Of a stretch of DNA of 45,453 bases, positions 1 to 45,453 are shown one piece after another; within the stretch, counting starts at the first letter, position 1, and each line of letters starts with the position of its first letter. This stretch comes from a virus: IMG/VR virus record IMGVR_UViG_3300031555_001699, positions 1 to 45,453 of that record; one strand, given 5' to 3'. The translations under genes were made by a program, and so were the position numbers. Below the pieces are notes generated by a model, which saw nothing but the letters and a program-made list of their open reading frames with translations, ran no database searches and had not been told where the DNA came from.

Positions 1-127
1 ACGAGGCGACAGCGCCCGACCTGATGGATCAGGCCTATGAGGCGTGGCGGCAGATCGTCCCGCGGAGCAGCACTGTCAGCGAGGCCTACAGGCGCGCACC
101 TGACAACGCAACCAAGAATGCATTGCT
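1..127. repeat. Terminal overlap copy 1 (identical to 45327-45453); circular-assembly closure, unique genome length 45,326 bp
   Basis: Both window ends read base by base: acgaggcgacagcgcccgacctgatgg...accaagaatgcattgct occurs at 1-127 and 45327-45453. It lies inside one continuous ORF, so it is assembly overlap, not a biological terminal repeat. Confidence 0.95.
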
Positions 128-236
128 CAAGGCGCTGATCCGCAGCATCACCTACAACAAGACCCAGCGCCGCGCCGGCAAGAACGCAGACAAGCAGACC
201 GGAATAACCCTTGAGTATGACCTGATTTTCCAGTAA
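1..236 (+). CDS. int: Large serine recombinase (integrase), C-terminal end; continuation across the circular junction of the ORF starting at 44030
   Basis: ORF 24-236 is in the same frame as the open-ended ORF 44030-45453 once base 1 is mapped onto 45327; stop TAA 234-236; joined product about 510 aa. Confidence 0.9.
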   Translation, partial: EATAPDLMDQAYEAWRQIVPRSSTVSEAYRRAPDNATKNALLKALIRSITYNKTQRRAGKNADKQTGITLEYDLIFQ

Positions 237-239
237 AAA

Positions 240-289
240 CACTGGTAGCTTGCGCATAATAATGAATTATTATAGCCAAGATACCAGTG
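240..289. other. Candidate attP core: 50-bp imperfect palindrome with central GA dinucleotide, 4 bp after the integrase stop
   Basis: CACTGGTA GCTTGCGC ATAATAAT GA ATTATTAT AGCCAAGA TACCAGTG; outer 8 bp and inner 8 bp arms are perfect inverted repeats, 20 of 24 arm positions symmetric, centre 264-265. Confidence 0.45.
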
Positions 290-313
290 AAAACGCCGCC
301 AGGCAGAATATGC

Positions 314-343
314 TTGACGGCGTTGATGTTATCATGCTATAAT
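314..343 (+). promoter_or_regulatory. Sigma-70/SigA-type promoter for a short rightward RNA
   Basis: -35 TTGACG 314-319, 18-nt spacer, extended -10 TGcTATAAT (TG 335-336, TATAAT 338-343). Confidence 0.6.
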
Positions 344-349
344 GACGGC

Positions 350-449
350 AGGGTGCCCGCTACCTCCCAAAGGCGGATCACCTCGCTTTATGGGTGAGCT
401 GAACCGTCTACAACTGGTATTTGTAGGCGGTTCGCGGTTTTATTTCTTC
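350..449 (+). ncRNA. Candidate about 100-nt antisense/antitoxin sRNA (type I TA-like)
   Basis: Bounded by the promoter at 314-343 and the intrinsic terminator at 401-449. No SD-led ORF. Its 3' end is antisense to the 3' end of the 25-aa peptide gene. It contains CACCTCGCTTT (379-389), complementary to the SD region of that gene. Confidence 0.4.
401..449 (+). terminator. Rho-independent terminator (plus strand), overlaps the stop codon of the minus-strand peptide gene
   Basis: 13-bp stem GAACCGTCTACAA (401-413) / TTGTAGGCGGTTC (421-433) with one G-U pair, 7-nt loop, then GCGGTTTTATTTCTTC. Confidence 0.65.
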
Positions 450-517
450 AGTGCAAGCACAGACACAATAATTTCCGCGACAGTAAGCACAATTATAAGC
501 AATTCAAAATCACTCAT
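440..517 (-). CDS. 25-aa hydrophobic peptide MSDFELLIIVLTVAEIIVSVLALKK; type I toxin / holin-like-toxin candidate
   Basis: ATG 517, TAA 442-440, SD GAGGTG 8 nt upstream; single TM helix with acidic N-end and KK C-end; below the size cutoff of the ORF track. Confidence 0.5.
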   Translation of the reverse strand: MSDFELLIIVLTVAEIIVSVLALKK

Positions 518-523
518 CCGTGC

Positions 524-557
524 AACACCTCGCTTTCCTTAGTGATTGCGAGGTGTT
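524..557 (-). promoter_or_regulatory. 5'-UTR hairpin sequestering the SD of the 25-aa peptide gene
   Basis: Perfect 10-bp inverted repeat AACACCTCGC (524-533) / GCGAGGTGTT (548-557), 14-nt loop; in the minus-strand RNA the 3' arm contains the GAGGUG SD. Confidence 0.5.
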
Positions 558-607
558 TCCGCCTTTATACGGGCTTTCCCTGCCAGAGGCCTGGTGCCTC
601 AGCCGGT

Positions 608-636
608 ATATTATCACAGAAAAACCGCCCAGTCAA
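608..636 (-). promoter_or_regulatory. Promoter for the peptide (toxin-like) mRNA
   Basis: Minus strand -35 TTGACT (636-631), 17-nt spacer, -10 TAATAT (613-608). Confidence 0.5.
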
Positions 637-644
637 GGGCGGTT
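623..644 (-). terminator. Rho-independent terminator ending the leftward cargo operon
   Basis: Stem AACCGCCC (623-630) / GGGCGGTT (637-644); on the minus strand it is followed by TTTTTCTGTG; the -35 of the next promoter sits in the loop. Confidence 0.6.
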
Positions 645-678
645 GCCCGGCTACAAGGCCGCCGGGCGGGCCGCGCGT

Positions 679-780
679 CTACCAGATTGCCGGGGTCTTG
701 CGGAAGGCTTTCACCTTCCGCGGGCGCTCTGTCAGCGCCGCAGCCAGGGTCAACGCTGGCATCAGGATCAGCAGGCTCAT
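679..780 (-). CDS. 33-aa small membrane peptide MSLLILMPALTLAAALTERPRKVKAFRKTPAIW
   Basis: ATG 780 overlaps the TGA (779-777) of the upstream gene (ATGA coupling); SD GAGGTG 8 nt upstream; stop TAG 681-679; translated codon by codon by hand; not in ORF track. Confidence 0.45.
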   Translation of the reverse strand: MSLLILMPALTLAAALTERPRKVKAFRKTPAIW

Positions 781-1034
781 CCAAGCTCACCTCTTGCCAG
801 GACTTCCCAGCCGGGCGCGTACTGGAAAGCTATGTCGTACCAAAAGCAGCCGTCAAGCTCACAGAAGAACCGGGAAACAAACGCCCGTGCGGCGTTCTGA
901 TAACCGTTTTCCTCGATCCAGGCGCTGATCAATGCAGTCGCTTCGCGGGTGGCTTTCAGATACAGGTCGGTGCTGTGGTGGTCGATATGTTCGGCGGGAA
1001 GAGCCTGAACGGCTCGCTCGTACAAGCTCAGCAT
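777..1034 (-). CDS. Hypothetical 85-aa protein (cargo operon)
   Basis: ORF track 777-1034; ATG 1034 with GGGAGG 9 nt upstream; 7-nt overlap with upstream gene; balanced composition (MLSLYERAVQALPAEHIDHHSTDLYLK...). Confidence 0.7.
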   Translation of the reverse strand: MLSLYERAVQALPAEHIDHHSTDLYLKATREATALISAWIEENGYQNAARAFVSRFFCELDGCFWYDIAFQYAPGWEVLARGELG

Positions 1035-1408
1035 GCCTGCTCGCCTCCCTTCAACAGTTCGCGATAGATCAAGTTAGTAAGCAGCTTCTCTGCGTCTGCT
1101 TCGCTGTAGCGGTTCCGCTCTGCTTCGGTTTCCTCCAGGATTGCACCCAGATCTTCAATGGCGCTGCGGTTGTAATAGTAGCAGGTGTCGATCACAGAGG
1201 GCAGACCCTGGCACCAGTCAATGAAGATTGCAGCCTCAGGGCCGCGCTCGTAACGCTTTTCGCTGCGGAAGGTTTCCAGGATGAACGCTGCAGCTGCTTC
1301 GAAGGTTTCAAACTCGGACCCGTCGCGGCCGCAGTTCTCGGGATCGAAGTTATTCAGGATGTATGCGCGGATATTCTCGCGGGCCTTCTTGCTATTGCTT
1401 CTCAACAT
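1028..1408 (-). CDS. Hypothetical 126-aa protein (cargo operon)
   Basis: Internal ATG 1408 of ORF 1028-1609 (MLRSNSKKARENIRAY...) preceded by AAGGAGGAAG, 8-nt spacing; the upstream part of the ORF looks non-coding. Confidence 0.7.
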   Translation of the reverse strand: MLRSNSKKARENIRAYILNNFDPENCGRDGSEFETFEAAAAFILETFRSEKRYERGPEAAIFIDWCQGLPSVIDTCYYYNRSAIEDLGAILEETEAERNRYSEADAEKLLTNLIYRELLKGGEQAC

Positions 1409-1523
1409 CTTTTCTTCCTCCTTGATTATCTCGTCGTTTTCTGATATTATGGAGGGGCAGCGCGTCGCTGTGTGCCCTCCGGGGCCGGCCTCGTCAACGT
1501 TCGCACCGTTGGCGGGGCTTTGT

Positions 1524-1790
1524 TTATACCGGGCTACCTGCCCGCTCGCAGGCCATCTTATAAAGGTCATCCAGGTAGTAACTGCGCACGTCGTGCATCT
1601 CGCCCACATACAGCAGCGCGTTCTGCAGCTTCCAGCTGACCCCGAGGAAGTCGGCCATGTGCAGCATGTCTAGCATGTCGGCGTGTGCGTCGCGCGCCTC
1701 GAAGGTGTTGAGCTGCTGGTGCTTGATTACGCTGATCTTTGTTATGATCGCCTTGCAGCACTGGATGATCTTATACTGTTTATCGTTCAT
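1524..1790 (-). CDS. Hypothetical 88-aa protein, first gene of leftward cargo operon
   Basis: Internal ATG 1790 of ORF 1524-1841 (MNDKQYKIIQCCKAI...) with GGAGG 8 nt upstream. Confidence 0.65.
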   Translation of the reverse strand: MNDKQYKIIQCCKAIITKISVIKHQQLNTFEARDAHADMLDMLHMADFLGVSWKLQNALLYVGEMHDVRSYYLDDLYKMACERAGSPV

Positions 1791-1839
1791 TGTCTGTGCC
1801 TCCTGTGTTTGTAGTCGGTGTTTCGTGGTTTCTGATTGC

Positions 1840-1868
1840 ATTATAATCTATCTGCGCAGATATATCAA
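1840..1868 (-). promoter_or_regulatory. Leftward promoter of the cargo operon
   Basis: Minus strand -35 TTGATA (1868-1863), 17-nt spacer, -10 TATAAT (1845-1840); the spacer is filled by the 14-bp perfect palindrome TATCTGCGCAGATA (1849-1862). Confidence 0.65.
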
Positions 1869-1930
1869 GATGGCAAAACAAACAAATATATTTGCGCAGA
1901 TATGTGCAAAGTATATATTTACGCAGATAT
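1848..1930. promoter_or_regulatory. Three related 16-bp operators (consensus ATATcTGC GCAGATAT)
   Basis: O1 1848-1863 (14 bp perfect palindrome), O2 1888-1903 ATATTTGCGCAGATAT, O3 1915-1930 ATATTTACGCAGATAT. O1 lies in the leftward promoter spacer; O3 covers the -35 of the rightward promoter. Confidence 0.6.
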
Positions 1931-1946
1931 ATTTATGTGGTATGAT
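1918..1946 (+). promoter_or_regulatory. Rightward promoter of the RHH gene
   Basis: -35 TTTACG 1918-1923, 17-nt spacer, extended -10 TGgTATGAT (TATGAT 1941-1946). Confidence 0.55.
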
Positions 1947-1973
1947 ATATGATGTAGATTGGAGGTGTATGCA

Positions 1974-2165
1974 ATGCCAGCCAGCAAGGCACAGCAAAAA
2001 GCGGTCAATAAATATATGAAAACAAATTACGATCGCATCAACTTGACATTACCCAAGGGCCGCAAAGACGAAATAAAAGCCCATGCAGAAGCACACAACG
2101 AAAGCGTAAATGCGTTCATCAGCAGGGCTATTGATGAAACAATGCAGCGGGATAATACCAAATAA
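1974..2165 (+). CDS. Ribbon-helix-helix (Arc/CopG-like) DNA-binding protein, 63 aa
   Basis: ATG 1974 (GGAGG 7-8 nt upstream) inside ORF 1959-2165; MPASKAQQKAVNKYMKTNYDRINLTLPKGRKDEIKAHAEAHNESVNAFISRAI has the beta-strand plus two-helix RHH pattern. Confidence 0.6.
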   Translation: MPASKAQQKAVNKYMKTNYDRINLTLPKGRKDEIKAHAEAHNESVNAFISRAIDETMQRDNTK

Positions 2166-2185
2166 CATACAGCACCGCAACGGGG

Positions 2186-2211
2186 CAGCGCCGCAGGCGC
2201 TGTCTTTTTTT
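2186..2211 (+). terminator. Rho-independent terminator after the RHH gene
   Basis: Stem CAGCGCC (2186-2192) / GGCGCTG (2196-2202), loop GCA, then TCTTTTTTT. Confidence 0.75.
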
Positions 2212-2218
2212 ATGGGAA

Positions 2219-2558
2219 ATGACAGAGCAACGGGGCAAAATGACGGACTTGTGAGCGGCTTGTTCGCGATCCGTCATCTGTCATTTCTCTGTACACTCTG
2301 TCACGACTTGCGAGCACTTTAGCAAACTAAGGTCTGTCATTCTCTGTACACCTCTGTCACTACATTTCATTGTTTTTTGGCCGTTTTGTATGGATAAACT
2401 GTATGAATGTATGGTTTTGCAACGTTAAGAAACGATTAAAACGTAAAAATAAAAATAATCCGTCACATCCGTCACAACCGTCATTACATCAAACAGTTAC
2501 TCAATCATGGACCTGGGTAACCGTCATCTGTACATGACGGTCATGTACGGTATGACAG
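2219..2558. repeat. Array of about 17 C[CT]GT[CA]A[CT] heptamers in four clusters flanking a 100-bp AT-rich core
   Basis: Forward copies start at 2271, 2278, 2289, 2298, 2334, 2344, 2354, 2460, 2469, 2478, 2521, 2528; reverse copies at 2219, 2240, 2534, 2544, 2552. Core 2361-2460 is 27 percent GC by hand count. 26-27-bp direct repeat 2278-2304 / 2334-2360. Inverted CCGTCAT..ATGACGG 2521-2540. Confidence 0.7.
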
Positions 2559-2700
2559 AGGATTTATACAAAATGCAAAGGTCTGGAGCTTTGGTTGCTC
2601 CGGGCCTTTTTGTGTGCTCAGGAGAAAAAACCAGCAATTTTTTACGCTTAGAATGAGCCGTTTTGGTCGGTTTACAATCGGATCAAGGGAGGCGATAGTT

Positions 2701-3033
2701 GTGTGTTCTATTGATAGCATTCCGCTTGAAAGCACGATCACGGCGGAGATACAGCGCTATTTGGCGCGCTTGCCTGATTGGTGGGGCTTTAAGGTCCAGG
2801 GCGGCGGATCACAGATGCGAGGCGTGCCGGATATAGTCGGCTGCTATCGCGGTTTGTTTGTGGGCTTTGAAGTGAAGCGGCCCAAGGTTGGCAGGCTGAG
2901 TCAGCTGCAGGCCCACAGAATTGATCAAATAAAGGCCGTAAATGGTCACGCTTTTGTCGTTTATGGCGTTGAAGACGTGAAACAGGCGCTTGATGGGCTT
3001 GTCTCGCTTACGCGCGTGGGGGGTGGGGGCTGA
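2701..3033 (+). CDS. VRR-NUC domain nuclease (PD-(D/E)xK)
   Basis: GVPDIVGCYRGLFVGFEVKRPKVGRLSQLQAHRIDQIKAVNGHAFVV matches the VRR-NUC D...E.K core. Start chosen at GTG 2701 (GGGAGG 2687-2692, 8-nt spacing); the ORF track start 2614 has no SD. Confidence 0.7.
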   Translation: MCSIDSIPLESTITAEIQRYLARLPDWWGFKVQGGGSQMRGVPDIVGCYRGLFVGFEVKRPKVGRLSQLQAHRIDQIKAVNGHAFVVYGVEDVKQALDGLVSLTRVGGGG

Positions 3034-3512
3034 TGGCCCGCACGGACGGCGAAAGGTGCAGAAGGGCTGGAGAACGATATTCGAAAGGCACATTGCAGCC
3101 GCTGAACGACAACATGAGCGAGGCTGCGAGCCTGGCCGCGCTGGGCCTTGGCCGTGATGCGATAGCGGAAAAGCTCGGCGTAAACCCGTCGACGGTTACG
3201 CGCTGGTTGAAGCGCGAAGATGTGAAGGCGCTGCGCGCCGCTGCACTGGTTGATGTGGTTGCATCGATGGTTCCGAAGGCTTATGCGGTACTGAATGCAC
3301 AGCTTGATCACAGTAATCCGTGGGTCGCACAGGGCGCTGCGCGTGAGCTCATCCGCCTGTTCAACATGCAGCAAGGTACAGCAGATGCAAGTGTGGTCGT
3401 CACCTTTGGCGGAATGCCCAAACCGGGCGCGCCTGGCACGGCTGGTCACATGGCAGAGTCGCTGCCTGACGGCGACACGATCGAGGCAGACTTTGCCGAA
3501 GATGATGCATAA
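3033..3512 (+). CDS. HTH DNA-binding protein, positional candidate for the small terminase subunit
   Basis: ATGA-coupled to VRR-NUC; HTH segment RDAIAEKLGVNPSTVTRWLKRED; acidic C-terminus; nearest gene upstream of TerL, but separated from it by 620 bp. Confidence 0.45.
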   Translation: MARTDGERCRRAGERYSKGTLQPLNDNMSEAASLAALGLGRDAIAEKLGVNPSTVTRWLKREDVKALRAAALVDVVASMVPKAYAVLNAQLDHSNPWVAQGAARELIRLFNMQQGTADASVVVTFGGMPKPGAPGTAGHMAESLPDGDTIEADFAEDDA

Positions 3513-3541
3513 ACGCCGCATAAACGCTGTATAAACGCCGA
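3509..3541. repeat. 3 x 11-bp tandem repeat ATAAACGC(C/T)G(C/T/A)
   Basis: ATAAACGCCGC / ATAAACGCTGT / ATAAACGCCGA at 3509, 3520, 3531; begins at the stop codon of the TerS-like gene; one copy per helical turn. Confidence 0.8.
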
Positions 3542-3778
3542 ATATCCTGCATTATGCACTGTGTGCGCAGGTTGCACAAGGTTGTTGCGTTGGTATTTGT
3601 GCATGTTTGTTTTATCTATGCGCGAAAGAATTGTTTTACGCATAGATACGAACAATTGTTAACAAATGAGTCCTGCAGGGCTATGCCCTGATGGAATTAG
3701 GCCAGACGGCCCGGTCGCCCTGTTACCCGGCTTGCGTCTCTTCCTCCCGGCGCAGCAGCAGGGCGGCTGCTTCCCAAA

Positions 3779-3804
3779 GGAAGGATATATGTATATATCC
3801 TTCC
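3779..3804. repeat. Perfect 12-bp-arm palindrome GGAAGGATATAT gt ATATATCCTTCC
   Basis: Read directly; a related imperfect element GGAGTATATATATACCTCC lies at 3903-3921, about 120 bp away, with a G8 run at 3861-3868 between them. Confidence 0.8.
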
Positions 3805-4132
3805 ACAAAGAGTGCTTGTTTTTTTATGTGCCCTTGAAAAAAAGGCAGAAAAGCGCGACCGGGGGGGGATAAAGCGGACGGTGAGACTCCCACTTCCCGT
3901 GAGGAGTATATATATACCTCCGCCACCCGGCATCCTCGCATCGGGGAGTCAACGAAAATTTTTTCGTACATTTTGCAAGACCCGGGGGTAACCCTGTTGG
4001 CACCGCAAGCCCGGGAGAGGAAAGGCGATTTTTGAAAAATACCCAGGTGGGAGTTTTTTGGGACACCACCTGATCGGTATAAAAGATGGAGGAAGCGGGG
4101 TGCGGCGACATGTGGAAGTAGGAGGAAGGTAA

Positions 4133-5533
4133 ATGGCCAGGCAAATAGTGATTGACTATAAGCCGACGCCGAAGCAAGCACTTTTTCACACGACAGATGC
4201 CGATGAGGTGTTGTATGGAGGAGCAGCAGGCGGCGGCAAGAGCAAAGCGTGCGTAATGGACGCGCTGGCGAGGTGCCTGGCATACCCAAAGAGTCACGCT
4301 TACATTTTCAGAAGGACGTTCCGCGAGTTGGAGGACACAGTAATCGCGGAAGCGAAAGCGAGCTATCCGCAAGGGTTAGGGCGATACGTTGCCGGGCACC
4401 ACGAGTATAGGTTGAACAACGGCAGCGTAATCCACTTCAGGCATTGTGCGAGTGTAGAGGACATGTACACATACGCCGGTGCGGAGATCCATTTTTTGTA
4501 CATTGACGAGCTGACCACGTTCGAGAGGGAGATCTTCGACTTCCTGAAGACGCGCTTGAGAGCGAAAAAGACGCTGGGGCTGGTTCCGGTTGTGCGGTGC
4601 ACGAGTAACCCGGGCAACATCGGCCACGGTTGGGTGAAGGCGTACTTCGTTGATGCAGGTCCGTTCATGGAGAAGATTCGGCATGAGATTGTATCGAGTG
4701 CGTTGGGAGAGACGAAAGTTGTAACGACGCAGTACATACCGAGCCTAGCCACAGAGAACCCGCACATCACGAAGGACTACATATTTGAGCTTGAGAAAAA
4801 GCCAGACGCGCTGCGCCGGGCGTTGTTGATGGGCGAGTGGGACGCATTCGAGGGCCAGGTGTTCCTCGAGTGGAAGGATGACCCGAAGCACTATGTGGAT
4901 AGATTGTGGACACATGTGGTAGAGCCGTTCGATATACCGACGCACTGGCCGCGATACATGAGTTTTGACCATGGCTATTCGAAACCATTCAGTGTTGGTT
5001 GGTGGGCGGTGTCGCCAGACAACGTAGCCTACAGGTACAAGGAATGGTACGGCTGGAACGGCACAGTGAACAAGGGCTGTGAGATGAGCCCAGCGGCGAT
5101 CGCACGCGGGATCATCGACCGCGAGGAGGACGAGCGGCGGAACAACATCGTTGTTGACAGGATAGCCGACCCGGCGATCTTTGACAGGAGCAGAGGCGAC
5201 AGTGTAGCGCAGATGATGGAGCCGCAGGGTGGGAACCCTGGCGTGTACTTCAGGAAAGGCGACAACACGCGCCTGGCCGGCAAGATGCAGTTCCATGAGC
5301 GGCTGCGGTTCGACAAGGACGGTCGGCCGAAGATGCAGATATTCAATACCTGCCGACAGTTTATAAGGACGATCCCCTCGCTGCCATACGACCTGCACAA
5401 GGTCGAGGACGTAGACAGCGATGCGGAAGACCATATTTACGACGAGACCAGATACTTTCTGATGGCGCGCAGTGTACCGGTGAACGATCCGCACGTACCG
5501 AAGAAGAGAGTGTTTGACCCGTTGGCCGACTGA
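4133..5533 (+). CDS. terL: Terminase large subunit
   Basis: 466 aa; Walker A LYGGAAGGGKSKA, Walker B-like HFLYIDELT, C-terminal nuclease-type acidic motifs; SD GGAGGAAGG 5 nt upstream. Confidence 0.9.
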   Translation: MARQIVIDYKPTPKQALFHTTDADEVLYGGAAGGGKSKACVMDALARCLAYPKSHAYIFRRTFRELEDTVIAEAKASYPQGLGRYVAGHHEYRLNNGSVIHFRHCASVEDMYTYAGAEIHFLYIDELTTFEREIFDFLKTRLRAKKTLGLVPVVRCTSNPGNIGHGWVKAYFVDAGPFMEKIRHEIVSSALGETKVVTTQYIPSLATENPHITKDYIFELEKKPDALRRALLMGEWDAFEGQVFLEWKDDPKHYVDRLWTHVVEPFDIPTHWPRYMSFDHGYSKPFSVGWWAVSPDNVAYRYKEWYGWNGTVNKGCEMSPAAIARGIIDREEDERRNNIVVDRIADPAIFDRSRGDSVAQMMEPQGGNPGVYFRKGDNTRLAGKMQFHERLRFDKDGRPKMQIFNTCRQFIRTIPSLPYDLHKVEDVDSDAEDHIYDETRYFLMARSVPVNDPHVPKKRVFDPLAD

Positions 5534-7551
5534 TGAAAGGAAACGAGATGGCACTGCCTGAGAATTTTGAGAATGTGATGCCCGACACGGCAGCGGCGCT
5601 GGCGAGGATGCCAGGCGCGCAGAAGCCATTGAGCGGGAAGAGTGGACCGCAGCCGCTGACTGCAGAGGAGCAGCAACTTGTAAGCGAGGCTTACAGGTTC
5701 CTGAAGATCTTCCGGGACGGCTGCAGGGAGTACCACGAGAAGATCAAGGACAACCGCGAGATTGTGCGGATGAAAGACCCGTATCAGGACACGGGCAAGA
5801 AGCAGGAAGGCGAGCCGAAGATGCTGCAGCTGCAGACGTTGAAGAGCACGTTCAACAACTGCGTTGCGGACCAGCTGGACAACATGCCGGAAGCGAACTT
5901 GTTGCCTGAGCGCCCGGGGCTGGAAGAAGTAGCAGAGGACATGAGTGACGTGGTTCGCTTCGTGTTCAACCAGAACGGCTATGAGCAGCTGCACCGCCGC
6001 AGGGTCGAAGACTACTTCATCGGCACATCGCTGACGCAGGTTGTCTGGGACGAGGACATGGACGGCGGCAAGGGCAACGTAGCGATCGACAGATGGCCGA
6101 TCGAGAGTTTCCTTTGGGACCCGCAGGAGCCTGACATCCAGAACGCCAGAGCGCTGATCAAGGTAACGTGGCATCCGCGCAGCTGGTTCGCAGCGCACTA
6201 CCCCGAGCAGGCGCCGTACATCGGCAGCGACGAGGGCGAGCATGACTCGGTAGGCCTGAACGAAGCACTGCAGACGCTGGCGGGCGACGAGGACCGTGCG
6301 ATGCTGATGGAATACTGGTATCGCCGGTACGACGCGAAGAAGCGGAGATACACGATCAACGTGGCATTCTTTGCCGGCGGCGCACTGCTGGAGAACAAGA
6401 CGAACGTGTATAACCACGGCATGTACCCGTTCGTAATGGAGCCGTTCAACTACATCGAGGGTCAGCCGGTAGGCGACGGCCTGATCGACCAGCTGGCACC
6501 GATGATGCGGTACGTGAACAGGTACGCGCACTACATTGATGAGAACACCCGGATGGCGGCGAAGAACAGGCTGCTGGTTCGCAGGAACGCGCAGCTGGAC
6601 ATGAACGCGCTGGTTGATTTCGACCAGAACATCATCGAGGGCAACAGCATTGATGATGAGAACGTGCGTTGGTTCCAGAGTAAGCCCCTGAACGGCATGG
6701 TAACGCAGCAGATGCTGCAGTTCCAGACGGACATCAAGCAGGACAGCGGCCAGAGCCAGTGGACGCGCGGCGAGACTGCCGGCGGCGTAACCGCAGCGAG
6801 CGCAATCAGCGCGCTGCAGGAAGCAGGCGGCAAGATCACCCGCGAGCACACGCTGATGCTGAATCAGGGCTTCAAGAAGATAGTCGAGCAGGTGCTGTGG
6901 CTGGTCTGCCAGTTCTACACGAACAGACAGGAGCAGATGATCACCGGCAGAGACGGCAAGAGTCGTGAGGTGCTGATGAGCGCAAGCCACCTGCGTGGCG
7001 ACGACGCTCCGCCGGAAGAGATGCCGCCGGAAGAGCTGCTGATGCAGATAGACCAGATGCTGCCCGGTGCAAGGGAAGGCTCGCTCGGCCTTGGCAGCCG
7101 CATCCGCAATCGTGCAATGGAGAAGGCGAAGAAGCGCAGGAAGAACAGCCTCGCACCGCCGCCGTACACGGTGCAGGTGCAGGTGAGCAGGCGCAATCCG
7201 CTGAGGGTACAGGCCCAGAACGAGCTGTTCATCCAGGCCTACACGATGGCAGCGCAGGCAGGACAGCAGTTCCCGCTGAAGATGCTGTTCGAGCTTCTGA
7301 CCGTAGACGGCAAGGATAGGATCATGCCGGTACTGGAAGAGGTTGACCAGCAGACCCAGATGATTCAGCAGCTGATGCAGGAGAACGCGATGCTGAAGGA
7401 AAGCAACGCGAACATGCAGGGCACGCTGAACGAGTATAACCAGAAGCTGATCGCCGGTGCTGGACAGGCACCGATGCAGCAGCCGCAGATGAGCGCCCAG
7501 GCGCTGGGTGTTGGCGGCAATGAGGCGGCCTTGGTAGGCGGCCCGAAATAG
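5533..7551 (+). CDS. Portal protein (alternative start ATG 5548)
   Basis: 672 aa, immediately after TerL (ATGA-type overlap), size and position typical of portals; Q/M-rich C-terminal tail. Confidence 0.75.
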   Translation: MKGNEMALPENFENVMPDTAAALARMPGAQKPLSGKSGPQPLTAEEQQLVSEAYRFLKIFRDGCREYHEKIKDNREIVRMKDPYQDTGKKQEGEPKMLQLQTLKSTFNNCVADQLDNMPEANLLPERPGLEEVAEDMSDVVRFVFNQNGYEQLHRRRVEDYFIGTSLTQVVWDEDMDGGKGNVAIDRWPIESFLWDPQEPDIQNARALIKVTWHPRSWFAAHYPEQAPYIGSDEGEHDSVGLNEALQTLAGDEDRAMLMEYWYRRYDAKKRRYTINVAFFAGGALLENKTNVYNHGMYPFVMEPFNYIEGQPVGDGLIDQLAPMMRYVNRYAHYIDENTRMAAKNRLLVRRNAQLDMNALVDFDQNIIEGNSIDDENVRWFQSKPLNGMVTQQMLQFQTDIKQDSGQSQWTRGETAGGVTAASAISALQEAGGKITREHTLMLNQGFKKIVEQVLWLVCQFYTNRQEQMITGRDGKSREVLMSASHLRGDDAPPEEMPPEELLMQIDQMLPGAREGSLGLGSRIRNRAMEKAKKRRKNSLAPPPYTVQVQVSRRNPLRVQAQNELFIQAYTMAAQAGQQFPLKMLFELLTVDGKDRIMPVLEEVDQQTQMIQQLMQENAMLKESNANMQGTLNEYNQKLIAGAGQAPMQQPQMSAQALGVGGNEAALVGGPK

Positions 7552-7631
7552 AGGTAATTTGCCGATACCGGCTGATTACATAAACGACATCGCTGCTGGC
7601 CGGCAACGGAGCTGTGGCGAAGGAGGAAAAC

Positions 7632-8420
7632 ATGGATAACAACTACACGGTCGATGATGCAATGATGGAGAGCGTGCTGGACGACGCAGCACCGGCTCCT
7701 GAGACAACTGCAGACGCATTGAGCGAGGCTCTTGGGATCGCAGCGGCGGAACCGGCTGTTGAAGCTGAACAGCAGGACGACAGCGAGCATCTGGAAGAGC
7801 CCCAGGACAAGGGTCTGCGCGGACGGATGAAGCAGTTTGAGCAGCGCGGCTATAAGCGCGGTGCTCAGGAAGCAGAATCCAAATGGGCAGAAGAGCGAAA
7901 GAGCTACCAGGATCGCCTGGCCAAGTACGAGCAGATGGAACTGGAAGCAGAAGCGAAACGCTTTGCCCAGGAGAAGAACATCCCCGAGGAGATCGCACTC
8001 GACTACATGCGCATGAAGAAGGGCATGCCCGCAACGGAGCAGCCCCGCGACAATGCTGGCAGATTCAAGGCGCAGCCGGCTGAGGCAGCAGATACCGCAA
8101 CTCAGACCAGAGCCATGGCACTGATGACCCAGGCGGAAGCGTTCGAGAAGATGACCGACGGCGCCGTGACCAAGGATGCGATTCTGGAGGCATTCCAGAA
8201 CGATACCGAGACCCGGCAGAAGGTTGTGAGTGGTGAATGGGATTTTACGGATGTTGGCCGTAGCCTGAGCGGCAATAGCCAGCAGCGCGCACCGCGAGTA
8301 TCCCGCAGCGCAAGCAACGGCAAGATCGGCGTATCCACCTTCATGAGTATGTCTGAGGACGAGTTCGCGAGCTTCGACGACCGAATTCGACAGGGCGCAG
8401 TATTCGACGCCCGCAGATGA
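7632..8420 (+). CDS. Scaffolding protein candidate
   Basis: ATG 7632 after GAAGGAGG inside ORF 7614-8420; acidic, Ala/Glu/Lys-rich, coiled-coil-like; lies between portal and capsid genes. Confidence 0.6.
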   Translation: MDNNYTVDDAMMESVLDDAAPAPETTADALSEALGIAAAEPAVEAEQQDDSEHLEEPQDKGLRGRMKQFEQRGYKRGAQEAESKWAEERKSYQDRLAKYEQMELEAEAKRFAQEKNIPEEIALDYMRMKKGMPATEQPRDNAGRFKAQPAEAADTATQTRAMALMTQAEAFEKMTDGAVTKDAILEAFQNDTETRQKVVSGEWDFTDVGRSLSGNSQQRAPRVSRSASNGKIGVSTFMSMSEDEFASFDDRIRQGAVFDARR

Positions 8421-8435
8421 AAGGAGTAATGATAT

Positions 8436-9689
8436 ATGCCTAGTGCACCTTCTGCATACATGAATTTCACTTCCAGCGCTGGCCTTGTACCGACTTCCGT
8501 ACAGGAATACCTGTGGCGTAAGTTCGAAGGCCGCGTAATCAATGATCGCATTTGGGATCGCGACATGCAGGTTCGCACCGTGCCGCTGCATAACGGCGAC
8601 CGCGTGAAGTTTAACCGCATGAATCCCTTTGCCATCGACCTGACTCCCCTGAAGCAGGGCGTAACCCCCAATGGCCAGAACATCGTGACCAGCACCTTCA
8701 CTGCAACCGTAAAGCCTTACGGTAAGTGGCTGGAGCTGAACGATGAATGGGATTGGTATACCCTGGATTCCCTGAAACAGGAAACCAGCCTGCGCCTGGG
8801 CGATCAGGCCCGCGACACTCTGGACGCCATTGCCTGCAATGCTCTGAAGGCCGGCCTGAATGTTCAGTATGCTGGCAGCGCAACTTCCCGTGCAACCCTG
8901 ACCAGCGCAAGCGTGCTGACTCTGAACGACGTGAAGAAGGCCGTGCGCACCCTGAAGAAGAACAAGGCTAAGAAGTTTGCCGATGGTTATTACCATGCCA
9001 AGGTAGGCCCTGAAACCGCTTTTGACTTGATGTCTGATACGCTGTTCATCGACGTGAGCAAGTATCAGGACAAGCGCAACATCGAAAAGGGCGAGATCGG
9101 TATCTGGCACGGCGTAAAGTTCTACGAGACCAACGTGCCCATGACCTTCGCAGCTGAAACCTACCTGTATGACAGTGTTGCTTCTGTGGCTATTGCCGGT
9201 TACAACGCTACCAGCAGGGTGCTGACTGTAGCCGCCTCCACGGTGAGCGCCAACAGCAATAGCGAGGACATTGCATACTTCTGCCGCCGCATGGCTGGCA
9301 AGATCATTGCAATCAATGACTCTTCCGCCAGCGCAAAGATCGCAGCTGTGGTTGACCATGCGAAGCTGAACGGCGCCAACATCGAAGTGCATCTGCGCTG
9401 GATCGAGGGTGCTTACACCTTCGGTTCTGGCGACACCATTGTGCCGCCCGCAGCACACGCTTCCCTTAGTGAAGTGCACGGTACCGTAATCTACGGCCAG
9501 GACTATGCCGGCACCGTTTCCCTGGTGGGCGGCAAGAACGTTTCTATGATTGCCAAGGGCCTGGGCTCTTCCGGCACTGAGGACCCGCTGAACCAGCGCG
9601 GCACCCTGGGTTGGAAGATCAAGGGCTACACTGCGACCATTCTGGAGGATGCTTTCATCGTCCGCATTGAGCACGCAGTAAGCGCATAA
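8436..9689 (+). CDS. Major capsid protein (HK97 fold; resembles the N4-gp56-type MCP family from memory)
   Basis: 417 aa; position after scaffold; GDRVKFNRMNPF..LTPLKQGVTPNG..TATVKPYGKWLEL pattern; followed by a strong hairpin. Confidence 0.85.
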   Translation: MPSAPSAYMNFTSSAGLVPTSVQEYLWRKFEGRVINDRIWDRDMQVRTVPLHNGDRVKFNRMNPFAIDLTPLKQGVTPNGQNIVTSTFTATVKPYGKWLELNDEWDWYTLDSLKQETSLRLGDQARDTLDAIACNALKAGLNVQYAGSATSRATLTSASVLTLNDVKKAVRTLKKNKAKKFADGYYHAKVGPETAFDLMSDTLFIDVSKYQDKRNIEKGEIGIWHGVKFYETNVPMTFAAETYLYDSVASVAIAGYNATSRVLTVAASTVSANSNSEDIAYFCRRMAGKIIAINDSSASAKIAAVVDHAKLNGANIEVHLRWIEGAYTFGSGDTIVPPAAHASLSEVHGTVIYGQDYAGTVSLVGGKNVSMIAKGLGSSGTEDPLNQRGTLGWKIKGYTATILEDAFIVRIEHAVSA

Positions 9690-9694
9690 CCCGC

Positions 9695-9720
9695 GAGGGC
9701 GGTGGTTCGCCACCGCCCTC
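9695..9720 (+). terminator. Strong hairpin after the capsid gene (partial terminator / mRNA stabiliser)
   Basis: 11-bp stem GAGGGCGGTGG / CCACCGCCCTC with TTCG loop; followed by TATATAAATA (A/U-rich, not a clean U tract). Confidence 0.55.
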
Positions 9721-9753
9721 TATATAAATAAGTAGAAAATAGGAGGTATTCCC

Positions 9754-9963
9754 ATGAGCGAAACCAAGGCAAAGCAGGAAAAGACCCTGATTCCGATTTA
9801 TCTGCCGCTGCTGCCCGAGGAGGATGGCGTGACTGAGGTTGACCAGCGTGTGGTGGTGACCCTGAATGGCGTGAACAAGATTCTGCCGCGCGGCCAGATG
9901 ATCGAAGTGACCCCCGAGGAATACGAAGTGCTGTACAATTCCGGCCGTTTTGACCGGCTGTAA
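9754..9963 (+). CDS. Hypothetical 69-aa head-module protein
   Basis: ORF track; SD AGGAGG 7 nt upstream. Confidence 0.65.
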   Translation: MSETKAKQEKTLIPIYLPLLPEEDGVTEVDQRVVVTLNGVNKILPRGQMIEVTPEEYEVLYNSGRFDRL

Positions 9964-9981
9964 CGACTGAGGTGAGATCGT

Positions 9982-10365
9982 ATGACGTTGGGTGAGATCA
10001 AAGAGCAGGTGATGTTCCAGACCAACAACGATGTGGAAGACCTTGCGGATTATGAGCCGCACCTGACGGACTACATCAATGAAGGTTACGACATCCTTGT
10101 GATGAACTATACCGACCAGCACGTATCCAATGACTCGGCTGAGTACCCGGCGCTGTCTGAGCTGACTGATGTGCCGAATCTGCCTGAGTATACGCACCGC
10201 GGCCTTGTGGACTACGCTACCTACCTGGTGTACAGGAACGGTAACTCCGTGAAGCAGAACCGCGGCATGGCATTCTATTCGGCATTCATGGATATCACTG
10301 CCAAGCTGAAGTACGAGCGAGTGGGCGCTGGCGAAAAACAGTTTAGGAACCTATTTACCCGATAA
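9982..10365 (+). CDS. Head-tail adaptor/connector candidate (gp6-like)
   Basis: 127 aa; N-terminal MTLGEIKEQV...DVEDLADYEPHLTDYINEGY resembles head-tail connector N-termini; position after MCP. Confidence 0.45.
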   Translation: MTLGEIKEQVMFQTNNDVEDLADYEPHLTDYINEGYDILVMNYTDQHVSNDSAEYPALSELTDVPNLPEYTHRGLVDYATYLVYRNGNSVKQNRGMAFYSAFMDITAKLKYERVGAGEKQFRNLFTR

Positions 10366-10378
10366 GGAGGCGATTTGA

Positions 10379-11935
10379 ATGGCGATATCGAGCAATAGCT
10401 ATGAGACGACCGTGCAGATTGACTCCTTTTCTGGGTTTAACCAGAGTGCAGGTGACCGGGGGATGGCACTGCGGTACGCGGTAGATGGTGAGAACTTCAG
10501 CACTACCGGCGGCCTGTTGCGATCTATGGATGGCGGGCAGGTGCACATCCCTGCTGCGCTTCCGGCGCCCATCGGCACGCTGATGCTGCTGTATAGACGC
10601 TTCAGGGACAGTGGCATCGGCTATTTCCACGATGAGCCTGAGATACTGATTGCCGTTGCCGGCACGAAGATATACGCCAGGCCGCTGAACGAGAAGGCGG
10701 AGCTGTTTGATGAGTGGCATGAGATATACGACGGTGTCACAAACGACGTATTCGATTATGTGACTTATGAAACGAGCACATACTGGACGCTGAACGGCGA
10801 GCGCGTAGATCCGAAGACTGAAGGTGCTGTGGAAGTGACAGCCGCTAACCCGATTGATGTGCTGATTATGAGCAATGCTGATGACGGCATGTTTATCGTG
10901 TATGGCGATTCTCTGGACGTGACCCCGTACAAGGTGCAGCCGAGTACCACGGATGTGGAAAAGAAGTTCGGCGTGCTGACCCGGCATGCTGAACGTATCT
11001 GGGGCGCTGCTATCCCCGACCAGCCGGACATGCTGATGTATTCGACTCCGTTTGAACCGTTGAACTGGGAGCAAAACAACGATTACCCCGAGGACGGCGC
11101 AGGCGATATTCAGCAGCCGAGCTGGGACGGCGACAGCTTTGTGGCCCTTCGGACCTACGGCAGTTATCTTTTGGCGATCAAAAAGAACAGGGTTTGGCGC
11201 GTAAGCGGCACGAACCCCGGCGAGTATTACTTCAAGGAACAGTTTGGCGGCGGCACGATCGTAGAGAACACGGTTGTGGTGCACAACGACTATATGTTCC
11301 TGCTGTCCTATGATGGCCTGATGATGTATGACGGCACAGCCGTGCAGCAGTTCAGGCAGCAGTACATTCAGGATCTGATGAAGCGCGTGAACTGGGCGTA
11401 TGTTGAAGGCGCGGTCGCTGGGATGCGCGGCTCGGTGTACAGCCTGGCGCTGCCGATCGATGGCAGCACAATCAATAATGCGATTCTGGAATACGACACC
11501 GTGGAAGGTACTTTCAATCTGCGCGTTGGCGTGTATGCCAGTAGTTTCCTCGTGTATGAGAATGTACTGTATTACACGGATTCCAGACCGAGCGAGGATG
11601 GCGCACTGGTCGGCAAGGTGATGAAGTTGGACGGCAGCGGCGCTGCACTGCCGATGCGCTATGTGAGTGCATACCAGGACCTTGGATATAAGTCCGTAAC
11701 GAAGAGCGGATTCGAGGTTTACCTGCTAGCCGACAGTGACATGACTATCACGGTCGGCATCCGCACGGAAAAGAAGCTGAAGACCCGCACGGTTGCATTG
11801 GTTGCCGGCAAGGCGAAGAGGGTAAGGTTGAACGTTGCCGGCAGGAGCTTCAGGCTTGAGCTGAGTGTTGATGCTGGAGAAGCGTGGAAATTGCCCAGCG
11901 GCATCCAGATCAACATGGAGCTGGACTCTGATTAA
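10379..11935 (+). CDS. Structural (tail/nozzle-type) protein, 518 aa
   Basis: ORF track; SD AAGGAGG; position in virion module; beta-rich repetitive sequence. Confidence 0.6.
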   Translation: MAISSNSYETTVQIDSFSGFNQSAGDRGMALRYAVDGENFSTTGGLLRSMDGGQVHIPAALPAPIGTLMLLYRRFRDSGIGYFHDEPEILIAVAGTKIYARPLNEKAELFDEWHEIYDGVTNDVFDYVTYETSTYWTLNGERVDPKTEGAVEVTAANPIDVLIMSNADDGMFIVYGDSLDVTPYKVQPSTTDVEKKFGVLTRHAERIWGAAIPDQPDMLMYSTPFEPLNWEQNNDYPEDGAGDIQQPSWDGDSFVALRTYGSYLLAIKKNRVWRVSGTNPGEYYFKEQFGGGTIVENTVVVHNDYMFLLSYDGLMMYDGTAVQQFRQQYIQDLMKRVNWAYVEGAVAGMRGSVYSLALPIDGSTINNAILEYDTVEGTFNLRVGVYASSFLVYENVLYYTDSRPSEDGALVGKVMKLDGSGAALPMRYVSAYQDLGYKSVTKSGFEVYLLADSDMTITVGIRTEKKLKTRTVALVAGKAKRVRLNVAGRSFRLELSVDAGEAWKLPSGIQINMELDSD

Positions 11936-11947
11936 GGGGGAGCGTGG

Positions 11948-14014
11948 ATGGCAAATAGTGTATACCAGTATGAGCAGCCGCGCTGCCCTGACAAATGGAA
12001 TGAATCTGAACGCCGGTTTTATAACCGGCTAATTCAGGTACTGGATGATATCTATTCGAAGTATGGCCGCATAGACGAGAAGATGCTGTCGAAAAAGGTA
12101 ATTACCAAGATCGACAACAGTGCGATCACGACTTTGGAGAATATCGCTGCGAACATCATCACTGCACAGAAGATTGTGGCTGATACGATCGAGGCCACAT
12201 ATGCGCATGTAATGTCGCTTACGGCAAAGTACGGTAGTTTTGACTTTGCAACGGTAAAGAACCTCATTTCGGATGCTTTGGTGGTTGAGAAGGGCCAGGG
12301 CGATTACGTACACATCACCAACTTTGCAGCGACATATGCGCAGATGGTGAACGCGACCATTGCGAACCTGTGTATAAAGTCGAGCGATGGCGGGTATTAC
12401 GAGCTGGACGTGAACGAGCAGGGTCAGGTTACCACCAGGCTGGTGGCTGTATCTGATGAGGAGCTTTTGGCTGGCGCTACGATGTCCGGCAAGCCGATTG
12501 TTGGCACGAATATTTCCGCTGAGACGCTTGATGCGGATACGATAGCCGCATCTCTGGGTCTGTATAACCAGATTACGGCGAACCTGATCAATGTAGATTC
12601 GCTGGTGGCCAGGGAAGCATTTATCAATGCGCTTACCAGCTCCAAGGCATTCATTGATAATCTGTTCGTATCGGACTCTGCGTTCATTGAAACGCTGGTT
12701 ACCAGTAAGATTCTGGGCGGCAACAGTCTGGAGATCGTCGCTGGCAAGGTGGAGGAAGCGGCCAGAGTATTCCGCATGGAAGAATTTCCCGGACCGACGG
12801 TTGTGGTGGAAGCGGATGATCTGTTGGTAAAGCCCAGTACCGGGCAGCAGTATCAGGCGGTAAAAACCGGCGATATCAGCTTTGCTCTGGATGCAGACGG
12901 CAACCTCTATTACAGCTATGACGGCAGCGGCAGCCTGAGTATGCAGGGTTTTGACCTGTATGCGGACGGTTTTGCACTGCCTGTGGATGAAAGCGGCGAA
13001 GTGGGCGGCGCTCCTTATGAATGGGTGCTGGTTGAGGATCTGATGCTGCGTGAAGCCATTGCGGCGCAGGCTGCTGAGATGGCGGAAGCTGTGCTGGCGC
13101 TGAACAGGGATATTGCCAACATTCAGGATCAGATTGATGGCAACATTACCACATGGTTTGAAGCCTATGTGCCTACAAACAGCAATTACCCCGCCAATGA
13201 ATGGATTACGGATGATCTGAAGAACCAGCATCTGGGCGATCTGTTCTATGTGGAAAATGATGCCCTTGAGGAAAATGGCTATTGCTACCGCTGGCAGCAG
13301 ACAAATGGCGTATACGGCTGGGTACTGCTGGAGGACAGCGGCGTAGCCAAGGCGCTGGCGGCTGCGGCTGCTGCGCAGGATACTGCGGACAGCAAGCGCC
13401 GGGTGTTCTTTGCAACGCCCGTGCCGCCCTATGATGCAGGCGATCTCTGGGTGCAGGGCAGCGGTGGCGATATTATGCGCTGTGCCACGGCGAAGGCGTC
13501 CGGGCAGAGCTATGCAGCAAGCGACTGGGTGAAGGCTTCCAAATATACGGATGATACCATCGCAAATGAGGCGCTGAACAAAGCTATCTACGACAGCGCC
13601 ACGCCGCCGGAAACGGCTCCTGCGGCCGGCAAGCTGTGGCTGGACAGAAGCGTGGTACCCCCGGTGCTGCGCCGTTGGCTGGGTTTGAGCCTGCTGCCCG
13701 ATGATCTGGACGGCTGGGAAACGGTGAACGACACCGCCACCATTGAAGCGGCGCAGGCAGCGCTGGACGCACAGCAGAAGCAGAGCGAAACGGCGATTAA
13801 GGAATTGCAGACGGTTGTGCGCATCGATACCCAGGGTGTACACGTAGGCAAGGCGGGCAACGACAACAGCGAAGTGCTGATCGAAAACGACCGCATCCGC
13901 ATCGTGGTGCGCGGCAAGGCTTATGCAGCCTATGCAGGCGATTACATGATTCTGGGCGGCGATATGGAACTGCGCAGGCCCGCTTCGGGCGGACTTGCCA
14001 TTGGCCCGGTGTAA
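11948..14014 (+). CDS. Tail fibre/spike-like protein, 688 aa
   Basis: ORF track; N-terminal alpha-helical repeats, GDLWVQGSGGDIMRC segment common in phage fibre proteins. Confidence 0.6.
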   Translation: MANSVYQYEQPRCPDKWNESERRFYNRLIQVLDDIYSKYGRIDEKMLSKKVITKIDNSAITTLENIAANIITAQKIVADTIEATYAHVMSLTAKYGSFDFATVKNLISDALVVEKGQGDYVHITNFAATYAQMVNATIANLCIKSSDGGYYELDVNEQGQVTTRLVAVSDEELLAGATMSGKPIVGTNISAETLDADTIAASLGLYNQITANLINVDSLVAREAFINALTSSKAFIDNLFVSDSAFIETLVTSKILGGNSLEIVAGKVEEAARVFRMEEFPGPTVVVEADDLLVKPSTGQQYQAVKTGDISFALDADGNLYYSYDGSGSLSMQGFDLYADGFALPVDESGEVGGAPYEWVLVEDLMLREAIAAQAAEMAEAVLALNRDIANIQDQIDGNITTWFEAYVPTNSNYPANEWITDDLKNQHLGDLFYVENDALEENGYCYRWQQTNGVYGWVLLEDSGVAKALAAAAAAQDTADSKRRVFFATPVPPYDAGDLWVQGSGGDIMRCATAKASGQSYAASDWVKASKYTDDTIANEALNKAIYDSATPPETAPAAGKLWLDRSVVPPVLRRWLGLSLLPDDLDGWETVNDTATIEAAQAALDAQQKQSETAIKELQTVVRIDTQGVHVGKAGNDNSEVLIENDRIRIVVRGKAYAAYAGDYMILGGDMELRRPASGGLAIGPV

Positions 14015-14026
14015 AGGAGGGATGAC

Positions 14027-15265
14027 ATGGCAACGCAATACACAAGAATCTATACCTTCACCGGGCAGCGCAACAACAGGGGGCGCAGAGATGTAGCGTG
14101 GACGAAGTTCGCCGTGAGCGGCGATACCACCCACGCCATGCGCCAGATTGTTGCCATCACATACGAGCATTACCACACTTCAACTTCGACTCCCACATGG
14201 ACGCTGAAGGGCAGGCTGGTGCTCAGCGACGGCAGTTATATCGATTCCAACACCCAGAGCCACAAGTTCAGTTCGGACGTTTACAAGTACACCAATACCT
14301 TTTCCACCCTGCCCACGGCGGAGCAGTTTGCGAAGATCACGGCGGTGCAAACCATTGCCAACGATACGGCGGAATCCACCAGTACCGGCGGCGGTGATCT
14401 TTACTGGAGGGCCACGGCGGCGGAGCCGATGAAGGTGATCGTTACCTTCCTTGAGGAACCGCCCACCCATTACGGCCCGGGCGTGGATACTTTTGAACTC
14501 ACCCGTGTGGATGCAAACGGCGCAGCCAGTAACGAGGGCGTGTACCTGCGCATGGATGTGAAGCTTTCCCTGCTGGATGCATCCAACAAGGCAAACAGCA
14601 CCGTGCGCATCTATTACAGCGCTGAAAACAACATTGACACGGAAACCTCACCGTATTTCGTGCCAAACCTGACAATCGATCAGATGCTTGCAGGTATATA
14701 CGGCAATACCCAGGCAGTGCCGCTGACCTTCTCTAACGGCAGCAAATGGTACTTCGCACTGGTGTTCAGCTGTGGCGGCGAAACGGCGGTGGACAGTGTG
14801 ACCATAGGTCGTGCATTCGCTGCGCTGCACATATCTCCGTGCAGCACCGGCGGCGTGGCTGTGGGCGGCTTCAGCACTTCTGCGGAGGGGAATCCGAAGT
14901 TTGAAGTGTATCCGCCTGCATACTTTTACGGCGGCATTGCGCAGATCGGTGACGGCGGCAAAAATGCACAGCAGCAGCTGGGCATCCAGAGCGGCAGCGT
15001 GGCAGGCAGCGAAATCAATTCTGGTGTGGTTGCGGAATACAGCGTTGTGTTCGAAAAGCCGTACAGCGCTGCGCCCTTCGTGGTGATCGGCGATATGATT
15101 TCGGGCACGGATTCGGAATTGAAATCGTATTATGCAGGCCGTGTGGGCTGCAAGCTGATTTCGGTGAGCGCCACGGGATTTAAGGCTGCGGCCTATAACT
15201 TCGTGGGCAACACCTATAGAATCAACCTGGGCTTCAACTGGGCCGCATTCGGAACTTTGGCATAA
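14027..15265 (+). CDS. Receptor-binding protein candidate with C-terminal H-type-lectin-like domain
   Basis: C-terminus VVFEKPYSAAPFVVIGDMISG...KLISVSATGFKAAAYNF...NLGFNWAAFG resembles the H-type lectin pattern (F..PF..PP.V.....V...GF......W.A.G). Confidence 0.5.
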   Translation: MATQYTRIYTFTGQRNNRGRRDVAWTKFAVSGDTTHAMRQIVAITYEHYHTSTSTPTWTLKGRLVLSDGSYIDSNTQSHKFSSDVYKYTNTFSTLPTAEQFAKITAVQTIANDTAESTSTGGGDLYWRATAAEPMKVIVTFLEEPPTHYGPGVDTFELTRVDANGAASNEGVYLRMDVKLSLLDASNKANSTVRIYYSAENNIDTETSPYFVPNLTIDQMLAGIYGNTQAVPLTFSNGSKWYFALVFSCGGETAVDSVTIGRAFAALHISPCSTGGVAVGGFSTSAEGNPKFEVYPPAYFYGGIAQIGDGGKNAQQQLGIQSGSVAGSEINSGVVAEYSVVFEKPYSAAPFVVIGDMISGTDSELKSYYAGRVGCKLISVSATGFKAAAYNFVGNTYRINLGFNWAAFGTLA

Positions 15266-15277
15266 GGAGAGGATAAT

Positions 15278-16636
15278 ATGGCAGATATGGTTTTTTTGAC
15301 CAAGCTGAAGCCTGAGCCGAAGGGCACATACGATGCGTCCACGGCTTACGGCATCAACAGCCTGGTAATGAGCGCAGACGGCGCGGCGGCATATCTTTCT
15401 GTGAAGGATGTGCCTGCCGGTACGCCGCTGACGAATACGGAATACTGGAAGATACACACCGATCTTTCGCTGGTGAAGAAGAATGCCGAGGAAGCAGCCG
15501 AAAAGGCGCTGGCGGCAAGGGATGAAATGATCGGAATTGCCCGGAACCTGACCAACCCCGTGGAAGCGGAAGGCAACCCGGTGCAGGCGGCGCTTGTTGG
15601 CGGACTGCCCTTTGATAAGCTGGCAACGGTTCTGGAGCCTGTGCAGGCTGGCAGCGGCGATCCTGCTCCGGATAACATCCGCCCCATCGGCGGCTGGACG
15701 GGCGCGAAGATGATGCATGCAGGGAAGAACCTGTACAAACAGGGAGACCAGACAATTACCCAGAGACAGTTCTACAGTGTAAATCCTCCACTTCCGCCCG
15801 GAACTTATACAGTTACAGGCATGGTAGAAAGCAGCGATACGGATGGCAGCATTAGCCTGTTTGGTTTTGTTCCGACCGATGATAGCGGTAATGCGTATGC
15901 ACGTTTTACGCGTGGTACGAAACAATCCTACACGGTTACCACAACCAAGCCGACCGGTTATTTTGTGCTTTATGCTTCTGATTCTACGGCCAACAGTGCA
16001 GGTGATACAGCCACTTGGAGCGGAATTCAGGTGGAATACGGAGCATTAGCTACGGAAGTGGATGCCTATCAAGGCGGAGCATTCACTGCAGACTTCGGTC
16101 AGACCGTATACGGCGGGGAGCTTAACTGGCAGACGGGTGTGTTGACGGTGGATAGGGGATGCGACATATATGATGGCAGCGAAAATTGGTCTATATGGGT
16201 GGCAAATTGCCCGATAAGAACAGTACAAAATGCAGTTTTTAACATACCTGCGTATGAATCAATCCCAAATAGGGACGAGATTTTCTGTTCTCACGCTGCG
16301 AACGCGAGCAGAAAAAATATTGCGGATAATGCGTCAATGGGTATCGCAATAACATCAACGAATCAAATAGCGTTTTATTTGGGAGAAACGACCGCATCAG
16401 TAGATTCTTGGAAGGCATATCTCGCTGCCCAGCATGCTGCCGGAACCCCTGTGCAGGTTGCCTACAAGCTGGCAAACCCCATCATCATCCAGCTGACCCC
16501 GCAGGAGATTGCGCAGCTGGAGGGCGTGAACACCCTGTACGGTGATGGCAGCATTGCTATAGTCGGCAGACAGAAACCTGATCTGGCGCTGGTATCCCGA
16601 ATCGAGGCGCTGGAGAGCGCAATTCTGAACGCATAA
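15278..16636 (+). CDS. Tail fibre protein, 452 aa
   Basis: N-terminus KGTYDASTAYGINSLVMSADGAAAYLSVKDVPAGTPLTNTEYW is a typical fibre N-terminal motif. Confidence 0.55.
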   Translation: MADMVFLTKLKPEPKGTYDASTAYGINSLVMSADGAAAYLSVKDVPAGTPLTNTEYWKIHTDLSLVKKNAEEAAEKALAARDEMIGIARNLTNPVEAEGNPVQAALVGGLPFDKLATVLEPVQAGSGDPAPDNIRPIGGWTGAKMMHAGKNLYKQGDQTITQRQFYSVNPPLPPGTYTVTGMVESSDTDGSISLFGFVPTDDSGNAYARFTRGTKQSYTVTTTKPTGYFVLYASDSTANSAGDTATWSGIQVEYGALATEVDAYQGGAFTADFGQTVYGGELNWQTGVLTVDRGCDIYDGSENWSIWVANCPIRTVQNAVFNIPAYESIPNRDEIFCSHAANASRKNIADNASMGIAITSTNQIAFYLGETTASVDSWKAYLAAQHAAGTPVQVAYKLANPIIIQLTPQEIAQLEGVNTLYGDGSIAIVGRQKPDLALVSRIEALESAILNA

Positions 16637-16648
16637 GGAGGAATACGC

Positions 16649-17059
16649 ATGAAGAGTATTATCAAGAACGTGATTGCAAGCCGCAACTATGAACTTGCCG
16701 ACCTGCTGAAGAAGCTGGACAAGCTGTGGATCGAGGGCAGCATCAGCGATGCGGAGCGCGATGAACTGGCAGCAGCAGCCCGCGAGAACGTGAACATGGA
16801 CAAGGGCTATGCCGACCATGAGAGCCGCATCCGTGCGCTGGAGGAGGCCGTGAAGGCGCTCCAGAAGGGCAGCGAAGAAGAGGAAACCGCCGATGAATAC
16901 CCGGCATGGAAGCAGCCCACCGGCGCACATGACGCATATTTCACCGACAGCAAGATGACCTACACCGATGGAAAGAAGTACACCTGCATTGCCCCGGAGG
17001 GCGTGGGCGTGACTTACGGCCCGGATGTGCTGCCGCAGATGTGGCAGCCTGAAGAATAA
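16649..17059 (+). CDS. Hypothetical protein, coiled-coil N-terminus plus CBM5/12-like C-terminus
   Basis: YPAWKQPTGAHDAYFTDSKMTYTDGKKYTCIAPEGVGVTYGPDVLPQMW resembles aromatic-rich carbohydrate-binding modules. Confidence 0.55.
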   Translation: MKSIIKNVIASRNYELADLLKKLDKLWIEGSISDAERDELAAAARENVNMDKGYADHESRIRALEEAVKALQKGSEEEETADEYPAWKQPTGAHDAYFTDSKMTYTDGKKYTCIAPEGVGVTYGPDVLPQMWQPEE

Positions 17060-17077
17060 CGAAAGGAGCTGAGATAC

Positions 17078-18043
17078 ATGGCAACGGCAGCTGAACTGAG
17101 AAGCCGTGCAGTTGATCTGATGACCAGCCGCACCGGCATGAACAGCTACACCCAGGGCGGTAACCGCATCTACTTCTTCGGCAAGCCCGACAATGTACCC
17201 GGCAATACCACGCAGAAGGGCTTCAGCGATTGCAGCAGCGCGGTACGCGCAGCCATCAAGGCCGTGACCGGCATTGACATCGGCGCGAACACCAGCGCCC
17301 AGATCAACAACCGCAAGACCAAGGGCATGGTGGTGCATGAAACCACAGGCTATTATCCGGATGAGAGCAAGCTGCTGCCCGGTGACTGCCTGTACTTCAA
17401 GGGCAACACCAGCCATCCGCTGGATGTGGACCATGTGGAGATGTACATCGGAAACGGCAGGCTGTGTGGGCACGGCAGCGGCACCGGCCCGAAGATCAAG
17501 AAGCTGAAGGATTACTGCACCAGCAGAGCCAACAGCAAGAAGCGCTATTTCATGGCGATCCGCTGGATTCAGGACGGCGGAGAGGTTGAACCCGAACCGA
17601 CCACCTTGAAAAAGGGTATGAACGACAGCGTAGCCGTAAAGGCATTGCAGCTGGATCTGATTTCGTTGGGCTACGACCTGGGCCAGTACGGCGCTGATGG
17701 TGATTTCGGCAGTGCAACCGAATCCGCAGTGATTGCTTTCCAGACCGCAAGCGGCCTTGCGGCAAGCGGTGTTGCTGATGAGCAGACGTTGAAGGCCATC
17801 GAGGCAGCAAAGGAAGGGCTTTCCGACTCCGACGAAACCGAGATGCCCCCGGTGCAGAGTGTGAACCTTGTAACGGTAGCCCCCGGCACATGGAATGTGC
17901 GCACCGGCCCCGGCAGCGAATTCCCGAGTGCTGGCATCGTAAAGGGCGGCGCATATCTGGAAAAGGTTGATATTGATGGCTGGGTGCCCGTTTTTTATAA
18001 CGGCGAAGTAAGATGGATTGGTCCCAGTGCAGTAAAGAAGTGA
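17078..18043 (+). CDS. Endolysin: NlpC/P60 peptidase + PG_binding_1 + SH3-like domain
   Basis: Catalytic Cys context GFSDCSSAV and His context VDHVEMYIG; PGB segment AVKALQLDLISLGYDLGQYGADGDFGSATESAVIAFQ; SH3-like WNVRTGPGSEFPSAGIVKGGAYLEKV. Confidence 0.85.
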   Translation: MATAAELRSRAVDLMTSRTGMNSYTQGGNRIYFFGKPDNVPGNTTQKGFSDCSSAVRAAIKAVTGIDIGANTSAQINNRKTKGMVVHETTGYYPDESKLLPGDCLYFKGNTSHPLDVDHVEMYIGNGRLCGHGSGTGPKIKKLKDYCTSRANSKKRYFMAIRWIQDGGEVEPEPTTLKKGMNDSVAVKALQLDLISLGYDLGQYGADGDFGSATESAVIAFQTASGLAASGVADEQTLKAIEAAKEGLSDSDETEMPPVQSVNLVTVAPGTWNVRTGPGSEFPSAGIVKGGAYLEKVDIDGWVPVFYNGEVRWIGPSAVKK

Positions 18044-18054
18044 GGTGGCCTCCA

Positions 18055-18312
18055 TTGAACGACACGATCTTGGCTGCGGCGATTGCTGCTGCGGCATCTG
18101 TAATCAGCAATATCATTCTCAGCAGAAAGAGTGCTGCGGAGATGGACCATAAGATGGATGTCCGACAAGCTGTAACCGACACGAAACTGGAAGAACTTAC
18201 ACGTGAAGTGCGATTGCATAACGGCTTCGCAGAGAAAATCCCGGTAATGCAGGAACAGATTTCCGAACTGAAGGGGTCTGTGAACACCCTGAAAGCCTAC
18301 CACATGGAATGA
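18055..18312 (+). CDS. Lysis-cassette membrane protein (N-terminal TM + coiled coil), holin-like
   Basis: TTG 18055 six nt after GAGGTGG inside ORF 18013-18312; LNDTILAAAIAAAASVISNIILS is a TM segment. Confidence 0.5.
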   Translation: MNDTILAAAIAAAASVISNIILSRKSAAEMDHKMDVRQAVTDTKLEELTREVRLHNGFAEKIPVMQEQISELKGSVNTLKAYHME

Positions 18313-18326
18313 AAGGAGAAACAATC

Positions 18327-18533
18327 ATGAGTAATAAGACCTACGATATCCTGAAGTGGATTGCGCAGCTGCTGCTGCCCGCTATCGCCACCCTGTATGT
18401 AGCACTGGCCGAGGTTTGGGGCCTGCCGCTTGCGAAGGAAGTTGCCGGCACGATCAGCGCCGTGGATGTATTCCTGGGCGCAGTGCTGAAGGTGAGCAGC
18501 GACCGCTACAACGCAAAGCTGACCGAAGAGTGA
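18327..18533 (+). CDS. Holin (Dp-1-type family by recollection)
   Basis: ATG 18327 after AAAGGAGAA; MSNKTYDILKWIAQLLLPAIATLYVALAEVWGLPLAKEVAGTISAVDVFLGAVL shows two hydrophobic segments typical of this holin family. Confidence 0.7.
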   Translation: MSNKTYDILKWIAQLLLPAIATLYVALAEVWGLPLAKEVAGTISAVDVFLGAVLKVSSDRYNAKLTEE

Positions 18534-18585
18534 CCGCAGGGCGGATGACTTCCGCCCTAAAACCTCAAAAAGGAAGGTGATTTGA

Positions 18586-19383
18586 TTGGCAAAGATGACT
18601 GTTGAAGAGCTCCAGGCCAACCTCAAAGACCCCAGTTATACCGTGCGAACGGATGAAGAACTGCAGGCGGCGGCGGAGAAGCGATACCAGACCCAGTATA
18701 ATCAGCAGAAGCTGACCGCGCAGCAGAGCTATGAGACGAGCGACCTGGCGTACCAGAACCAGCTGAAAGCACTGCAGGATACCCTGGCGACCAACCAGAA
18801 CACGCTGCTGAAGAATACCATGGACTCTATGGCTGCTGCTGACAGGTACACGATCACCCGCGGCATGCAGCGTAGCAGCTATGGCGCTGCGAACAGGGCA
18901 AATATCCAGAACAAGGGCAACGAGGGCATGGCAGCACTGCTGAAGCAGTACGCCACGGATGCCGGCGGCATTGAAAGCAACCGCACTCTGCTGGCCCAGC
19001 AGCTGGCGAACACCCTGGCCCAGTACGACATCGATTACCTGAACGATGTGCAGGCATATATCGACGAACAGAAGCAGATCGACTACGAGCGCCAGGCAGC
19101 AGCGATCGAAGCGGCGAACGCACTGCAGATGCAGCTGTTTGAGTACAGCCGCCAGTATGGCAGCAGCGGCAGCAGCAGCAGGAAGAAGAGTAGCAGCGGT
19201 GGTGATACCGATTCTACCGGGGATAATTCAGCCAGCGATCTCTATACGCTTCTTGCAGGCTCTAACCTTGCAGGTTCTTCGTCTGAGGTGCGTAAAATTG
19301 CAAACGCCGCAACGATCCTTACCGGCAACAAGATCAAAGATCCCATTGTTGGTGGCAAGGAAAGCGGCAAGTGGAATGGATAA
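18586..19383 (+). CDS. Hypothetical 265-aa Q/N/S-rich protein (possible internal virion protein)
   Basis: ORF track; TTG 18586 five nt after AGGAAGGTGA (alternative ATG 18595). Confidence 0.6.
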   Translation: MAKMTVEELQANLKDPSYTVRTDEELQAAAEKRYQTQYNQQKLTAQQSYETSDLAYQNQLKALQDTLATNQNTLLKNTMDSMAAADRYTITRGMQRSSYGAANRANIQNKGNEGMAALLKQYATDAGGIESNRTLLAQQLANTLAQYDIDYLNDVQAYIDEQKQIDYERQAAAIEAANALQMQLFEYSRQYGSSGSSSRKKSSSGGDTDSTGDNSASDLYTLLAGSNLAGSSSEVRKIANAATILTGNKIKDPIVGGKESGKWNG

Positions 19384-19395
19384 TGGGAGGGCACA

Positions 19396-22300
19396 ATGGC
19401 TGTCCAGAAAAAGAAAAATGAAACGCGTGATGAGGTGCTTTCGAGAGTTTCGAAAGAGTACAATATCACGCCTAAGGCTTCTAAGGCATCTACGAAGGGT
19501 ACTATAATAGCATCTTCCGTTGGTTCTGAACGTACCTATAAAAAGGCAGGCAGCAAGAGCCAGCAGCAGGAAAACAACAAAAACATTGCCCAGAGTGTTG
19601 CGCAGAAGTATAACGCTACCAGAAAGAATACTGGCAAGTGGTATTCTGGGAATACCCCTACGGCGCGAGAGACCATGGCTCGCATGTTTGAAAGGGCAAA
19701 CGGCGATACTGGTTTCTTCAACAAGATGAATGAAATGTTTGCTGCCGAGCAACAGGATCGCGGTTCCGTAATTTACAACCCCTACGCGCAGGCGACCAAC
19801 TACAAGGCGATCGACGGCCTGCGTCAGCTGGGCGTGGAAGTGCCGGAAACCATCTCTGATGAATGGATCGACAGCATGTGGCGGCAGTACGGCCAGTATT
19901 CCCGTGAGACGACCACTGGCTATGGCCCCGGCGCCCCGACCAAGGCTTCTACGGTACAGAACGACATCGCTTACTGGGTGAACACCCTGATGGAGGATAA
20001 GGAAGCCACCAACCTGGCCGAGACTCAGATGCAGGACATGTACACCGAGGTAGAGTACCTGGCCAAGCAGGGTTATAACGATGATGAGATCCTGAAGCGC
20101 GTGAAAGCGAACAAGGATTACAATGCGCTGTGGAAGATGGACGAAGCACGCCTCGCCGGCGATGCTGTGCGCCTGAACCGCAAGGTGAACTACAGCGGCG
20201 ACGACACGATCTACGGCATGATCTGGGCTGCACGCAATGACGGCGGCACCGGCGATTACTTTGTCGATTCCGTGAAGGCGCTGATGGGCCATGGCAACCA
20301 GTATAAGTACGACTCTGCCAGCGCTGCAGCGCTCGACCCGAGCAATTACGAGGGATATTCTCCGTATGTCCGCGGCACCATGCATGAAATGAACATGAAG
20401 TATGGTGTTGACAGCTTCGACCAGACTTGGCTGGAAGCGAACCGCAGCATGCTGAGTGACCCTGAGAAGGCAGAGGACTGGCGCAACATCAAGGAAGCTG
20501 TTGAGCGTTCCGAGTCTGCGGAGAAAGAACTGGCTGCACTGGATCAGTGGCTGGAAAAGCAGATTGCCAGCGGCAGGAAGGATGCACAGAGCCTGGCGGA
20601 TGAACTGACCGCGATGATCAGCGACGGCGACGAGATCCGCTACACTGACGCAGACGGCAAGATGGAAACCATCAAGCTGAGCACGCTGGCCAAGATGGAG
20701 GATTACCGCGCTGACGGCACGTATGTGAACCTGGGCTACGGCGTGGACTTCAACCTGCCGCAGTACATCGCCAAGGCGACCGCCATGTACGACGAGCATG
20801 CAACCGCAGCAGCGGAAACTGAAGCAGAGACCGGTGGCGGTGTGTTCAAGGCTATCGGCGACGGCATCGCAAGCGCCTGGAGATGGCTGACCGGTGACAA
20901 GGGCGCGATGGAGGACGTGATTGACGCCCAGAAGACCGGCGACGTTACGGAGTTTGCGAGCATTGAGGACGCGGCCAGAAAGTACGCCAAGGATATGTTC
21001 GGCGTGGACATCACCGGCGAGCTGCCGGCGCATGTGGAAGCAGCGCTGAAGGATGCGATCGCCAAGGCCAACAAGGCGGACCTGCCCGGCGCCAGCAAGG
21101 AAGATATCGATGCTGCGAACACGGCAGCTGGTGTACTGCAGGATATGTTCAGCGAGGTTATCGCCAACCCGGACATGAGAGCGCAGGAGACCGCAGAGGC
21201 TCCGGCGGAGGAGCCGGCGGAAGCCAACTACAAGGCTCAGCAGGCGTACACCACCGTATTTGAGAAGCAGCCGGAAGAGCCGCGCGAGGGCATGGTGGAG
21301 ATGGTGGCAGAGCCGACGGCATACACCGCAGGCGCTGCAGAACCTGCAGAAGCGAGCCCCGCTGCGGCAAGCTATGAGAGCATGCTGCAGGGCGGCGAGT
21401 GGGACAACGATGCGTTCGTATGGGCGCTCAATGAAAGTTCCAGCCCGAAAGCGATCAAAGCCGAGCTCGGCCAGGCGATCATTGACCACAGAGCCAAGGG
21501 TACTGAGCTTACCGGCCTGGCGAAGAGCTGGTGGAATAAGTTCGGTGGCCTGGTGGACGACATCGGCGGCCCGACGGACTATAACCAGCTGGTTCGATAC
21601 GAGATGGGCTTGGACGAGTACGACAGCCGCAAGGCTTACGGTACGCAGGTGTTCGATCTGCTTCAGGCGAACAGCGAGGCGTATGATTCTTCTGCGATCG
21701 ATGCTGCATCGTGGGCAAACAACCTGATTACCATCTCCGGCATGGCAGAAGCCATCAACAGAGCTGCCGGCGGCGAGCGCGCTACGGACGAGGTTGCCGA
21801 TCGATTCCTGGCCCAGAGTGGCCTGCAGGCAACGGTTGACGGCATGCTCAATACCATTGAGGGCAGCATGGAACGCCAAGCTGCTGACAAGGCTGAGGAG
21901 AATCGCCAGCGTACGACTGCGAGCGTGGGTGTGATCCAGCGTATGAACAGCGGCACGATGACCGAGGATGATTTACTGGCATACGTGGATATCATGAGCA
22001 CGGACATCAGTAAGACCGCTGCGCAGGATAAGACCTATGCTGCTGCCAACGCATACATCATCGATGCGCTGAGTTTTGATAGCATTGCCGAGAGCGGCAT
22101 GCGCTTTACTTATGGCGACAAGGCTGTTGACGCGTCCTACGGCAAGGAGATGGTCCTGAATGAAGGCGCATCCATCTACAGCACGGGCGTTACTGCACTG
22201 GCACAGGACACCCTGAACACGCATATGAAGTACGCCGCTGCATGCGGCATGACGCTGGAACAGTTTTATACCCAGTTCCCGGATCTGGCACGGACGCCTG

Positions 22301-25300
22301 AACAGATCGTAGCGGAAGCGCGCAGCGAGTATAACGGCACCTGGACCGAGTTCGGCCATACGATCGACGGCCTGATAGCTGCCAACGACAGCATCTTCAA
22401 CGCCGGTGAGGGCGCAGGCGCTCCCGGGGATGAAAAGGAAGATGTGCTGAGCTTCAGCGACAGCCTGGTGCTCGCGTTCGACAAGCTCCGGGCGACTAAT
22501 GCGCTGAACTGGGACAAGACGCTCTACATGATGCAGTACGCCTGGCGTGACGAAGAGATGGAGCAGGGCATACTGCTCGATCAGTACGGTGGCCGCACTG
22601 CGCTGGCTGCTGAGTGGGACAAGTTTGATGCTGAGCGCGAAGAGCAGCTGCGCAAGACCTACGAGAACGATATCACTGCCAAGCAGAGTGGCATCAGCTA
22701 CGAGGACTGGCGGCTGGAGAACACCGACAAGCAGCTGGACGAGGTGCGCGCCAAGCGCGAGACTGCAACGGATATCCTGGAGCTGGGCGATCCGGCAAGG
22801 CTGCGCGCAGAGCAGGGTATCATTGAGAAGACCGGCAATGTAGCGAACATCGATAAGCTGGTAGCCGAGTACGGCAGCGAGTTTGACAAGGCTGTCTACG
22901 ATGGTGCGACCAGCCTGATGCAGACTGGCCAGTTTATGTTCATTAGCACTGTGCTGGGCGGCGGATACATGGCTTCCCTGGCTGCAACGCTGACCAGCTC
23001 CGGCAGCGACGCATACGACCGATTCATCCAGACCGGCGACTATGACGCAGCCCTGGCAAGCAGCATCGGTGCATGGCTCGTGAACGCGGCTATTGAGAAG
23101 ATGAGCTTCGAGAGGTACATGCCTGAGAGCCTTGGCGGTAGCCGCACGCAGAAGATGCAGGCAGTGCAGAGCATGCTGCAGCGCGAGGGCATGTATAGTA
23201 TGCTCAAAGATCCGAAGAAGCTGTCCAAGGCAGCAACGGCTGTGATGGAGGCAATCGCCACTGCCGGCGTGAACAGCGCCAGTGAAGGTCTGGAGGAGAC
23301 CCTGCAGTACATTGTGGACTCTTTTGCGGACAACATTGCATACGGCGACAATATCTGGCTGACCGATGAGCAGGTATCCGGCATTGATGATACCTTCGTA
23401 GCGGGTACTGCAATGGGCGCAGTGCTCGATGTGGGCACCAACCTGGTGTTTGGTCGTCCGAAGTTCACTGACGAGCTGGGCAACGCGATCTCTAAGGCCG
23501 AAGCACAGATACGTCCCGAACACGATGGTGTTCTGCTGAACGAGGCGATCAAGTTTGAGGCGACGAGCATGGCGTATGTGAACAGCACAGACGCACTCGC
23601 CCAGATTGAGAGCAGCAGCGAGAACGCCGCCAAGCAGCAGGCGGAGCAGGAGCTGCAGGCTGTTGAAGCTGAATTGCAGGAAACGGAAGCAAAACTTGCA
23701 AGCGTGCAGGCGGAACATGATACCGCTATCATGGCGCTGGAAGATGTGAACGTAGAGATGCAGGACAGCGATGCGTTTACCGAGGACATGGGCAAGCGCA
23801 TGACCGCAGCAGCGACCGAGGTTGACCGAACCACGGCTGAGCTCAGAAAGGTCAAGGACGACCTGAGCAGCGCACAGGGCCGCAGGGAAGCCGCCCAGCA
23901 GAAGCTAGACGATGCGACCGCCAAGGTTCAGGCGATGTACGATCAGGTGATGGACGAGGCCAAGCAGAAGTACACCCAGATTGTGACCGACAAGTACTAC
24001 GCAGGCGACAGCGACGAACAGCGCGCCGCCGGCGAGGCGTACCAGGCAGCCTGCGCGAATCTGGAAGAAGCAAAGGCCGCACTGGCTACAGTGAAAGCTG
24101 ATGAGAATGCCGGTGCGAAGGAGCGCGGCAGGGCACTGCTGGATGTGGATAAGGCGACCGAGGCTGTGGAAGCAGCCAAGGCTGAGATGGATGCGGCATA
24201 CGCCCAGAGCCCGGAGGGCAAGGTGGAAGCTGCGACCAATAAGGCGCTGGAGGATGCGCAGAAAGCAGCGGACGATGCAGCGGCAGCAGCAGAGGCTGAC
24301 CCGATGAACAGCCGCAAGCAGCTGGCAGCAGAGCATGCACAGGCGCAGCTGGATGTGATCCGAGCCAAGCAGGAGATGGAAGAGAAGCGCTCCGGCATCA
24401 GCTTCCGCCTGAAGAGCCCGGATAGCAGCGAGCGCGAGGCAGCCGTTGGCGAGTGGAAGGCTGCCCAGCAGAAGGTAACCGATGCTGAAGAGCATGCCAA
24501 GGCCGTCGAGACCGAGTTCAACGAGACGGACACCCAGAAGAACCTGCAGACCGCGATCGACAACATGAAGCAGTACACCAACGAGCAGCTGTTGTTTGAG
24601 AGCGAGGAGGGGCACGAGGATGCTGTACGGGCCTATGCTGAACTGCAGGTGGCGCAGGCTGCAGCAGAAGTTGAAAATGCCTGGAATGGCATGTTGAAGG
24701 ACGGAGCCAGTGGACTGTCCGCTTACCAAGATGCAAGAAATAAGTATAATTCTGCTATTGACAATAAAAATGCCATGAATTATACTAAAAATGGGGAGGT
24801 ATATGATTATGGCAATGAAAGCGAAGGAATATATGGCGAAAATGTACGCGGAACATCCGGAATTGCCGGAGATGGTAGCGGAAGTAGAACGACTGTACGG
24901 GGCTCGGATTCAGTTCCCCTGTATGGTGATCGAGGCATTGCTCGACGGAATGACGCCGGCGGAAGTGGCAGCGGACAGCGCGTTGATGGATCTGTAAGGT
25001 ATGCGTCTACGGCGGGTATTACAGATGTAACTGCAACACCCGAGGAATATATTCAAGCATTGGATGCAGCAAAGGCAGCGCCCCCGGAAGACGGTCATCA
25101 GGTAAGCCCGCATAAGGTAGAAGAAGTGATGCGGGGAGATCTGCGTCCGTTCCTGACCAGCGATAAACTTGCAGGCTTCGCTGTAGAAGCCAATGGCAAC
25201 ATTACTGGTGTTTTTAGGAACCCCAAGAGTAAACTGGGCCCAGTAATGGACGATATGATGCTTTCTGCGATTCAAGAAGGTGGCAATCGATTGGATTGTT

Positions 25301-28300
25301 ATGCCGGTGACCTGTTTAACGATGGACTCAATAACAAAGACCGCATCGGCCCCCTCGTGAACAAGTATGCAAAGTATGGATTTAAGCCCGTGGCGGTTGT
25401 GAAATACAATGCTGAATACGCAGAAAGTGACAAGGTGCAGGATGTTATATTTTTCATCCATAACGGCAAGAGTGTAATGGAAATTAAGGCCGACCTTGAG
25501 GCGGGTGACTATGAACAGTACACGCCTGATGACCTGCTTGCGCTTAAAACGTTTGGATTGGATGACCCCGATGCTTACGACAATGCAGCCAAATACCGCG
25601 ATGGTTTGATTGAACAGCACAATTCTGACATCCAGGCCTGGCGAAATATCGGCGACGGCTTCGGTGATCACCGTACCCCCGGCAGGACCGGAGAGACCAC
25701 CACTGCTGACCGCAACCCGATCGAGATCCTGAGCGATCTGACCAGGCGGATCGGCGTGGGCTATAACCCCGGCGGCGACATGAGCACGAACGGCAGACGC
25801 TTGCCGCGTGCAGTGCAGGGCTTCTACAGCCGACATGCACGGGCGATCACGACCAGAGGCGCGAACGCCGGAGACCTGGAGGTCGGCCTGCATGAGTTTG
25901 GACATGCTGTACAGCAGCGACTGCCGAACCTGCATGCCAACACGCAGCTGTTGAACGGCCTGAGCCAGGGCGTGCGCAATGCATACGACCAGCAGGAGCT
26001 GGACGGCGAAGCGATCGCTGAGTTCGTGGTAGACTACATCTTCAACCGCGACGAGGCGGTGCGCCAGGCAGGCGCTCAGTTCGTGCAGGACTTCGAGGAC
26101 ATGCTGGCCAACGACCGCACGTTGTATGATGCAATCATGGACGCCAGCCACCAGACCGAGCTCTGGAACAACGCAGACACCGGCAGCAAGATCGGCGCCA
26201 TGACGAAGGACGGCAACGACCCGCGCCGCGGCCAGATCGGCAACTGGCTCTCCCGCACGCTGCGCAACGTGGAAACCGCCGTTGCGGACCTGACCGCGCC
26301 GGCAGACCTGGTGAGCAGGGACTTCCGCAGGAGAGCACTGTACAGTATGCACGCAAGCCGCAGGGCAGACGTGAGCCTGACCCGGTTCCTGATCGACCCG
26401 CAGGGCCGGAACATCGGCCAGAGCCTTGCAGAACGATTCTATCGCGCAGGCGTGACAGAGGGCGACCAGGCTGAGGTGAGCCGCTACGCGCTGGCCAAGC
26501 ATGCACTTGACCGCCGTGCGCAGAACAGGGACGTATTCACCGAGGCTGAGTTTCCGACCGCAGAACTGGAAGCATACGTTGCTGATATAGAGGCGAACCA
26601 CCAGAACATCGTGGCCGGCGCAAACGCACTGACCAGCTTCTGGAACGACTTCATGGATGCATGGTGGGTCGGCACCGGCATGATTGACGCAGAGGATGTG
26701 GCGACCATGCGCGCGATGTACCCGCATTACGTGCCCACGTTCCGCGTGATGGGCGAGAACTTCAACCAGTACGGCGGCGGCAACGCCCGCTTCCAGATGC
26801 GCAGAGCCGTAGTGGGCGGCAGCAGCCTGGAAGTGATCGATCCGATCGCCAGCATCGTAAAGATGACCCAGCAGATGACCAGCACGGTTACTCAGAACCA
26901 GCTGATGCGCGAGTTCCACGAAGAGTGGCGGCGCGGCGGCCTGGGCGACATCGCTGAGGACGTGACCCAGCAATATCGCGTGCAGCGTAACGACACAACC
27001 AACATGCAGGCAGCTCTGGACGCGATCGCAGCGACCGGCATGGTTGATCCTGCGCTGATGGGCGACGCCTATGCACAGATGCTGAATCTGCAGGAGCACT
27101 GGTATGGAACCGGACAGAACTACGATGCGAACGTTGTAAGCGGCGTAGACGAGAACGGCAACCGCTTCTTCTACAAGATCAAGGACAGAGGCCTGTACAA
27201 CCTGCTGAGCGGCGCGGCAAACAGGAGCGGCGACATGGGCGCAATCCTGCGGACCGTGCGCAACATCAAGAATGGCTTCACGAAAATGACCACCGGCAGC
27301 AACCCGCTGTTCGCGCTCAAGAACCTGCAGCGCGATATCCAGGCCAGCGTGAATACCGGCACGCACAGCATGACCTACGCAGACGGCATATATCACTGGG
27401 CACGCGCCTTCTATGAAGTGCTGACCGGCAGTGAAACCTACCGCGACTGGCAGGCGATGGGCGGCGGCGAGCACACCCGCTTCAATACTGAGCTGAACGG
27501 CCAGGAAGCAGGCAGAGTGGTGCGCGAACTGAGCAGAGATCTGATGCGCGGCAGGGAGAACCGCAGAGGCAACTTCCAAACCCGGAACACGGCACTGGAG
27601 AACATCAGCAATGTTCTGACCTGGGAAGAACTGAACAATGCCATTGAAAACGCCAGCAGATATGTGGAGTACCGCTTCGGTAGGCATGACCTGAACACCG
27701 ATGAAGGCCGCAGAGAGGCATTCATGGCCAGCCAGGATGTGACCACAAATTTCGGCACTCACGGCGCAAGCGGCGTAATCAAGGTGCTCAATCAGGTGGT
27801 TCCCTTCATGAACGCCACCATCCAGGGCCTGAATAAGGACGCGAACATCATCCGCGACGTATTTAGCACTGATGCGAACAGGCGCAGACAGGCAGCGCCG
27901 AAGGCTGCCAAGACCATGATGAACACTGCCCTGACCGCCATGCTGCAGTACGCACTGCTGAAGATGTTCGGCAGCAACGAGGACGACGAGGACTACGCAC
28001 TGCTGAGCCAGGAGATGCGCACCGGCAACCTGATCATCCCGATCGGCAAGGGCGCAATGGAGGAACTGGGCGACGTGATCGGATTCGACAAGCCCTACAT
28101 CCGTATCCCGATCGCGCAGGTCCCGCTGGCGCAGGGCATGTATGCCAAGGCACTGGATATCGTATCCGACGTGGCGAACTACAGCCCGATGGAAGTTGAC
28201 ATGTGGCGCGCAACGAAGAGCATCCTTGCTGACAGCATACCGGACGGCACTGTGTTCCAGGCGATCAGCGATGCAGCCAACAACCGCACCTGGTACGGCG

Positions 28301-28968
28301 GCGAGATCGAGAGCGAGTACATGCGCAACTACAGCGTGACCAACCGCTACGACAGCGATACTCCGAATGCGATCATCCAGCTCGGCCAGAGCCTGAATGT
28401 ATCCCCGGCCAAGCTGGACTACCTGCTGAACCAGTACAGCGGCTTCGCCGGCAAGATTTTGATGCCGCTGATCAGTGCTGGCAGACTGGATGGCGAGTAC
28501 AGCTTGCGCAATGCGGGTGAGAACCTGGTCTACAACGTACTGAAGAATTACACGATCGACCCGGTGAGCAGCAACGACCTGAGCACCAGCTACAGTTCCG
28601 CCAAGGATACGATCAGCCAGATCGTAGCTGACGGCAAGGCAGGCAAGCCGATGGGTAACCTGGCCTACAGCGCTGACCCGGAAGAGGCTTACGACGCTGC
28701 CGAGTACCTGAGCAAAGAGTTCGCCGCCCTAGACAAGGAAATCTCCGCACTGTGGAGCGAGTACAACGCCATCAAGGAAAGCGACCTGAGCGACGGCGAC
28801 AAGGCCAGGCAGATGCGCGACCTGCGCAGGAACTACATTGTGCCCCTCCAGCAGGATGCGATGGCGCTGTATGAGGAGTATAAGATGCAGTACATCGATG
28901 CTGACTCGCTGGCGCTGGAGATCTATGGCCGGCTGCCTGGCGGCCTAACCAGACCCACTCTCGACTAA
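19396..28968 (+). CDS. Giant 3,190-aa polyvalent-type protein (probable virion-packaged/ejected multi-domain effector)
   Basis: Single uninterrupted ORF with SD GGGAGGG. Segments: basic N-terminus; Gly-rich hydrophobic segment (nt about 22930-23000); Ala/Glu/Lys coiled coil of about 380 aa (nt about 23600-24720); G/S/R linker; acetyltransferase-like segment (nt about 25140-25470); zincin motif GLHEFGHAV (HEFGH = nt 25891-25905); about 1,000-aa C-terminal domain. Confidence 0.85.
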   Translation: MAVQKKKNETRDEVLSRVSKEYNITPKASKASTKGTIIASSVGSERTYKKAGSKSQQQENNKNIAQSVAQKYNATRKNTGKWYSGNTPTARETMARMFERANGDTGFFNKMNEMFAAEQQDRGSVIYNPYAQATNYKAIDGLRQLGVEVPETISDEWIDSMWRQYGQYSRETTTGYGPGAPTKASTVQNDIAYWVNTLMEDKEATNLAETQMQDMYTEVEYLAKQGYNDDEILKRVKANKDYNALWKMDEARLAGDAVRLNRKVNYSGDDTIYGMIWAARNDGGTGDYFVDSVKALMGHGNQYKYDSASAAALDPSNYEGYSPYVRGTMHEMNMKYGVDSFDQTWLEANRSMLSDPEKAEDWRNIKEAVERSESAEKELAALDQWLEKQIASGRKDAQSLADELTAMISDGDEIRYTDADGKMETIKLSTLAKMEDYRADGTYVNLGYGVDFNLPQYIAKATAMYDEHATAAAETEAETGGGVFKAIGDGIASAWRWLTGDKGAMEDVIDAQKTGDVTEFASIEDAARKYAKDMFGVDITGELPAHVEAALKDAIAKANKADLPGASKEDIDAANTAAGVLQDMFSEVIANPDMRAQETAEAPAEEPAEANYKAQQAYTTVFEKQPEEPREGMVEMVAEPTAYTAGAAEPAEASPAAASYESMLQGGEWDNDAFVWALNESSSPKAIKAELGQAIIDHRAKGTELTGLAKSWWNKFGGLVDDIGGPTDYNQLVRYEMGLDEYDSRKAYGTQVFDLLQANSEAYDSSAIDAASWANNLITISGMAEAINRAAGGERATDEVADRFLAQSGLQATVDGMLNTIEGSMERQAADKAEENRQRTTASVGVIQRMNSGTMTEDDLLAYVDIMSTDISKTAAQDKTYAAANAYIIDALSFDSIAESGMRFTYGDKAVDASYGKEMVLNEGASIYSTGVTALAQDTLNTHMKYAAACGMTLEQFYTQFPDLARTPEQIVAEARSEYNGTWTEFGHTIDGLIAANDSIFNAGEGAGAPGDEKEDVLSFSDSLVLAFDKLRATNALNWDKTLYMMQYAWRDEEMEQGILLDQYGGRTALAAEWDKFDAEREEQLRKTYENDITAKQSGISYEDWRLENTDKQLDEVRAKRETATDILELGDPARLRAEQGIIEKTGNVANIDKLVAEYGSEFDKAVYDGATSLMQTGQFMFISTVLGGGYMASLAATLTSSGSDAYDRFIQTGDYDAALASSIGAWLVNAAIEKMSFERYMPESLGGSRTQKMQAVQSMLQREGMYSMLKDPKKLSKAATAVMEAIATAGVNSASEGLEETLQYIVDSFADNIAYGDNIWLTDEQVSGIDDTFVAGTAMGAVLDVGTNLVFGRPKFTDELGNAISKAEAQIRPEHDGVLLNEAIKFEATSMAYVNSTDALAQIESSSENAAKQQAEQELQAVEAELQETEAKLASVQAEHDTAIMALEDVNVEMQDSDAFTEDMGKRMTAAATEVDRTTAELRKVKDDLSSAQGRREAAQQKLDDATAKVQAMYDQVMDEAKQKYTQIVTDKYYAGDSDEQRAAGEAYQAACANLEEAKAALATVKADENAGAKERGRALLDVDKATEAVEAAKAEMDAAYAQSPEGKVEAATNKALEDAQKAADDAAAAAEADPMNSRKQLAAEHAQAQLDVIRAKQEMEEKRSGISFRLKSPDSSEREAAVGEWKAAQQKVTDAEEHAKAVETEFNETDTQKNLQTAIDNMKQYTNEQLLFESEEGHEDAVRAYAELQVAQAAAEVENAWNGMLKDGASGLSAYQDARNKYNSAIDNKNAMNYTKNGEVYDYGNESEGIYGENVRGTSGIAGDGSGSRTTVRGSDSVPLYGDRGIARRNDAGGSGSGQRVDGSVRYASTAGITDVTATPEEYIQALDAAKAAPPEDGHQVSPHKVEEVMRGDLRPFLTSDKLAGFAVEANGNITGVFRNPKSKLGPVMDDMMLSAIQEGGNRLDCYAGDLFNDGLNNKDRIGPLVNKYAKYGFKPVAVVKYNAEYAESDKVQDVIFFIHNGKSVMEIKADLEAGDYEQYTPDDLLALKTFGLDDPDAYDNAAKYRDGLIEQHNSDIQAWRNIGDGFGDHRTPGRTGETTTADRNPIEILSDLTRRIGVGYNPGGDMSTNGRRLPRAVQGFYSRHARAITTRGANAGDLEVGLHEFGHAVQQRLPNLHANTQLLNGLSQGVRNAYDQQELDGEAIAEFVVDYIFNRDEAVRQAGAQFVQDFEDMLANDRTLYDAIMDASHQTELWNNADTGSKIGAMTKDGNDPRRGQIGNWLSRTLRNVETAVADLTAPADLVSRDFRRRALYSMHASRRADVSLTRFLIDPQGRNIGQSLAERFYRAGVTEGDQAEVSRYALAKHALDRRAQNRDVFTEAEFPTAELEAYVADIEANHQNIVAGANALTSFWNDFMDAWWVGTGMIDAEDVATMRAMYPHYVPTFRVMGENFNQYGGGNARFQMRRAVVGGSSLEVIDPIASIVKMTQQMTSTVTQNQLMREFHEEWRRGGLGDIAEDVTQQYRVQRNDTTNMQAALDAIAATGMVDPALMGDAYAQMLNLQEHWYGTGQNYDANVVSGVDENGNRFFYKIKDRGLYNLLSGAANRSGDMGAILRTVRNIKNGFTKMTTGSNPLFALKNLQRDIQASVNTGTHSMTYADGIYHWARAFYEVLTGSETYRDWQAMGGGEHTRFNTELNGQEAGRVVRELSRDLMRGRENRRGNFQTRNTALENISNVLTWEELNNAIENASRYVEYRFGRHDLNTDEGRREAFMASQDVTTNFGTHGASGVIKVLNQVVPFMNATIQGLNKDANIIRDVFSTDANRRRQAAPKAAKTMMNTALTAMLQYALLKMFGSNEDDEDYALLSQEMRTGNLIIPIGKGAMEELGDVIGFDKPYIRIPIAQVPLAQGMYAKALDIVSDVANYSPMEVDMWRATKSILADSIPDGTVFQAISDAANNRTWYGGEIESEYMRNYSVTNRYDSDTPNAIIQLGQSLNVSPAKLDYLLNQYSGFAGKILMPLISAGRLDGEYSLRNAGENLVYNVLKNYTIDPVSSNDLSTSYSSAKDTISQIVADGKAGKPMGNLAYSADPEEAYDAAEYLSKEFAALDKEISALWSEYNAIKESDLSDGDKARQMRDLRRNYIVPLQQDAMALYEEYKMQYIDADSLALEIYGRLPGGLTRPTLD
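24791..24997 (+). CDS. Embedded +1-frame ORF (60-68 aa) inside the giant gene; possible overlapping gene or relic
   Basis: GGGGAGG 24793-24799 precedes ATG 24803/24809/24815; product MAMKAKEYMAKMYAEHPELPEMVAEVERLYGARIQFPCMVIEALLDGMTPAEVAADSALMDL has ordinary composition. Hand-counted GC3 is 66 percent in this frame versus 35 percent in the giant-ORF frame over the same bases. Confidence 0.3.
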   Translation: MGRYMIMAMKAKEYMAKMYAEHPELPEMVAEVERLYGARIQFPCMVIEALLDGMTPAEVAADSALMDL

Positions 28969-28993
28969 CCAACACCGAAAGGAGCGTCCGAGT

Positions 28994-29251
28994 ATGAACA
29001 TCAAAAAGAAGTTCCCCGACCTGGCTGACATGGACGCTCTGGAACTGGCAAAGCTGCTGCGGCGGTCGACCCTATCCCGGGAAGACCGCCAGATAGCGGT
29101 CAGCTGCTTCCAGTGGAGCATGGACTACATTGATGTAGGCGCTAAGGTAGGTATGGACCGGCGGACGGTGAGCCGCCATATGAACGAAGATATCGTTCCG
29201 GCACTGCGCAGGCTGCGGGCGAAAAGTTGCCCGAAAGTTGCACACGGATAG
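28994..29251 (+). CDS. Small HTH protein (sigma-70 region-4 / LuxR-like)
   Basis: 85 aa; DRQIAVSCFQWSMDYIDVGAKVGMDRRTVSRHMNEDIVPAL resembles a region-4 type HTH; SD AAAGGAG. Confidence 0.6.
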   Translation: MNIKKKFPDLADMDALELAKLLRRSTLSREDRQIAVSCFQWSMDYIDVGAKVGMDRRTVSRHMNEDIVPALRRLRAKSCPKVAHG

Positions 29252-29271
29252 GACATAATTGCCCCCGGCAA

Positions 29272-29340
29272 AATCCCCTTTCTGAGATGATGTATTCAGA
29301 ACCAAGGATGGTTCGAATCATTCAAATCAGAAAGGGGATT
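29272..29340 (+). promoter_or_regulatory. Long hairpin whose 3' arm contains the SD of the downstream gene (attenuator/translational control candidate)
   Basis: Perfect 14-bp inverted repeat AATCCCCTTTCTGA (29272-29285) / TCAGAAAGGGGATT (29327-29340); inner helix ATTCaGAACC/GGTTCGAAT; followed by GTTTTATG, where ATG 29346 is the next start. Confidence 0.55.
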
Positions 29341-29345
29341 GTTTT

Positions 29346-29813
29346 ATGGGTGAATTTGCAAGCAAGGGTGTTGGTGCAGCAGGCTTGACCACTGGCATCA
29401 TCGGAACTGCATTCGGCGCAATGAATAGCGGCATCCTGCCGAACCTGTTTGGCGCTGGCCGCGCTGGCTGCTGCGATAGCGACAGTATGCCGGTAAGCCG
29501 CTACGAACTGAGCCAGGAATCAAAGATTGCTGATCTGCAGGCACAGATTGCACTGCGTGACGCGAATACCTACAACGACCAGAAGCTGCTGGAAGTATAC
29601 AAGTACTTCGATGGCAAGATTGAGGGCATCAACAGCAGACTGTGCGACCAGGCTGTCTGGAATGCAACGCAGACCGGTGCAATTAACTGCATGGCCAACC
29701 AGATTGCACAGCTGCAGGGCTTGACCAAGCTGGTTGTGCCGAACACCAGCGTGTGCCCCGGTTGGGGTAATGTGACCATCACCCCGGCTGCAGCGGCAAC
29801 CGCGACCACCTGA
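29346..29813 (+). CDS. Hypothetical 155-aa protein with N-terminal glycine-zipper segment and coiled coil
   Basis: ORF track; GVGAAGLTTGIIGTAFGAMNSG glycine-zipper-like; Cys-containing C-terminal part. Confidence 0.65.
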   Translation: MGEFASKGVGAAGLTTGIIGTAFGAMNSGILPNLFGAGRAGCCDSDSMPVSRYELSQESKIADLQAQIALRDANTYNDQKLLEVYKYFDGKIEGINSRLCDQAVWNATQTGAINCMANQIAQLQGLTKLVVPNTSVCPGWGNVTITPAAAATATT

Positions 29814-29874
29814 TGGCGGATCGGCAAGGCGGCCAGGGTGACCTGGCCGCCAACAACCATAAAGGAGGCAGAGC

Positions 29875-30210
29875 ATGATCCATTATTCGAGAGTGATACA
29901 GGGCCTGCTGGCGTACATCGAGAATGAGATGGCGAGCAAGCTGGCCGGCAGCTGGAAGGCCTGGCTGCTGCGCGGCGCCGCCGGAATCGCTGCAACGAAA
30001 GCAGAGCCGCTGTTTAAGATGCTGGACGGGAACCCGATCGTGATTGCGCTGGGGCTGGTGAACGGCGAGAACGTGAACGTGGACGCGATCATGGGCGAGC
30101 TGCGCAAGCAGGCGCAGGCAGGCACAGCAACAATAGATATACCGATGATCGGCCCGTATACCGTGGGCCTGCAGGATGTGGATACGCTGAACCGCTATGT
30201 AAGGGGGTAA
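29875..30210 (+). CDS. Hypothetical 111-aa protein
   Basis: ORF track; SD AAGGAGG 7 nt upstream; preceded by the perfect 10-bp-stem hairpin 29828-29851. Confidence 0.65.
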   Translation: MIHYSRVIQGLLAYIENEMASKLAGSWKAWLLRGAAGIAATKAEPLFKMLDGNPIVIALGLVNGENVNVDAIMGELRKQAQAGTATIDIPMIGPYTVGLQDVDTLNRYVRG

Positions 30211-30217
30211 AAGATAG

Positions 30218-30538
30218 ATGCATATGTACGAGCATATGAGCGATGTACTGGATATCATGTGGGGTAACCTGATGGAAGCCGACAAGTACATCAAGATGGC
30301 GCATGAGCTTAGGGACGAGTGCCGGGTGTACGCTGATTGGTGCAAGGACATGGCCATGAAGCATATCGAGTTCAATACCGGCGGCAAGACCGTGTATGAG
30401 CGCATGCGCGACAAACTGCACGAGGACCACGAGCACGCAGCGCATCATGAGGGCATACTGATGATCCTTGACCGACAGATGGCGAAACTGAGCCATAACT
30501 GCGCAGAGATCAAGTCCAAGATGGACGCATACAAATAG
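30218..30538 (+). CDS. Hypothetical 106-aa His/Met-rich helical protein, last gene of the rightward operon
   Basis: ORF track; ordinary composition. Confidence 0.6.
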   Translation: MHMYEHMSDVLDIMWGNLMEADKYIKMAHELRDECRVYADWCKDMAMKHIEFNTGGKTVYERMRDKLHEDHEHAAHHEGILMILDRQMAKLSHNCAEIKSKMDAYK

Positions 30539-30541
30539 AAT

Positions 30542-30566
30542 GAACCCCGCCACTTAGGCGGGGTTC
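30542..30566. terminator. Bidirectional terminator between the convergent late and early operons
   Basis: 10-bp stem GAACCCCGCC / GGCGGGGTTC, loop ACTTA; the TAA of the minus-strand gene (30556-30554) sits in the loop; U-rich tails on both strands. Confidence 0.7.
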
Positions 30567-31369
30567 TGCTTCGCTTTCAGCCGCTTGGAGAAGCGGTCTT
30601 TTTTATATTTCAGGACGCTATCGTAATCGGACAGCTCAGCATCGGACAGGAGGCCGTAGACGATGTTGAACATGATCTTCACATCGGCCAGCTCCTCTAC
30701 CAGCTTCTGCCGGGCCTTGGGTACACTGACCGGGGTCTCTGCATTGAGCGCGCGGACGAGCTTCAGGGCGGCCTGACTGAGCTCGCAGCATTCCTCTGCC
30801 ATCTGGCGGAGCATGTACTCCTCGCCGGTAACAGCGATCATTTCTTTGTAGGTCATAATGCCTCCTTGCACATAATCCCCCAGCGGATTACCGCACACCA
30901 CGTCTCTGTAGCTGCACAGGCCGTTCCTGTGCACTGCTTCCGTGGGCGCTACGTTCTCCAGGGTCTTTCTCAGTTTACATTTCTTCTGCGCCTGCGCATC
31001 GTTCACGCACATGGCGCACTGGTTCTCGATCACTGTGTTCACCAGCATCGTCAGGTCTTCATCGGTCATAAACTGCGTCTTTTCATTCAGGGGGATCGCC
31101 GGCCTGGGGCGGATCACTATCTGTCCGTGGTTGGCCAGGGATATGATGTGGCGCATGGTCTTGTCCGGCAGCGTTTCATATAGCTTGCCGATCAGCTTCT
31201 CCGTCACGCTCTGCACCATCCTGAAATCGCGCCATCCGTTGGGGATCTGCTGCAGCCAATCTTTCAGCGGCCCCTGCGCATCCGTCAGCTGCTTGTCCAG
31301 GCAGCATAGGTATTCAATCGCATGCAGCTCCCCGCTGTTGGGGATTCTGCCTTCCGTGTTTTGCATCAT
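30554..31369 (-). CDS. Fusion ORF: Cys-rich N-terminal domain (DUF5651-like from memory) + C-terminal MazG-like NTP pyrophosphohydrolase
   Basis: 271 aa; C-terminal MAEECCELSQAALKLV...LVEELADVKIMFNIV carries the EExxE...EExxD MazG signature. In-frame internal start ATG 30856 is preceded by AAGGAGG (30861-30865), so a 100-aa MazG-only product is also possible. Confidence 0.7.
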   Translation of the reverse strand: MMQNTEGRIPNSGELHAIEYLCCLDKQLTDAQGPLKDWLQQIPNGWRDFRMVQSVTEKLIGKLYETLPDKTMRHIISLANHGQIVIRPRPAIPLNEKTQFMTDEDLTMLVNTVIENQCAMCVNDAQAQKKCKLRKTLENVAPTEAVHRNGLCSYRDVVCGNPLGDYVQGGIMTYKEMIAVTGEEYMLRQMAEECCELSQAALKLVRALNAETPVSVPKARQKLVEELADVKIMFNIVYGLLSDAELSDYDSVLKYKKDRFSKRLKAKQNPA

Positions 31370-31485
31370 TCGTCCTCCTCAAATGATTTCCGGGCATCCT
31401 TTTTATCCGCTTCACTAGCTACCCAAATACAGGCATACATGAGCGCAGTGAGGATCAGGGCAGCACCAATAACCAACCAAATCAT
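31366..31485 (-). CDS. 39-aa small membrane protein MIWLVIGAALILTALMYACIWVASEADKKDARKSFEEDE
   Basis: ATG 31485 six nt after AAGGAGGG; one TM helix; overlaps the next start by ATGA. Confidence 0.55.
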   Translation of the reverse strand: MIWLVIGAALILTALMYACIWVASEADKKDARKSFEEDE

Positions 31486-31486
31486 G

Positions 31487-31816
31487 TTATCCCTCCTTCG
31501 GCGGTTCGGGCAGCGACATCCAGTGGGTGACGCGGTGTACTTCACGATGTTCAGGGAACTCGCAAAGCTCACGAAGCGCCCATCCGCGCACTATTCTAAA
31601 AGCAACTTCCCCATCATCAACATACATCACGCACTGATCTGTCTCCGGCAGCCTCTCCTCCACGCTGATCCACTTCGGCTGGGCGGCTTTAACACCTGCC
31701 TGATAGCCTTTATCCCATGCTTCCTTGTATAAATCGGCTCTGCTTCCGATGGTTAGGGTTTCTACTTTATCCGCTTTCAGGTCACGCAACACATTCTTGC
31801 TTATAATCCTTGTCAT
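31487..31816 (-). CDS. DUF551-like protein, 109 aa
   Basis: ATG 31816 (GGAGGTGGAG upstream, 1-nt overlap with upstream TGA); WISVEERLPE...VTHWMSLPEPP resembles DUF551. Confidence 0.55.
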   Translation of the reverse strand: MTRIISKNVLRDLKADKVETLTIGSRADLYKEAWDKGYQAGVKAAQPKWISVEERLPETDQCVMYVDDGEVAFRIVRGWALRELCEFPEHREVHRVTHWMSLPEPPKEG

Positions 31817-32172
31817 CACTCCACCTCCTGCGGGCCTACCCATTCCCAATTCGAATACAGTAGCTTTGTTCCGGTCAGTCGGCACTCTTCGCATATCTTA
31901 TTGTTTTCGGGAATGTCTTCTGAGAATTTGCATGTACTGCAAGCTCTGCCGCCCTTTCTAAGCTGTTCCACCGCCGCATCGCGTTCGCGTTCAAGCTGCT
32001 GGATGTAGGCGAGGGCATCGCGCTGTGTCATAGGAATACACTCAAATGACAGTTCGCCCAAATTGTACAAACAGTTTTCGCAGCAGCAACCGTCTTCATC
32101 CTTGGAGCAGCACTCCAGCCCCTTCTTAATCTCCTCCGGCGTTCTGCCGTTGATCGTGTTATCCATTTTCAT
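31816..32172 (-). CDS. Cys-rich hypothetical protein, 118 aa
   Basis: ORF track; CCSKDEDGCCCENC and CSTC..CEEC clusters. Confidence 0.6.
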   Translation of the reverse strand: MKMDNTINGRTPEEIKKGLECCSKDEDGCCCENCLYNLGELSFECIPMTQRDALAYIQQLERERDAAVEQLRKGGRACSTCKFSEDIPENNKICEECRLTGTKLLYSNWEWVGPQEVE

Positions 32173-32332
32173 GCTTCACAGCCTCCAAACATGCGCGTCT
32201 TACGGCAATAAGGTTTTCCACAAACAGGAAGTTGTCAAAGTCCTCATCTGCATGAATCACAGGTATCAGTTCATCTTCAATAAAATTCGCCACAGCTTCA
32301 GCCTGTTCAACAGTGATTTCAACTATCATCAT
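32159..32332 (-). CDS. Acidic hypothetical protein, 57 aa
   Basis: ATG 32332 within ORF 32159-32374; ATGATGA overlap with the upstream gene. Confidence 0.5.
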   Translation of the reverse strand: MMIVEITVEQAEAVANFIEDELIPVIHADEDFDNFLFVENLIAVRRACLEAVKHENG

Positions 32333-32511
32333 TCCACCCACACTTTCAATACAGAATCTACAGCCATCGCACACGTAACCTTCAGGCTAAGCGTTTCTTC
32401 GCTGAGCAGCTTTTGCATTGCGCAGACTTCACCAGTTACGTGTTCTTCGCCATGCACAATCTGTACTCGTTGCAGTAGTTCAAACGCTTGCAGTAAATCG
32501 TTCAGTTTCAT
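32329..32511 (-). CDS. Hypothetical protein, 60 aa
   Basis: ATG 32511 after GGAGGTGGAAGG within ORF 32329-32646. Confidence 0.5.
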   Translation of the reverse strand: MKLNDLLQAFELLQRVQIVHGEEHVTGEVCAMQKLLSEETLSLKVTCAMAVDSVLKVWVE

Positions 32512-32813
32512 CCTTCCACCTCCGCATCCATCTTCTCGCCGTGCCCGCAGAAGAAGTCCGCATTCACTGTTTTGCAAAATAGAGAACAGCGTTTGAATAT
32601 TTCCGGCTTGATATATGACGGGGAACTGAACTTGCAATCCTTGCACCGCACCACCTCAGCGTCCACGGCGGGGGCATCCTTCGCCACCTCTTCTGCATAA
32701 TCGCAAAACCGTTCGAAGCGTTCGCATATCTCTTGCGGATGTAGCTTTGCTGCTTTACGATCAAATGTTATGGATTCCAGCAGCGCACTGCGCGAAATCA
32801 GGTCGTTATTCAT
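32508..32813 (-). CDS. Hypothetical protein, 101 aa (Cys cluster VVRCKDCKF)
   Basis: ORF track; abuts the upstream stop. Confidence 0.6.
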   Translation of the reverse strand: MNNDLISRSALLESITFDRKAAKLHPQEICERFERFCDYAEEVAKDAPAVDAEVVRCKDCKFSSPSYIKPEIFKRCSLFCKTVNADFFCGHGEKMDAEVEG

Positions 32814-33305
32814 TCACTCGCACCCCTTCATAAAACATCCCCAGAAGGTGTTCATCTTCCGTCCACTATGATGTCCGAAAAGAGGTTTGTGGCCAATGGC
32901 TTTCCAGACCTTCTCGGCTGGGATTTCGTACTCGCTCCACTTGAAAATCAACACGCCATCTGGCTTGAGCACACGCATACATTCTGCAAAACCGTCATGA
33001 AGCATCTGCGGCCAGTCCTCATCAAGCTTGCCGTATTTCTTCACAAGCCATGCGGTTTCTTTTGCGTGCATAAGGTGCGGCGGATCAAACACCACAAGGC
33101 TGAAAGTGTTGTCCTCAAAAGGTAAATCAGTGAAGTCGCACTGAACGTCCGGGGAAATTACACACTGTCTCTCGGATTTTTTGTTTGTCGATTTCCAGAT
33201 ATTGGAATGCTCTTCGCATCTGCGGTCTGCATATACAGCTGCCGGGTGTTCCTTGTTGAACCACATTGTCCTGCTACCACAGGTTGCATCAAGTATCTTT
33301 TTCAT
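32814..33305 (-). CDS. DNA (amino-)methyltransferase, 163 aa, orphan
   Basis: ATG 33305 within ORF 32814-33428; SAM motif LDATCGSRTMWF followed by catalytic VVFDPPH (DPPY-type motif IV); no restriction partner seen. Confidence 0.65.
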   Translation of the reverse strand: MKKILDATCGSRTMWFNKEHPAAVYADRRCEEHSNIWKSTNKKSERQCVISPDVQCDFTDLPFEDNTFSLVVFDPPHLMHAKETAWLVKKYGKLDEDWPQMLHDGFAECMRVLKPDGVLIFKWSEYEIPAEKVWKAIGHKPLFGHHSGRKMNTFWGCFMKGCE

Positions 33306-33412
33306 CTCACCCACCCCACAATCACTGCGCCGTACTTCCACGCGACCATGCCCAGCAGGAACCAGAGCGTGCACAGGAATGCCAGCTCCGCCGTGCCATA
33401 TTCGTGCTTCAT
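33302..33412 (-). CDS. 36-aa small membrane protein MKHEYGTAELAFLCTLWFLLGMVAWKYGAVIVGWVR
   Basis: Translated by hand; TAATG-coupled to the ATPase stop, GGAGGAAG 7 nt upstream, ATGA-coupled to the methyltransferase start; fills an otherwise empty 106-nt gap; not in ORF track. Confidence 0.55.
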   Translation of the reverse strand: MKHEYGTAELAFLCTLWFLLGMVAWKYGAVIVGWVR

Positions 33413-34629
33413 TATTCTTCCTCCCCAACCAGCGTTGCTGGCTTCTTCATTTTTGTGTTGCGCAGGAACATCAAGCGCCGGTTTGATGTGCGCTTATGAG
33501 CGAACAGGATACCATCACGCTCATACATCGTGCGCCCAAACTTGCGCATACATCTGCCGACACCGGCTGATCCGCCAACATCAAGCGGCTCGCCGGTAAA
33601 ATCCACGATATCATCCAGCAGCTGAGTGGCTGTGCCCTGCCATTCATAGCGATTGTACATGAAGGTGAATATGCCCTGGACCAGAGGATCATTGACATAC
33701 TCACGCTCTTCTTCGTAGGTCTCGCTATCCGAGGACTCCAACACCCATCGGCCACCATCGAACCTGATTGCCATGTTATAGTCGCCATCGATATCGCGAC
33801 CGGAGACCATCAGCTTAGAGACATCTTCACCGCGCTTACCGCCCAAGCCGAGCACGGCATCAGCGGCGCCAACCAGGCCATTAGAGCCATTGATCTTATC
33901 GAACCAGTCGTCGTTATCCTTGGTTTTGCGCAGATGGTGCACGACGATCACAGCGATCTTATGCTTGCCGGCCCAGGACTGCAGCTCGCCATACTGACGG
34001 GTATCGGATTCATAGGCGTTTTCATTGCGCTTCCCGGACGGCTTCACGCGGCCAAGGGTATCGACAATGATGAGTCGCGGCTGCCTGACGCCGTTGATCC
34101 AGCCTTCCATCTGCTGATAGAAGCGCGGCCCAAGCGGTTCAGCCGCATGGGCAATGTATAGCCCGGCGGGTGCCGGGCCGAGAGTGAGCTTAGAGAGGCG
34201 ATCCTTGACGCGATACTGCCTGGACTCCAGATCCAGATAGAGCACGGAACCCTGAACAGTGGGCTGGCCCAAGAAGTTCGTGCCGGAGGCCACAGCCAGG
34301 CCCAGAGAGAGCGCCAGCCATGACTTGCCACGCTTGGGCGCACCGGCGAGCACAGTAAGCCCGCAGGGGATCATGCGCTGCACGACCATCTGGGTGCGCT
34401 CCAGTTCGGCATCGAACAGCTCAGCGGCCTGGTAGAACTCCAGTTTGGCCGGTGCCGGCGGCGCAGGCGTAGTAGGCTGCGCGATATGCAGCTTCATGCC
34501 AAGCAGCGCCGCTTCCTGTTCAGCCTTGGACTGCCGGGCGATATATTCGCTGACCGCTTCCTCTGCCGCAATGCTGCGGGCAAATTCATCATCGCCGAGC
34601 GCGCCGTTCAGGGTTTCATAATCTGCCAT
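33412..34629 (-). CDS. RecA-fold ATPase, RepA/DnaB-like replicative helicase family (AAA_25-like)
   Basis: 405 aa; Walker A GAPKRGKSW, Walker B LIIVDTLG, AVIVVHHLRK sensor-like segment. Confidence 0.8.
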   Translation of the reverse strand: MADYETLNGALGDDEFARSIAAEEAVSEYIARQSKAEQEAALLGMKLHIAQPTTPAPPAPAKLEFYQAAELFDAELERTQMVVQRMIPCGLTVLAGAPKRGKSWLALSLGLAVASGTNFLGQPTVQGSVLYLDLESRQYRVKDRLSKLTLGPAPAGLYIAHAAEPLGPRFYQQMEGWINGVRQPRLIIVDTLGRVKPSGKRNENAYESDTRQYGELQSWAGKHKIAVIVVHHLRKTKDNDDWFDKINGSNGLVGAADAVLGLGGKRGEDVSKLMVSGRDIDGDYNMAIRFDGGRWVLESSDSETYEEEREYVNDPLVQGIFTFMYNRYEWQGTATQLLDDIVDFTGEPLDVGGSAGVGRCMRKFGRTMYERDGILFAHKRTSNRRLMFLRNTKMKKPATLVGEEE

Positions 34630-34632
34630 AAG

Positions 34633-35196
34633 CTACCTTCCTTGTTCGTATTCCTTGAGGATTTCCAAAAGCTCCATATCATCCGCTTCCAGTATCTGGT
34701 CCAGCTTCATCTGCAATGCCGAACGCTTCTTAATCAGTTCGAAGAAATGTTCATCTTCTGCGCAGGCATCCATACCGTTGTTATGGATCATGAGCTGGAC
34801 GGATTCATCAACATCGCACAGCTGGTTGGCGAGGTCTGCACGCAAGGCATCCCTGCGGCGATGCAGCGCCGAGACCAGATGCCGAGCGTTGACGGTGATG
34901 GTATCGGGGTTATAGTCTTCAACGGCTATGCCGAAATCATTAGCACATCTATGTGCAGCATCCAACGGCTCCATGCCGAGGATATCCTGATACAACCTGA
35001 CTGCATCGCCACCGCGATGGCAGCCATAGCAGTACCAGCCGCGGTCAGCTGACAGGAACAGCGACGGATGCCCGCGCTCGCCGTGGATAGGGCAGAGCGC
35101 CCAGGCGACGGTTCCTGTGGTTTTGCGCAGCGGAATGCCGAGCATCACTGCCGCATCCACGCAGCTGACCGACCGGCAATCATCAAAGACGCTCAT
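34633..35196 (-). CDS. CHC2 (DnaG-type) zinc-finger protein without a recognisable TOPRIM/catalytic domain
   Basis: CPIHGERGHPSLFLSADRGWYCYGCHRGGDAV = C-x-H-x17-C-x2-C; 187 aa only. Confidence 0.75.
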   Translation of the reverse strand: MSVFDDCRSVSCVDAAVMLGIPLRKTTGTVAWALCPIHGERGHPSLFLSADRGWYCYGCHRGGDAVRLYQDILGMEPLDAAHRCANDFGIAVEDYNPDTITVNARHLVSALHRRRDALRADLANQLCDVDESVQLMIHNNGMDACAEDEHFFELIKKRSALQMKLDQILEADDMELLEILKEYEQGR

Positions 35197-35825
35197 CAGT
35201 CGATGCGATCCCAGGTGAAGGTTCCATAGGAACCATTGCGGAACTGGCCGAGGCCGCTGAGCTCGCCATAGTCCAGGGCCTTCTCGACGGTCTCCCAGCT
35301 AAGCTCGGTGGACTTAGCGGAGCGATCATTGGCGATCAGGCGCAGTTCAATTTCAACGGTCCAGGGCGTATCCACGCACTCAGATGCCTGCAGACCAACA
35401 CGCGGGCCTTTGGGCGTATCAGCGCGCAGGGGGCGCTCGTACTGGCTGTCCTCATCATAGATCGAGTCGCCATCGCGCATCAGCGGGATGCGGCGGGGGA
35501 ACACGAACAGGTACTTATCCACCTTGGACTTATAGGACTTGACGCCCAGCTGCTTCTGCAGTGCGCCCAGGGCAGCCTTGAAGAAGCCGCGGACCATGTA
35601 ATCCAGGATGATGAGGCGATCATCATTATCGGGGTCGCGGGCGAACACGGACAGGCCGCGGGTTTCGCGCTCGCTGGCATCGAAGAGATCGCGCTCTTCT
35701 TCGGAGAGTATGACGTCCGGGGCCTTGGATGCCACGAACTGAGTTCTGATGGCCTCGGATGCCGGCTGGCTGCCGAGGATCGGAGTCAAACCAGTTAAAC
35801 GATACTTACGAGATTCATACAACAT
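35196..35825 (-). CDS. Hypothetical 209-aa protein
   Basis: ATG 35825 after GAAGGAGGAAAC within ORF 35196-35867; no family recognised. Confidence 0.65.
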   Translation of the reverse strand: MLYESRKYRLTGLTPILGSQPASEAIRTQFVASKAPDVILSEEERDLFDASERETRGLSVFARDPDNDDRLIILDYMVRGFFKAALGALQKQLGVKSYKSKVDKYLFVFPRRIPLMRDGDSIYDEDSQYERPLRADTPKGPRVGLQASECVDTPWTVEIELRLIANDRSAKSTELSWETVEKALDYGELSGLGQFRNGSYGTFTWDRID

Positions 35826-35867
35826 TTTTGTTTCCTCCTTCAAATTGAAAATTGCTTCACGTTGCAT

Positions 35868-36423
35868 TGCCTAGACGCGCCATAACAAAGAAGCACAATG
35901 CATCACCTTAGCGCTACCACACTTAACAAAGCCATTGCGGTGCTTGGCAAAACCACACCGTCACACCACTTGACAAAGCCACTACTTCACGTCTCTCCGC
36001 TTCACGTCTCTCCGCTTTACGTCACCATCGCATTGCTTTTCATTACTAAACCCTGCCAACGCTTAACATTGCAATACCATCGCTTGACACTGCAGTACCT
36101 TGCTTTACCCATGCTGCGCAATGCATTACAGTACTTTACCCAAGCAGCGCAATACAGGACACTACTTTGCCTCCGCGTCACATGGCCCTACTTGGCAATA
36201 CCTTGGCAATACACAACAGTACCATCACACAACTATACGATTCAATGCCATTACGGTACGAAGCGCTACGAAACCGTGCATTTCATTACCTCAACGCAGC
36301 AGCGCCGGGCATTACCCTTGCCTTACTCTGCCGTACCAAGCCCTACCTATACTTTGCTACGCATCGGAACACTATAGCTTCGCTATACCCAGCGCCACAC
36401 CTCTATGCATTACCGCTGCGGTT
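35868..36423. repeat. Non-coding G-poor (plus strand) array of helically phased TACC/GGTA motifs with embedded exact tandem duplications
   Basis: Hand count for 35881-36420: C 184, G 83, A 145, T 128. TAC(C) starts are mostly 10-11 or 20-21 bp apart. TTCACGTCTCTCCGC x2 at 35986-36015; CTTGGCAATAC x2 at 36191-36212. No SD-led ORF on either strand. Confidence 0.75.
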
Positions 36424-36453
36424 GCTATCCGTGCCGTGCATGGCACGGATAGC
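36424..36453 (-). promoter_or_regulatory. Perfect 12-bp-stem hairpin 16 nt downstream of the stop of the 249-aa gene
   Basis: GCTATCCGTGCC (36424-36435) / GGCACGGATAGC (36442-36453), 6-nt loop; no U tract on the minus strand, so a processing/stability element or protein site rather than a classical terminator. Confidence 0.5.
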
Positions 36454-36468
36454 TTGGACCTTCTCAAA

Positions 36469-37218
36469 TTATTCGGACATGAATTCTGCCGGGATCTGGT
36501 CATCGGACAGGGGAGTGAACGCAGCCTTGGTGGCTTCCTTGAGGTTATCAGCCATGGCCAGCAGCGATACGCGGGCCTCATCCGGGACAGCGCCGACGCA
36601 TTCGAACGTGGGTACGGAGTAGCGGGTGCCGGTCTGGTTGGTTTCAACCTTCAGGCCGATGCGGGTGATGACCTGGTTGGGACGCATAGGACGCTGGCCC
36701 TTCTTGCGGGGGATCAGCAGGTTGTCCACATACTTCTCATAGGGCTTATTGCCGGTAGGCGCCAGATCGATGCGGATGGGCAGCATATCACCCTCGCGCA
36801 GGACGTAGACGCGGCGACCGTTCTTGCAGGCCTTGCCGGCGCCATCGGAGCCGAACTTATTGTGCCGACAGGAGCTGCAATCATGGTAAGCGCCGGACTG
36901 GTCCACGCCGGTTACGCCGTCCATGCTGCGACAGTCGGGCTGACCGCCGCCTACACCAGAATCCAGCTTGTTGGCCCACCAGGCATAGTTCTTATGCGCA
37001 TGCAGGATAACACCCTCGATCACCTTGGCGGTCTCCGGGTCGGTATCATCCTCAGATGCCATGATATCCCATGCGGTGCGAGCGGAGGACGGAGTTTTTG
37101 CGAAGGCGAAGTCCGGGCGATAGTCTGCGCCGAGCTCGGCCTTAAGAGCATCCATGATCTGTGCGGACTCAGTGATAGCGGACAGGTCGTAGGACTGGAC
37201 AACAGCGATTTCATTCAT
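36469..37218 (-). CDS. Hypothetical 249-aa protein with a Cys4 cluster
   Basis: ORF track; SD GGAGG 9 nt upstream; CRSMDG...CSSCRHNKFGSDGAGKACKN looks zinc-binding. Confidence 0.7.
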   Translation of the reverse strand: MNEIAVVQSYDLSAITESAQIMDALKAELGADYRPDFAFAKTPSSARTAWDIMASEDDTDPETAKVIEGVILHAHKNYAWWANKLDSGVGGGQPDCRSMDGVTGVDQSGAYHDCSSCRHNKFGSDGAGKACKNGRRVYVLREGDMLPIRIDLAPTGNKPYEKYVDNLLIPRKKGQRPMRPNQVITRIGLKVETNQTGTRYSVPTFECVGAVPDEARVSLLAMADNLKEATKAAFTPLSDDQIPAEFMSE

Positions 37219-37555
37219 GGGCGATAGCCTCCTTGATCTTTTTTTCTGCCTCTTCGGCAGTTTCCCACAGGCCGGCGCGGATGCCGATCTGCACTGCTGC
37301 GTCGCTGCGCAGCTGCGATGCCTTGATGTTGCCGCGCAGCACGCCAGTCAGGAAATTAATGACCTCATTGGCTTGCACGGGCATCTGCCGGCGGCGTTCT
37401 TCCAGGTATGCCTGGACAGCGGGCTGGCGCTTTACACCCTGAGCGTAGGTATACTTGAAGCCGGCCTGAGTAGCTGCCTCGGGTGCATTGCCGAGCTCGA
37501 GATACAGGTCAACGAACTTGCGCTGACGATCAGTGAGTTTCTTGGTATTCTCCAT
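37211..37555 (-). CDS. Terminase small subunit-like protein (Terminase_2-type N-terminal HTH), 114 aa, located in the early/replication operon
   Basis: KKLTDRQRKFVDLYLELGNAPEAATQAGFKYTYAQGVKRQPAVQAYLEERRRQ matches the LT.KQ.kF...Y...gNa..AA..AGY pattern of Terminase_2 TerS. Confidence 0.55.
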   Translation of the reverse strand: MENTKKLTDRQRKFVDLYLELGNAPEAATQAGFKYTYAQGVKRQPAVQAYLEERRRQMPVQANEVINFLTGVLRGNIKASQLRSDAAVQIGIRAGLWETAEEAEKKIKEAIAHE

Positions 37556-37558
37556 GTA

Positions 37559-37981
37559 TTATCCTTTCTTGCGTCCTCTGACGGACAGCTTGGGTTCTTC
37601 ATGGGCGTAGATGATGTCGGCGTACTCTGCCGGGATCTCGCCATCCTCGCTGGCGGCGACCTTCTCCTTCATGAGTGCGGACAGCGTCTGCTGGGAGATG
37701 GTGAACATGTCACGGTAGCCCTCAGCTTCCAGCATGTTCAGCAGCTGCGGCCTGTTCTCTGCCAGGCAGCTGTAGGTGGTTTTGCGGGTCATGCTGAACC
37801 CGACACCATCATCAGTCTTGAGCGAGTCGATGCCGACATCCGCCATATAGGACAGCATTGCGGCTTCCGCTTCATCCATGGCTTCCTTGGCCTCTGCTGT
37901 GCGGGCGCGCATGTCCTCATAGATTGCACGCGCATCCAGATATCGGTTCGACAGGGTTTTGAGCGTATCAGCCAACGGCAT
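37559..37981 (-). CDS. Hypothetical 140-aa protein with N-terminal coiled coil
   Basis: ATG 37981 (ATGA-coupled to the SNF2 stop, GGAGG 4 nt upstream); the ORF track start 37984 is a TTG. Confidence 0.6.
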   Translation of the reverse strand: MPLADTLKTLSNRYLDARAIYEDMRARTAEAKEAMDEAEAAMLSYMADVGIDSLKTDDGVGFSMTRKTTYSCLAENRPQLLNMLEAEGYRDMFTISQQTLSALMKEKVAASEDGEIPAEYADIIYAHEEPKLSVRGRKKG

Positions 37982-39438
37982 CAATCCTCCTTCAACAGAT
38001 CGAGCTGGCCGTCTACCACGGCATCAGCGAGGTTCTTTTTATTCTCCAGCGCGGCCATAACGTCCTCATCCACGGTGCCGGGGCAGATCAGATGGATGTA
38101 ATGGCATACATCATGCTGCACACCGATGCGATGGGTGCGGGCGAGCGCCTGCTGGTAAGATGCATAGTTCCAGGTGGGCGAATAGAAGATCGCCACCTTG
38201 GCTGCAGTGAGCGTGATGCCGAGGCCCGCGGTATCCACCTGAGCGACGAATACCTTGACATTCGGGTCGTTCTGGAAAGACTCCACCAGATCGCCGCGCT
38301 CCTGCTGGGGGACTGCGCCATATATGGCGCTATGGCGGATGCCATGCTTATTGAGCATATCAATGATGGCAGCCAGCTCGTCCAGGAACCGGACGAACAC
38401 CACGCATTTATCGCCGGCATCCTGCAGATCGAGCACGATATCTTCCAGCGCTTCCAGCTTGGATGTATCCACCTGCTGGGCGGCAACTTCATCATCGGCG
38501 CGGATATATCCGCCGGTGAGCCGCTGCAAGATCAGCAGCCTGGACAGCACGTTCGATGCTGTGACCGGGTTCATGCCCAGCCAGGCGATGGACTCGCGTT
38601 TCATCTGCTTATAGAGCTTCATGCCAGCCGGGGACATGTCCACATATCTGGTCTCGAAGGTCTGCGGCGGCAGGTCCAGGCAATCTGCCTTGGTGACACG
38701 GGACGCACAGGAGTACGCCTTCTCCGTAAGTTCATCGAGATGCCGGTAACCGACAACCTGAACCGGCTTGCCATTTATGGCATAGCCGCCCATGACCGCG
38801 TACCTGGACTTAAACCGCATGAAGGACGTGCCGAAGATGGTTTTATCCAGGAAGCGATACTGGGAATAGAAGTCCAGCGGGTTATTCTGAATGGGAGTGC
38901 CAGTCAGAATCATGCGGCAGTTGGTCATATCACCCAGGATATGGATATACTTCGACTGCTTGGCCGTGGGCTTCTTGATACGATGGGATTCATCGCAGAT
39001 CACCAGATCAGGGGAATACTGGCGCATGGCATTCTTTTTATGCTGGATATCCGGTATGCGCCAGGCCCCTTCATAGTTGATAACAGCTACCTGCAGCGCC
39101 TCGGGGCGCCGGGCTGCCATAGCATACAGAGTTTTGCGCCGCTTCTCAGAAGAGCCGGCGAGCACAGTACATTCGACCGGAAAATCGGCGTACTGCTGGA
39201 ACTCACGCGGCCATACGGAGCAGACGGACGACGGCGCGACGATCAGCACGCGCCTGATCACCTTCATCTGCCAGAGCGAACCAGCTACGGCGATGGCTGT
39301 GAGCGTTTTGCCACAGCCCATTTCATACAGCAAGCCGTATCCGCCGCCGCCGAACACTATCTCCTGGACGGCCTTCTGCCAGCCATCCAGCTGATGTTCG
39401 AACAGCTGGACCTTGACCGGCGGTTTATCGATCTTCAT
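37981..39438 (-). CDS. SNF2-family DEAD/DEAH helicase
   Basis: ATG 39438 after GGGAGGAGGAG; motif I LYEMGCGKTLTAI, motif II VICDESHRIK, C-terminal helicase domain QQALARTHRIGQ-like (QQALARTHRIGV). Confidence 0.9.
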   Translation of the reverse strand: MKIDKPPVKVQLFEHQLDGWQKAVQEIVFGGGGYGLLYEMGCGKTLTAIAVAGSLWQMKVIRRVLIVAPSSVCSVWPREFQQYADFPVECTVLAGSSEKRRKTLYAMAARRPEALQVAVINYEGAWRIPDIQHKKNAMRQYSPDLVICDESHRIKKPTAKQSKYIHILGDMTNCRMILTGTPIQNNPLDFYSQYRFLDKTIFGTSFMRFKSRYAVMGGYAINGKPVQVVGYRHLDELTEKAYSCASRVTKADCLDLPPQTFETRYVDMSPAGMKLYKQMKRESIAWLGMNPVTASNVLSRLLILQRLTGGYIRADDEVAAQQVDTSKLEALEDIVLDLQDAGDKCVVFVRFLDELAAIIDMLNKHGIRHSAIYGAVPQQERGDLVESFQNDPNVKVFVAQVDTAGLGITLTAAKVAIFYSPTWNYASYQQALARTHRIGVQHDVCHYIHLICPGTVDEDVMAALENKKNLADAVVDGQLDLLKED

Positions 39439-39920
39439 TTGGCTCCTCCTCCCAGGGACGCGTTCCAGGCGACCGAGTCCCAATCAACCAGATACTCGAA
39501 CTGCTCAATGCGAATCTCGCGCAGATGCATGATAGGTTCCAGCAGATCGAAGCGATCGCTGATCTCCATGAGCGCCCTGATGGCATCATTCAGCTTGGTG
39601 AGCGCAGCTGCGTTCGAGTCTGGCTGCTGCTTATCTATGCTGATTGCCGGTTCTTCGCCCATCTTCCGCCAGGCGAGATCGAACAGCACGTCCGGGTCGG
39701 TTATCTCGGACTCGCCCTGCTGCGCGCCCCAGTTCTCCGGCGGGTGGTATTCCTCACCATTTCGGAGCGCTTCTTGCGCTTTCTGGTATTCCTTGCAGCC
39801 GGTCTTTTCACCGCCGATGCAATCGGGGTAAGGACATTCACTGCAGAGGTCCACCAGCACTGCGGATTGATCGCCACGGTTATAGGCACCCTTCTTCGGG
39901 GCAGCATCCTGCACGGCCAC
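39435..39920 (-). CDS. Hypothetical 161-aa acidic protein
   Basis: GTG 39920, GGAGG 10 nt upstream; next in-frame Met is far downstream. Confidence 0.55.
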   Translation of the reverse strand: MAVQDAAPKKGAYNRGDQSAVLVDLCSECPYPDCIGGEKTGCKEYQKAQEALRNGEEYHPPENWGAQQGESEITDPDVLFDLAWRKMGEEPAISIDKQQPDSNAAALTKLNDAIRALMEISDRFDLLEPIMHLREIRIEQFEYLVDWDSVAWNASLGGGAK

Positions 39921-39922
39921 AA

Positions 39923-40267
39923 TTACATCACCTCCGCAATCAGGGCAACGGTGCGGCGGCGCGGACGTTGCCGCACCACAACCGCATCCAAAACCTCACC
40001 GATCAGCACATCACCGTCGATACCTTCGAACTCGCGGATGAGGATTTCATCCAACAGGACCTTAGCCGTCGCTATGGAAATCGGTGCATGCGCCAGAGGC
40101 GTGCGGCTGTCCATCCAGATCATCGGCTGGCCGTTCAGGTACCCCAGGAACATCGCCAGACCGCGCTTGTGAAGCTGCGAGAATATCTCGAACACCTTCT
40201 CGCCACTGTACGGGTATTTCTTCATCAGGAATCTTCCCTTCTGCCAATCGGCGGATATAGAGTTCAT
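39923..40267 (-). CDS. Hypothetical protein (114 aa from coupled ATG 40267; alternative ATG 40225 gives 100 aa)
   Basis: Within ORF 39923-40333; TGATG overlap with the upstream stop at 40267; AAGGGAAG precedes 40225. Confidence 0.55.
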   Translation of the reverse strand: MNSISADWQKGRFLMKKYPYSGEKVFEIFSQLHKRGLAMFLGYLNGQPMIWMDSRTPLAHAPISIATAKVLLDEILIREFEGIDGDVLIGEVLDAVVVRQRPRRRTVALIAEVM

Positions 40268-40476
40268 CAATGCGGGCCATGATGGCCAGCGCCCTGGCCG
40301 GGATCGGCGACGGCTGCCGTACACAATCCACAACGGATCAGCTCCTCTCTCTTATGCTGGTCGACCTCGCTGGTGAGCATCATGCCGATCTGGATGCCGC
40401 GCAGCAGCCAGCCGGCTTCGGGGGACAGGGTGTTGAAATCGGCCGCGAAGGCCAGGATGGACTGTTCATTCATCAT
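40267..40476 (-). CDS. Hypothetical 69-aa protein
   Basis: ATG 40476 nine nt after GAGGAGG within ORF 40267-40545. Confidence 0.5.
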   Translation of the reverse strand: MMNEQSILAFAADFNTLSPEAGWLLRGIQIGMMLTSEVDQHKREELIRCGLCTAAVADPGQGAGHHGPH

Positions 40477-40681
40477 AGAAGGGTTCCTCCTCATTGTAGA
40501 AGCCGCGTTCGGCCAGTTCTTCTTTCTTGGTTGCCTGCAGGGCATCGATGTGCTGGCGTATTTTATCGCTCAGATGGTCCAGCGCCCGCATCCTGTCAAC
40601 GTATTCATCGCGGGCGACCTGCTTTTGTTTCTCCACTGCCAGAGCGAGCGCCGACAGATCATAGAGCGTGAATTCGTACAT
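40466..40681 (-). CDS. Hypothetical 71-aa coiled-coil protein
   Basis: ORF track; SD GAGGTG. Confidence 0.6.
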   Translation of the reverse strand: MYEFTLYDLSALALAVEKQKQVARDEYVDRMRALDHLSDKIRQHIDALQATKKEELAERGFYNEEEPFYDE

Positions 40682-40687
40682 GGCGGT

Positions 40688-41401
40688 TCACCTCAGCAGA
40701 TCGGTGATATCGCAGCCCAGCAGCTCGCATACTCGGGTGAGCGCATTGCCCGCCGGTGCATGGGTGCCGTTCTTCCAGCGGAAGACGCTGCGCTTATCCA
40801 CACCGGCCAGATCCGCGAATTCATCAACAGTGAGATCTTCTTCGACCATGTAGACGGTAATCTTGCGGCCGATCTTCTCACGATCAAGCAGGGCATGGGC
40901 TGCGCCGTTGCCGGCAGCGACGTGACGGGGCTCCAGGCGCCCCTCCGCCTGCGCAGCCAGCGCACGGTCCAGCGCGGAGTGACGGGGCACGCGCTGCTTG
41001 AGCTCGCCGAGCATATCCGCCATCGCATCCATGGCCGCGTGCAGCTCTGCCATAGCGTTGGTGACGGCGCCGGGCTGGACGTACATACCCGTGCGGCGGA
41101 TGGCCGGCAGTACATCGTGCGTGATCCAGCGCTTGAAGGCGTGGGCCTCGGGCTTGCGGCTGCCAAGGATCAGGGTGTAGAGACCGGGTTCGTTGACCAC
41201 ATTGACCGGGAGACCGTTACTGGCACCCTCGATTGAAACTAGGGTGCGCTCGTCATCATCGAGTCTGTTGAGAGCGTCGGAAGGGTTCGCGATATCCAGC
41301 GCCTTGCAAACGTCTGCGGCCACAAACCAGGGATCGCCGTCCTTTACTACGGTACGGATGGTGCCAAACTGTTCATTCTTGAAAAGCTGAAGATTATTCA
41401 T
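40688..41401 (-). CDS. Bro-N domain antirepressor with C-terminal XRE-type HTH
   Basis: ATG 41401; FGTIRTVVKDGDPWFVAADVCKALDIANPSDALNRLDDDE...GLYTLILGSRKPEAHAFKRWITHDVLPAIRRTG is classic Bro-N; C-terminal LTVDEFADLAGVDKRSVFRWKNG is the HTH. Confidence 0.88.
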   Translation of the reverse strand: MNNLQLFKNEQFGTIRTVVKDGDPWFVAADVCKALDIANPSDALNRLDDDERTLVSIEGASNGLPVNVVNEPGLYTLILGSRKPEAHAFKRWITHDVLPAIRRTGMYVQPGAVTNAMAELHAAMDAMADMLGELKQRVPRHSALDRALAAQAEGRLEPRHVAAGNGAAHALLDREKIGRKITVYMVEEDLTVDEFADLAGVDKRSVFRWKNGTHAPAGNALTRVCELLGCDITDLLR

Positions 41402-41415
41402 TGTCAGGTTCCTCC
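41394..41415. repeat. 22-bp direct repeat copy A: TTATTCATTGTCAGGTTCCTCC (start codon plus SD, minus strand)
   Basis: Identical to 41959-41980; covers the ATG and SD of the Bro-N gene. Confidence 0.9.
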
Positions 41416-41966
41416 TCTGCAGGGTTAGTATTGATAACAGATTTTGCGAGTTGAATTGCTGCGCGATAAACAGAGCCATGCTGAGCTTCGCCGTAAACCA
41501 TATCTACTCGTTTAGCAAATGCATCCAGCGTATCGTGGAAACAACCACACACAACCATGGTTTCGCCATCATTACGACGATAGAATGTAGTGTAATCCTT
41601 ACGCGAACCGATCGGTCCAACAACCAGGTGATCTGCGTTGCCGGACACCCTTGCGTCGCCGTACACCCTTGCGTCGCCGTACACCCAGGCGTCGCCGTAC
41701 ACCCAGGCGTCGCCGTACACCCTTGCGTTGCCGGACACCCTTGCGTCGCCGGACACCCTTGCGTCGCCGTACACCCTTGCGTTGCCGTACACCCAGGCGT
41801 TGCCGTACACCCAGGCGTTGCCGGACTGACTAAGGTTTGCCTCTTTTTCGATCCAGCCGCCGAGATCGCCGGCATTTACATCACCGAACGAAATGAGCGC
41901 CTTGATTTGGAAAAGCTTCCGACCGAACAGCATCTTTGTGTTGGTGGTGAGTTCGTACTTATTCAT
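41394..41966 (-). CDS. Beta-helix (hexapeptide G[DN]A[RW]V[YS]) repeat protein, first gene of the early operon
   Basis: ATG 41966 after TGGAGGAAC; GNAWVYGNAWVYGNARVYGDARVSGDARVSGNARVYGDAWVYGDAWVYGDARVYGDARVSGNA = 11 consecutive hexads. Confidence 0.8.
   Translation of the reverse strand: MNKYELTTNTKMLFGRKLFQIKALISFGDVNAGDLGGWIEKEANLSQSGNAWVYGNAWVYGNARVYGDARVSGDARVSGNARVYGDAWVYGDAWVYGDARVYGDARVSGNADHLVVGPIGSRKDYTTFYRRNDGETMVVCGCFHDTLDAFAKRVDMVYGEAQHGSVYRAAIQLAKSVINTNPAEEEPDNE
41635..41826. repeat. About 10.6 copies of an 18-bp tandem DNA repeat (coding, in frame)
   Basis: Units start every 18 bp from 41635 to 41815: GCGT[CT]GCC[GG/GT]ACACCC[TT/AG]; they encode the hexapeptide repeats. Confidence 0.9.
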
Positions 41967-41980
41967 TGTCAGGTTCCTCC
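41959..41980. repeat. 22-bp direct repeat copy B
   Basis: Identical to 41394-41415; covers the ATG and SD of the beta-helix gene. Confidence 0.9.
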
Positions 41981-41985
41981 ATTTA

Positions 41986-42014
41986 TTGCTATTTAAATAG
42001 TGTTCTGATAAAAT
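41986..42014 (+). promoter_or_regulatory. Possible rightward promoter antisense to the early leader
   Basis: -35 TTGCTA 41986-41991, 17-nt spacer, extended -10 TGaTAAAAT (42009-42014); overlaps the 12-bp perfect palindrome CTATTTAAATAG 41989-42000. Confidence 0.3.
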
Positions 42015-42152
42015 GGGACTGCCTGGGTGACCAGGTAGAAAGGAGGAGGGCATGCACAGAAGAACCTGTCACAGCGTTACGATCACCATCAATATCATCG
42101 TATCGCTTGGCGGGGCACTGGATAGCCTTAGCTCCGTGCTGTTCCGTCTCCG

Positions 42153-42174
42153 CCCGGCATCGCCGGGGTTTTCT
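42153..42174 (+). terminator. Small intrinsic-terminator-like hairpin (plus strand) within the early leader region
   Basis: CCCGGC atc GCCGGG followed by GTTTTCT. Confidence 0.35.
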
Positions 42175-42210
42175 ACGGCAGTCCCGTCCACCGGCTAGGC
42201 CGGAGGATGT

Positions 42211-42313
42211 CTGTTTGAAACAGTGTTGTGTTCTGTTTGTGTACAGTATATGTCACAAAAGAACGTTTGTCAAGGGGTTTTGGAAAAAATTTTCAGGAAA
42301 TTGTTTACAAACG
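42211..42313. promoter_or_regulatory. Candidate repressor operators (CTGTTTG/CAAACAG-type half sites)
   Basis: CTGTTTGAAACAG 42211-42223, CTGTTTGTGTACAG 42233-42246 (covers the leftward -10), CGTTTGT 42264-42270 (next to the leftward -35), TGTTTACAAACG 42302-42313 (covers the rightward -35). Confidence 0.35.
42245..42273 (-). promoter_or_regulatory. Early leftward promoter
   Basis: Minus strand -35 TTGACA (42273-42268), 17-nt spacer, -10 TATACT (42250-42245); gives a leader of about 270 nt before ATG 41966. Confidence 0.6.
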
Positions 42314-42332
42314 TACGATGATGTGTTATAAT
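42304..42332 (+). promoter_or_regulatory. Repressor (rightward) promoter
   Basis: -35 TTTACA 42304-42309, 17-nt spacer, extended -10 TGtTATAAT (42327-42332). Confidence 0.65.
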
Positions 42333-42353
42333 CAGTGCAAGGAGTTGATTTTG

Positions 42354-42839
42354 ATGAATAACAGATTCAAGGAAATAAGAGAAAAGCTCAATCTCAGTCA
42401 GGAAGAATTCGGCAACGCAATCGGCATTAAGCGTTCTGGTATTTCTAATATTGAAAGCGGACTGCGCGCTGTATCCGAAAGACACATTAAACTGCTGCAT
42501 TCTGCATACAATGTCAACGAGCACTGGCTGCGTACCGGCGAGGGCGAGATGTTCAACCCCATCAACGCCAGCCTGGACGCCATGGCCGAGGCCCACCAGA
42601 TTGACGGGCTGACCCGCATCGTGATCGAGAGCCTGATCGAGATGCCCGACACACAGCGCGAAGCATTTATCAACCTGGTGCACAACGTTGCAGAGCGCAT
42701 CCGCTGCGCTGATTACGAGGGCGCGCAGGCCATGGCTGTGGATGCCGCAATCAGATACGGCAGCGCACTCAGCGCGTCCAAGGTACAAAATCCTCCGGAG
42801 GAAGATCAAGCTCAGGCTTCGGAGACTCATACAGTATGA
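42354..42839 (+). CDS. XRE-family (CI-like) repressor, 161 aa
   Basis: ATG 42354 after AAGGAG within ORF 42228-42839; MNNRFKEIREKLNLSQEEFGNAIGIKRSGISNIESGLRAVSERHIKLL is a canonical HTH_XRE. Confidence 0.85.
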   Translation: MNNRFKEIREKLNLSQEEFGNAIGIKRSGISNIESGLRAVSERHIKLLHSAYNVNEHWLRTGEGEMFNPINASLDAMAEAHQIDGLTRIVIESLIEMPDTQREAFINLVHNVAERIRCADYEGAQAMAVDAAIRYGSALSASKVQNPPEEDQAQASETHTV

Positions 42840-42969
42840 CGTTCGCCCCGGGGCGGGCGTCAACGTTTATATAAATCTTCTTTTCTGCGTAGCTGTAAAT
42901 CTTCTTGACCTCGGGATGGCGGGGCAGGCGGACGGCTACTTTTTTAAATGCTTTCAGGTTATACTTCAT
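42769..42969 (-). CDS. Hypothetical 66-aa basic protein, convergent with and overlapping the repressor 3' end by 71 nt
   Basis: ORF track; ATG 42969 nine nt after AAGGGAG; low-GC codons. Confidence 0.45.
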   Translation of the reverse strand: MKYNLKAFKKVAVRLPRHPEVKKIYSYAEKKIYINVDARPGANVILYESPKPELDLPPEDFVPWTR

Positions 42970-43014
42970 GAACCATTACTCCCTTCTTGTGCTAACATTT
43001 CGTTAAACTTTAGC

Positions 43015-43043
43015 TTGATAAATCGTTTTATATGTGGTAAAAT
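43015..43043 (+). promoter_or_regulatory. Promoter upstream of the membrane-anchored XRE gene
   Basis: -35 TTGATA 43015-43020, 17-nt spacer, extended -10 TGgTAAAAT (43038-43043); leaves an A/C-rich leader of about 240 nt. Confidence 0.6.
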
Positions 43044-43290
43044 GTCGATATATGTCTGATGCATGAGCGATCAGCACTGGCTTCTGGCTGCAAAATAACA
43101 GCACACAAGCCAAAAATCAATCGCGGAATTCCACCAACAAACAGCAGAAATCCGCGAACACATATATAATTTCAGCAAACGAACGTGGAGAAACAACTGT
43201 TCACAGTAGTTTTCCGCCACAAAAATCGTTTTCACGCACAAAAGAGCAACAACGACAGGTAATTTAATTTTACCGAGGAAGGCGGCATCT

Positions 43291-43941
43291 ATGGCACCCA
43301 CCAAGACGACCACACCACCCAATCTGCAGCTTATCGAGGAAGACCCGATCAAAGATTTTCGCCTGGATTACCAGATGCTGCAGCGCGTGATCCGCTGGAA
43401 TTGCGAGAACAACCCCAAGTTTATCGGCACAACAGCCAAAGACCGCGCCCGCCTCTGCGGGATCAGCGAGACTACATACAACACCATCGTCAACGGCAAG
43501 AACACCAAGCCGCGCATTGACATCCTATATGCCATCGTTGCAAGCTTCGACGGATACATTGATCCGCTGGTAGGCCTCGCGCCCGAGCGCGACCTGAACC
43601 GAGAGAAAGAGCACTACGACGCAACGTTCATGGAGTCCATGCAATGGCAGCTGGAGAAGGCCCAGGCGGACCTGGCCGACAAGCGCGAGGAGGCGCACCG
43701 GCTGCACGTGGAGCTGACCGAGTATAAGACCGAATGCAAGGCCCTGCAGCGCGAGCTGGCCGAGGAGACCGAGCACCGCAAGGAGCGCGCAAACATGGTC
43801 GAAGTGCTGCGCAAGGATATGCGCGGATACCGCATATTTGTCGGCGTGCTCACAACGTTGATCGTCCTGGCCTTCCTGTTCGTACTCTACCTGATCTTCG
43901 TAGATTTCCCCAACGGCAACTGGGGCATATTCCAATATTAA
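43291..43941 (+). CDS. XRE-type HTH protein with coiled coil and C-terminal transmembrane anchor, 216 aa
   Basis: HTH TAKDRARLCGISETTYNTIVNGKNTKPRIDILYAIV; coiled coil QWQLEKAQADLADKREEAHRLHVELTEYKTECKALQRELAEE; TM YRIFVGVLTTLIVLAFLFVLYLIFV. Confidence 0.8.
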   Translation: MAPTKTTTPPNLQLIEEDPIKDFRLDYQMLQRVIRWNCENNPKFIGTTAKDRARLCGISETTYNTIVNGKNTKPRIDILYAIVASFDGYIDPLVGLAPERDLNREKEHYDATFMESMQWQLEKAQADLADKREEAHRLHVELTEYKTECKALQRELAEETEHRKERANMVEVLRKDMRGYRIFVGVLTTLIVLAFLFVLYLIFVDFPNGNWGIFQY

Positions 43942-43946
43942 AAACA

Positions 43947-43975
43947 AAACCACCGATGCATAATCGGTGGTTTTT
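43947..43975 (+). terminator. Rho-independent terminator
   Basis: Stem AAACCACCGAT (43947-43957) / ATCGGTGGTTT (43963-43973), loop GCATA, U-rich tail. Confidence 0.75.
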
Positions 43976-44029
43976 CTATGTACAAATATATATATTTATG
44001 CTAAACTAAAAACGAAGGGAGGAATTTAT

Positions 44030-45453
44030 ATGGATATTTACGCAGACTACCTGCGCAAGTCCCGGTCAGATGAGCAGGCCGAGGCCCGCGGCGAGGGCGA
44101 TGTACTGGCCCGGCACCGCAAGACGCTGCAGGAGCTGGCCGCCTACAACGGGCACATGCTCGTTGCCGAATACGCCGAAGTCGCCAGCGGCGACAGCCTC
44201 GCAGCCAGGCCGGAGGCGCAACGCCTGCTGCTGGATGTGATGGCAGGCAAGTATACCGGCGTTTACTGTATGGCCCTTGACCGACTCAGCCGCGGCGCTG
44301 CAGAGGATCAGGCCGCCGTGATCCGGGCCTTCCAGGCCTCCGGCACACTGCTGATTACGCCCGAGAAGGTCTATGACTTCACCAACGCCGCCGACGAGGA
44401 TTTCGGCGAGCTGCGCCTGATGTTCAGCCGCATTGAGCACAAGACCATCAAGCGCCGCATGTACGCAGGCCGCGAGCGCTCCGCCCGTGATGGCTGGTAT
44501 ATCGGCGCGCGCATCCCGTTCGGATACGCCAAGGTACCCGCCCAGGGCAAGGACGGCCCCACGCTTAAGATCATCCCCGAGCAGGCTGAGCTCGTCCGCG
44601 CCATGTTCGAGGCCTACGCCGACGGCAAGAGCTCGCACCATATCGCCGACATGCTCAACGCGCAGCCCGTCAAGCCCAACTACAGCGACACCTGGACACC
44701 GTCCACTATCCGCAACATTCTCCGCAATCCGCTGTACATCGGCAAAATCTCCTGGGGCAAGCGCATCTCCAGACCGGCCCCCGACGGCAGCGCACACCGC
44801 GTCGTCAACAGCCGCGCTATCCTGGCCGACGGCAGGCATGAGCCCATCATCACTCAGGCCCTGTGGGACGCTGTGCAGGCCCGCCTTGAGCGCAACCCTG
44901 CACCGACCATCTCTGAGGGCCTCCAGAATCCCCTACAAGGGCTTGTGCGCTGCGGCCTATGCGGTTGTCTAATGCAGCGCAGCCCGGCCCAGAAGAGCCC
45001 TTCTGGGCGCTCTCAGCCCGCAATACTCAAATGCACTACGCATGGATGCAAGCAAATCCGGTCTGATCTAGCTGTGATCGAGGATATGATCCTGCAGAGC
45101 ATGGATGCATGCTATGGCCATGAAGGCGAGCTTTCCCCGGTGCAGATCCAGCAGCGCAAAGACCGCCAGAAGGCTGCCAAGCTGATCTTTGACCAGATCA
45201 AGCAGGCAGAAGCGCAGCAGAGCCGCCAGGCGGACTTATTAGAACAGGGTGTGTACACGGTCGAGGATTTTATCAGCCGCAGAAACGCGCTGTCTGAGAG
45301 GCTCAGAGAGCTTCACAGACGCTACGACGAGGCGACAGCGCCCGACCTGATGGATCAGGCCTATGAGGCGTGGCGGCAGATCGTCCCGCGGAGCAGCACT
45401 GTCAGCGAGGCCTACAGGCGCGCACCTGACAACGCAACCAAGAATGCATTGCT
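44030..45453 (+). CDS. int: Large serine recombinase (integrase), N-terminal 474 codons; open at the window end and continues at 1-236
   Basis: ATG 44030 seven nt after GAAGGGAGG. Hand translation MDIYADYLRKSRSDEQ...ALDRLSRG (resolvase catalytic domain), GWYIGARIPFGY recombinase domain, Cys cluster CGLCGCLMQR...LKCTTHGC zinc ribbon, C-terminal coiled coil. Not in the ORF track because no stop is reached. Confidence 0.92.
   Translation, partial: MDIYADYLRKSRSDEQAEARGEGDVLARHRKTLQELAAYNGHMLVAEYAEVASGDSLAARPEAQRLLLDVMAGKYTGVYCMALDRLSRGAAEDQAAVIRAFQASGTLLITPEKVYDFTNAADEDFGELRLMFSRIEHKTIKRRMYAGRERSARDGWYIGARIPFGYAKVPAQGKDGPTLKIIPEQAELVRAMFEAYADGKSSHHIADMLNAQPVKPNYSDTWTPSTIRNILRNPLYIGKISWGKRISRPAPDGSAHRVVNSRAILADGRHEPIITQALWDAVQARLERNPAPTISEGLQNPLQGLVRCGLCGCLMQRSPAQKSPSGRSQPAILKCTTHGCKQIRSDLAVIEDMILQSMDACYGHEGELSPVQIQQRKDRQKAAKLIFDQIKQAEAQQSRQADLLEQGVYTVEDFISRRNALSERLRELHRRYDEATAPDLMDQAYEAWRQIVPRSSTVSEAYRRAPDNATKNAL
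45327..45453. repeat. Terminal overlap copy 2 (identical to 1-127)
   Basis: See copy 1. Confidence 0.95.

Follow-up and report, generated by a model that had tools for sequence, protein, structure and literature searches.

The window, by which we mean the whole stretch of 45,453 nucleotides analysed here, carries two convergent predicted transcription units, a minus-strand gene for a 25-aa hydrophobic peptide and a plus-strand gene for a small RNA (sRNA) of about 100 nt (Table 1). All the elements listed in the original prediction were present in the sequence, but its placement of the locus at a prophage end was not borne out. The ends of the window overlap by 127 nt, as expected of a circular assembly, with the cut site inside the integrase gene, and since the contig is circular the prophage end is an artefact of window cutting; the module adjoins the integrase gene in a circular temperate phage genome. 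The ten phage-carrying contigs (L001-L010) were 100% identical across the locus and thus offered no within-phage variation for comparison, and on all ten the 25-aa ORF had been left uncalled by gene callers.

Table 1 Features predicted at the phage locus, listed by strand and in order of transcription.
Feature	Position	Strand	Description
Terminator-like hairpin	623..644	-	8-bp stem with 6 GC pairs, then TTTTCTGT; closes the upstream minus-strand operon (88/126/85/33-aa genes)
Predicted toxin promoter	608..636	-	TTGACT-17-(TG)a-TAATAT; 9/12 match plus extended -10
5'-terminal stem-loop of toxin mRNA	586..600	-	GAGGC-ACCAG-GCCUC; in every MFE
Leader element including cis anti-SD arm (557-548)	548..566	-	AAAGGCGGAAACACCUCGC; from sequence and folding
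SD arm	524..533	-	GCGAGGUGUU; SD GAGGUG, 6 nt upstream of ATG; fully paired
25-aa toxin-like ORF	440..517	-	MSDFELLIIVLTVAEIIVSVLALKK; one hydrophobic helix, KK tail
Imperfect palindrome (240-289), then T5	235..289	-	hairpin dG -24.3 kcal/mol, then UUUUU
Predicted sRNA promoter	314..343	+	TTGACG-18-(TG)c-TATAAT; 11/12 match
Predicted antitoxin sRNA, about 100 nt	347..449	+	5' GGCAGGG, without SD-led ORF; from promoter and terminator prediction
Same-sense copy of leader anti-SD element	369..389	+	AAAGGCGGAUCACCUCGC (369-386); z = 6.7; includes 11-mer CACCUCGCUUU (379-389)
sRNA intrinsic terminator	400..449	+	hairpin 400-434, T-tract 437-449; covers toxin stop codon and last codons

The predicted toxin promoter, whose -35 element is located in the loop of the 644-623 hairpin, could be aligned with the promoters of the related loci L039, L088, L114 and L037 and of L146 and L150, and would give rise to an mRNA with a leader of about 84 nt. 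A 5' hairpin analogous to that of the window was also found on the toxin mRNAs of L146 and L150. Upstream of the start codon the leader folds into a perfect 10-bp hairpin in which AACACCUCGC (557-548) is paired with the SD arm (533-524), with a dG of -16.9 kcal/mol. The probability of the Shine-Dalgarno (SD) sequence being paired was 1.0 in the window, as against 0.58 when the upstream sequence was shuffled, and the whole mRNA folds more stably than shuffled sequences (z = -5.7).

At about 90 nt, the distance of the predicted sRNA promoter from the toxin stop codon is common to the relatives, as is the GGCAGG start of the sRNA. The sRNA, too, folds more stably than shuffled sequences (z = -2.8), and compensatory changes were detected in 7 of the 13 pairs of its terminator stem (6 relatives). 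As originally proposed, the 3' end of the sRNA is antisense to the 3' end of the peptide gene, the terminator overlapping the stop and last codons. The cofolding of the two predicted RNAs, also part of that proposal, yielded an extended 3' duplex but no anti-SD pairing in any of the MFEs. Many family members have A/T-flanked bidirectional terminators, whereas the hairpin common to both RNAs of the window is followed by a T-tract in the sRNA direction only, so the toxin mRNA may read through to the palindrome at 289-235 and its T5, a candidate terminator of the read-through transcript in our folding models. Alternatively, the palindrome is a candidate attP.

Relatives of the 85-aa neighbour were sought in IMG/VR and none was found, while those of the 126-aa neighbour (L011-L020) were flanked by other genes, with the module absent. 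The relatives of the integrase reached only 28% identity, and a distantly similar serine recombinase was located nearby in only one of 120 family loci.

A motif scan of GTDB genomes returned 127 matches, 123 of which were short ORFs of 21-44 aa resembling the 25-aa peptide, with conservation also at positions unconstrained by the motif, namely S/T at position 2, T/A at position 12 and a Lys/Arg tail. Differences at codon positions 1, 2 and 3 of these ORFs numbered 484, 184 and 1081, and synonymous changes (864) outnumbered nonsynonymous ones (520), a pattern that in these alignments is a coding signature. The window peptide belongs to a group (A1) forming a short MSD[YF]E branch, whose peptides of 23-29 aa are distributed among rumen and gut Clostridia, Lachnospiraceae, Ruminococcaceae and even Spirochaetes. 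The sister group (A2) comprises 20 members, every one of which matched the Pfam family PF16935 (Hol_Tox); in NCBIfam, members of the sister group had sub-cutoff matches to PepG1, a type I toxin, and to ComI. Alignment of the A1 and A2 profiles with hhalign gave a probability of 97.2% (E = 3.3e-11), a score that is inflated because the same DNA motif ascertained both alignments. By this profile comparison the window peptide is probably an unannotated, otherwise ordinary member of the TxpA/BsrH "holin-like toxin" family of Firmicutes. Chromosomal tandem arrays also occur in the family.

Direct profile searches with the window peptide, which the original prediction had suggested, gave zero matches in Pfam, NCBIfam and PHROGs; PF16935 was matched neither at its gathering score nor even at E <= 10, and the closest relatives in the MSD[YF]E group likewise lacked a match to it. 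No Fst/Ldr family in Pfam or NCBIfam was matched by the window peptide. No relatives were found by tblastn of the peptide against phage and plasmid collections or by blastn of positions 240-700 against phages, and neither the strict back-translated N-terminus MSDFELLIIV, in viral and genome contigs, nor the relaxed peptide motif, in viral contigs, had any match. The metagenome scan missed the source contig although the window fits the pattern, so absences from that collection are weak evidence. The Rfam BsrG model (RF01412) scored 16.8 bits, short of its gathering threshold of 55 bits, with E = 0.53 when 3 kb were scanned and 0.064 for a stretch of 361 nt; in this sub-threshold alignment SD hairpin fell on SD hairpin and ATG on ATG, followed by 12 codons in frame.

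The regulatory architecture is shared well beyond the window, the locus aligning module by module with L039, L088, L114, L037 and L144-L150. A strong convergent promoter 67-103 nt past the stop codon was found at 83 of 106 family loci, compared with 14 of 106 in the sense-strand control, and promoters scoring at least 10 numbered 83 for the antisense RNA versus 21 for the toxin. The pairing probability of the SD exceeded 0.8 at 71 of 106 loci, with about 13 expected (p = 5e-10). Cis sequestration of the SD and the spacing of the convergent promoter are therefore family-wide features. Leader and sRNA are moreover paralogous in the same sense, with z > 3 in 43 of 81 loci and a mean z of 3.7, the complementary orientation giving 0.6; in 25 of 41 loci this paralogy spans the SD-sequestering nucleotides. 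An sRNA 5' domain antisense to the leader, with direct repeats as in par, was considered and rejected, the strong RNAduplex scores being explained by the same-sense paralogous hairpins.

The closest described counterparts are txpA/RatA, bsrG/SR4, bsrE/SR5 and bsrH/as-bsrH of Bacillus subtilis and EF3263 of Enterococcus faecalis. The window peptide has their N-terminal M-[ST]-x-[YF]-E-x-[LF]-[MI], hydrophobic helix and basic tail, and the locus shares with them a predicted convergent antisense RNA overlapping the toxin 3' end with its own (PMC2887945, PMC6562991, PMC3834814), an SD that is partly or fully sequestered, and a prophage location (a phage in our case). Members of the TxpA family extend to Clostridiales, and the sRNA of EF3263, which overlaps at the 3' end, measures about 110 nt (PMC2887945). 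In B. subtilis the systems work by way of the 3' overlap and RNase III (PMC6562991), and Hol_Tox genes have been found on prophages (PMC6507118, PMC11357604). The differences lie mainly in dimensions: 25 aa here compared with 29-59 aa in characterised TxpA/BsrH-type toxins, an sRNA of about 100 nt compared with 160-220 nt, and an SD lock with a perfect 10-bp stem compared with 4 bp in bsrG. Unlike those toxins, the window peptide is undetected by Pfam, NCBIfam and Rfam models. In the window locus the sRNA 5' domain repeats the toxin leader in the same sense. The B. subtilis-type systems have Bacilli as hosts, whereas the host here is a gut or rumen organism of a high-GC Clostridia type. In dual-function antitoxins of the bsrG/SR4 type, binding of the sRNA at the 3' end alters the structure near the SD and tightens its sequestration; in the MFE models of the window, the SD hairpin was the same with and without the sRNA.

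Two further systems were compared. As in par (Fst/RNA I-RNA II) of the E. faecalis plasmid pAD1, the predicted convergent RNAs meet at a shared terminator hairpin (PMC4147584), a second, dispersed complementarity, contributed by DRa/DRb in par and by the 11-mer in the window, covers the toxin translation-initiation region, and intramolecular structure limits translation, in our case by prediction (PMC4147584). The window locus departs from par in that its peptide does not resemble Fst, one 11-nt repeat takes the place of two, the terminator is followed by a T-tract on one side only, and the cis hairpin is predicted to prevail over pairing of the 11-mer. The Clostridioides difficile pairs CD0956.2/RCd10 and CD0977.1/RCd11 resemble the window locus in their small hydrophobic peptides with Lys-rich tails, their occurrence in Clostridia prophages and their convergent antisense RNAs, and a role in prophage stabilisation has been proposed for such prophage-borne systems (PMC6563280). 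Their toxins are longer than the 25-aa window peptide (34-59 aa) and form a separate toxin family, without sequence homology to the B. subtilis families according to a review (PMC6563280).

Taken together, with a probability that we put at roughly 0.8 for the explanation as a whole, the locus would be an accessory gene of a temperate phage, namely a type I toxin-antitoxin module placed between the genes for the serine integrase and those for packaging. The core of the original prediction, a type I-like locus of the txpA/bsrG kind, is corroborated by the family, the Hol_Tox link, the promoter spacing, the SD sequestration and the alignment of the locus with its relatives. The moderate minus-strand promoter would direct synthesis of an mRNA encoding a membrane peptide of 25 aa with a single helix, a member of the TxpA/BsrH-BsrE "Hol_Tox" superfamily, translation of which would be intrinsically poor, the upstream anti-SD arm locking the SD in the 10-bp hairpin. 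The near-consensus plus-strand promoter would in turn produce the sRNA of about 100 nt, with its terminator overlapping the toxin 3' end; if the toxin transcript reads to the 289-235 palindrome, the entire sRNA would be complementary to the toxin 3' UTR. By analogy with RatA, SR4, SR5 and as-bsrH, pairing of the sRNA with the 3' region of the toxin mRNA would lead to RNase III-type decay while the cis hairpin holds the SD closed. The sRNA 5' domain is probably an inverted duplicate of the toxin leader in which the anti-SD arm GGAUCACCUCGCUUU, similar to the 16S rRNA 3' tail, survives, and this arm, tethered via the 3' duplex, could clamp the SD when the cis hairpin opens and so serve as a back-up translational block.

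The comparative data effectively refute the view that there is no functional module at all, with the hairpins being terminators of flanking operons and the ORF and promoter-like hexamers arising by chance. The resemblance of the 644-623 hairpin to the terminator of the upstream operon, the silence of the gene callers and the want of a family library match for the peptide could be cited for it; they are set against 123 homologous short ORFs with a coding signature, a convergent promoter at a fixed distance from the stop codon, the module-by-module alignment with relatives, and a motif-plus-terminator pattern for which chance predicts 0.00 occurrences in the window. It is less far-fetched, albeit still unlikely, that the peptide is a phage membrane effector under antisense control instead of an addiction or abortive-infection toxin, acting in ComI-like interference with competence or DNA uptake, in superinfection exclusion or in the modulation of lysis timing. 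ComI, to which the sister group has its sub-cutoff match, is a competence-inhibiting membrane peptide (bioRxiv 10.1101/2024.02.02.578676), the Pfam family is itself named "holin-like", and Hol_Tox genes of unknown function are present on GBS prophages (PMC11357604). Several relatives are moreover only weakly toxic, and some, YhzE-2 and BsrE at native levels among them, show no overt toxicity (PMC2887945, PMC6562991); a position beside the integrase gene is the usual moron site. The tight double repression of the gene, by a cis SD lock and by an antisense promoter much stronger than its own (11/12 versus 9/12), is on the other hand the hallmark of a product harmful when made, and the family-wide bias of promoters in favour of the antisense RNA points in the same direction; chromosomal tandem arrays are typical of type I toxin-antitoxin loci, and neither an endolysin nor a holin cassette adjoins the locus.

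A further possibility, which we regard as doubtful though better founded than a membrane effector, keeps the same parts under another form of control: the sRNA would be chiefly a trans anti-SD repressor like par/Fst RNA II, with contact at the shared terminator, pairing of CACCUCGCUUU with AAAGCGAGGUG to block the ribosome, and mRNA decay as a secondary effect. In par, the DRa/DRb repeats do block ribosome binding (PMC4147584). The 11-nt complementarity between positions 379-389 and the toxin SD, already noted in the original prediction, is perfect, none of 5,540 non-cognate sRNA/SD pairings from homologous loci reached 11 nt, and CACCTCGCTTT occurs only twice across the 45 kb, at 379-389 and 526-536, even with one mismatch allowed; on these sequence comparisons the element is genuine and non-random. 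The designation of 526-536 as the cis anti-SD arm was mistaken, because on the plus strand these positions are the complement of the SD arm and the arm itself is at 548-557. In the closest relatives, L146 and L150, the SD differs (GGGGGUGAUG) and the sRNAs match it at the same position with CAUCACCCCC (10 nt) and CACCCCC (7 nt). The MFE of the window sRNA presents CACC in its hairpin loop (AUCACC), and the toxin SD is predicted to pair better with the sRNA than with the 16S rRNA tail (-19.0 versus -16.1 kcal/mol). Against this, the cis hairpin already sequesters the SD, and the sRNA likewise keeps its anti-SD in a stem, so that the -19.0 kcal/mol of the trans core duplex would have to pay for opening two hairpins at about +16.9 and +11.8 kcal/mol, an unfavourable net exchange; the trans anti-SD is predicted to be unable to displace the cis hairpin. 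Cognate specificity was absent both across the family (p = 0.37) and within the sub-lineage (p = 0.49), statistics that do not support co-evolution of the sRNA anti-SD with its own SD, and an exact SD repeat downstream was rejected as a family-wide feature, 56 of 75 family sRNAs having no complement of at least 5 nt to their own SD. The 11-mer belongs, besides, to the 18/19-nt same-sense copy of the leader's anti-SD arm, and 8 of its 11 nt follow from this paralogy, the extra UUU closing the sRNA's own hairpin. Of the "dual-mode" device originally proposed, the feature itself stands; of the conservation that the original prediction had named as a check, the SD hairpin is retained in relatives, and the sRNA-SD complementarity in the two closest ones but not in most of the family.

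The family-wide paralogy of leader and sRNA suggests how antitoxin RNAs may originate. We tentatively propose, as a conjecture whose parts are to be taken jointly, that throughout the family the antitoxin sRNA was born by inverted duplication of the toxin promoter and leader, with retention of the anti-SD arm, and that in the window lineage the orphan arm came to mimic the 16S rRNA 3' tail, a "private" extra G matching the extra C in the toxin SD, so as to provide a second lock on the SD in trans, tethered through the 3' overlap. If true, inverted duplication would be a general route for type I antitoxins to arise and to gain dual function. Current understanding is not overturned by these results, given that earlier work has established cis SD locks, dual-mode antitoxins and the presence of type I toxin-antitoxin systems on Firmicute prophages. 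The MSD[YF]E peptides nevertheless constitute a widespread Hol_Tox/TxpA-BsrH branch that escapes gene callers as well as Pfam, NCBIfam and Rfam, an annotation gap that can be bridged, as the branch is recognisable when its peptide motif is combined with a convergent promoter located about 90 nt downstream of the stop codon. In this phage, the gene beside the integrase gene is likely to be one for lysogeny-associated stabilisation or exclusion.

Comparative sequence evidence supports, with corrections, a type I toxin-antitoxin reading of the module, in which a 25-aa toxin-like ORF on the minus strand faces a predicted antitoxin sRNA on the plus strand: the ORF family, the convergent promoter and the sequestration of the Shine-Dalgarno site (SD) are conserved. 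Every minus-strand element of the original prediction was recovered, as were the plus-strand promoter, the terminator and the ~100-nt RNA devoid of an SD-led ORF that these two are predicted to define (see table). A terminator-like hairpin (644-623) closes the upstream minus-strand operon, and its loop contains the -35 of the toxin promoter. Within the ~84-nt leader of the toxin mRNA, the SD (GAGGUG, 6 nt 5' of the ATG) is buried in the 10-bp hairpin, with a pairing probability of 1.0 vs 0.58 when the upstream sequence was shuffled. Folding z relative to shuffles was -5.7 for the toxin mRNA and -2.8 for the sRNA. In the toxin direction, the hairpin shared by both transcripts lacks a T-tract, and the first terminator-like structure beyond it on the minus strand is an imperfect 50-bp palindrome (window 235-289, CACTGGTA...ATAATAAT-GA-ATTATTAT...TACCAGTG; 289-240 followed by T5 in that direction). 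It begins 4 nt past the integrase stop codon and could either terminate a read-through toxin mRNA or serve as attP for the serine integrase.

Predicted elements of the toxin-antitoxin module
Element	Position	Strand	Sequence or structure	Score or energy
sRNA promoter	314-343	+	TTGACG-18-TATAAT, extended -10	11/12
sRNA terminator	400-434, T-tract to ~449	+	14-pair hairpin	
Toxin promoter	636-608	-	TTGACT-17-TAATAT, TG-preceded	9/12
SD hairpin	557-548 with 533-524	-	AACACCUCGC pairs GCGAGGUGUU, perfect 10 bp	-16.9 kcal/mol
25-aa ORF	517-440	-	MSDFELLIIVLTVAEIIVSVLALKK	

The proposed location at a prophage end was not borne out. Because the window ends (1-127 and 45327-45453) are identical over 127 nt, and the boundary splits the gene of a 510-aa large serine recombinase (C-terminus at 24-236, N-terminus at the window's end), the 45,453-bp contig is a circular temperate-phage genome cut inside the recombinase gene. 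The module is placed just downstream of this integrase gene and is followed by an operon of unknown function and by the genes of an Arc-like repressor, a VRR-NUC nuclease and the terminase, a position that suits an accessory ('moron') gene. Another small hydrophobic ORF, 33 aa long (679-780, minus strand; MSLLILMPALTLAAALTERPRKVKAFRKTPAIW), overlaps the stop of an 85-aa gene by 4 nt, is predicted as a gene in every metagenome contig and had no family match. The sequence AT[CT]T[GA]CGCAGATAT recurs as three operator-like copies (1849-1862, 1890-1903 and 1918-1931; palindromic core ATCTGC|GCAGAT) between divergent near-consensus promoters beside the Arc-like repressor gene (1959-2165), together probably forming a genetic switch. 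The structural region holds one 3,190-aa ORF (19396-28968, plus strand), which may encode a giant tail, tape-measure or host-interaction protein. The module was absent near relatives of the neighbouring genes. Relatives of the neighbouring 126-aa protein (phrog_11100, 46-63% identity, L011-L020) have a different conserved context downstream, with genes for an 81-aa protein, an FtsK-like 242-aa ATPase and a 492-aa protein beside HTH regulator genes, an arrangement more suggestive of a conjugative or plasmid-like element than of this phage.

Direct searches with the 25-aa peptide returned no match in Pfam, NCBIfam or PHROGs and no tblastn match in phage and plasmid collections. Ten further contigs (L001-L010) carry the phage, 100% identical across the locus, and gene callers missed the ORF on all ten; a metagenome pattern scan likewise missed the source contig although its pattern matches the window, so absences from these collections are weak evidence. 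In Rfam, the only match was to BsrG and sub-threshold (16.8 bits vs a gathering score of 55), with an alignment that superposes the SD hairpins and ATGs and then 12 codons in frame (consensus M-T-A-F-E-A-F-M-L-M-L-T-F vs M-S-D-F-E-L-L-I-I-V-L-T-V in the window). The locus is below formal HMM and covariance-model thresholds, yet passes profile-level and architectural tests.

A degenerate DNA pattern built from the BsrG lead (GAGG, 5-10 nt, ATG, x-x-[FY]-E-x-[LF]-[IM], seven hydrophobic positions) and scanned across one genome per GTDB species retrieved at least 120 loci. Among the matches listed, 123/127 were ORFs of 21-44 aa, and the hosts included Lachnospiraceae, Ruminococcaceae, many rumen and gut Clostridia MAGs, Paenibacillus, Halobacillus, Staphylococcus, Veillonellaceae and Sphaerochaeta. 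Positions left free by the pattern were conserved (S/T at 2, D/T/V at 3, T/A at 12, a Lys/Arg-rich end). In 133 close ORF pairs, differences at codon positions 1/2/3 numbered 484/184/1081, with 864 synonymous vs 520 nonsynonymous changes, biases that indicate translation of the family ORFs and purifying selection on them. Tandem arrays were seen in L084 (three copies) and in L039, L042, L061, L068 and L116 (two each). Spirochaetes MAGs of Sphaerochaeta and Sphaerochaetaceae carried modules (L030, L043, L113, L130, L137), and a few were binned as Bacteroidaceae or Tannerellaceae, which may reflect mis-binning or horizontal transfer. A sister branch (MT[VI]FE..., MSTYESLMIM...) belongs to Pfam Hol_Tox (PF16935) itself, matched by 20/20 tested members (best E-value 2e-14); sub-cutoff matches of its members were to PepG1, a type I toxin, and ComI. 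The branch of the window (MSD[YF]E..., 23-29 aa) was undetected by the Pfam Hol_Tox and NCBIfam models; its profile aligned end to end with the Hol_Tox branch (97.2% probability, E = 3e-11), a score inflated because one motif ascertained both sets.

The RNA architecture constitutes independent evidence, since none of its features was in the search pattern. An opposite-strand promoter facing the ORF scored at least 10 in 83/106 loci vs 14/106 in the sense-strand control, and at least 11 in 57 loci vs 2. Most predicted antisense RNAs start 67-103 nt from the stop codon (mode 91-94; ~90 in the window). Toxin promoters were weaker, 21/106 attaining a score of 10, which would fit an antitoxin made in excess. 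Pairing of the SD had P > 0.8 in 71/106 leaders, where shuffling of the upstream sequence predicts ~13 (Wilcoxon p = 5e-10). The parts of the window's module each align with those of L039 (two copies), L088, L114 and L037, and with those of seven metagenomic loci retrieved via the shared terminator arm; toxin promoter, GGCAGG leader start, SD, ORF, sRNA promoter and terminator (GAACCGCC...GGCGGTTCGC) are in register, the terminator stem retaining pairing by compensatory changes at 7/13 pairs.

Both the sRNA and the toxin RNA of the window start with GGCAGGG, and one element recurs in the same sense in the sRNA (369-386, AAAGGCGGAUCACCUCGC) and the toxin leader (566-548, AAAGGCGGAAACACCUCGC), a relation that in the DNA amounts to a promoter-proximal toxin leader duplicated in inverted orientation. 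Across 81 loci (L024-L150), the ~35 nt at the sRNA 5' end and the leader at about -62 to -33 are paralogous in the same sense, and the shared stretch often takes in the segment complementary to the SD (anti-SD arm). Same-sense similarity averaged z = 3.7 (above 3 in 43/81 loci) vs 0.6 (6/81) in the complementary orientation, and the shared element included the SD-sequestering cis nucleotides in 25/41 loci where it was clear. These results indicate that the sRNA is, in general, a leader paralog with a retained 'orphan' anti-SD arm, and suggest an origin of the antitoxins in a toxin promoter and leader that were duplicated in inverted orientation. When read-through is modelled, the toxin leader pairs long-range with the 3' UTR of its own mRNA, a 5'-3' closure due to the same paralogy.

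The 11-mer CACCTCGCTTT, part of this longer element, occurs exactly twice in the 45 kb (379-389 and 526-536). Its 11-nt complementarity to the SD stands, but the copy at 526-536 (plus strand), originally taken for the cis anti-SD arm, is the complement of the SD arm; the cis arm is at 548-557. The Firmicute 16S rRNA 3' tail is GGAUCACCUCCUUUCU, to which the sRNA arm of the window (GGAUCACCUC-G-CUUU) is nearly identical; an additional G in the arm finds its partner in an extra C of the toxin's SD flank, so that the sRNA out-pairs the 16S tail at the SD (-19.0 vs -16.1 kcal/mol). The complementarity behind the proposed 'dual-mode' trans action on the SD has counterparts in the two closest relatives, which have a different SD (GGGGGUGAUG) and, at the same sRNA position, CAUCACCCCC (L146, 10 nt, perfect) or CACCCCC (L150, 7 nt). 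Several results nevertheless argue against a dominant trans role. A perfect complement of at least 5 nt to the own SD was absent in 56/75 family sRNAs, and cognate pairs were no better than non-cognate ones across the family (p = 0.37) or in the window's sub-lineage (-18.0 vs -18.0 kcal/mol, p = 0.49). Each partner is sequestered in a hairpin of its own (-16.9 and -11.8 kcal/mol), making the exchange uphill, and trans pairing was absent from cofold MFEs for both toxin mRNA ends (~396 or ~236).

Binding of RatA, SR4, SR5 and as-bsrH to the 3' region of the toxin favours decay that depends on RNase III (PMC6562991, PMC3834814). By analogy, an abundant sRNA would pair with the toxin mRNA via the 3' overlap (at least ~50 nt, rising to ~100 nt with read-through of the toxin transcript) and trigger its decay, the cis hairpin keeping translation off; more speculatively, the anti-SD arm of the tethered sRNA might capture the SD whenever the cis stem opens. 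An earlier extension of the TxpA family took in Clostridiales; members carry the annotation 'holin-like toxins', and one of them, EF3263, has a 3'-overlapping sRNA of ~110 nt (PMC2887945). Hol_Tox genes are on record for staphylococcal and streptococcal prophages (PMC6507118, PMC11357604), and SR4 is a known dual-function antitoxin (PMC3834814). Convergent RNAs with a common terminator and a dispersed repeat over the ribosome-binding site make up the par/Fst paradigm (PMC4147584); the module here has a shared hairpin, with a T-tract on the sRNA side alone, and a repeat complementary to the SD region. The locus is probably a previously unannotated member of a known toxin-antitoxin type; modestly new are the branch of short MSD[YF]E peptides and its wide occurrence, Spirochaetes included, the leader/sRNA paralogy across the whole family, and the unusually complete, 16S rRNA tail-like anti-SD arm of the window. 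Its likely role, by analogy with that proposed for prophage type I toxin-antitoxin systems of B. subtilis and C. difficile (PMC6562991, PMC6563280), would be prophage stabilisation or exclusion.

Follow-up and report, generated by a model that had tools for sequence, protein, structure and literature searches.

Polyvalent proteins are known from phages and conjugative elements, where GNAT domains have been accreted from solo modules (Iyer, Burroughs, Anand, de Souza and Aravind, 2017; PMC5512222). Nested genes, internal promoters and small partner ORFs are not described in that study. Small ORFs that have their own start and lie wholly within a larger gene are found in lambda, where Rz1 occupies the +1 frame of Rz, and among the overprinted genes of phiX174, and in these cases selection maintains both frames. 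In the type II GNAT pairs AtaR-AtaT, TacA-TacT and KacA-KacT, a GNAT-fold enzyme has a small gene directly on its 5′ side, itself preceded by a promoter, while morons are promoter-gene-terminator units in late operons, for example in lambda, HK97 and P2-like phages. The locus reported here, in which a gene and its promoter are nested within a polyvalent-protein gene, has points in common with all of these, and no prior description of such an arrangement was found in the literature. It lies in a viral DNA of 45,453 nt (positions 1 to 45,453 of IMG/VR record IMGVR_UViG_3300031555_001699), termed the window, of which the following parts form the setting.

19396–28968, + strand: giant polyvalent-protein gene from the ORF list, 3190 aa, the final large gene in the virion module.
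27985–28485, + strand: LPD38 domain, giant protein aa 2864–3030 (Pfam PF18857, E=5e-17, 63 bits against a cutoff of 27).
24997–25640, + strand: GNAT acetyltransferase-like domain, giant protein aa 1868–2082 (predicted fold; phrog_2563, function unknown).

The giant gene, whose overall GC1/2/3 is 0.60/0.42/0.72, is preceded on its 5′ side by genes for terminase, portal, major head, internal virion and tail proteins. LPD38 is a marker for phage-type polyvalent proteins and, judged by this match, the giant gene product is one of them, as a preliminary description of the DNA had proposed. Like the polyvalent proteins already described, it is giant and multidomain and has both LPD38 and a GNAT-type domain; its gene lies in the virion module, and its GNAT-like family is without a Pfam model. 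The domain, which had been guessed to be acetyltransferase-like, was modeled by AlphaFold2 with a pLDDT of 89.5 and a pTM of 0.87, and its top Foldseek matches in the PDB are all GNAT acetyltransferases (prob 1.00, E ~1e-4). No Pfam model was matched by the domain, acetyltransferase models included, and the canonical Q/R-x-x-G-x-G/A motif is absent from it. The modeled block 24997–25640 encodes a GNAT acetyltransferase-like fold, the enzyme activity of which is putative. At E<=1e-3 the domain has 545 cluster representatives, the majority within proteins of 1500–3900 aa, and is a common module among phage polyvalent proteins; in Streptomyces phages, distant relatives that stand alone carry the annotation 'acetyltransferase'.

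Ahead of this domain the same bases are read in two frames, as was seen by comparison with L001, an 81%-identical relative (~25% nucleotide divergence).

24793–24799, + strand: Shine-Dalgarno (SD) sequence GGGGAGG, 9 nt 5′ of ATG 24809, identical in L001.
24809–24997, + strand: small gene nested in the giant gene and read in its +1 frame, with an acidic, helical 62-aa product, recognized by dN/dS, GC signature, fold and gene calls.
24808–24996, + strand: dual-coded Gly/Ser/Arg/Asp-rich spacer, giant protein aa 1805–1867, frame 0 across the small gene.

The SD sequence lies where the preliminary description had placed it, as do the +1-frame ATGs at 24803, 24809 and 24815 and the TAA stop at 24995–24997; an extra in-frame ATG at 24791 would give 68 aa. 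The suggested start at 24803 (64 aa) does not hold, as it is ATA in L001, and the conserved start is ATG 24809, with an SD spacing of 9 nt and the 62-aa product MAMKAKEYMAKMYAEHPELPEMVAEVERLYGARIQFPCMVIEALLDGMTPAEVAADSALMDL. The motif GGAGG-N5-10-ATG is found at most true gene starts of the window genome, and the RNA at the start region of the nested gene is unstructured (z=−0.15). An AlphaFold2 model of the small protein, made from two sequences, has a pLDDT of 87.9 and a pTM of 0.72, and independent gene callers annotate the nested ORF as a gene on contigs L001–L004. A recount bore out the earlier view that codon composition favors the embedded frame, since over the same bases GC1/2/3 is 0.61/0.34/0.66 there and 0.65/0.62/0.35 when the giant frame is read. 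Alternative-frame ORFs of 55 aa or more within + strand genes number 11, and the nested ORF alone among them has the GC1/2/3 signature of genuine coding sequence.

Substitutions between the window and L001 show that the selected frame changes exactly across the nested ORF. Counted by giant-frame codon position 1/2/3, they number 1/1/7 at 24720–24802, 26/13/8 at 24803–24997, 8/8/28 at 24998–25140 and 35/25/95 at 25141–25640, and by embedded codon position they number 13/8/25 over the nested gene. The corresponding dN/dS is 0.16 in the small frame and 2.0 in the giant frame over the same bases, while the giant-frame value is 0.11 on both flanks, including directly past the small-gene stop. Eight independent families give the same picture, with omega of 0.06–0.35 in the small frame and 0.65–5.7 in the large frame. 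The preliminary description had left it open whether the small ORF survives as an overlapping gene or a recent relic, and these values show the former, with purifying selection maintaining it as a real overlapping gene. The contrary view, that the ORF is a decaying or chance ORF whose composition is left from a recent insertion, has in its favor a cassette GC3 of 0.49, far under the flanks (0.73/0.80) as expected of foreign DNA, but the dip is also present in L001 and is hence not recent. It is refuted by the frame-specific substitutions and low omega over 25% divergence, the purifying selection in eight families, the openness of the large frame described below, the retention of ORF, SD and open large frame in 59 of 60 loci and the confident predicted fold of the product, and is scarcely credible. 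That the nested gene with its dual-coded spacer is real is beyond reasonable doubt.

The G/S/R/D-rich linker noted earlier in the giant frame is this spacer. The giant frame is open over the nested gene in both the window and L001 (chance given the small protein, 0.09 and 0.016), and the large frame is open in every one of the 36 related non-redundant loci (2.3 expected), which points to selection for openness. The spacer sequence itself is unconstrained, because its amino acid identity between the window and L001 is 55% and the giant-frame dN/dS is 2. The 189-nt segment 24809–24997 is dual-coding, its sequence being constrained by the 62-aa acidic helical +1 protein, and the giant frame is kept merely stop-free, so that ribosomes on the late operon would read the segment as a flexible Gly/Ser/Arg/Asp spacer running directly into the GNAT-like domain. 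This differs from Rz1 and the phiX174 genes in that the constraint runs the other way, the small frame setting the sequence and the large one being just kept open with a giant-frame omega of about 1–5, and in that the nested gene has its own consensus promoter-like site in the codons of its host gene. No homology of the nested gene to Rz1 or known embedded genes was found, and the arrangement likely originated by fusion around a pre-existing gene, not by de novo overprinting.

Since the ORF is invariably in the +1 frame, and since internal SD-like sequences are known to stimulate frameshifting in dnaX and prfB, it might be reached by programmed ribosomal frameshifting, with GGAGG as the stimulator and a truncated N-terminal isoform ending in a small helical domain as the product. 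This is largely refuted by the sequence and is highly improbable: a +1-frame stop (TGA 24776) lies upstream of the start codon in the window, roughly half of the loci have such a stop no more than 30 nt from the start, often between SD and ATG, an ATG at 8–9 nt from the SD is conserved, a conserved slippery motif and RNA structure are both absent, and free-standing small genes begin with their own ATG.

The lowest GC content lies at the start of the small gene and ahead of it. The values of 30.0% at 24721–24780 and 35.0% at 24781–24840 agree with those first reported, while that at 24301–24360 is 61.7% and not 63%; in 200-nt windows the minimum is 0.42 at 24700–24899, followed by 0.45–0.53 up to ~25600, with surroundings of 0.57–0.66. 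Instead of marking a splice, as had been supposed, this low-GC 5′ edge contains a conserved intragenic promoter match, which the earlier reader of the 30%-GC stretch had missed.

24758–24786, + strand: sigma-70/sigma-A-type promoter-like site, TTGACA (24758–24763), 17-nt spacer, TATACT (24781–24786), 11/12 match.
24723–24750, + strand: second, weaker candidate promoter-like site, TTACCA-16-TATAAT, 10/12, its −35 altered in L001 (ATACCA).

The stronger site, which in the giant frame encodes ...I-D-N...Y-T..., is conserved in L001. It is one of just two matches to TTGACA-N16-18-TATAMT across the 45-kb genome (expected 0.01), both with a 17-nt spacer, and the other heads the replication operon. 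Of 36 non-redundant junctions, 28 have a homologous site that scores 10/12 or more (background 0.011 per 130 nt), and the spacer is 17 nt in the same codon phase in 28 of 29 sites. The promoter-matching wobble T is fixed in 29/29 (background ~30%) and the residues encoded vary (I/V/L; N/D/T/S/A), although these loci were chosen beforehand for a high promoter score and 28/36 against 0.011 is the unbiased figure. The −10 element ends 22 nt before the ATG in the window, corresponding to a leader of ~15 nt with the SD at its extreme 5′ end. The hosts are Clostridia genome bins, in keeping with sigma-A promoters of canonical form and with strong SDs. From such conservation it is quite probable that the nested gene's own promoter is functional, and this promoter with the SD and ATG would allow the small protein to be produced independently of the late operon. 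The unit thereby resembles a moron, as a unit predicted to be transcribed autonomously from a host-type promoter within a late structural operon and to be mobile between phages, according to its GC3 pattern and a 234-bp patch in a jumbo phage, but it is inside a coding sequence rather than intergenic, must stay translatable in a second frame and has no terminator in the window.

The strong internal SD would also permit translation of the late transcript, and phage structural modules often place small chaperones beside their clients. With the giant gene in the virion module, the small protein could be a folding, assembly or packaging chaperone of the giant protein, made by internal initiation on late mRNA, with the promoter-like motif incidental or secondary. 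This leaves the nucleotide-level conservation of consensus −35/−10 elements and an exact 17-nt spacer unexplained, and free-standing copies of the domain (170–240 aa) have a small acidic neighbor yet no need of giant-protein assembly; we consider it improbable.

Homologues retain the nested arrangement. A +1 ORF of 38–73 aa with an SD is present in the same 59 of 60 loci, all strong matches to the GNAT-like domain, xGGAGG is at 8–9 nt from the conserved ATG in nearly all, and the small-ORF stop is 45–57 nt from the domain in most. The arrangement is general, occurring without annotation in dozens of other phages, and is common to polyvalent proteins whose GNAT-like domains are just 30–45% identical. 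As it is general across loci and families, capture would be old. Free-standing GNAT-like domains have a small acidic ORF upstream with its own ATG start (L066 and L071) or downstream with an overlapping stop (L091). The free-standing two-gene ancestor that the preliminary description envisaged thus has counterparts, and from these pairs it is reasonable to see a two-gene module as the ancestor; the recent, phage-specific foreign splice that it also envisaged is contradicted by the spread of the arrangement and by the GC3 dip shared with L001. The free-standing pairs, with their short gaps or overlaps, resemble the type II GNAT pairs, but the window's small protein is all-helical and acidic without an RHH/DUF1778 antitoxin domain, and its enzyme, one domain within a virion protein of 3190 aa, is not detectably of the toxin-antitoxin GNAT families by sequence.

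The best explanation of the locus is a complete nested +1 gene expressed on its own, a statement that, taken whole and weighted to its structural core, we hold with moderate confidence. Host RNA polymerase would recognize TTGACA-17-TATACT in the codons of the giant gene, and ribosomes would start on the short-leader transcript at GGGGAGG-9nt-ATG 24809. The small protein would then be made independently of the late structural operon, probably earlier, with internal initiation on late mRNA as a second route. On the basis of conserved linkage, it may tentatively be regarded as a dedicated partner of the adjacent GNAT-like domain that most likely acts as its inhibitor or as a neutralizer of the immunity type, and the unit probably came from a two-gene module fused long ago into polyvalent proteins. 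A neutralizer of this kind would confine the action of the packaged, injected acetyltransferase in time and place, whether in a freshly infected cell after transcription of the phage DNA has begun, in the phage-producing cell or in one that already harbors the element. No match of the nested protein to antitoxin, immunity or other known families or folds was found. The small proteins form several families, and the window type matches the largest at E=0.022 and a probability of 2% by hhalign, so that these are without demonstrable homology and a single partner family is not established.

An independently expressed nested gene might also encode an early anti-defense or host-takeover factor unrelated to the domain, a small acidic helical protein like DNA-mimic or anti-restriction proteins, with a strong host-type promoter fixed here by chance. 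Without exception the small proteins have D+E > K+R and so are acidic, and their diversification into several families is fast, features typical of conflict proteins, and the promoter shares its consensus type with that of the phage's replication operon. Against this, the ORF lies at a near-fixed 45–57 nt ahead of one domain in 59/60 loci of differing host-protein architectures, the window's giant gene has no other comparable nested ORF, free-standing copies of the domain are also adjoined by small acidic ORFs, and Ocr, ArdA and other defense-related families or folds gave no match; this explanation is unlikely. It is favored by the jumbo-phage patch, which contains just the SD and small ORF in a phage without the GNAT-like domain and shows that the small gene can exist without a domain encoded in cis.

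The first and last 127 nt of the window (1-127 and 45327-45453) are 100% identical in an end comparison, which makes the record a complete phage genome of ~45.3 kb with circular permutation (or terminal redundancy). Terminase, portal, major head, internal-virion and tail genes are followed by the 9.6-kb giant ORF (19396-28968), which encodes 3190 aa with a single Pfam match, LPD38 (aa 2864-3030, E=5e-17). An LPD-type domain and a GNAT-like domain are thus found in one very large, phage-encoded protein whose gene adjoins virion genes, as in polyvalent proteins, and relatives of the GNAT-like domain are combined with PBECR3, MuF_C, Zeta_toxin and LPD38. Polyvalent proteins were already known to contain GNAT domains (Iyer et al., 2017; PMC5512222), and the same founding paper makes no mention of promoters, overlaps or small ORFs.

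Just before the GNAT-like domain the giant gene contains a second ORF in its +1 frame, which lies wholly within 19396-28968. The features at this junction are as follows.

24723-24750, + strand, second promoter-like site, TTACCA-16-TATAAT, 10/12 consensus matches
24758-24786, + strand, promoter-like site, TTGACA-17-TATACT, 11/12 consensus matches
24793-24799, + strand, GGGGAGG, Shine-Dalgarno (SD) sequence
24803, 24809 and 24815, + strand, ATGs in the +1 frame
24809-24997, + strand, small ORF of 62 aa, ending with TAA at 24995-24997

The composition given in the preliminary description was reproduced, with GC contents of 30% at 24721-24780 and 35% at 24781-24840 compared with 61.7% at 24301-24360, and so were the SD sequence, the three ATGs and the stop codon. 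The view that the codon signal favors the embedded frame was also borne out, GC3 being 0.66 in that frame and 0.35 in the giant frame over the same bases (0.72 for the whole giant gene). The + strand genes contain 11 alternative-frame ORFs of 55 aa or more, and none but this one has genuine coding GC1/2/3 values (0.59/0.35/0.66). Its product is a called 62-aa gene in the protein database, where one entry is 100% identical and another 74% identical. The former comes from contigs (L002-L004) that are identical to window 24733-27057 and the latter from L001, a relative with 80.7% nucleotide identity to window 24720-29067. Of the three ATGs, 24809, which is 9 nt after the SD sequence, is the conserved start, the one at 24803 being ATA in L001, and the predicted +1-frame peptides include EYMAK and MYAEHPELPEMVAEVER.

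In a comparison with L001, substitutions were tallied by codon position of the giant frame, and dN/dS was estimated for both frames.

Substitutions between the window and L001 at giant-frame codon positions 1/2/3
24720-24802: 1/1/7
24803-24997: 26/13/8
24998-25140: 8/8/28
25141-25640: 35/25/95

dN/dS between the window and L001 (Nei-Gojobori)
Small frame: 0.16 (dN 0.18, dS 1.09)
Giant frame, bases of the small ORF: 2.0
Giant frame, upstream flank: 0.11
Giant frame, downstream flank: 0.11

These counts indicate that the wobble position changes to that of the +1 frame precisely where the small ORF lies, and is again that of the giant frame from its stop. By this pattern of substitutions, purifying selection acts on the small ORF as a gene. 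The earlier suggestion that it might be a relic is ruled out by the small-frame dN/dS of 0.16, by a substitution phase that follows the +1 frame and by a confidently predicted fold, and we regard such a reading as scarcely credible.

The giant frame is stop-free over the small ORF in both lineages; given the small protein and the codon usage of the genome, this would arise by chance with a probability of 0.09 in the window and 0.016 in L001. Its reading there is rich in Gly, Ser, Arg and Asp with 55% identity between the two lineages, and the predicted spacer peptides of a read-through giant protein include GTSGIAGDGSGSR. Constraint on the giant frame returns at the codon after the small-gene stop, which argues that the C-terminal part of the giant protein is made by read-through rather than from a separate start. 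The giant frame is selected to remain open, but only as a spacer.

A consensus scan of 19000-29500 identified only two + strand sigma-70-type sites, and both are at the junction. The pattern TTGACA-N16-18-TATAMT has just two copies in the whole genome (0.01 expected). The other copy, the sole other perfect TTGACA-17-TATACT (42245-42273, - strand), heads, from 42273 to 42245, a leftward operon for primase, helicase and NTP-pyrophosphohydrolase, and is probably an early/middle promoter since it points into that operon. Both the promoter and the SD sequence are retained in L001, and the low-GC 5' edge of the segment can be read as a promoter written in codons. With 22 nt between the -10 element and the ATG, the predicted leader is a short one. 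The motif GGAGG-N5-10-ATG is found at most true gene starts of this genome, including those of the terminase and the giant gene. There is no RNA structure or Rfam match in the start region of the small ORF, and no terminator-like site on the + strand downstream of the small gene. A frameshift isoform, in which ribosomes from the giant frame would enter the small ORF, was rejected because +1-frame stops lie upstream of it, between the promoter and the start codon, and is very improbable. Taken together, the sequence comparisons show a dual-coding segment in which the nested frame is under purifying selection and a consensus promoter and SD sequence are conserved at the nucleotide level.

The same anatomy is present in distant matches. 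In L005 and L006, two such loci, TTGACA-17-TATGAT or TACGAT and AGGAGG precede a +1-frame ORF of 49 or 73 aa, through which the large frame is open as a G/S/D/R-rich stretch with the domain right after it. A profile scan of viral contigs gave 79 loci, and a uniform script was applied to the 60 strong domain matches (L005-L064). Presence of the +1 ORF in homologues had been set beforehand as a test of the preliminary description, and such an ORF, of 38-73 aa, is present in 59/60 of these matches. The start is ATG in nearly all loci, with an SD sequence (xGGAGG) that is mostly exactly 8 nt upstream, the GC1/2/3 of the small ORFs is ~0.55/0.30/0.70 across loci, and the stop is 45-57 nt upstream of the domain in most of them. 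Matches to two uncultured Clostridia bins were found in the genome collection, one of which (L090) has the nested arrangement.

Promoter matches of at least 10/12 occur within ~160 nt upstream at 28/36 non-redundant junctions, against a background rate elsewhere on the same strand of 0.011 per 130 nt, and three further junctions of the 36 have an 11/12 site farther upstream, before an additional tandem small ORF. A 17-nt spacer and a common codon phase (xTT GAC Axx ... TAY NNT) are shared by 28/29 high-scoring sites, and at both wobble positions the promoter-matching T is present in 29/29 compared with a background of ~30%, while the encoded residues vary (I/V/L and N/D/T/S/A); as these 29 loci were chosen on score, the unbiased figure is 28/36 versus 0.011. 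Selection maintains both frames, omega being low in the small frame and the large frame being open across the small ORF in 36/36 junctions versus 2.3 expected from simulation. Eight independent families gave dN/dS values of 0.06-0.35 for the small frame as against 0.65-5.7 for the large frame, and in all eight the small protein is better conserved than the large-frame peptide.

Several loci (L022 and L028, also L035 and L043-L046; ~2590-2944) have two tandem small ORFs in the +1 frame, the first resembling that of L020 and ending in EEIEEQYLF, the second with its own SD sequence and running from MSQQEQKEF to YYIEF, and in these an 11/12 promoter site is upstream of the first. Contigs L001-L005 all have their first base 55-110 nt ahead of the small ORF. 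A recombination or assembly breakpoint was considered and rejected in favor of ascertainment bias, because the small ORF or a domain-start protein is called as a gene only where a contig edge truncates the giant ORF; the junction is intact in long contigs.

The adjoining block was guessed in the preliminary description to be acetyltransferase-like, and structure prediction upholds this at the level of the fold. AlphaFold2 (19-sequence alignment) gave a pLDDT of 89.5 and a pTM of 0.87, and the top Foldseek matches in the PDB are all GNAT acetyltransferases (9mto, 2zxv, 8gxf, 1yvk, RimJ 6c37 and others; probability 1.00, E 1e-4 to 1e-3, TM 0.42-0.60). The block is therefore modeled as a GNAT acetyltransferase-like fold, and its acetyltransferase activity is putative. 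At the place of the acetyl-CoA pyrophosphate-binding motif, after strand 4, the window has the loop RNPKSKLGPV and many relatives have KNxxGGPxxA, which is not the canonical Q/R-x-x-G-x-G/A. No Pfam or NCBIfam model and no PDB sequence match was found for aa 1868-2098, and in PHROGs the domain matches phrog_2563, of unknown function. In Streptomyces phages, distant relatives of the domain that stand alone carry the annotation acetyltransferase; one of them, of 126 aa, is in phage TinaBelcher (gp79-gp78; L087 1248-1890), where a 58-aa hypothetical protein is encoded just before it.

An exhaustive HMMER search that used aa 1868-2098 as query returned 545 cluster representatives at E<=1e-3, of which 184 reach E<=1e-10; most are within proteins of 1500-3900 aa and 33-48% identical. 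Nothing was found by a word-indexed protein search with the giant-frame segment of window 24718-25690, which includes the low-complexity spacer, and queries with single sequences or two-sequence alignments had no matches in viral, genome or metagenome collections. Given the 545 representatives, the word-indexed null is a failure of sensitivity and not absence; the spacer likely swamped candidate selection, and such negatives are untrustworthy.

The small protein of the window is acidic, and AlphaFold2 (two sequences) predicts a compact five-helix unit (pLDDT 87.9, pTM 0.72). The small proteins have no Pfam, NCBIfam, PADLOC or PHROG family match, and in fold searches no PDB or BFVD entry scored below E=3; a match to DUF6171 was rejected as not significant (Pfam E=0.003, 18 bits versus a cutoff of 27). 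By phmmer they are divided into approximately five families plus singletons, and the profile of the largest matches 103 database clusters, none functionally named. They are alike in being acidic and helical and in having a C-terminal helix with the motif G-x-[ST]-[PD]-x-E-[IVL], and an hhalign comparison of the window type with the largest family gave E=0.022 and a probability of 2%.

Pairs of a small ORF and the domain also occur outside giant genes. In L066, a 129-kb phage contig, a 59-aa acidic ORF is followed after an 18-nt gap by a stand-alone 218-aa domain protein, L071 and L072 are arranged similarly, and in a Clostridia bin (L091 3845-4751) a stand-alone 234-aa GNAT-like protein has its stop overlapped by 14 nt by a 71-aa acidic ORF, this gene order (small ORF downstream) being opposite to that of the nested arrangement. 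The pairs in L066, L071 and L091 support the two-gene module envisaged in the preliminary description without polarizing the direction of evolution. The capture is not recent, as the GC3 dip of the window is older than its split from L001. A blastn search with 24500-25900 gave no match in phage or plasmid collections. The GC3 of the domain tends to ~0.55 whatever its flanks (0.49 in the window versus 0.73/0.80 and 0.51 in L001 versus 0.74), and in low-GC phages it is above that of the flanks (P=0.004), a pattern that suggests that the module moves between phages.

The fixed adjacency of small gene and domain in three genomic contexts, together with the analogy to antitoxin/GNAT-toxin and effector/immunity pairs, leads us to infer that the small protein may inhibit the adjoining GNAT-like domain or be its immunity-type partner. 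A role as a chaperone we consider unlikely. The small gene can, in addition, occur without the domain. A 234-bp patch of a jumbo phage (L092 5966-6199), 94% identical to L023 2763-2996 and found also in L096, holds only the SD sequence and a 48-aa small ORF, the -1 frame being closed and no GNAT-like domain being nearby; in L096 the stop is lost and the ORF extends to 73 aa. L092 and L096 are phage contigs of 126-131 kb, and ~2.8 kb upstream is without called genes. That the small gene is instead an early anti-defense factor unrelated to the GNAT-like domain seems to us rather doubtful.

Nested +1 genes are known, such as lambda Rz1 within Rz, as are morons, polyvalent proteins and GNAT toxin-antitoxin pairs. 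Like the GNAT toxin-antitoxin systems, the small gene adjoins GNAT-like coding sequence, with the nested ORF ending at the start of the domain and free-standing forms in L066, L071 and L091, but searches of Pfam, NCBIfam, PADLOC and folds revealed no RHH/DUF1778 antitoxin, and the predicted structure consists of helices only and lacks an N-terminal strand. Like a phage moron, it has its own predicted promoter, conserved at the nucleotide level; unlike a classical moron, it lacks a terminator and is inside coding sequence rather than intergenic. The feature can be classed as an embedded overlapping gene in the gene of a polyvalent protein, but not as a GNAT toxin-antitoxin system or a classical moron. 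Full-text searches of the open-access literature yielded no account of a gene nested in a polyvalent-protein gene.

Host RNA polymerase probably transcribes the small gene independently of the late operon. We put forward, as a tentative and possible generalization, that many Clostridia-infecting phages, and possibly actinophages, carry such an "intragenic moron", so far unannotated, in their polyvalent genes, made up of a host-type promoter, an SD sequence and a small gene that all share the giant gene's bases in a second frame, its product being the cognate inhibitor or immunity factor of the downstream injected GNAT-like effector. If so, the system would have a built-in timer, the effector arriving with the DNA and the antidote being transcribed from the incoming DNA, and cells carrying the element could be immune to the injected effectors of related phages. 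Regulation of the adjacent domain by the small protein would bring an effector/antidote logic within injected polyvalent proteins, a group whose biology has hardly been tested at all. The system also offers directly testable pieces, namely the small protein (62 aa), the domain (214 aa) and the promoter (30 nt).

The dual coding itself is unusual in that the information is in the nested frame, the host frame is merely a stop-free spacer and a consensus promoter is laid over codons, making this a clean natural case of a promoter, a ribosome-binding site and two reading frames sharing one sequence. Scans of dN/dS across giant phage genes would mistake the segment for positive selection (omega of at least 2 in the annotated frame), and standard annotation misses the conserved gene on account of the longer ORF that encloses it.

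An experimental system may be provided by the cultured Microbacterium phages Caron, UtzChips and Barnstormer, which have a candidate copy, a 47-aa acidic +1 ORF (MALPITEEERLAFLRRQEPTATPEELSQLRATVWTDEALEAAILSGW) that their annotation omits. In Caron it is at L086 2256-2399 (OQ190481.1 ~4591-4734), inside gene 4, "minor capsid protein". The candidate ORF overlies a G/R-rich stretch, ends ~100 nt before the GNAT-like domain and has 3 aa changes, the 7 substitutions that fall in it being too few for a frame test.

Elsewhere in the window, at least nine tandem 18-nt repeats (TGCGTCGCCGTACACCCT-like; 41616-41849), predicted to encode a hexapeptide repeat, are inside a - strand gene (41394-42053; phrog_7964, function unknown). 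A 22-nt repeat, TTATTCATTGTCAGGTTCCTCC (the reverse complement of GGAGGAACCTGACAATGAATAA), is identical at 41394-41415 and 41959-41980, so that two - strand ORFs (starts 41401 and 41966) have the same SD and start region, possibly a duplicated gene head or alternative starts.

What the first reader, a model, noticed from the sequence alone, without database searches (positions are those of the whole stretch)
35826..36468. 640-bp non-coding island inside the replication operon: extreme G-poor strand skew plus about 10.5-bp phased TACC/GGTA motif array
There is no SD-led ORF on either strand between the start of the 209-aa gene (35825) and the stop of the 249-aa gene (36469).

- Coding potential: the transcribed (minus) strand is littered with stops (GTAATG, GGTAAAG, GTGA recur). 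All three plus-strand frames stay open for more than 200 bp only because G is scarce.
- Composition: my hand count for 35881-36420 is C 184, G 83, A 145, T 128. That gives a GC skew of about -0.38 and GC of about 49 percent, visibly below the flanking genes.
- Phasing: TAC(C) starts at 36075, 36096, 36106, 36127, 36137, 36153, 36163, 36189, 36199, 36210, 36220, 36236, 36257, 36267, 36287, 36313, 36324, 36334 and 36344. The spacings are mostly 10-11, 20-21 or 26 bp, so the motif recurs on one face of the helix.
- Exact tandem duplications: TTCACGTCTCTCCGC x2 (35986-36015) and CTTGGCAATAC x2 (36191-36212).
- Degenerate repeats: about 31-nt units (minus strand GGGTAAAG..TACTG..) around 36090-36145.
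- A perfect 12-bp-stem hairpin (36424-36453) caps the island.

Helical phasing next to the helicase/zinc-finger genes suggests a protein-wrapped DNA element, meaning an origin/iteron field or another nucleoprotein scaffold. Because it is co-transcribed with the early operon, a long GU-rich structured or protein-sponging RNA is an equally open possibility. I do not recognise it as any named element.
Basis: partly seen in the sequence, partly recalled or inferred. Interest (0 to 1): 0.78.

Follow-up and report, generated by a model that had tools for sequence, protein, structure and literature searches.

The report
Phage VIPR guide-RNA repeat array
The "non-coding island" is the guide-RNA array of a VIPR system, a phage-encoded, CRISPR-like RNA-guided DNA-silencing system first described in 2026, and the 209-aa gene next to it encodes the Cas7-like protein that coats that RNA; it is a new member of a known family, with unusually long arrays that follow a strict 5.18-nt spacing.

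Summary
The periodicity is mis-measured: it is 5.18 nt, not 10.5 bp. On the strand of the flanking genes the island is about 110 head-to-tail units, GYNNN or GYNNNG. G occupies 97-98% of the lattice positions.

The 209-aa gene directly downstream folds as a Cas7/Csm3-type RAMP. It is homologous over its full length to the experimentally characterised Vipr protein of phage SUSP1.

Among 117 loci encoding relatives, 101 carry such an array next to the gene. In 100 of the 101 the periodic G is on the gene's sense strand. The arrays lie upstream in 45 loci and downstream in 54. The period is 5.17 ± 0.035 nt.

This is a VIPR locus (bioRxiv 10.64898/2026.04.26.720920 and .720927): Vipr protomers coat a pentanucleotide-repeat RNA and present the variable bases to silence competing phages. 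The origin/iteron reading is not supported. The "protein-bound RNA" alternative was close.

This clade departs from the published type II architecture:
- The repeat lacks the first G.
- The tracts are uninterrupted, about 50-250 units long.
- One extra G is inserted every 5-6 units, giving a strict non-integer lattice.

I found no targets.

The parts
35851..36423 (-). vrRNA repeat tract: about 110 contiguous units, GYNNN (about 80%) or GYNNNG (about 20%), read on the minus strand.
   Evidence: A dynamic-programming parse gives 111 anchors, 98% of them G, with steps of 5 nt (x90) or 6 nt (x20). Its score is 103, against 47 (maximum 63.5) in Markov-shuffled nulls. Unit composition is G 97%, Y 90%, then three variable bases.
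35196..35825 (-). vipr gene: a 209-aa single-RRM RAMP (Cas7-like) protein with the G-loop GLGQFRNGSYGTF.
   Evidence: The AF2 model has pLDDT 85 and pTM 0.79. Foldseek against the PDB gives 107 hits at E<=1e-3, and the leading hits are Csm3 and type VII Cas7 backbone subunits. The best BFVD hit is 'Cas system-associated RAMP superfamily protein'. hhalign against SUSP1 Vipr gives probability 85-94% and E 6e-6 to 3e-8.
35833..35840 (-). Shine-Dalgarno sequence AAGGAGGA of vipr. The repeats run to within about 10 nt of it.
   Evidence: Read directly from the sequence.
35864..35881 (-). 3'-terminal motif GGCGCGTCTAGGCAATGC. It is conserved among close relatives while the rest of the array differs, so it is a candidate short vrRNA tail or processing signal.
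   Evidence: Alignment A3 of six arrays whose Vipr proteins are 68-86% identical. No supported consensus structure. The motif is not found across the wider family.
36424..36453 (.). Near-perfect 15+15-nt palindrome between the stop codon of the upstream 249-aa gene and the first repeats. It marks the 5' boundary of the array.
   Evidence: It has no T-run, so it does not score as an intrinsic terminator. L001 and L002 also carry a hairpin at this position, with a different sequence.
35985..36023 (.). Recent tandem duplication of a 3-unit (15-nt) block. Others are a 2-unit (11-nt) block at 36191-36212, a 4-unit (21-nt) block at 36056-36099 and a 6-unit (31-nt) block at 36103-36168.
   Evidence: TRF and the repeat finder. 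Every duplicated length is a whole number of units.

Best explanation
The island and the 209-aa gene together form a VIPR (Viral Interference Programmable Repeat) locus in a complete, roughly 45-kb gut phage genome.

Inferred mechanism, by homology to the published SUSP1 and P. fulva systems:
1. The island is transcribed on the minus strand with the early operon.
2. Vipr protomers polymerise along the RNA, one per repeat, each gripping the conserved G-Y.
3. The variable bases are left exposed to pair, in a gapped register, with double-stranded DNA of a competing phage, prophage or satellite.
4. The bound filament blocks transcription of that target.

What is shown here: the repeat anatomy, the protein fold, the homology to a validated Vipr, and the obligatory same-strand linkage of array and gene across about 100 loci.

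What is inferred: transcription, RNA processing, filament formation, the pairing rule and the targets.

This clade differs from the characterised type II systems in three ways:
- The repeat is xGYNN, not GGYNN.
- The tracts are uninterrupted and 48-246 units long.
- An extra G every 5-6 units places all anchors on a 5.175-nt lattice.

The 5-6 unit block size equals the number of Vipr subunits per filament turn reported for SUSP1. I therefore suggest, as a hypothesis only, that either the extra nucleotide is a once-per-turn register correction in very long filaments, or the 26/31-nt blocks are individual short guides.
For: Repeat anatomy:
- Period 5.18 nt with constant phase.
- 111 anchors, 98% G, with residual sd 0.34 nt around a 5.175-nt lattice. 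None of 2000 step-order shuffles is as coherent.

Protein:
- RAMP/Cas7 fold.
- Weak sequence hits to the Csm4 and type VII Cas7 G-loops.
- The profile aligns over its full length to SUSP1 gp039. I confirmed that gp039 is the published Vipr: 13 of the 14 residues named in 10.64898/2026.04.26.720927 sit at the stated positions.
- The G-loop residues that contact G2 and Y3 are kept (W178 becomes F/W; R179 stays R). The G1 contacts are changed or absent (D177 becomes Q; H17 lies in a segment missing here). This matches a repeat without G1 (inference from the alignment).

Linkage:
- 101 of 117 related loci have an array. In 100 the periodic G is on the gene's sense strand.
- 45 arrays are upstream and 54 downstream. 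The period is 5.174 +/- 0.035 nt.

Variability:
- Close relatives keep the G lattice while the N positions differ.

Literature:
- VIPR is defined as a phage-encoded ~20-kDa RAMP plus vrRNAs of tandem pentanucleotide repeats.
- Alternative repeat consensuses (NNNGG, YNNNG, NNNNG), staggered arrays and stand-alone vipr genes are all described.
Against: - No expression or processing data exist for this locus.
- No sigma-70-like promoter or intrinsic terminator is found in or beside the island.
- No structured 3' tail like the SUSP1 pseudoknot was found.
- No conserved accessory (vap) gene: the best neighbour cluster occurs in 16 of 118 loci.
- No target was found. A local gapped k-mer search gave 100 real hits against 111 in order-shuffled controls under the 1-nt-skip rule. 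Two 18-base gapped patterns scanned against IMG/VR gave one hit that does not extend, and none.
- The pairing rule for a repeat with three variable bases is unknown.
Confidence: 0.9

Rival explanations
1. Replication origin or iteron field: a double-stranded DNA array wrapped by an initiator encoded nearby.
For: The island lies inside the replication module, between an SNF2 helicase, DUF7307, an HTH protein and a 249-aa protein on one side, and a CHC2 zinc-ribbon protein and an AAA_25 helicase on the other. Twice the period, 10.35, is close to the helical repeat of B-DNA.
Against: - There is no signal at 10-11 bp.
- The pattern is a single conserved G every 5.18 nt on one strand, not 17-22-bp iterons.
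- Orientation relative to vipr is fixed in 100 of 101 loci.
- The array follows vipr into phages with unrelated replication modules, or with none adjacent.
- The partner protein is an RNA-binding RAMP homologous to a validated Vipr.
Confidence: 0.03
2. A self-folding structured non-coding RNA or protein sponge unrelated to guide function, for example an anti-defence decoy that titrates host type III CRISPR Cas7/Csm subunits.
For: The RNA would be G/U-rich and repetitive. The partner resembles Csm3. RNA anti-CRISPRs that mimic repeats exist (my own knowledge, not tested here).
Against: - No Rfam family matches.
- The fold z-score is only -1.97, and most of that comes from the terminal palindrome.
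- C-poverty leaves little pairing potential.
- The period is 5.18 nt, not the 6 nt of Csm/Cascade backbones.
- The protein is homologous to Vipr specifically, and the variable positions are hypervariable between close relatives, as guides are.
Confidence: 0.05
3. A decayed pseudogene or a degenerate pentanucleotide microsatellite with no function.
For: The region has no ORF on the gene strand and contains recent tandem duplications.
Against: - One position per unit is kept at 94-98% G and the next at about 80-90% pyrimidine, while the other three drift.
- Neutral decay would erode all positions, and indels would destroy the lattice, yet residuals stay within 1 nt over 570 nt.
- The same architecture recurs in about 100 loci spanning many phyla.
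Confidence: 0.01

Closest known systems
VIPR type II systems (Escherichia phage SUSP1; Pseudomonas fulva prophage), bioRxiv 10.64898/2026.04.26.720920 and 10.64898/2026.04.26.720927
   Same: - A phage-encoded ~20-kDa single-RRM RAMP with a G-loop and thumb, homologous over its full length.
- An adjacent same-strand non-coding tract of tandem ~5-nt repeats with a conserved G-Y and hypervariable remaining bases.
- No cas genes and no CRISPR array.
- A position among phage early genes.
   Different: - SUSP1 has discrete ~100-nt vrRNAs of 9-16 exact GGYNN pentamers (period 5.01-5.02), each capped by a structured tail, plus a vap1 gene.
- Here the repeat is xGYNN, and about 110 units are contiguous with no interspersed tails.
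- Every 5th-6th unit carries an extra G, giving a 5.175-nt lattice.
- No conserved vap gene is evident.
- The G1-contact residues of SUSP1 Vipr are not conserved.
Other VIPR architectures mentioned in the same preprint (alternative YNNNG / NNNNG repeats; 'staggered arrays' whose vrRNAs overlap by 1 nt; stand-alone vipr genes)
   Same: The YNNNG consensus fits this array. A contiguous array whose successive blocks are offset by 1 nt may be what the authors call staggered.
   Different: The figures are not held in the library, so I could not check whether the 26/31-nt block structure and the non-integer lattice are what they describe. The text searched contains no mention of 6-nt units or of a non-integer period. 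The type (I-VII) cannot be assigned here.
Class 1 CRISPR backbone subunits (Csm3 of type III-A; Cas7 of type VII)
   Same: They are the best structural matches (E 5e-7, TM 0.45-0.55). They too polymerise along a guide RNA and flip out bases at a fixed interval.
   Different: - Their periodicity is 6 nt, and guide pairing is contiguous apart from every sixth base.
- They need a CRISPR repeat handle and partner Cas proteins (Cas5, Cas10 or Cas8, Cas11), and none of these is in this genome.
Plasmid and phage iteron origins, and phased protein-wrapped DNA arrays (e.g. P1 incA/incC; P2 Cox boxes; ParR-parC)
   Same: They are also tandem, phased repeats next to replication or partition genes. This comparison rests on my own knowledge.
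   Different: Those arrays are 10-22-bp double-stranded sites at multiples of about 10.5 bp, in small numbers. Here there is one conserved base every 5.18 nt on one strand, more than 100 times, tied to an RNA-binding protein.

Membership tests
VIPR | Vipr protein: a small (~20 kDa) RAMP with a single RRM core, a glycine-rich loop and a thumb | tested here: met
   The protein is 209 aa. The AF2 model has pLDDT 85. Foldseek gives 107 PDB hits at E<=1e-3, led by Csm3 and type VII Cas7. The G-loop is GLGQFRNGSYGTF, with G191, G193, Q194, R196 and G201 invariant or nearly invariant in the family.
VIPR | Sequence homology to an experimentally validated Vipr | tested here: met
   hhalign of the 116-sequence profile against SUSP1 gp039 gives probability 85% and E 6e-6 (local), and probability 93.7% and E 3e-8 (global). 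The alignment covers 176-179 columns. gp039 was verified as the published Vipr by 13 of 14 named residues.
VIPR | A non-coding tract adjacent to vipr, on the same strand, made of tandem pentanucleotide repeats with a conserved G(G)Y and variable bases | tested here: met
   for the window. Across related loci, 100 of 101 arrays are same-strand.
VIPR | Variable positions are hypervariable between close relatives while the G/Y positions are conserved | tested here: met
   In alignment A3 (Vipr proteins 68-86% identical), the invariant columns are almost all G at about 5-nt spacing.
VIPR | Phage or provirus context, with no CRISPR array and no other cas genes | tested here: met
   The genome is a complete phage genome with a 127-bp terminal overlap, a terminase and a P22-like portal. 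No Pfam or PHROG cas families appear in the neighbours. 80 relatives are in IMG/VR.
VIPR (type II architecture) | Discrete vrRNAs of 9-16 exact GGYNN repeats, each followed by an invariant structured 3' tail | tested here: not met
   There are about 110 contiguous units. The repeat lacks G1. The lattice is 5.175 nt. Only one short conserved 3' motif is present, with no supported structure. The SUSP1 control gives a period of 5.01-5.02 nt.
VIPR | An accessory vap gene in an operon with vipr | tested here: inconclusive
   No neighbour family is shared by more than 16 of 118 loci. The CHC2 zinc-ribbon gene overlaps the vipr stop codon by 1 nt, but only in close relatives. The preprint allows stand-alone vipr genes.
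VIPR | vrRNAs are expressed, processed and co-purify with Vipr | not testable with these tools
   This needs small-RNA sequencing and a pull-down.
VIPR | Natural DNA targets match the variable bases under the 1-nt-skip rule | tested here: inconclusive
   A local search over 1.7 Mb gave 100 real hits against 111 control hits. Two IMG/VR pattern scans gave one non-extending hit and none. The searches were underpowered, and the rule for this repeat type is unknown.
CRISPR-Cas class 1 (type III / VII) | A repeat-spacer CRISPR array, a multi-subunit effector (Cas5, Cas10 or Cas14, Cas11) and a 6-nt backbone periodicity | tested here: not met
   No direct repeat-spacer array is present. No other cas domains are found. 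The period is 5.18 nt.
Iteron-type replication origin | Several 17-22-bp direct repeats in helical phase, bound by an adjacent initiator, with an AT-rich unwinding element | tested here: not met
   There is no 10-11-bp periodicity. The only long repeats are unit-multiple duplications. GC stays at 45-54% with no AT-rich block. The array segregates with vipr, not with replication genes.

The most novel reading that the evidence does not exclude
In this large Vipr clade the guide is organised differently from the characterised type II systems. It is an uninterrupted tract of 50-250 units on a strict 5.175-nt lattice, with one extra G every 5-6 units, which is the number of Vipr subunits per filament turn. 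Each repeat has three rather than two free bases.

Two readings would follow:
- Very long continuous Vipr filaments with a once-per-turn register correction.
- Arrays of one-turn 26/31-nt mini-guides read with a different (possibly NNN) code.

The text of the two preprints available to me states neither.
Probability: 0.3. Interest if true: 0.7.

Novelty: new member of a known kind. Interest (0 to 1): 0.45.

Why it matters
VIPR was reported only in 2026, as a minimal RNA-guided DNA-recognition system proposed to predate CRISPR.

- **Distribution.** This locus shows a large branch of the family in gut and rumen Clostridia phages and in many other phyla. There were more than 380 protein homologs, and 101 arrays were examined.
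- **Detection.** A simple Fourier test at 5.18 nt finds these arrays where ORF callers, Rfam and tandem-repeat finders see nothing.
- **Mechanism.** The non-integer lattice, the loss of the first G, and the matching loss of the G1-contact residues give concrete handles on how Vipr filaments measure RNA and on whether the pairing code differs between clades.
- **Annotation.** Practically, it removes a false "origin of replication" call. It also explains why assemblies of these phages often break at this spot.

Tried and rejected
- **Rfam.** Searches at gathering and at permissive thresholds found only chance microRNA hits to the palindrome.
- **tRNA/tmRNA.** None found.
- **BLASTN** of the island and of the whole early region against GenBank phages gave no match.
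- **Close-relative scans** of IMG/VR with single flanking proteins found nothing. Relatives appeared only with the 5.8-billion-protein search and with a profile.
- **Ideas considered before the protein fold was known, then dropped:**
  - TRAP-like triplet-repeat binding
  - a Rho rut site on the plus strand (the conserved dinucleotide is RC, not YC)
  - an R-loop origin
  - a partition centromere
  - a primase-site array
  - telomere-like repeats
- **Structured 3' tail.** RNAalifold gives 5 pairs at -2.8 kcal/mol. No k-mer is shared by more than 20 of 97 array flanks apart from the Shine-Dalgarno sequence.
- **Conserved accessory gene.** None found.
- **Target search.** Seven pairing rules tested locally showed no enrichment over unit-order shuffles, apart from cross-hits between homologous arrays. 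Two 9-unit xNN patterns scanned in IMG/VR gave one chance-level hit whose flanks do not match. I then stopped, because exact-match scans are badly suited to a rule that tolerates about 20% mismatch.
- **JGI metagenome scan** for near relatives returned only two short contigs.

Full report
**Observation**

The island is real and its composition is as reported.
- Bases 35881-36420 hold C184, G83, A145 and T128. GC skew is -0.378, the most extreme value of any 540-bp stretch in the window and about 3.9 SD from the mean (profile).
- All the listed TAC positions exist.
- The tandem duplications of 15, 11 and 31 nt exist, plus one of 21 nt.
- The palindrome at 36424-36453 has 15-nt arms that are 93% complementary.
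- No plausible gene lies on the minus strand. The long plus-strand ORFs are a by-product of G-poverty.

The claimed 10.5-bp phasing is not supported.
- At 10-11 nt, TAC positions are no more periodic than random placements (p = 0.90).
- The true period is 5.18 nt. It is the dominant spectral peak (power 21-23) and is carried by C and T on the plus strand.
- Its phase stays within about 0.05 cycles across 35850-36450.
- In sliding 200-bp windows, no window outside the island and its edges comes close; the best elsewhere scores 3.3 against 7-12 inside.

**Anatomy**

Read on the minus strand, which is the strand of all flanking genes, the island is a head-to-tail series of about 110 units.
- About 80% of the units are GYNNN and about 20% are GYNNNG. 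Composition is G 97%, Y 90%, then three variable, A/U-rich bases. The sixth base is G in 83% of the long units.
- A chain of 111 anchors is 98% G. Its score is 103, against 47 (maximum 63.5) in first-order Markov shuffles.
- The anchors fit a lattice of 5.175 nt with residual sd 0.34 nt and a maximum residual of 0.92 nt over about 570 nt. None of 2000 shuffles of the order of the same 5- and 6-nt steps is as coherent. The 6-nt units are therefore placed regularly, not at random.
- The internal duplications are all whole numbers of units (2, 3, 4 and 6), which suggests growth by slippage of unit blocks.
- The repeats run from just after the palindrome to about 10 nt before the AAGGAGGA ribosome-binding site of the 209-aa gene.

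**The neighbouring gene is the partner**

- The 209-aa product (35196-35825, minus strand) has no Pfam, PHROG or NCBIfam match. It has more than 380 metagenomic homologs.
- With 116 of them as an alignment, AlphaFold2 gives pLDDT 85 and pTM 0.79.
- Foldseek finds 107 PDB chains at E<=1e-3. The top 47 are Csm3 (type III-A) and type VII Cas7 backbone subunits, and a type III-B Cmr subunit follows.
- The best viral hit is annotated "Cas system-associated RAMP superfamily protein".
- The C-terminal motif GLGQFRNGSYGTF is a RAMP glycine-rich loop. A profile search of PDB sequences hits the same loop in Csm4 and type VII Cas7, weakly (E about 0.05-0.06).

**The array and the gene travel together**

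- I first looked upstream of homologs in three unrelated contigs. One of them (L004) has a rolling-circle Rep/SSB module instead of the helicase/primase genes. Each has a non-coding gap with G every 5.18-5.20 nt on the gene's strand.
- More distant homologs have the array downstream instead.
- I then scanned 117 loci: 80 from IMG/VR, 31 from genomes of 30 GTDB species, and 6 of the loci fetched earlier. Of these, 101 have such an array beside the gene.
- In 100 of the 101 the periodic base is G on the sense strand; one has C.
- 45 arrays are upstream and 54 downstream. Lengths are 225-1225 nt. The best period is 5.174 +/- 0.035 nt.
- Several of the 16 negative loci are truncated at the relevant flank.
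- The hosts named for the genome hits are mostly Clostridia: Candidatus Limiplasma (70% identity), Oscillospiraceae and Christensenella. Hits also occur in Thermodesulfobacteriota, Planctomycetota, Patescibacteria, Omnitrophota, Anaerolineae and one Bathyarchaeota MAG.
- No other gene is consistently linked. The best neighbour cluster occurs in 16 of 118 loci.

**Identification**

A literature search found two 2026 preprints describing exactly this kind of module: VIPR, Viral Interference Programmable Repeat (10.64898/2026.04.26.720920 and 10.64898/2026.04.26.720927). According to them:
- Vipr is a phage-encoded ~20-kDa single-RRM RAMP.
- vrRNAs are tandem pentanucleotide repeats in which GGY is sequestered by the protein and the NN bases are hypervariable.
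- One protomer binds each repeat in a right-handed filament, with six subunits per turn when free and five when target-bound.
- The NN bases pair with double-stranded DNA while skipping every third target base.
- Natural targets are competing phages, prophages and satellites, which are transcriptionally silenced.
- Seven types exist. There are alternative repeat consensuses (NNNGG, YNNNG, NNNNG), staggered arrays, hammerhead-interspersed arrays, and vipr genes that stand alone.

I tested homology directly.
- The SUSP1 genome (NC_028808) has a two-gene cassette flanked by 450- and 530-bp gaps.
- Its 195-aa gp039 carries 13 of the 14 residues named in the structure paper at the stated positions, so it is the published Vipr.
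- The profile of my family aligns to it over 176-179 columns, with probability 85-94% and E 6e-6 to 3e-8.
- In the G-loop, SUSP1 has D177-W178-R179 and this family has Q-F/W-R. The residues reported to hold G2 and Y3 are kept. D177 is replaced, and H17 lies in a five-residue segment that this family lacks; both are reported to read G1.
- This agrees with a repeat that has lost the first G. It is an inference from an alignment at 21% identity.

**Differences from the characterised systems**

- SUSP1 repeat tracts are exact pentamers (period 5.01-5.02) of about 15 units, each followed by a tail.
- Arrays in this clade have a median of about 97 units (range 48-246) with no interspersed tails.
- Across 97 non-redundant arrays and about 10,000 units, 76% of steps are 5 nt and 21% are 6 nt.
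- The number of 5-nt units between successive 6-nt units peaks at 4-5. That accounts for 46% of cases, against 15% expected if 6-nt units were placed at random. The arrays are therefore built from 26- and 31-nt blocks.
- Five to six units per block equals the published subunits per filament turn. Whether that is causal is unknown.
- The text of the preprints available to me mentions neither 6-nt units nor a non-integer period. The "staggered arrays" of their fig. S18 might be the same thing, but I could not see the figure.
- Close relatives share a short 3' motif, GGCGYGTCTAGGYAAYGC (35864-35881), but it has no supported structure and is not family-wide.

**What remains inferred**

- Transcription, processing, filament assembly, the pairing rule and the targets are all inferred.
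- No promoter-like or terminator-like site is found in the island. This is compatible with read-through from the operon but proves nothing.
- Target searches were negative and underpowered.

**Verdict**

- The finding is a genuine, strongly non-random element. It is a VIPR guide array, not an origin.
- The family is already described, so this is a new member of a known kind.
- It has an architectural peculiarity, the 5.175-nt lattice, that may deserve follow-up.
- Confidence that it is a VIPR locus is about 0.9. Confidence in the specific silencing function in this phage is lower, about 0.7, because it rests on homology alone.

Noticed in passing
window 1-127 and 45327-45453: The first and last 127 bases are identical. 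The window is therefore a complete, circularly closing assembly of a ~45.3-kb phage genome (GC 56%), with a P22-like portal, a large terminase and a 3190-aa ORF (19396-28968) in the tail region.
   Followed up: partly
L124, L125, L126 (contigs encoding the 86%-identical Vipr): All three contigs begin inside the repeat array, 527, 421 and 257 nt upstream of vipr. Short-read assemblers seem to break at these arrays, which may hide many of them.
   Followed up: no
window 37211-37555 (-): A 114-aa protein matching the N-terminal DNA-binding part of small terminase subunits (PF03592) sits in the early/replication operon, two genes upstream of the array and far from the packaging genes. It may be a DNA-binding accessory protein, but its role is unknown.
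   Followed up: no
window 34633-35196 (-): The gene for a CHC2 zinc-ribbon protein (primase-type zinc finger without a recognisable catalytic domain) overlaps the vipr stop codon by one base. It is followed by an AAA_25 helicase gene. This trio is kept in the close relatives L001, L002 and L124-126 but not in distant ones. It could be a clade-specific accessory (vap-like) pair or just the replication module.
   Followed up: partly
L015 2351-2700: This is the only locus where the periodic base is C on the vipr strand, meaning the array is inverted. It lies 300 nt upstream of the gene. It may be a genuine inversion or may belong to another element.
   Followed up: no
L009 about 6850-7200: A strong exact 6.0-nt periodicity (power 17) lies inside the 237-aa gene two genes downstream of vipr. 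It is probably a dipeptide-repeat coding region and unrelated to the 5.18-nt arrays.
   Followed up: no
L107 and L108 (JAGCAN010000001.1, 22-29 kb and 70-77 kb): One Oscillospiraceae MAG contig carries two vipr-plus-array modules with identical scan results, about 48 kb apart. They may be two related prophages, a duplication or an assembly artefact.
   Followed up: no
L001 about 4760-4800, L002 about 4300-4330, window 36424-36453: In all three relatives a strong hairpin of unrelated sequence lies between the upstream gene's stop codon and the first repeat. None has a U-tract. It may be a conserved-by-position 5' boundary or processing element of the array transcript.
   Followed up: partly
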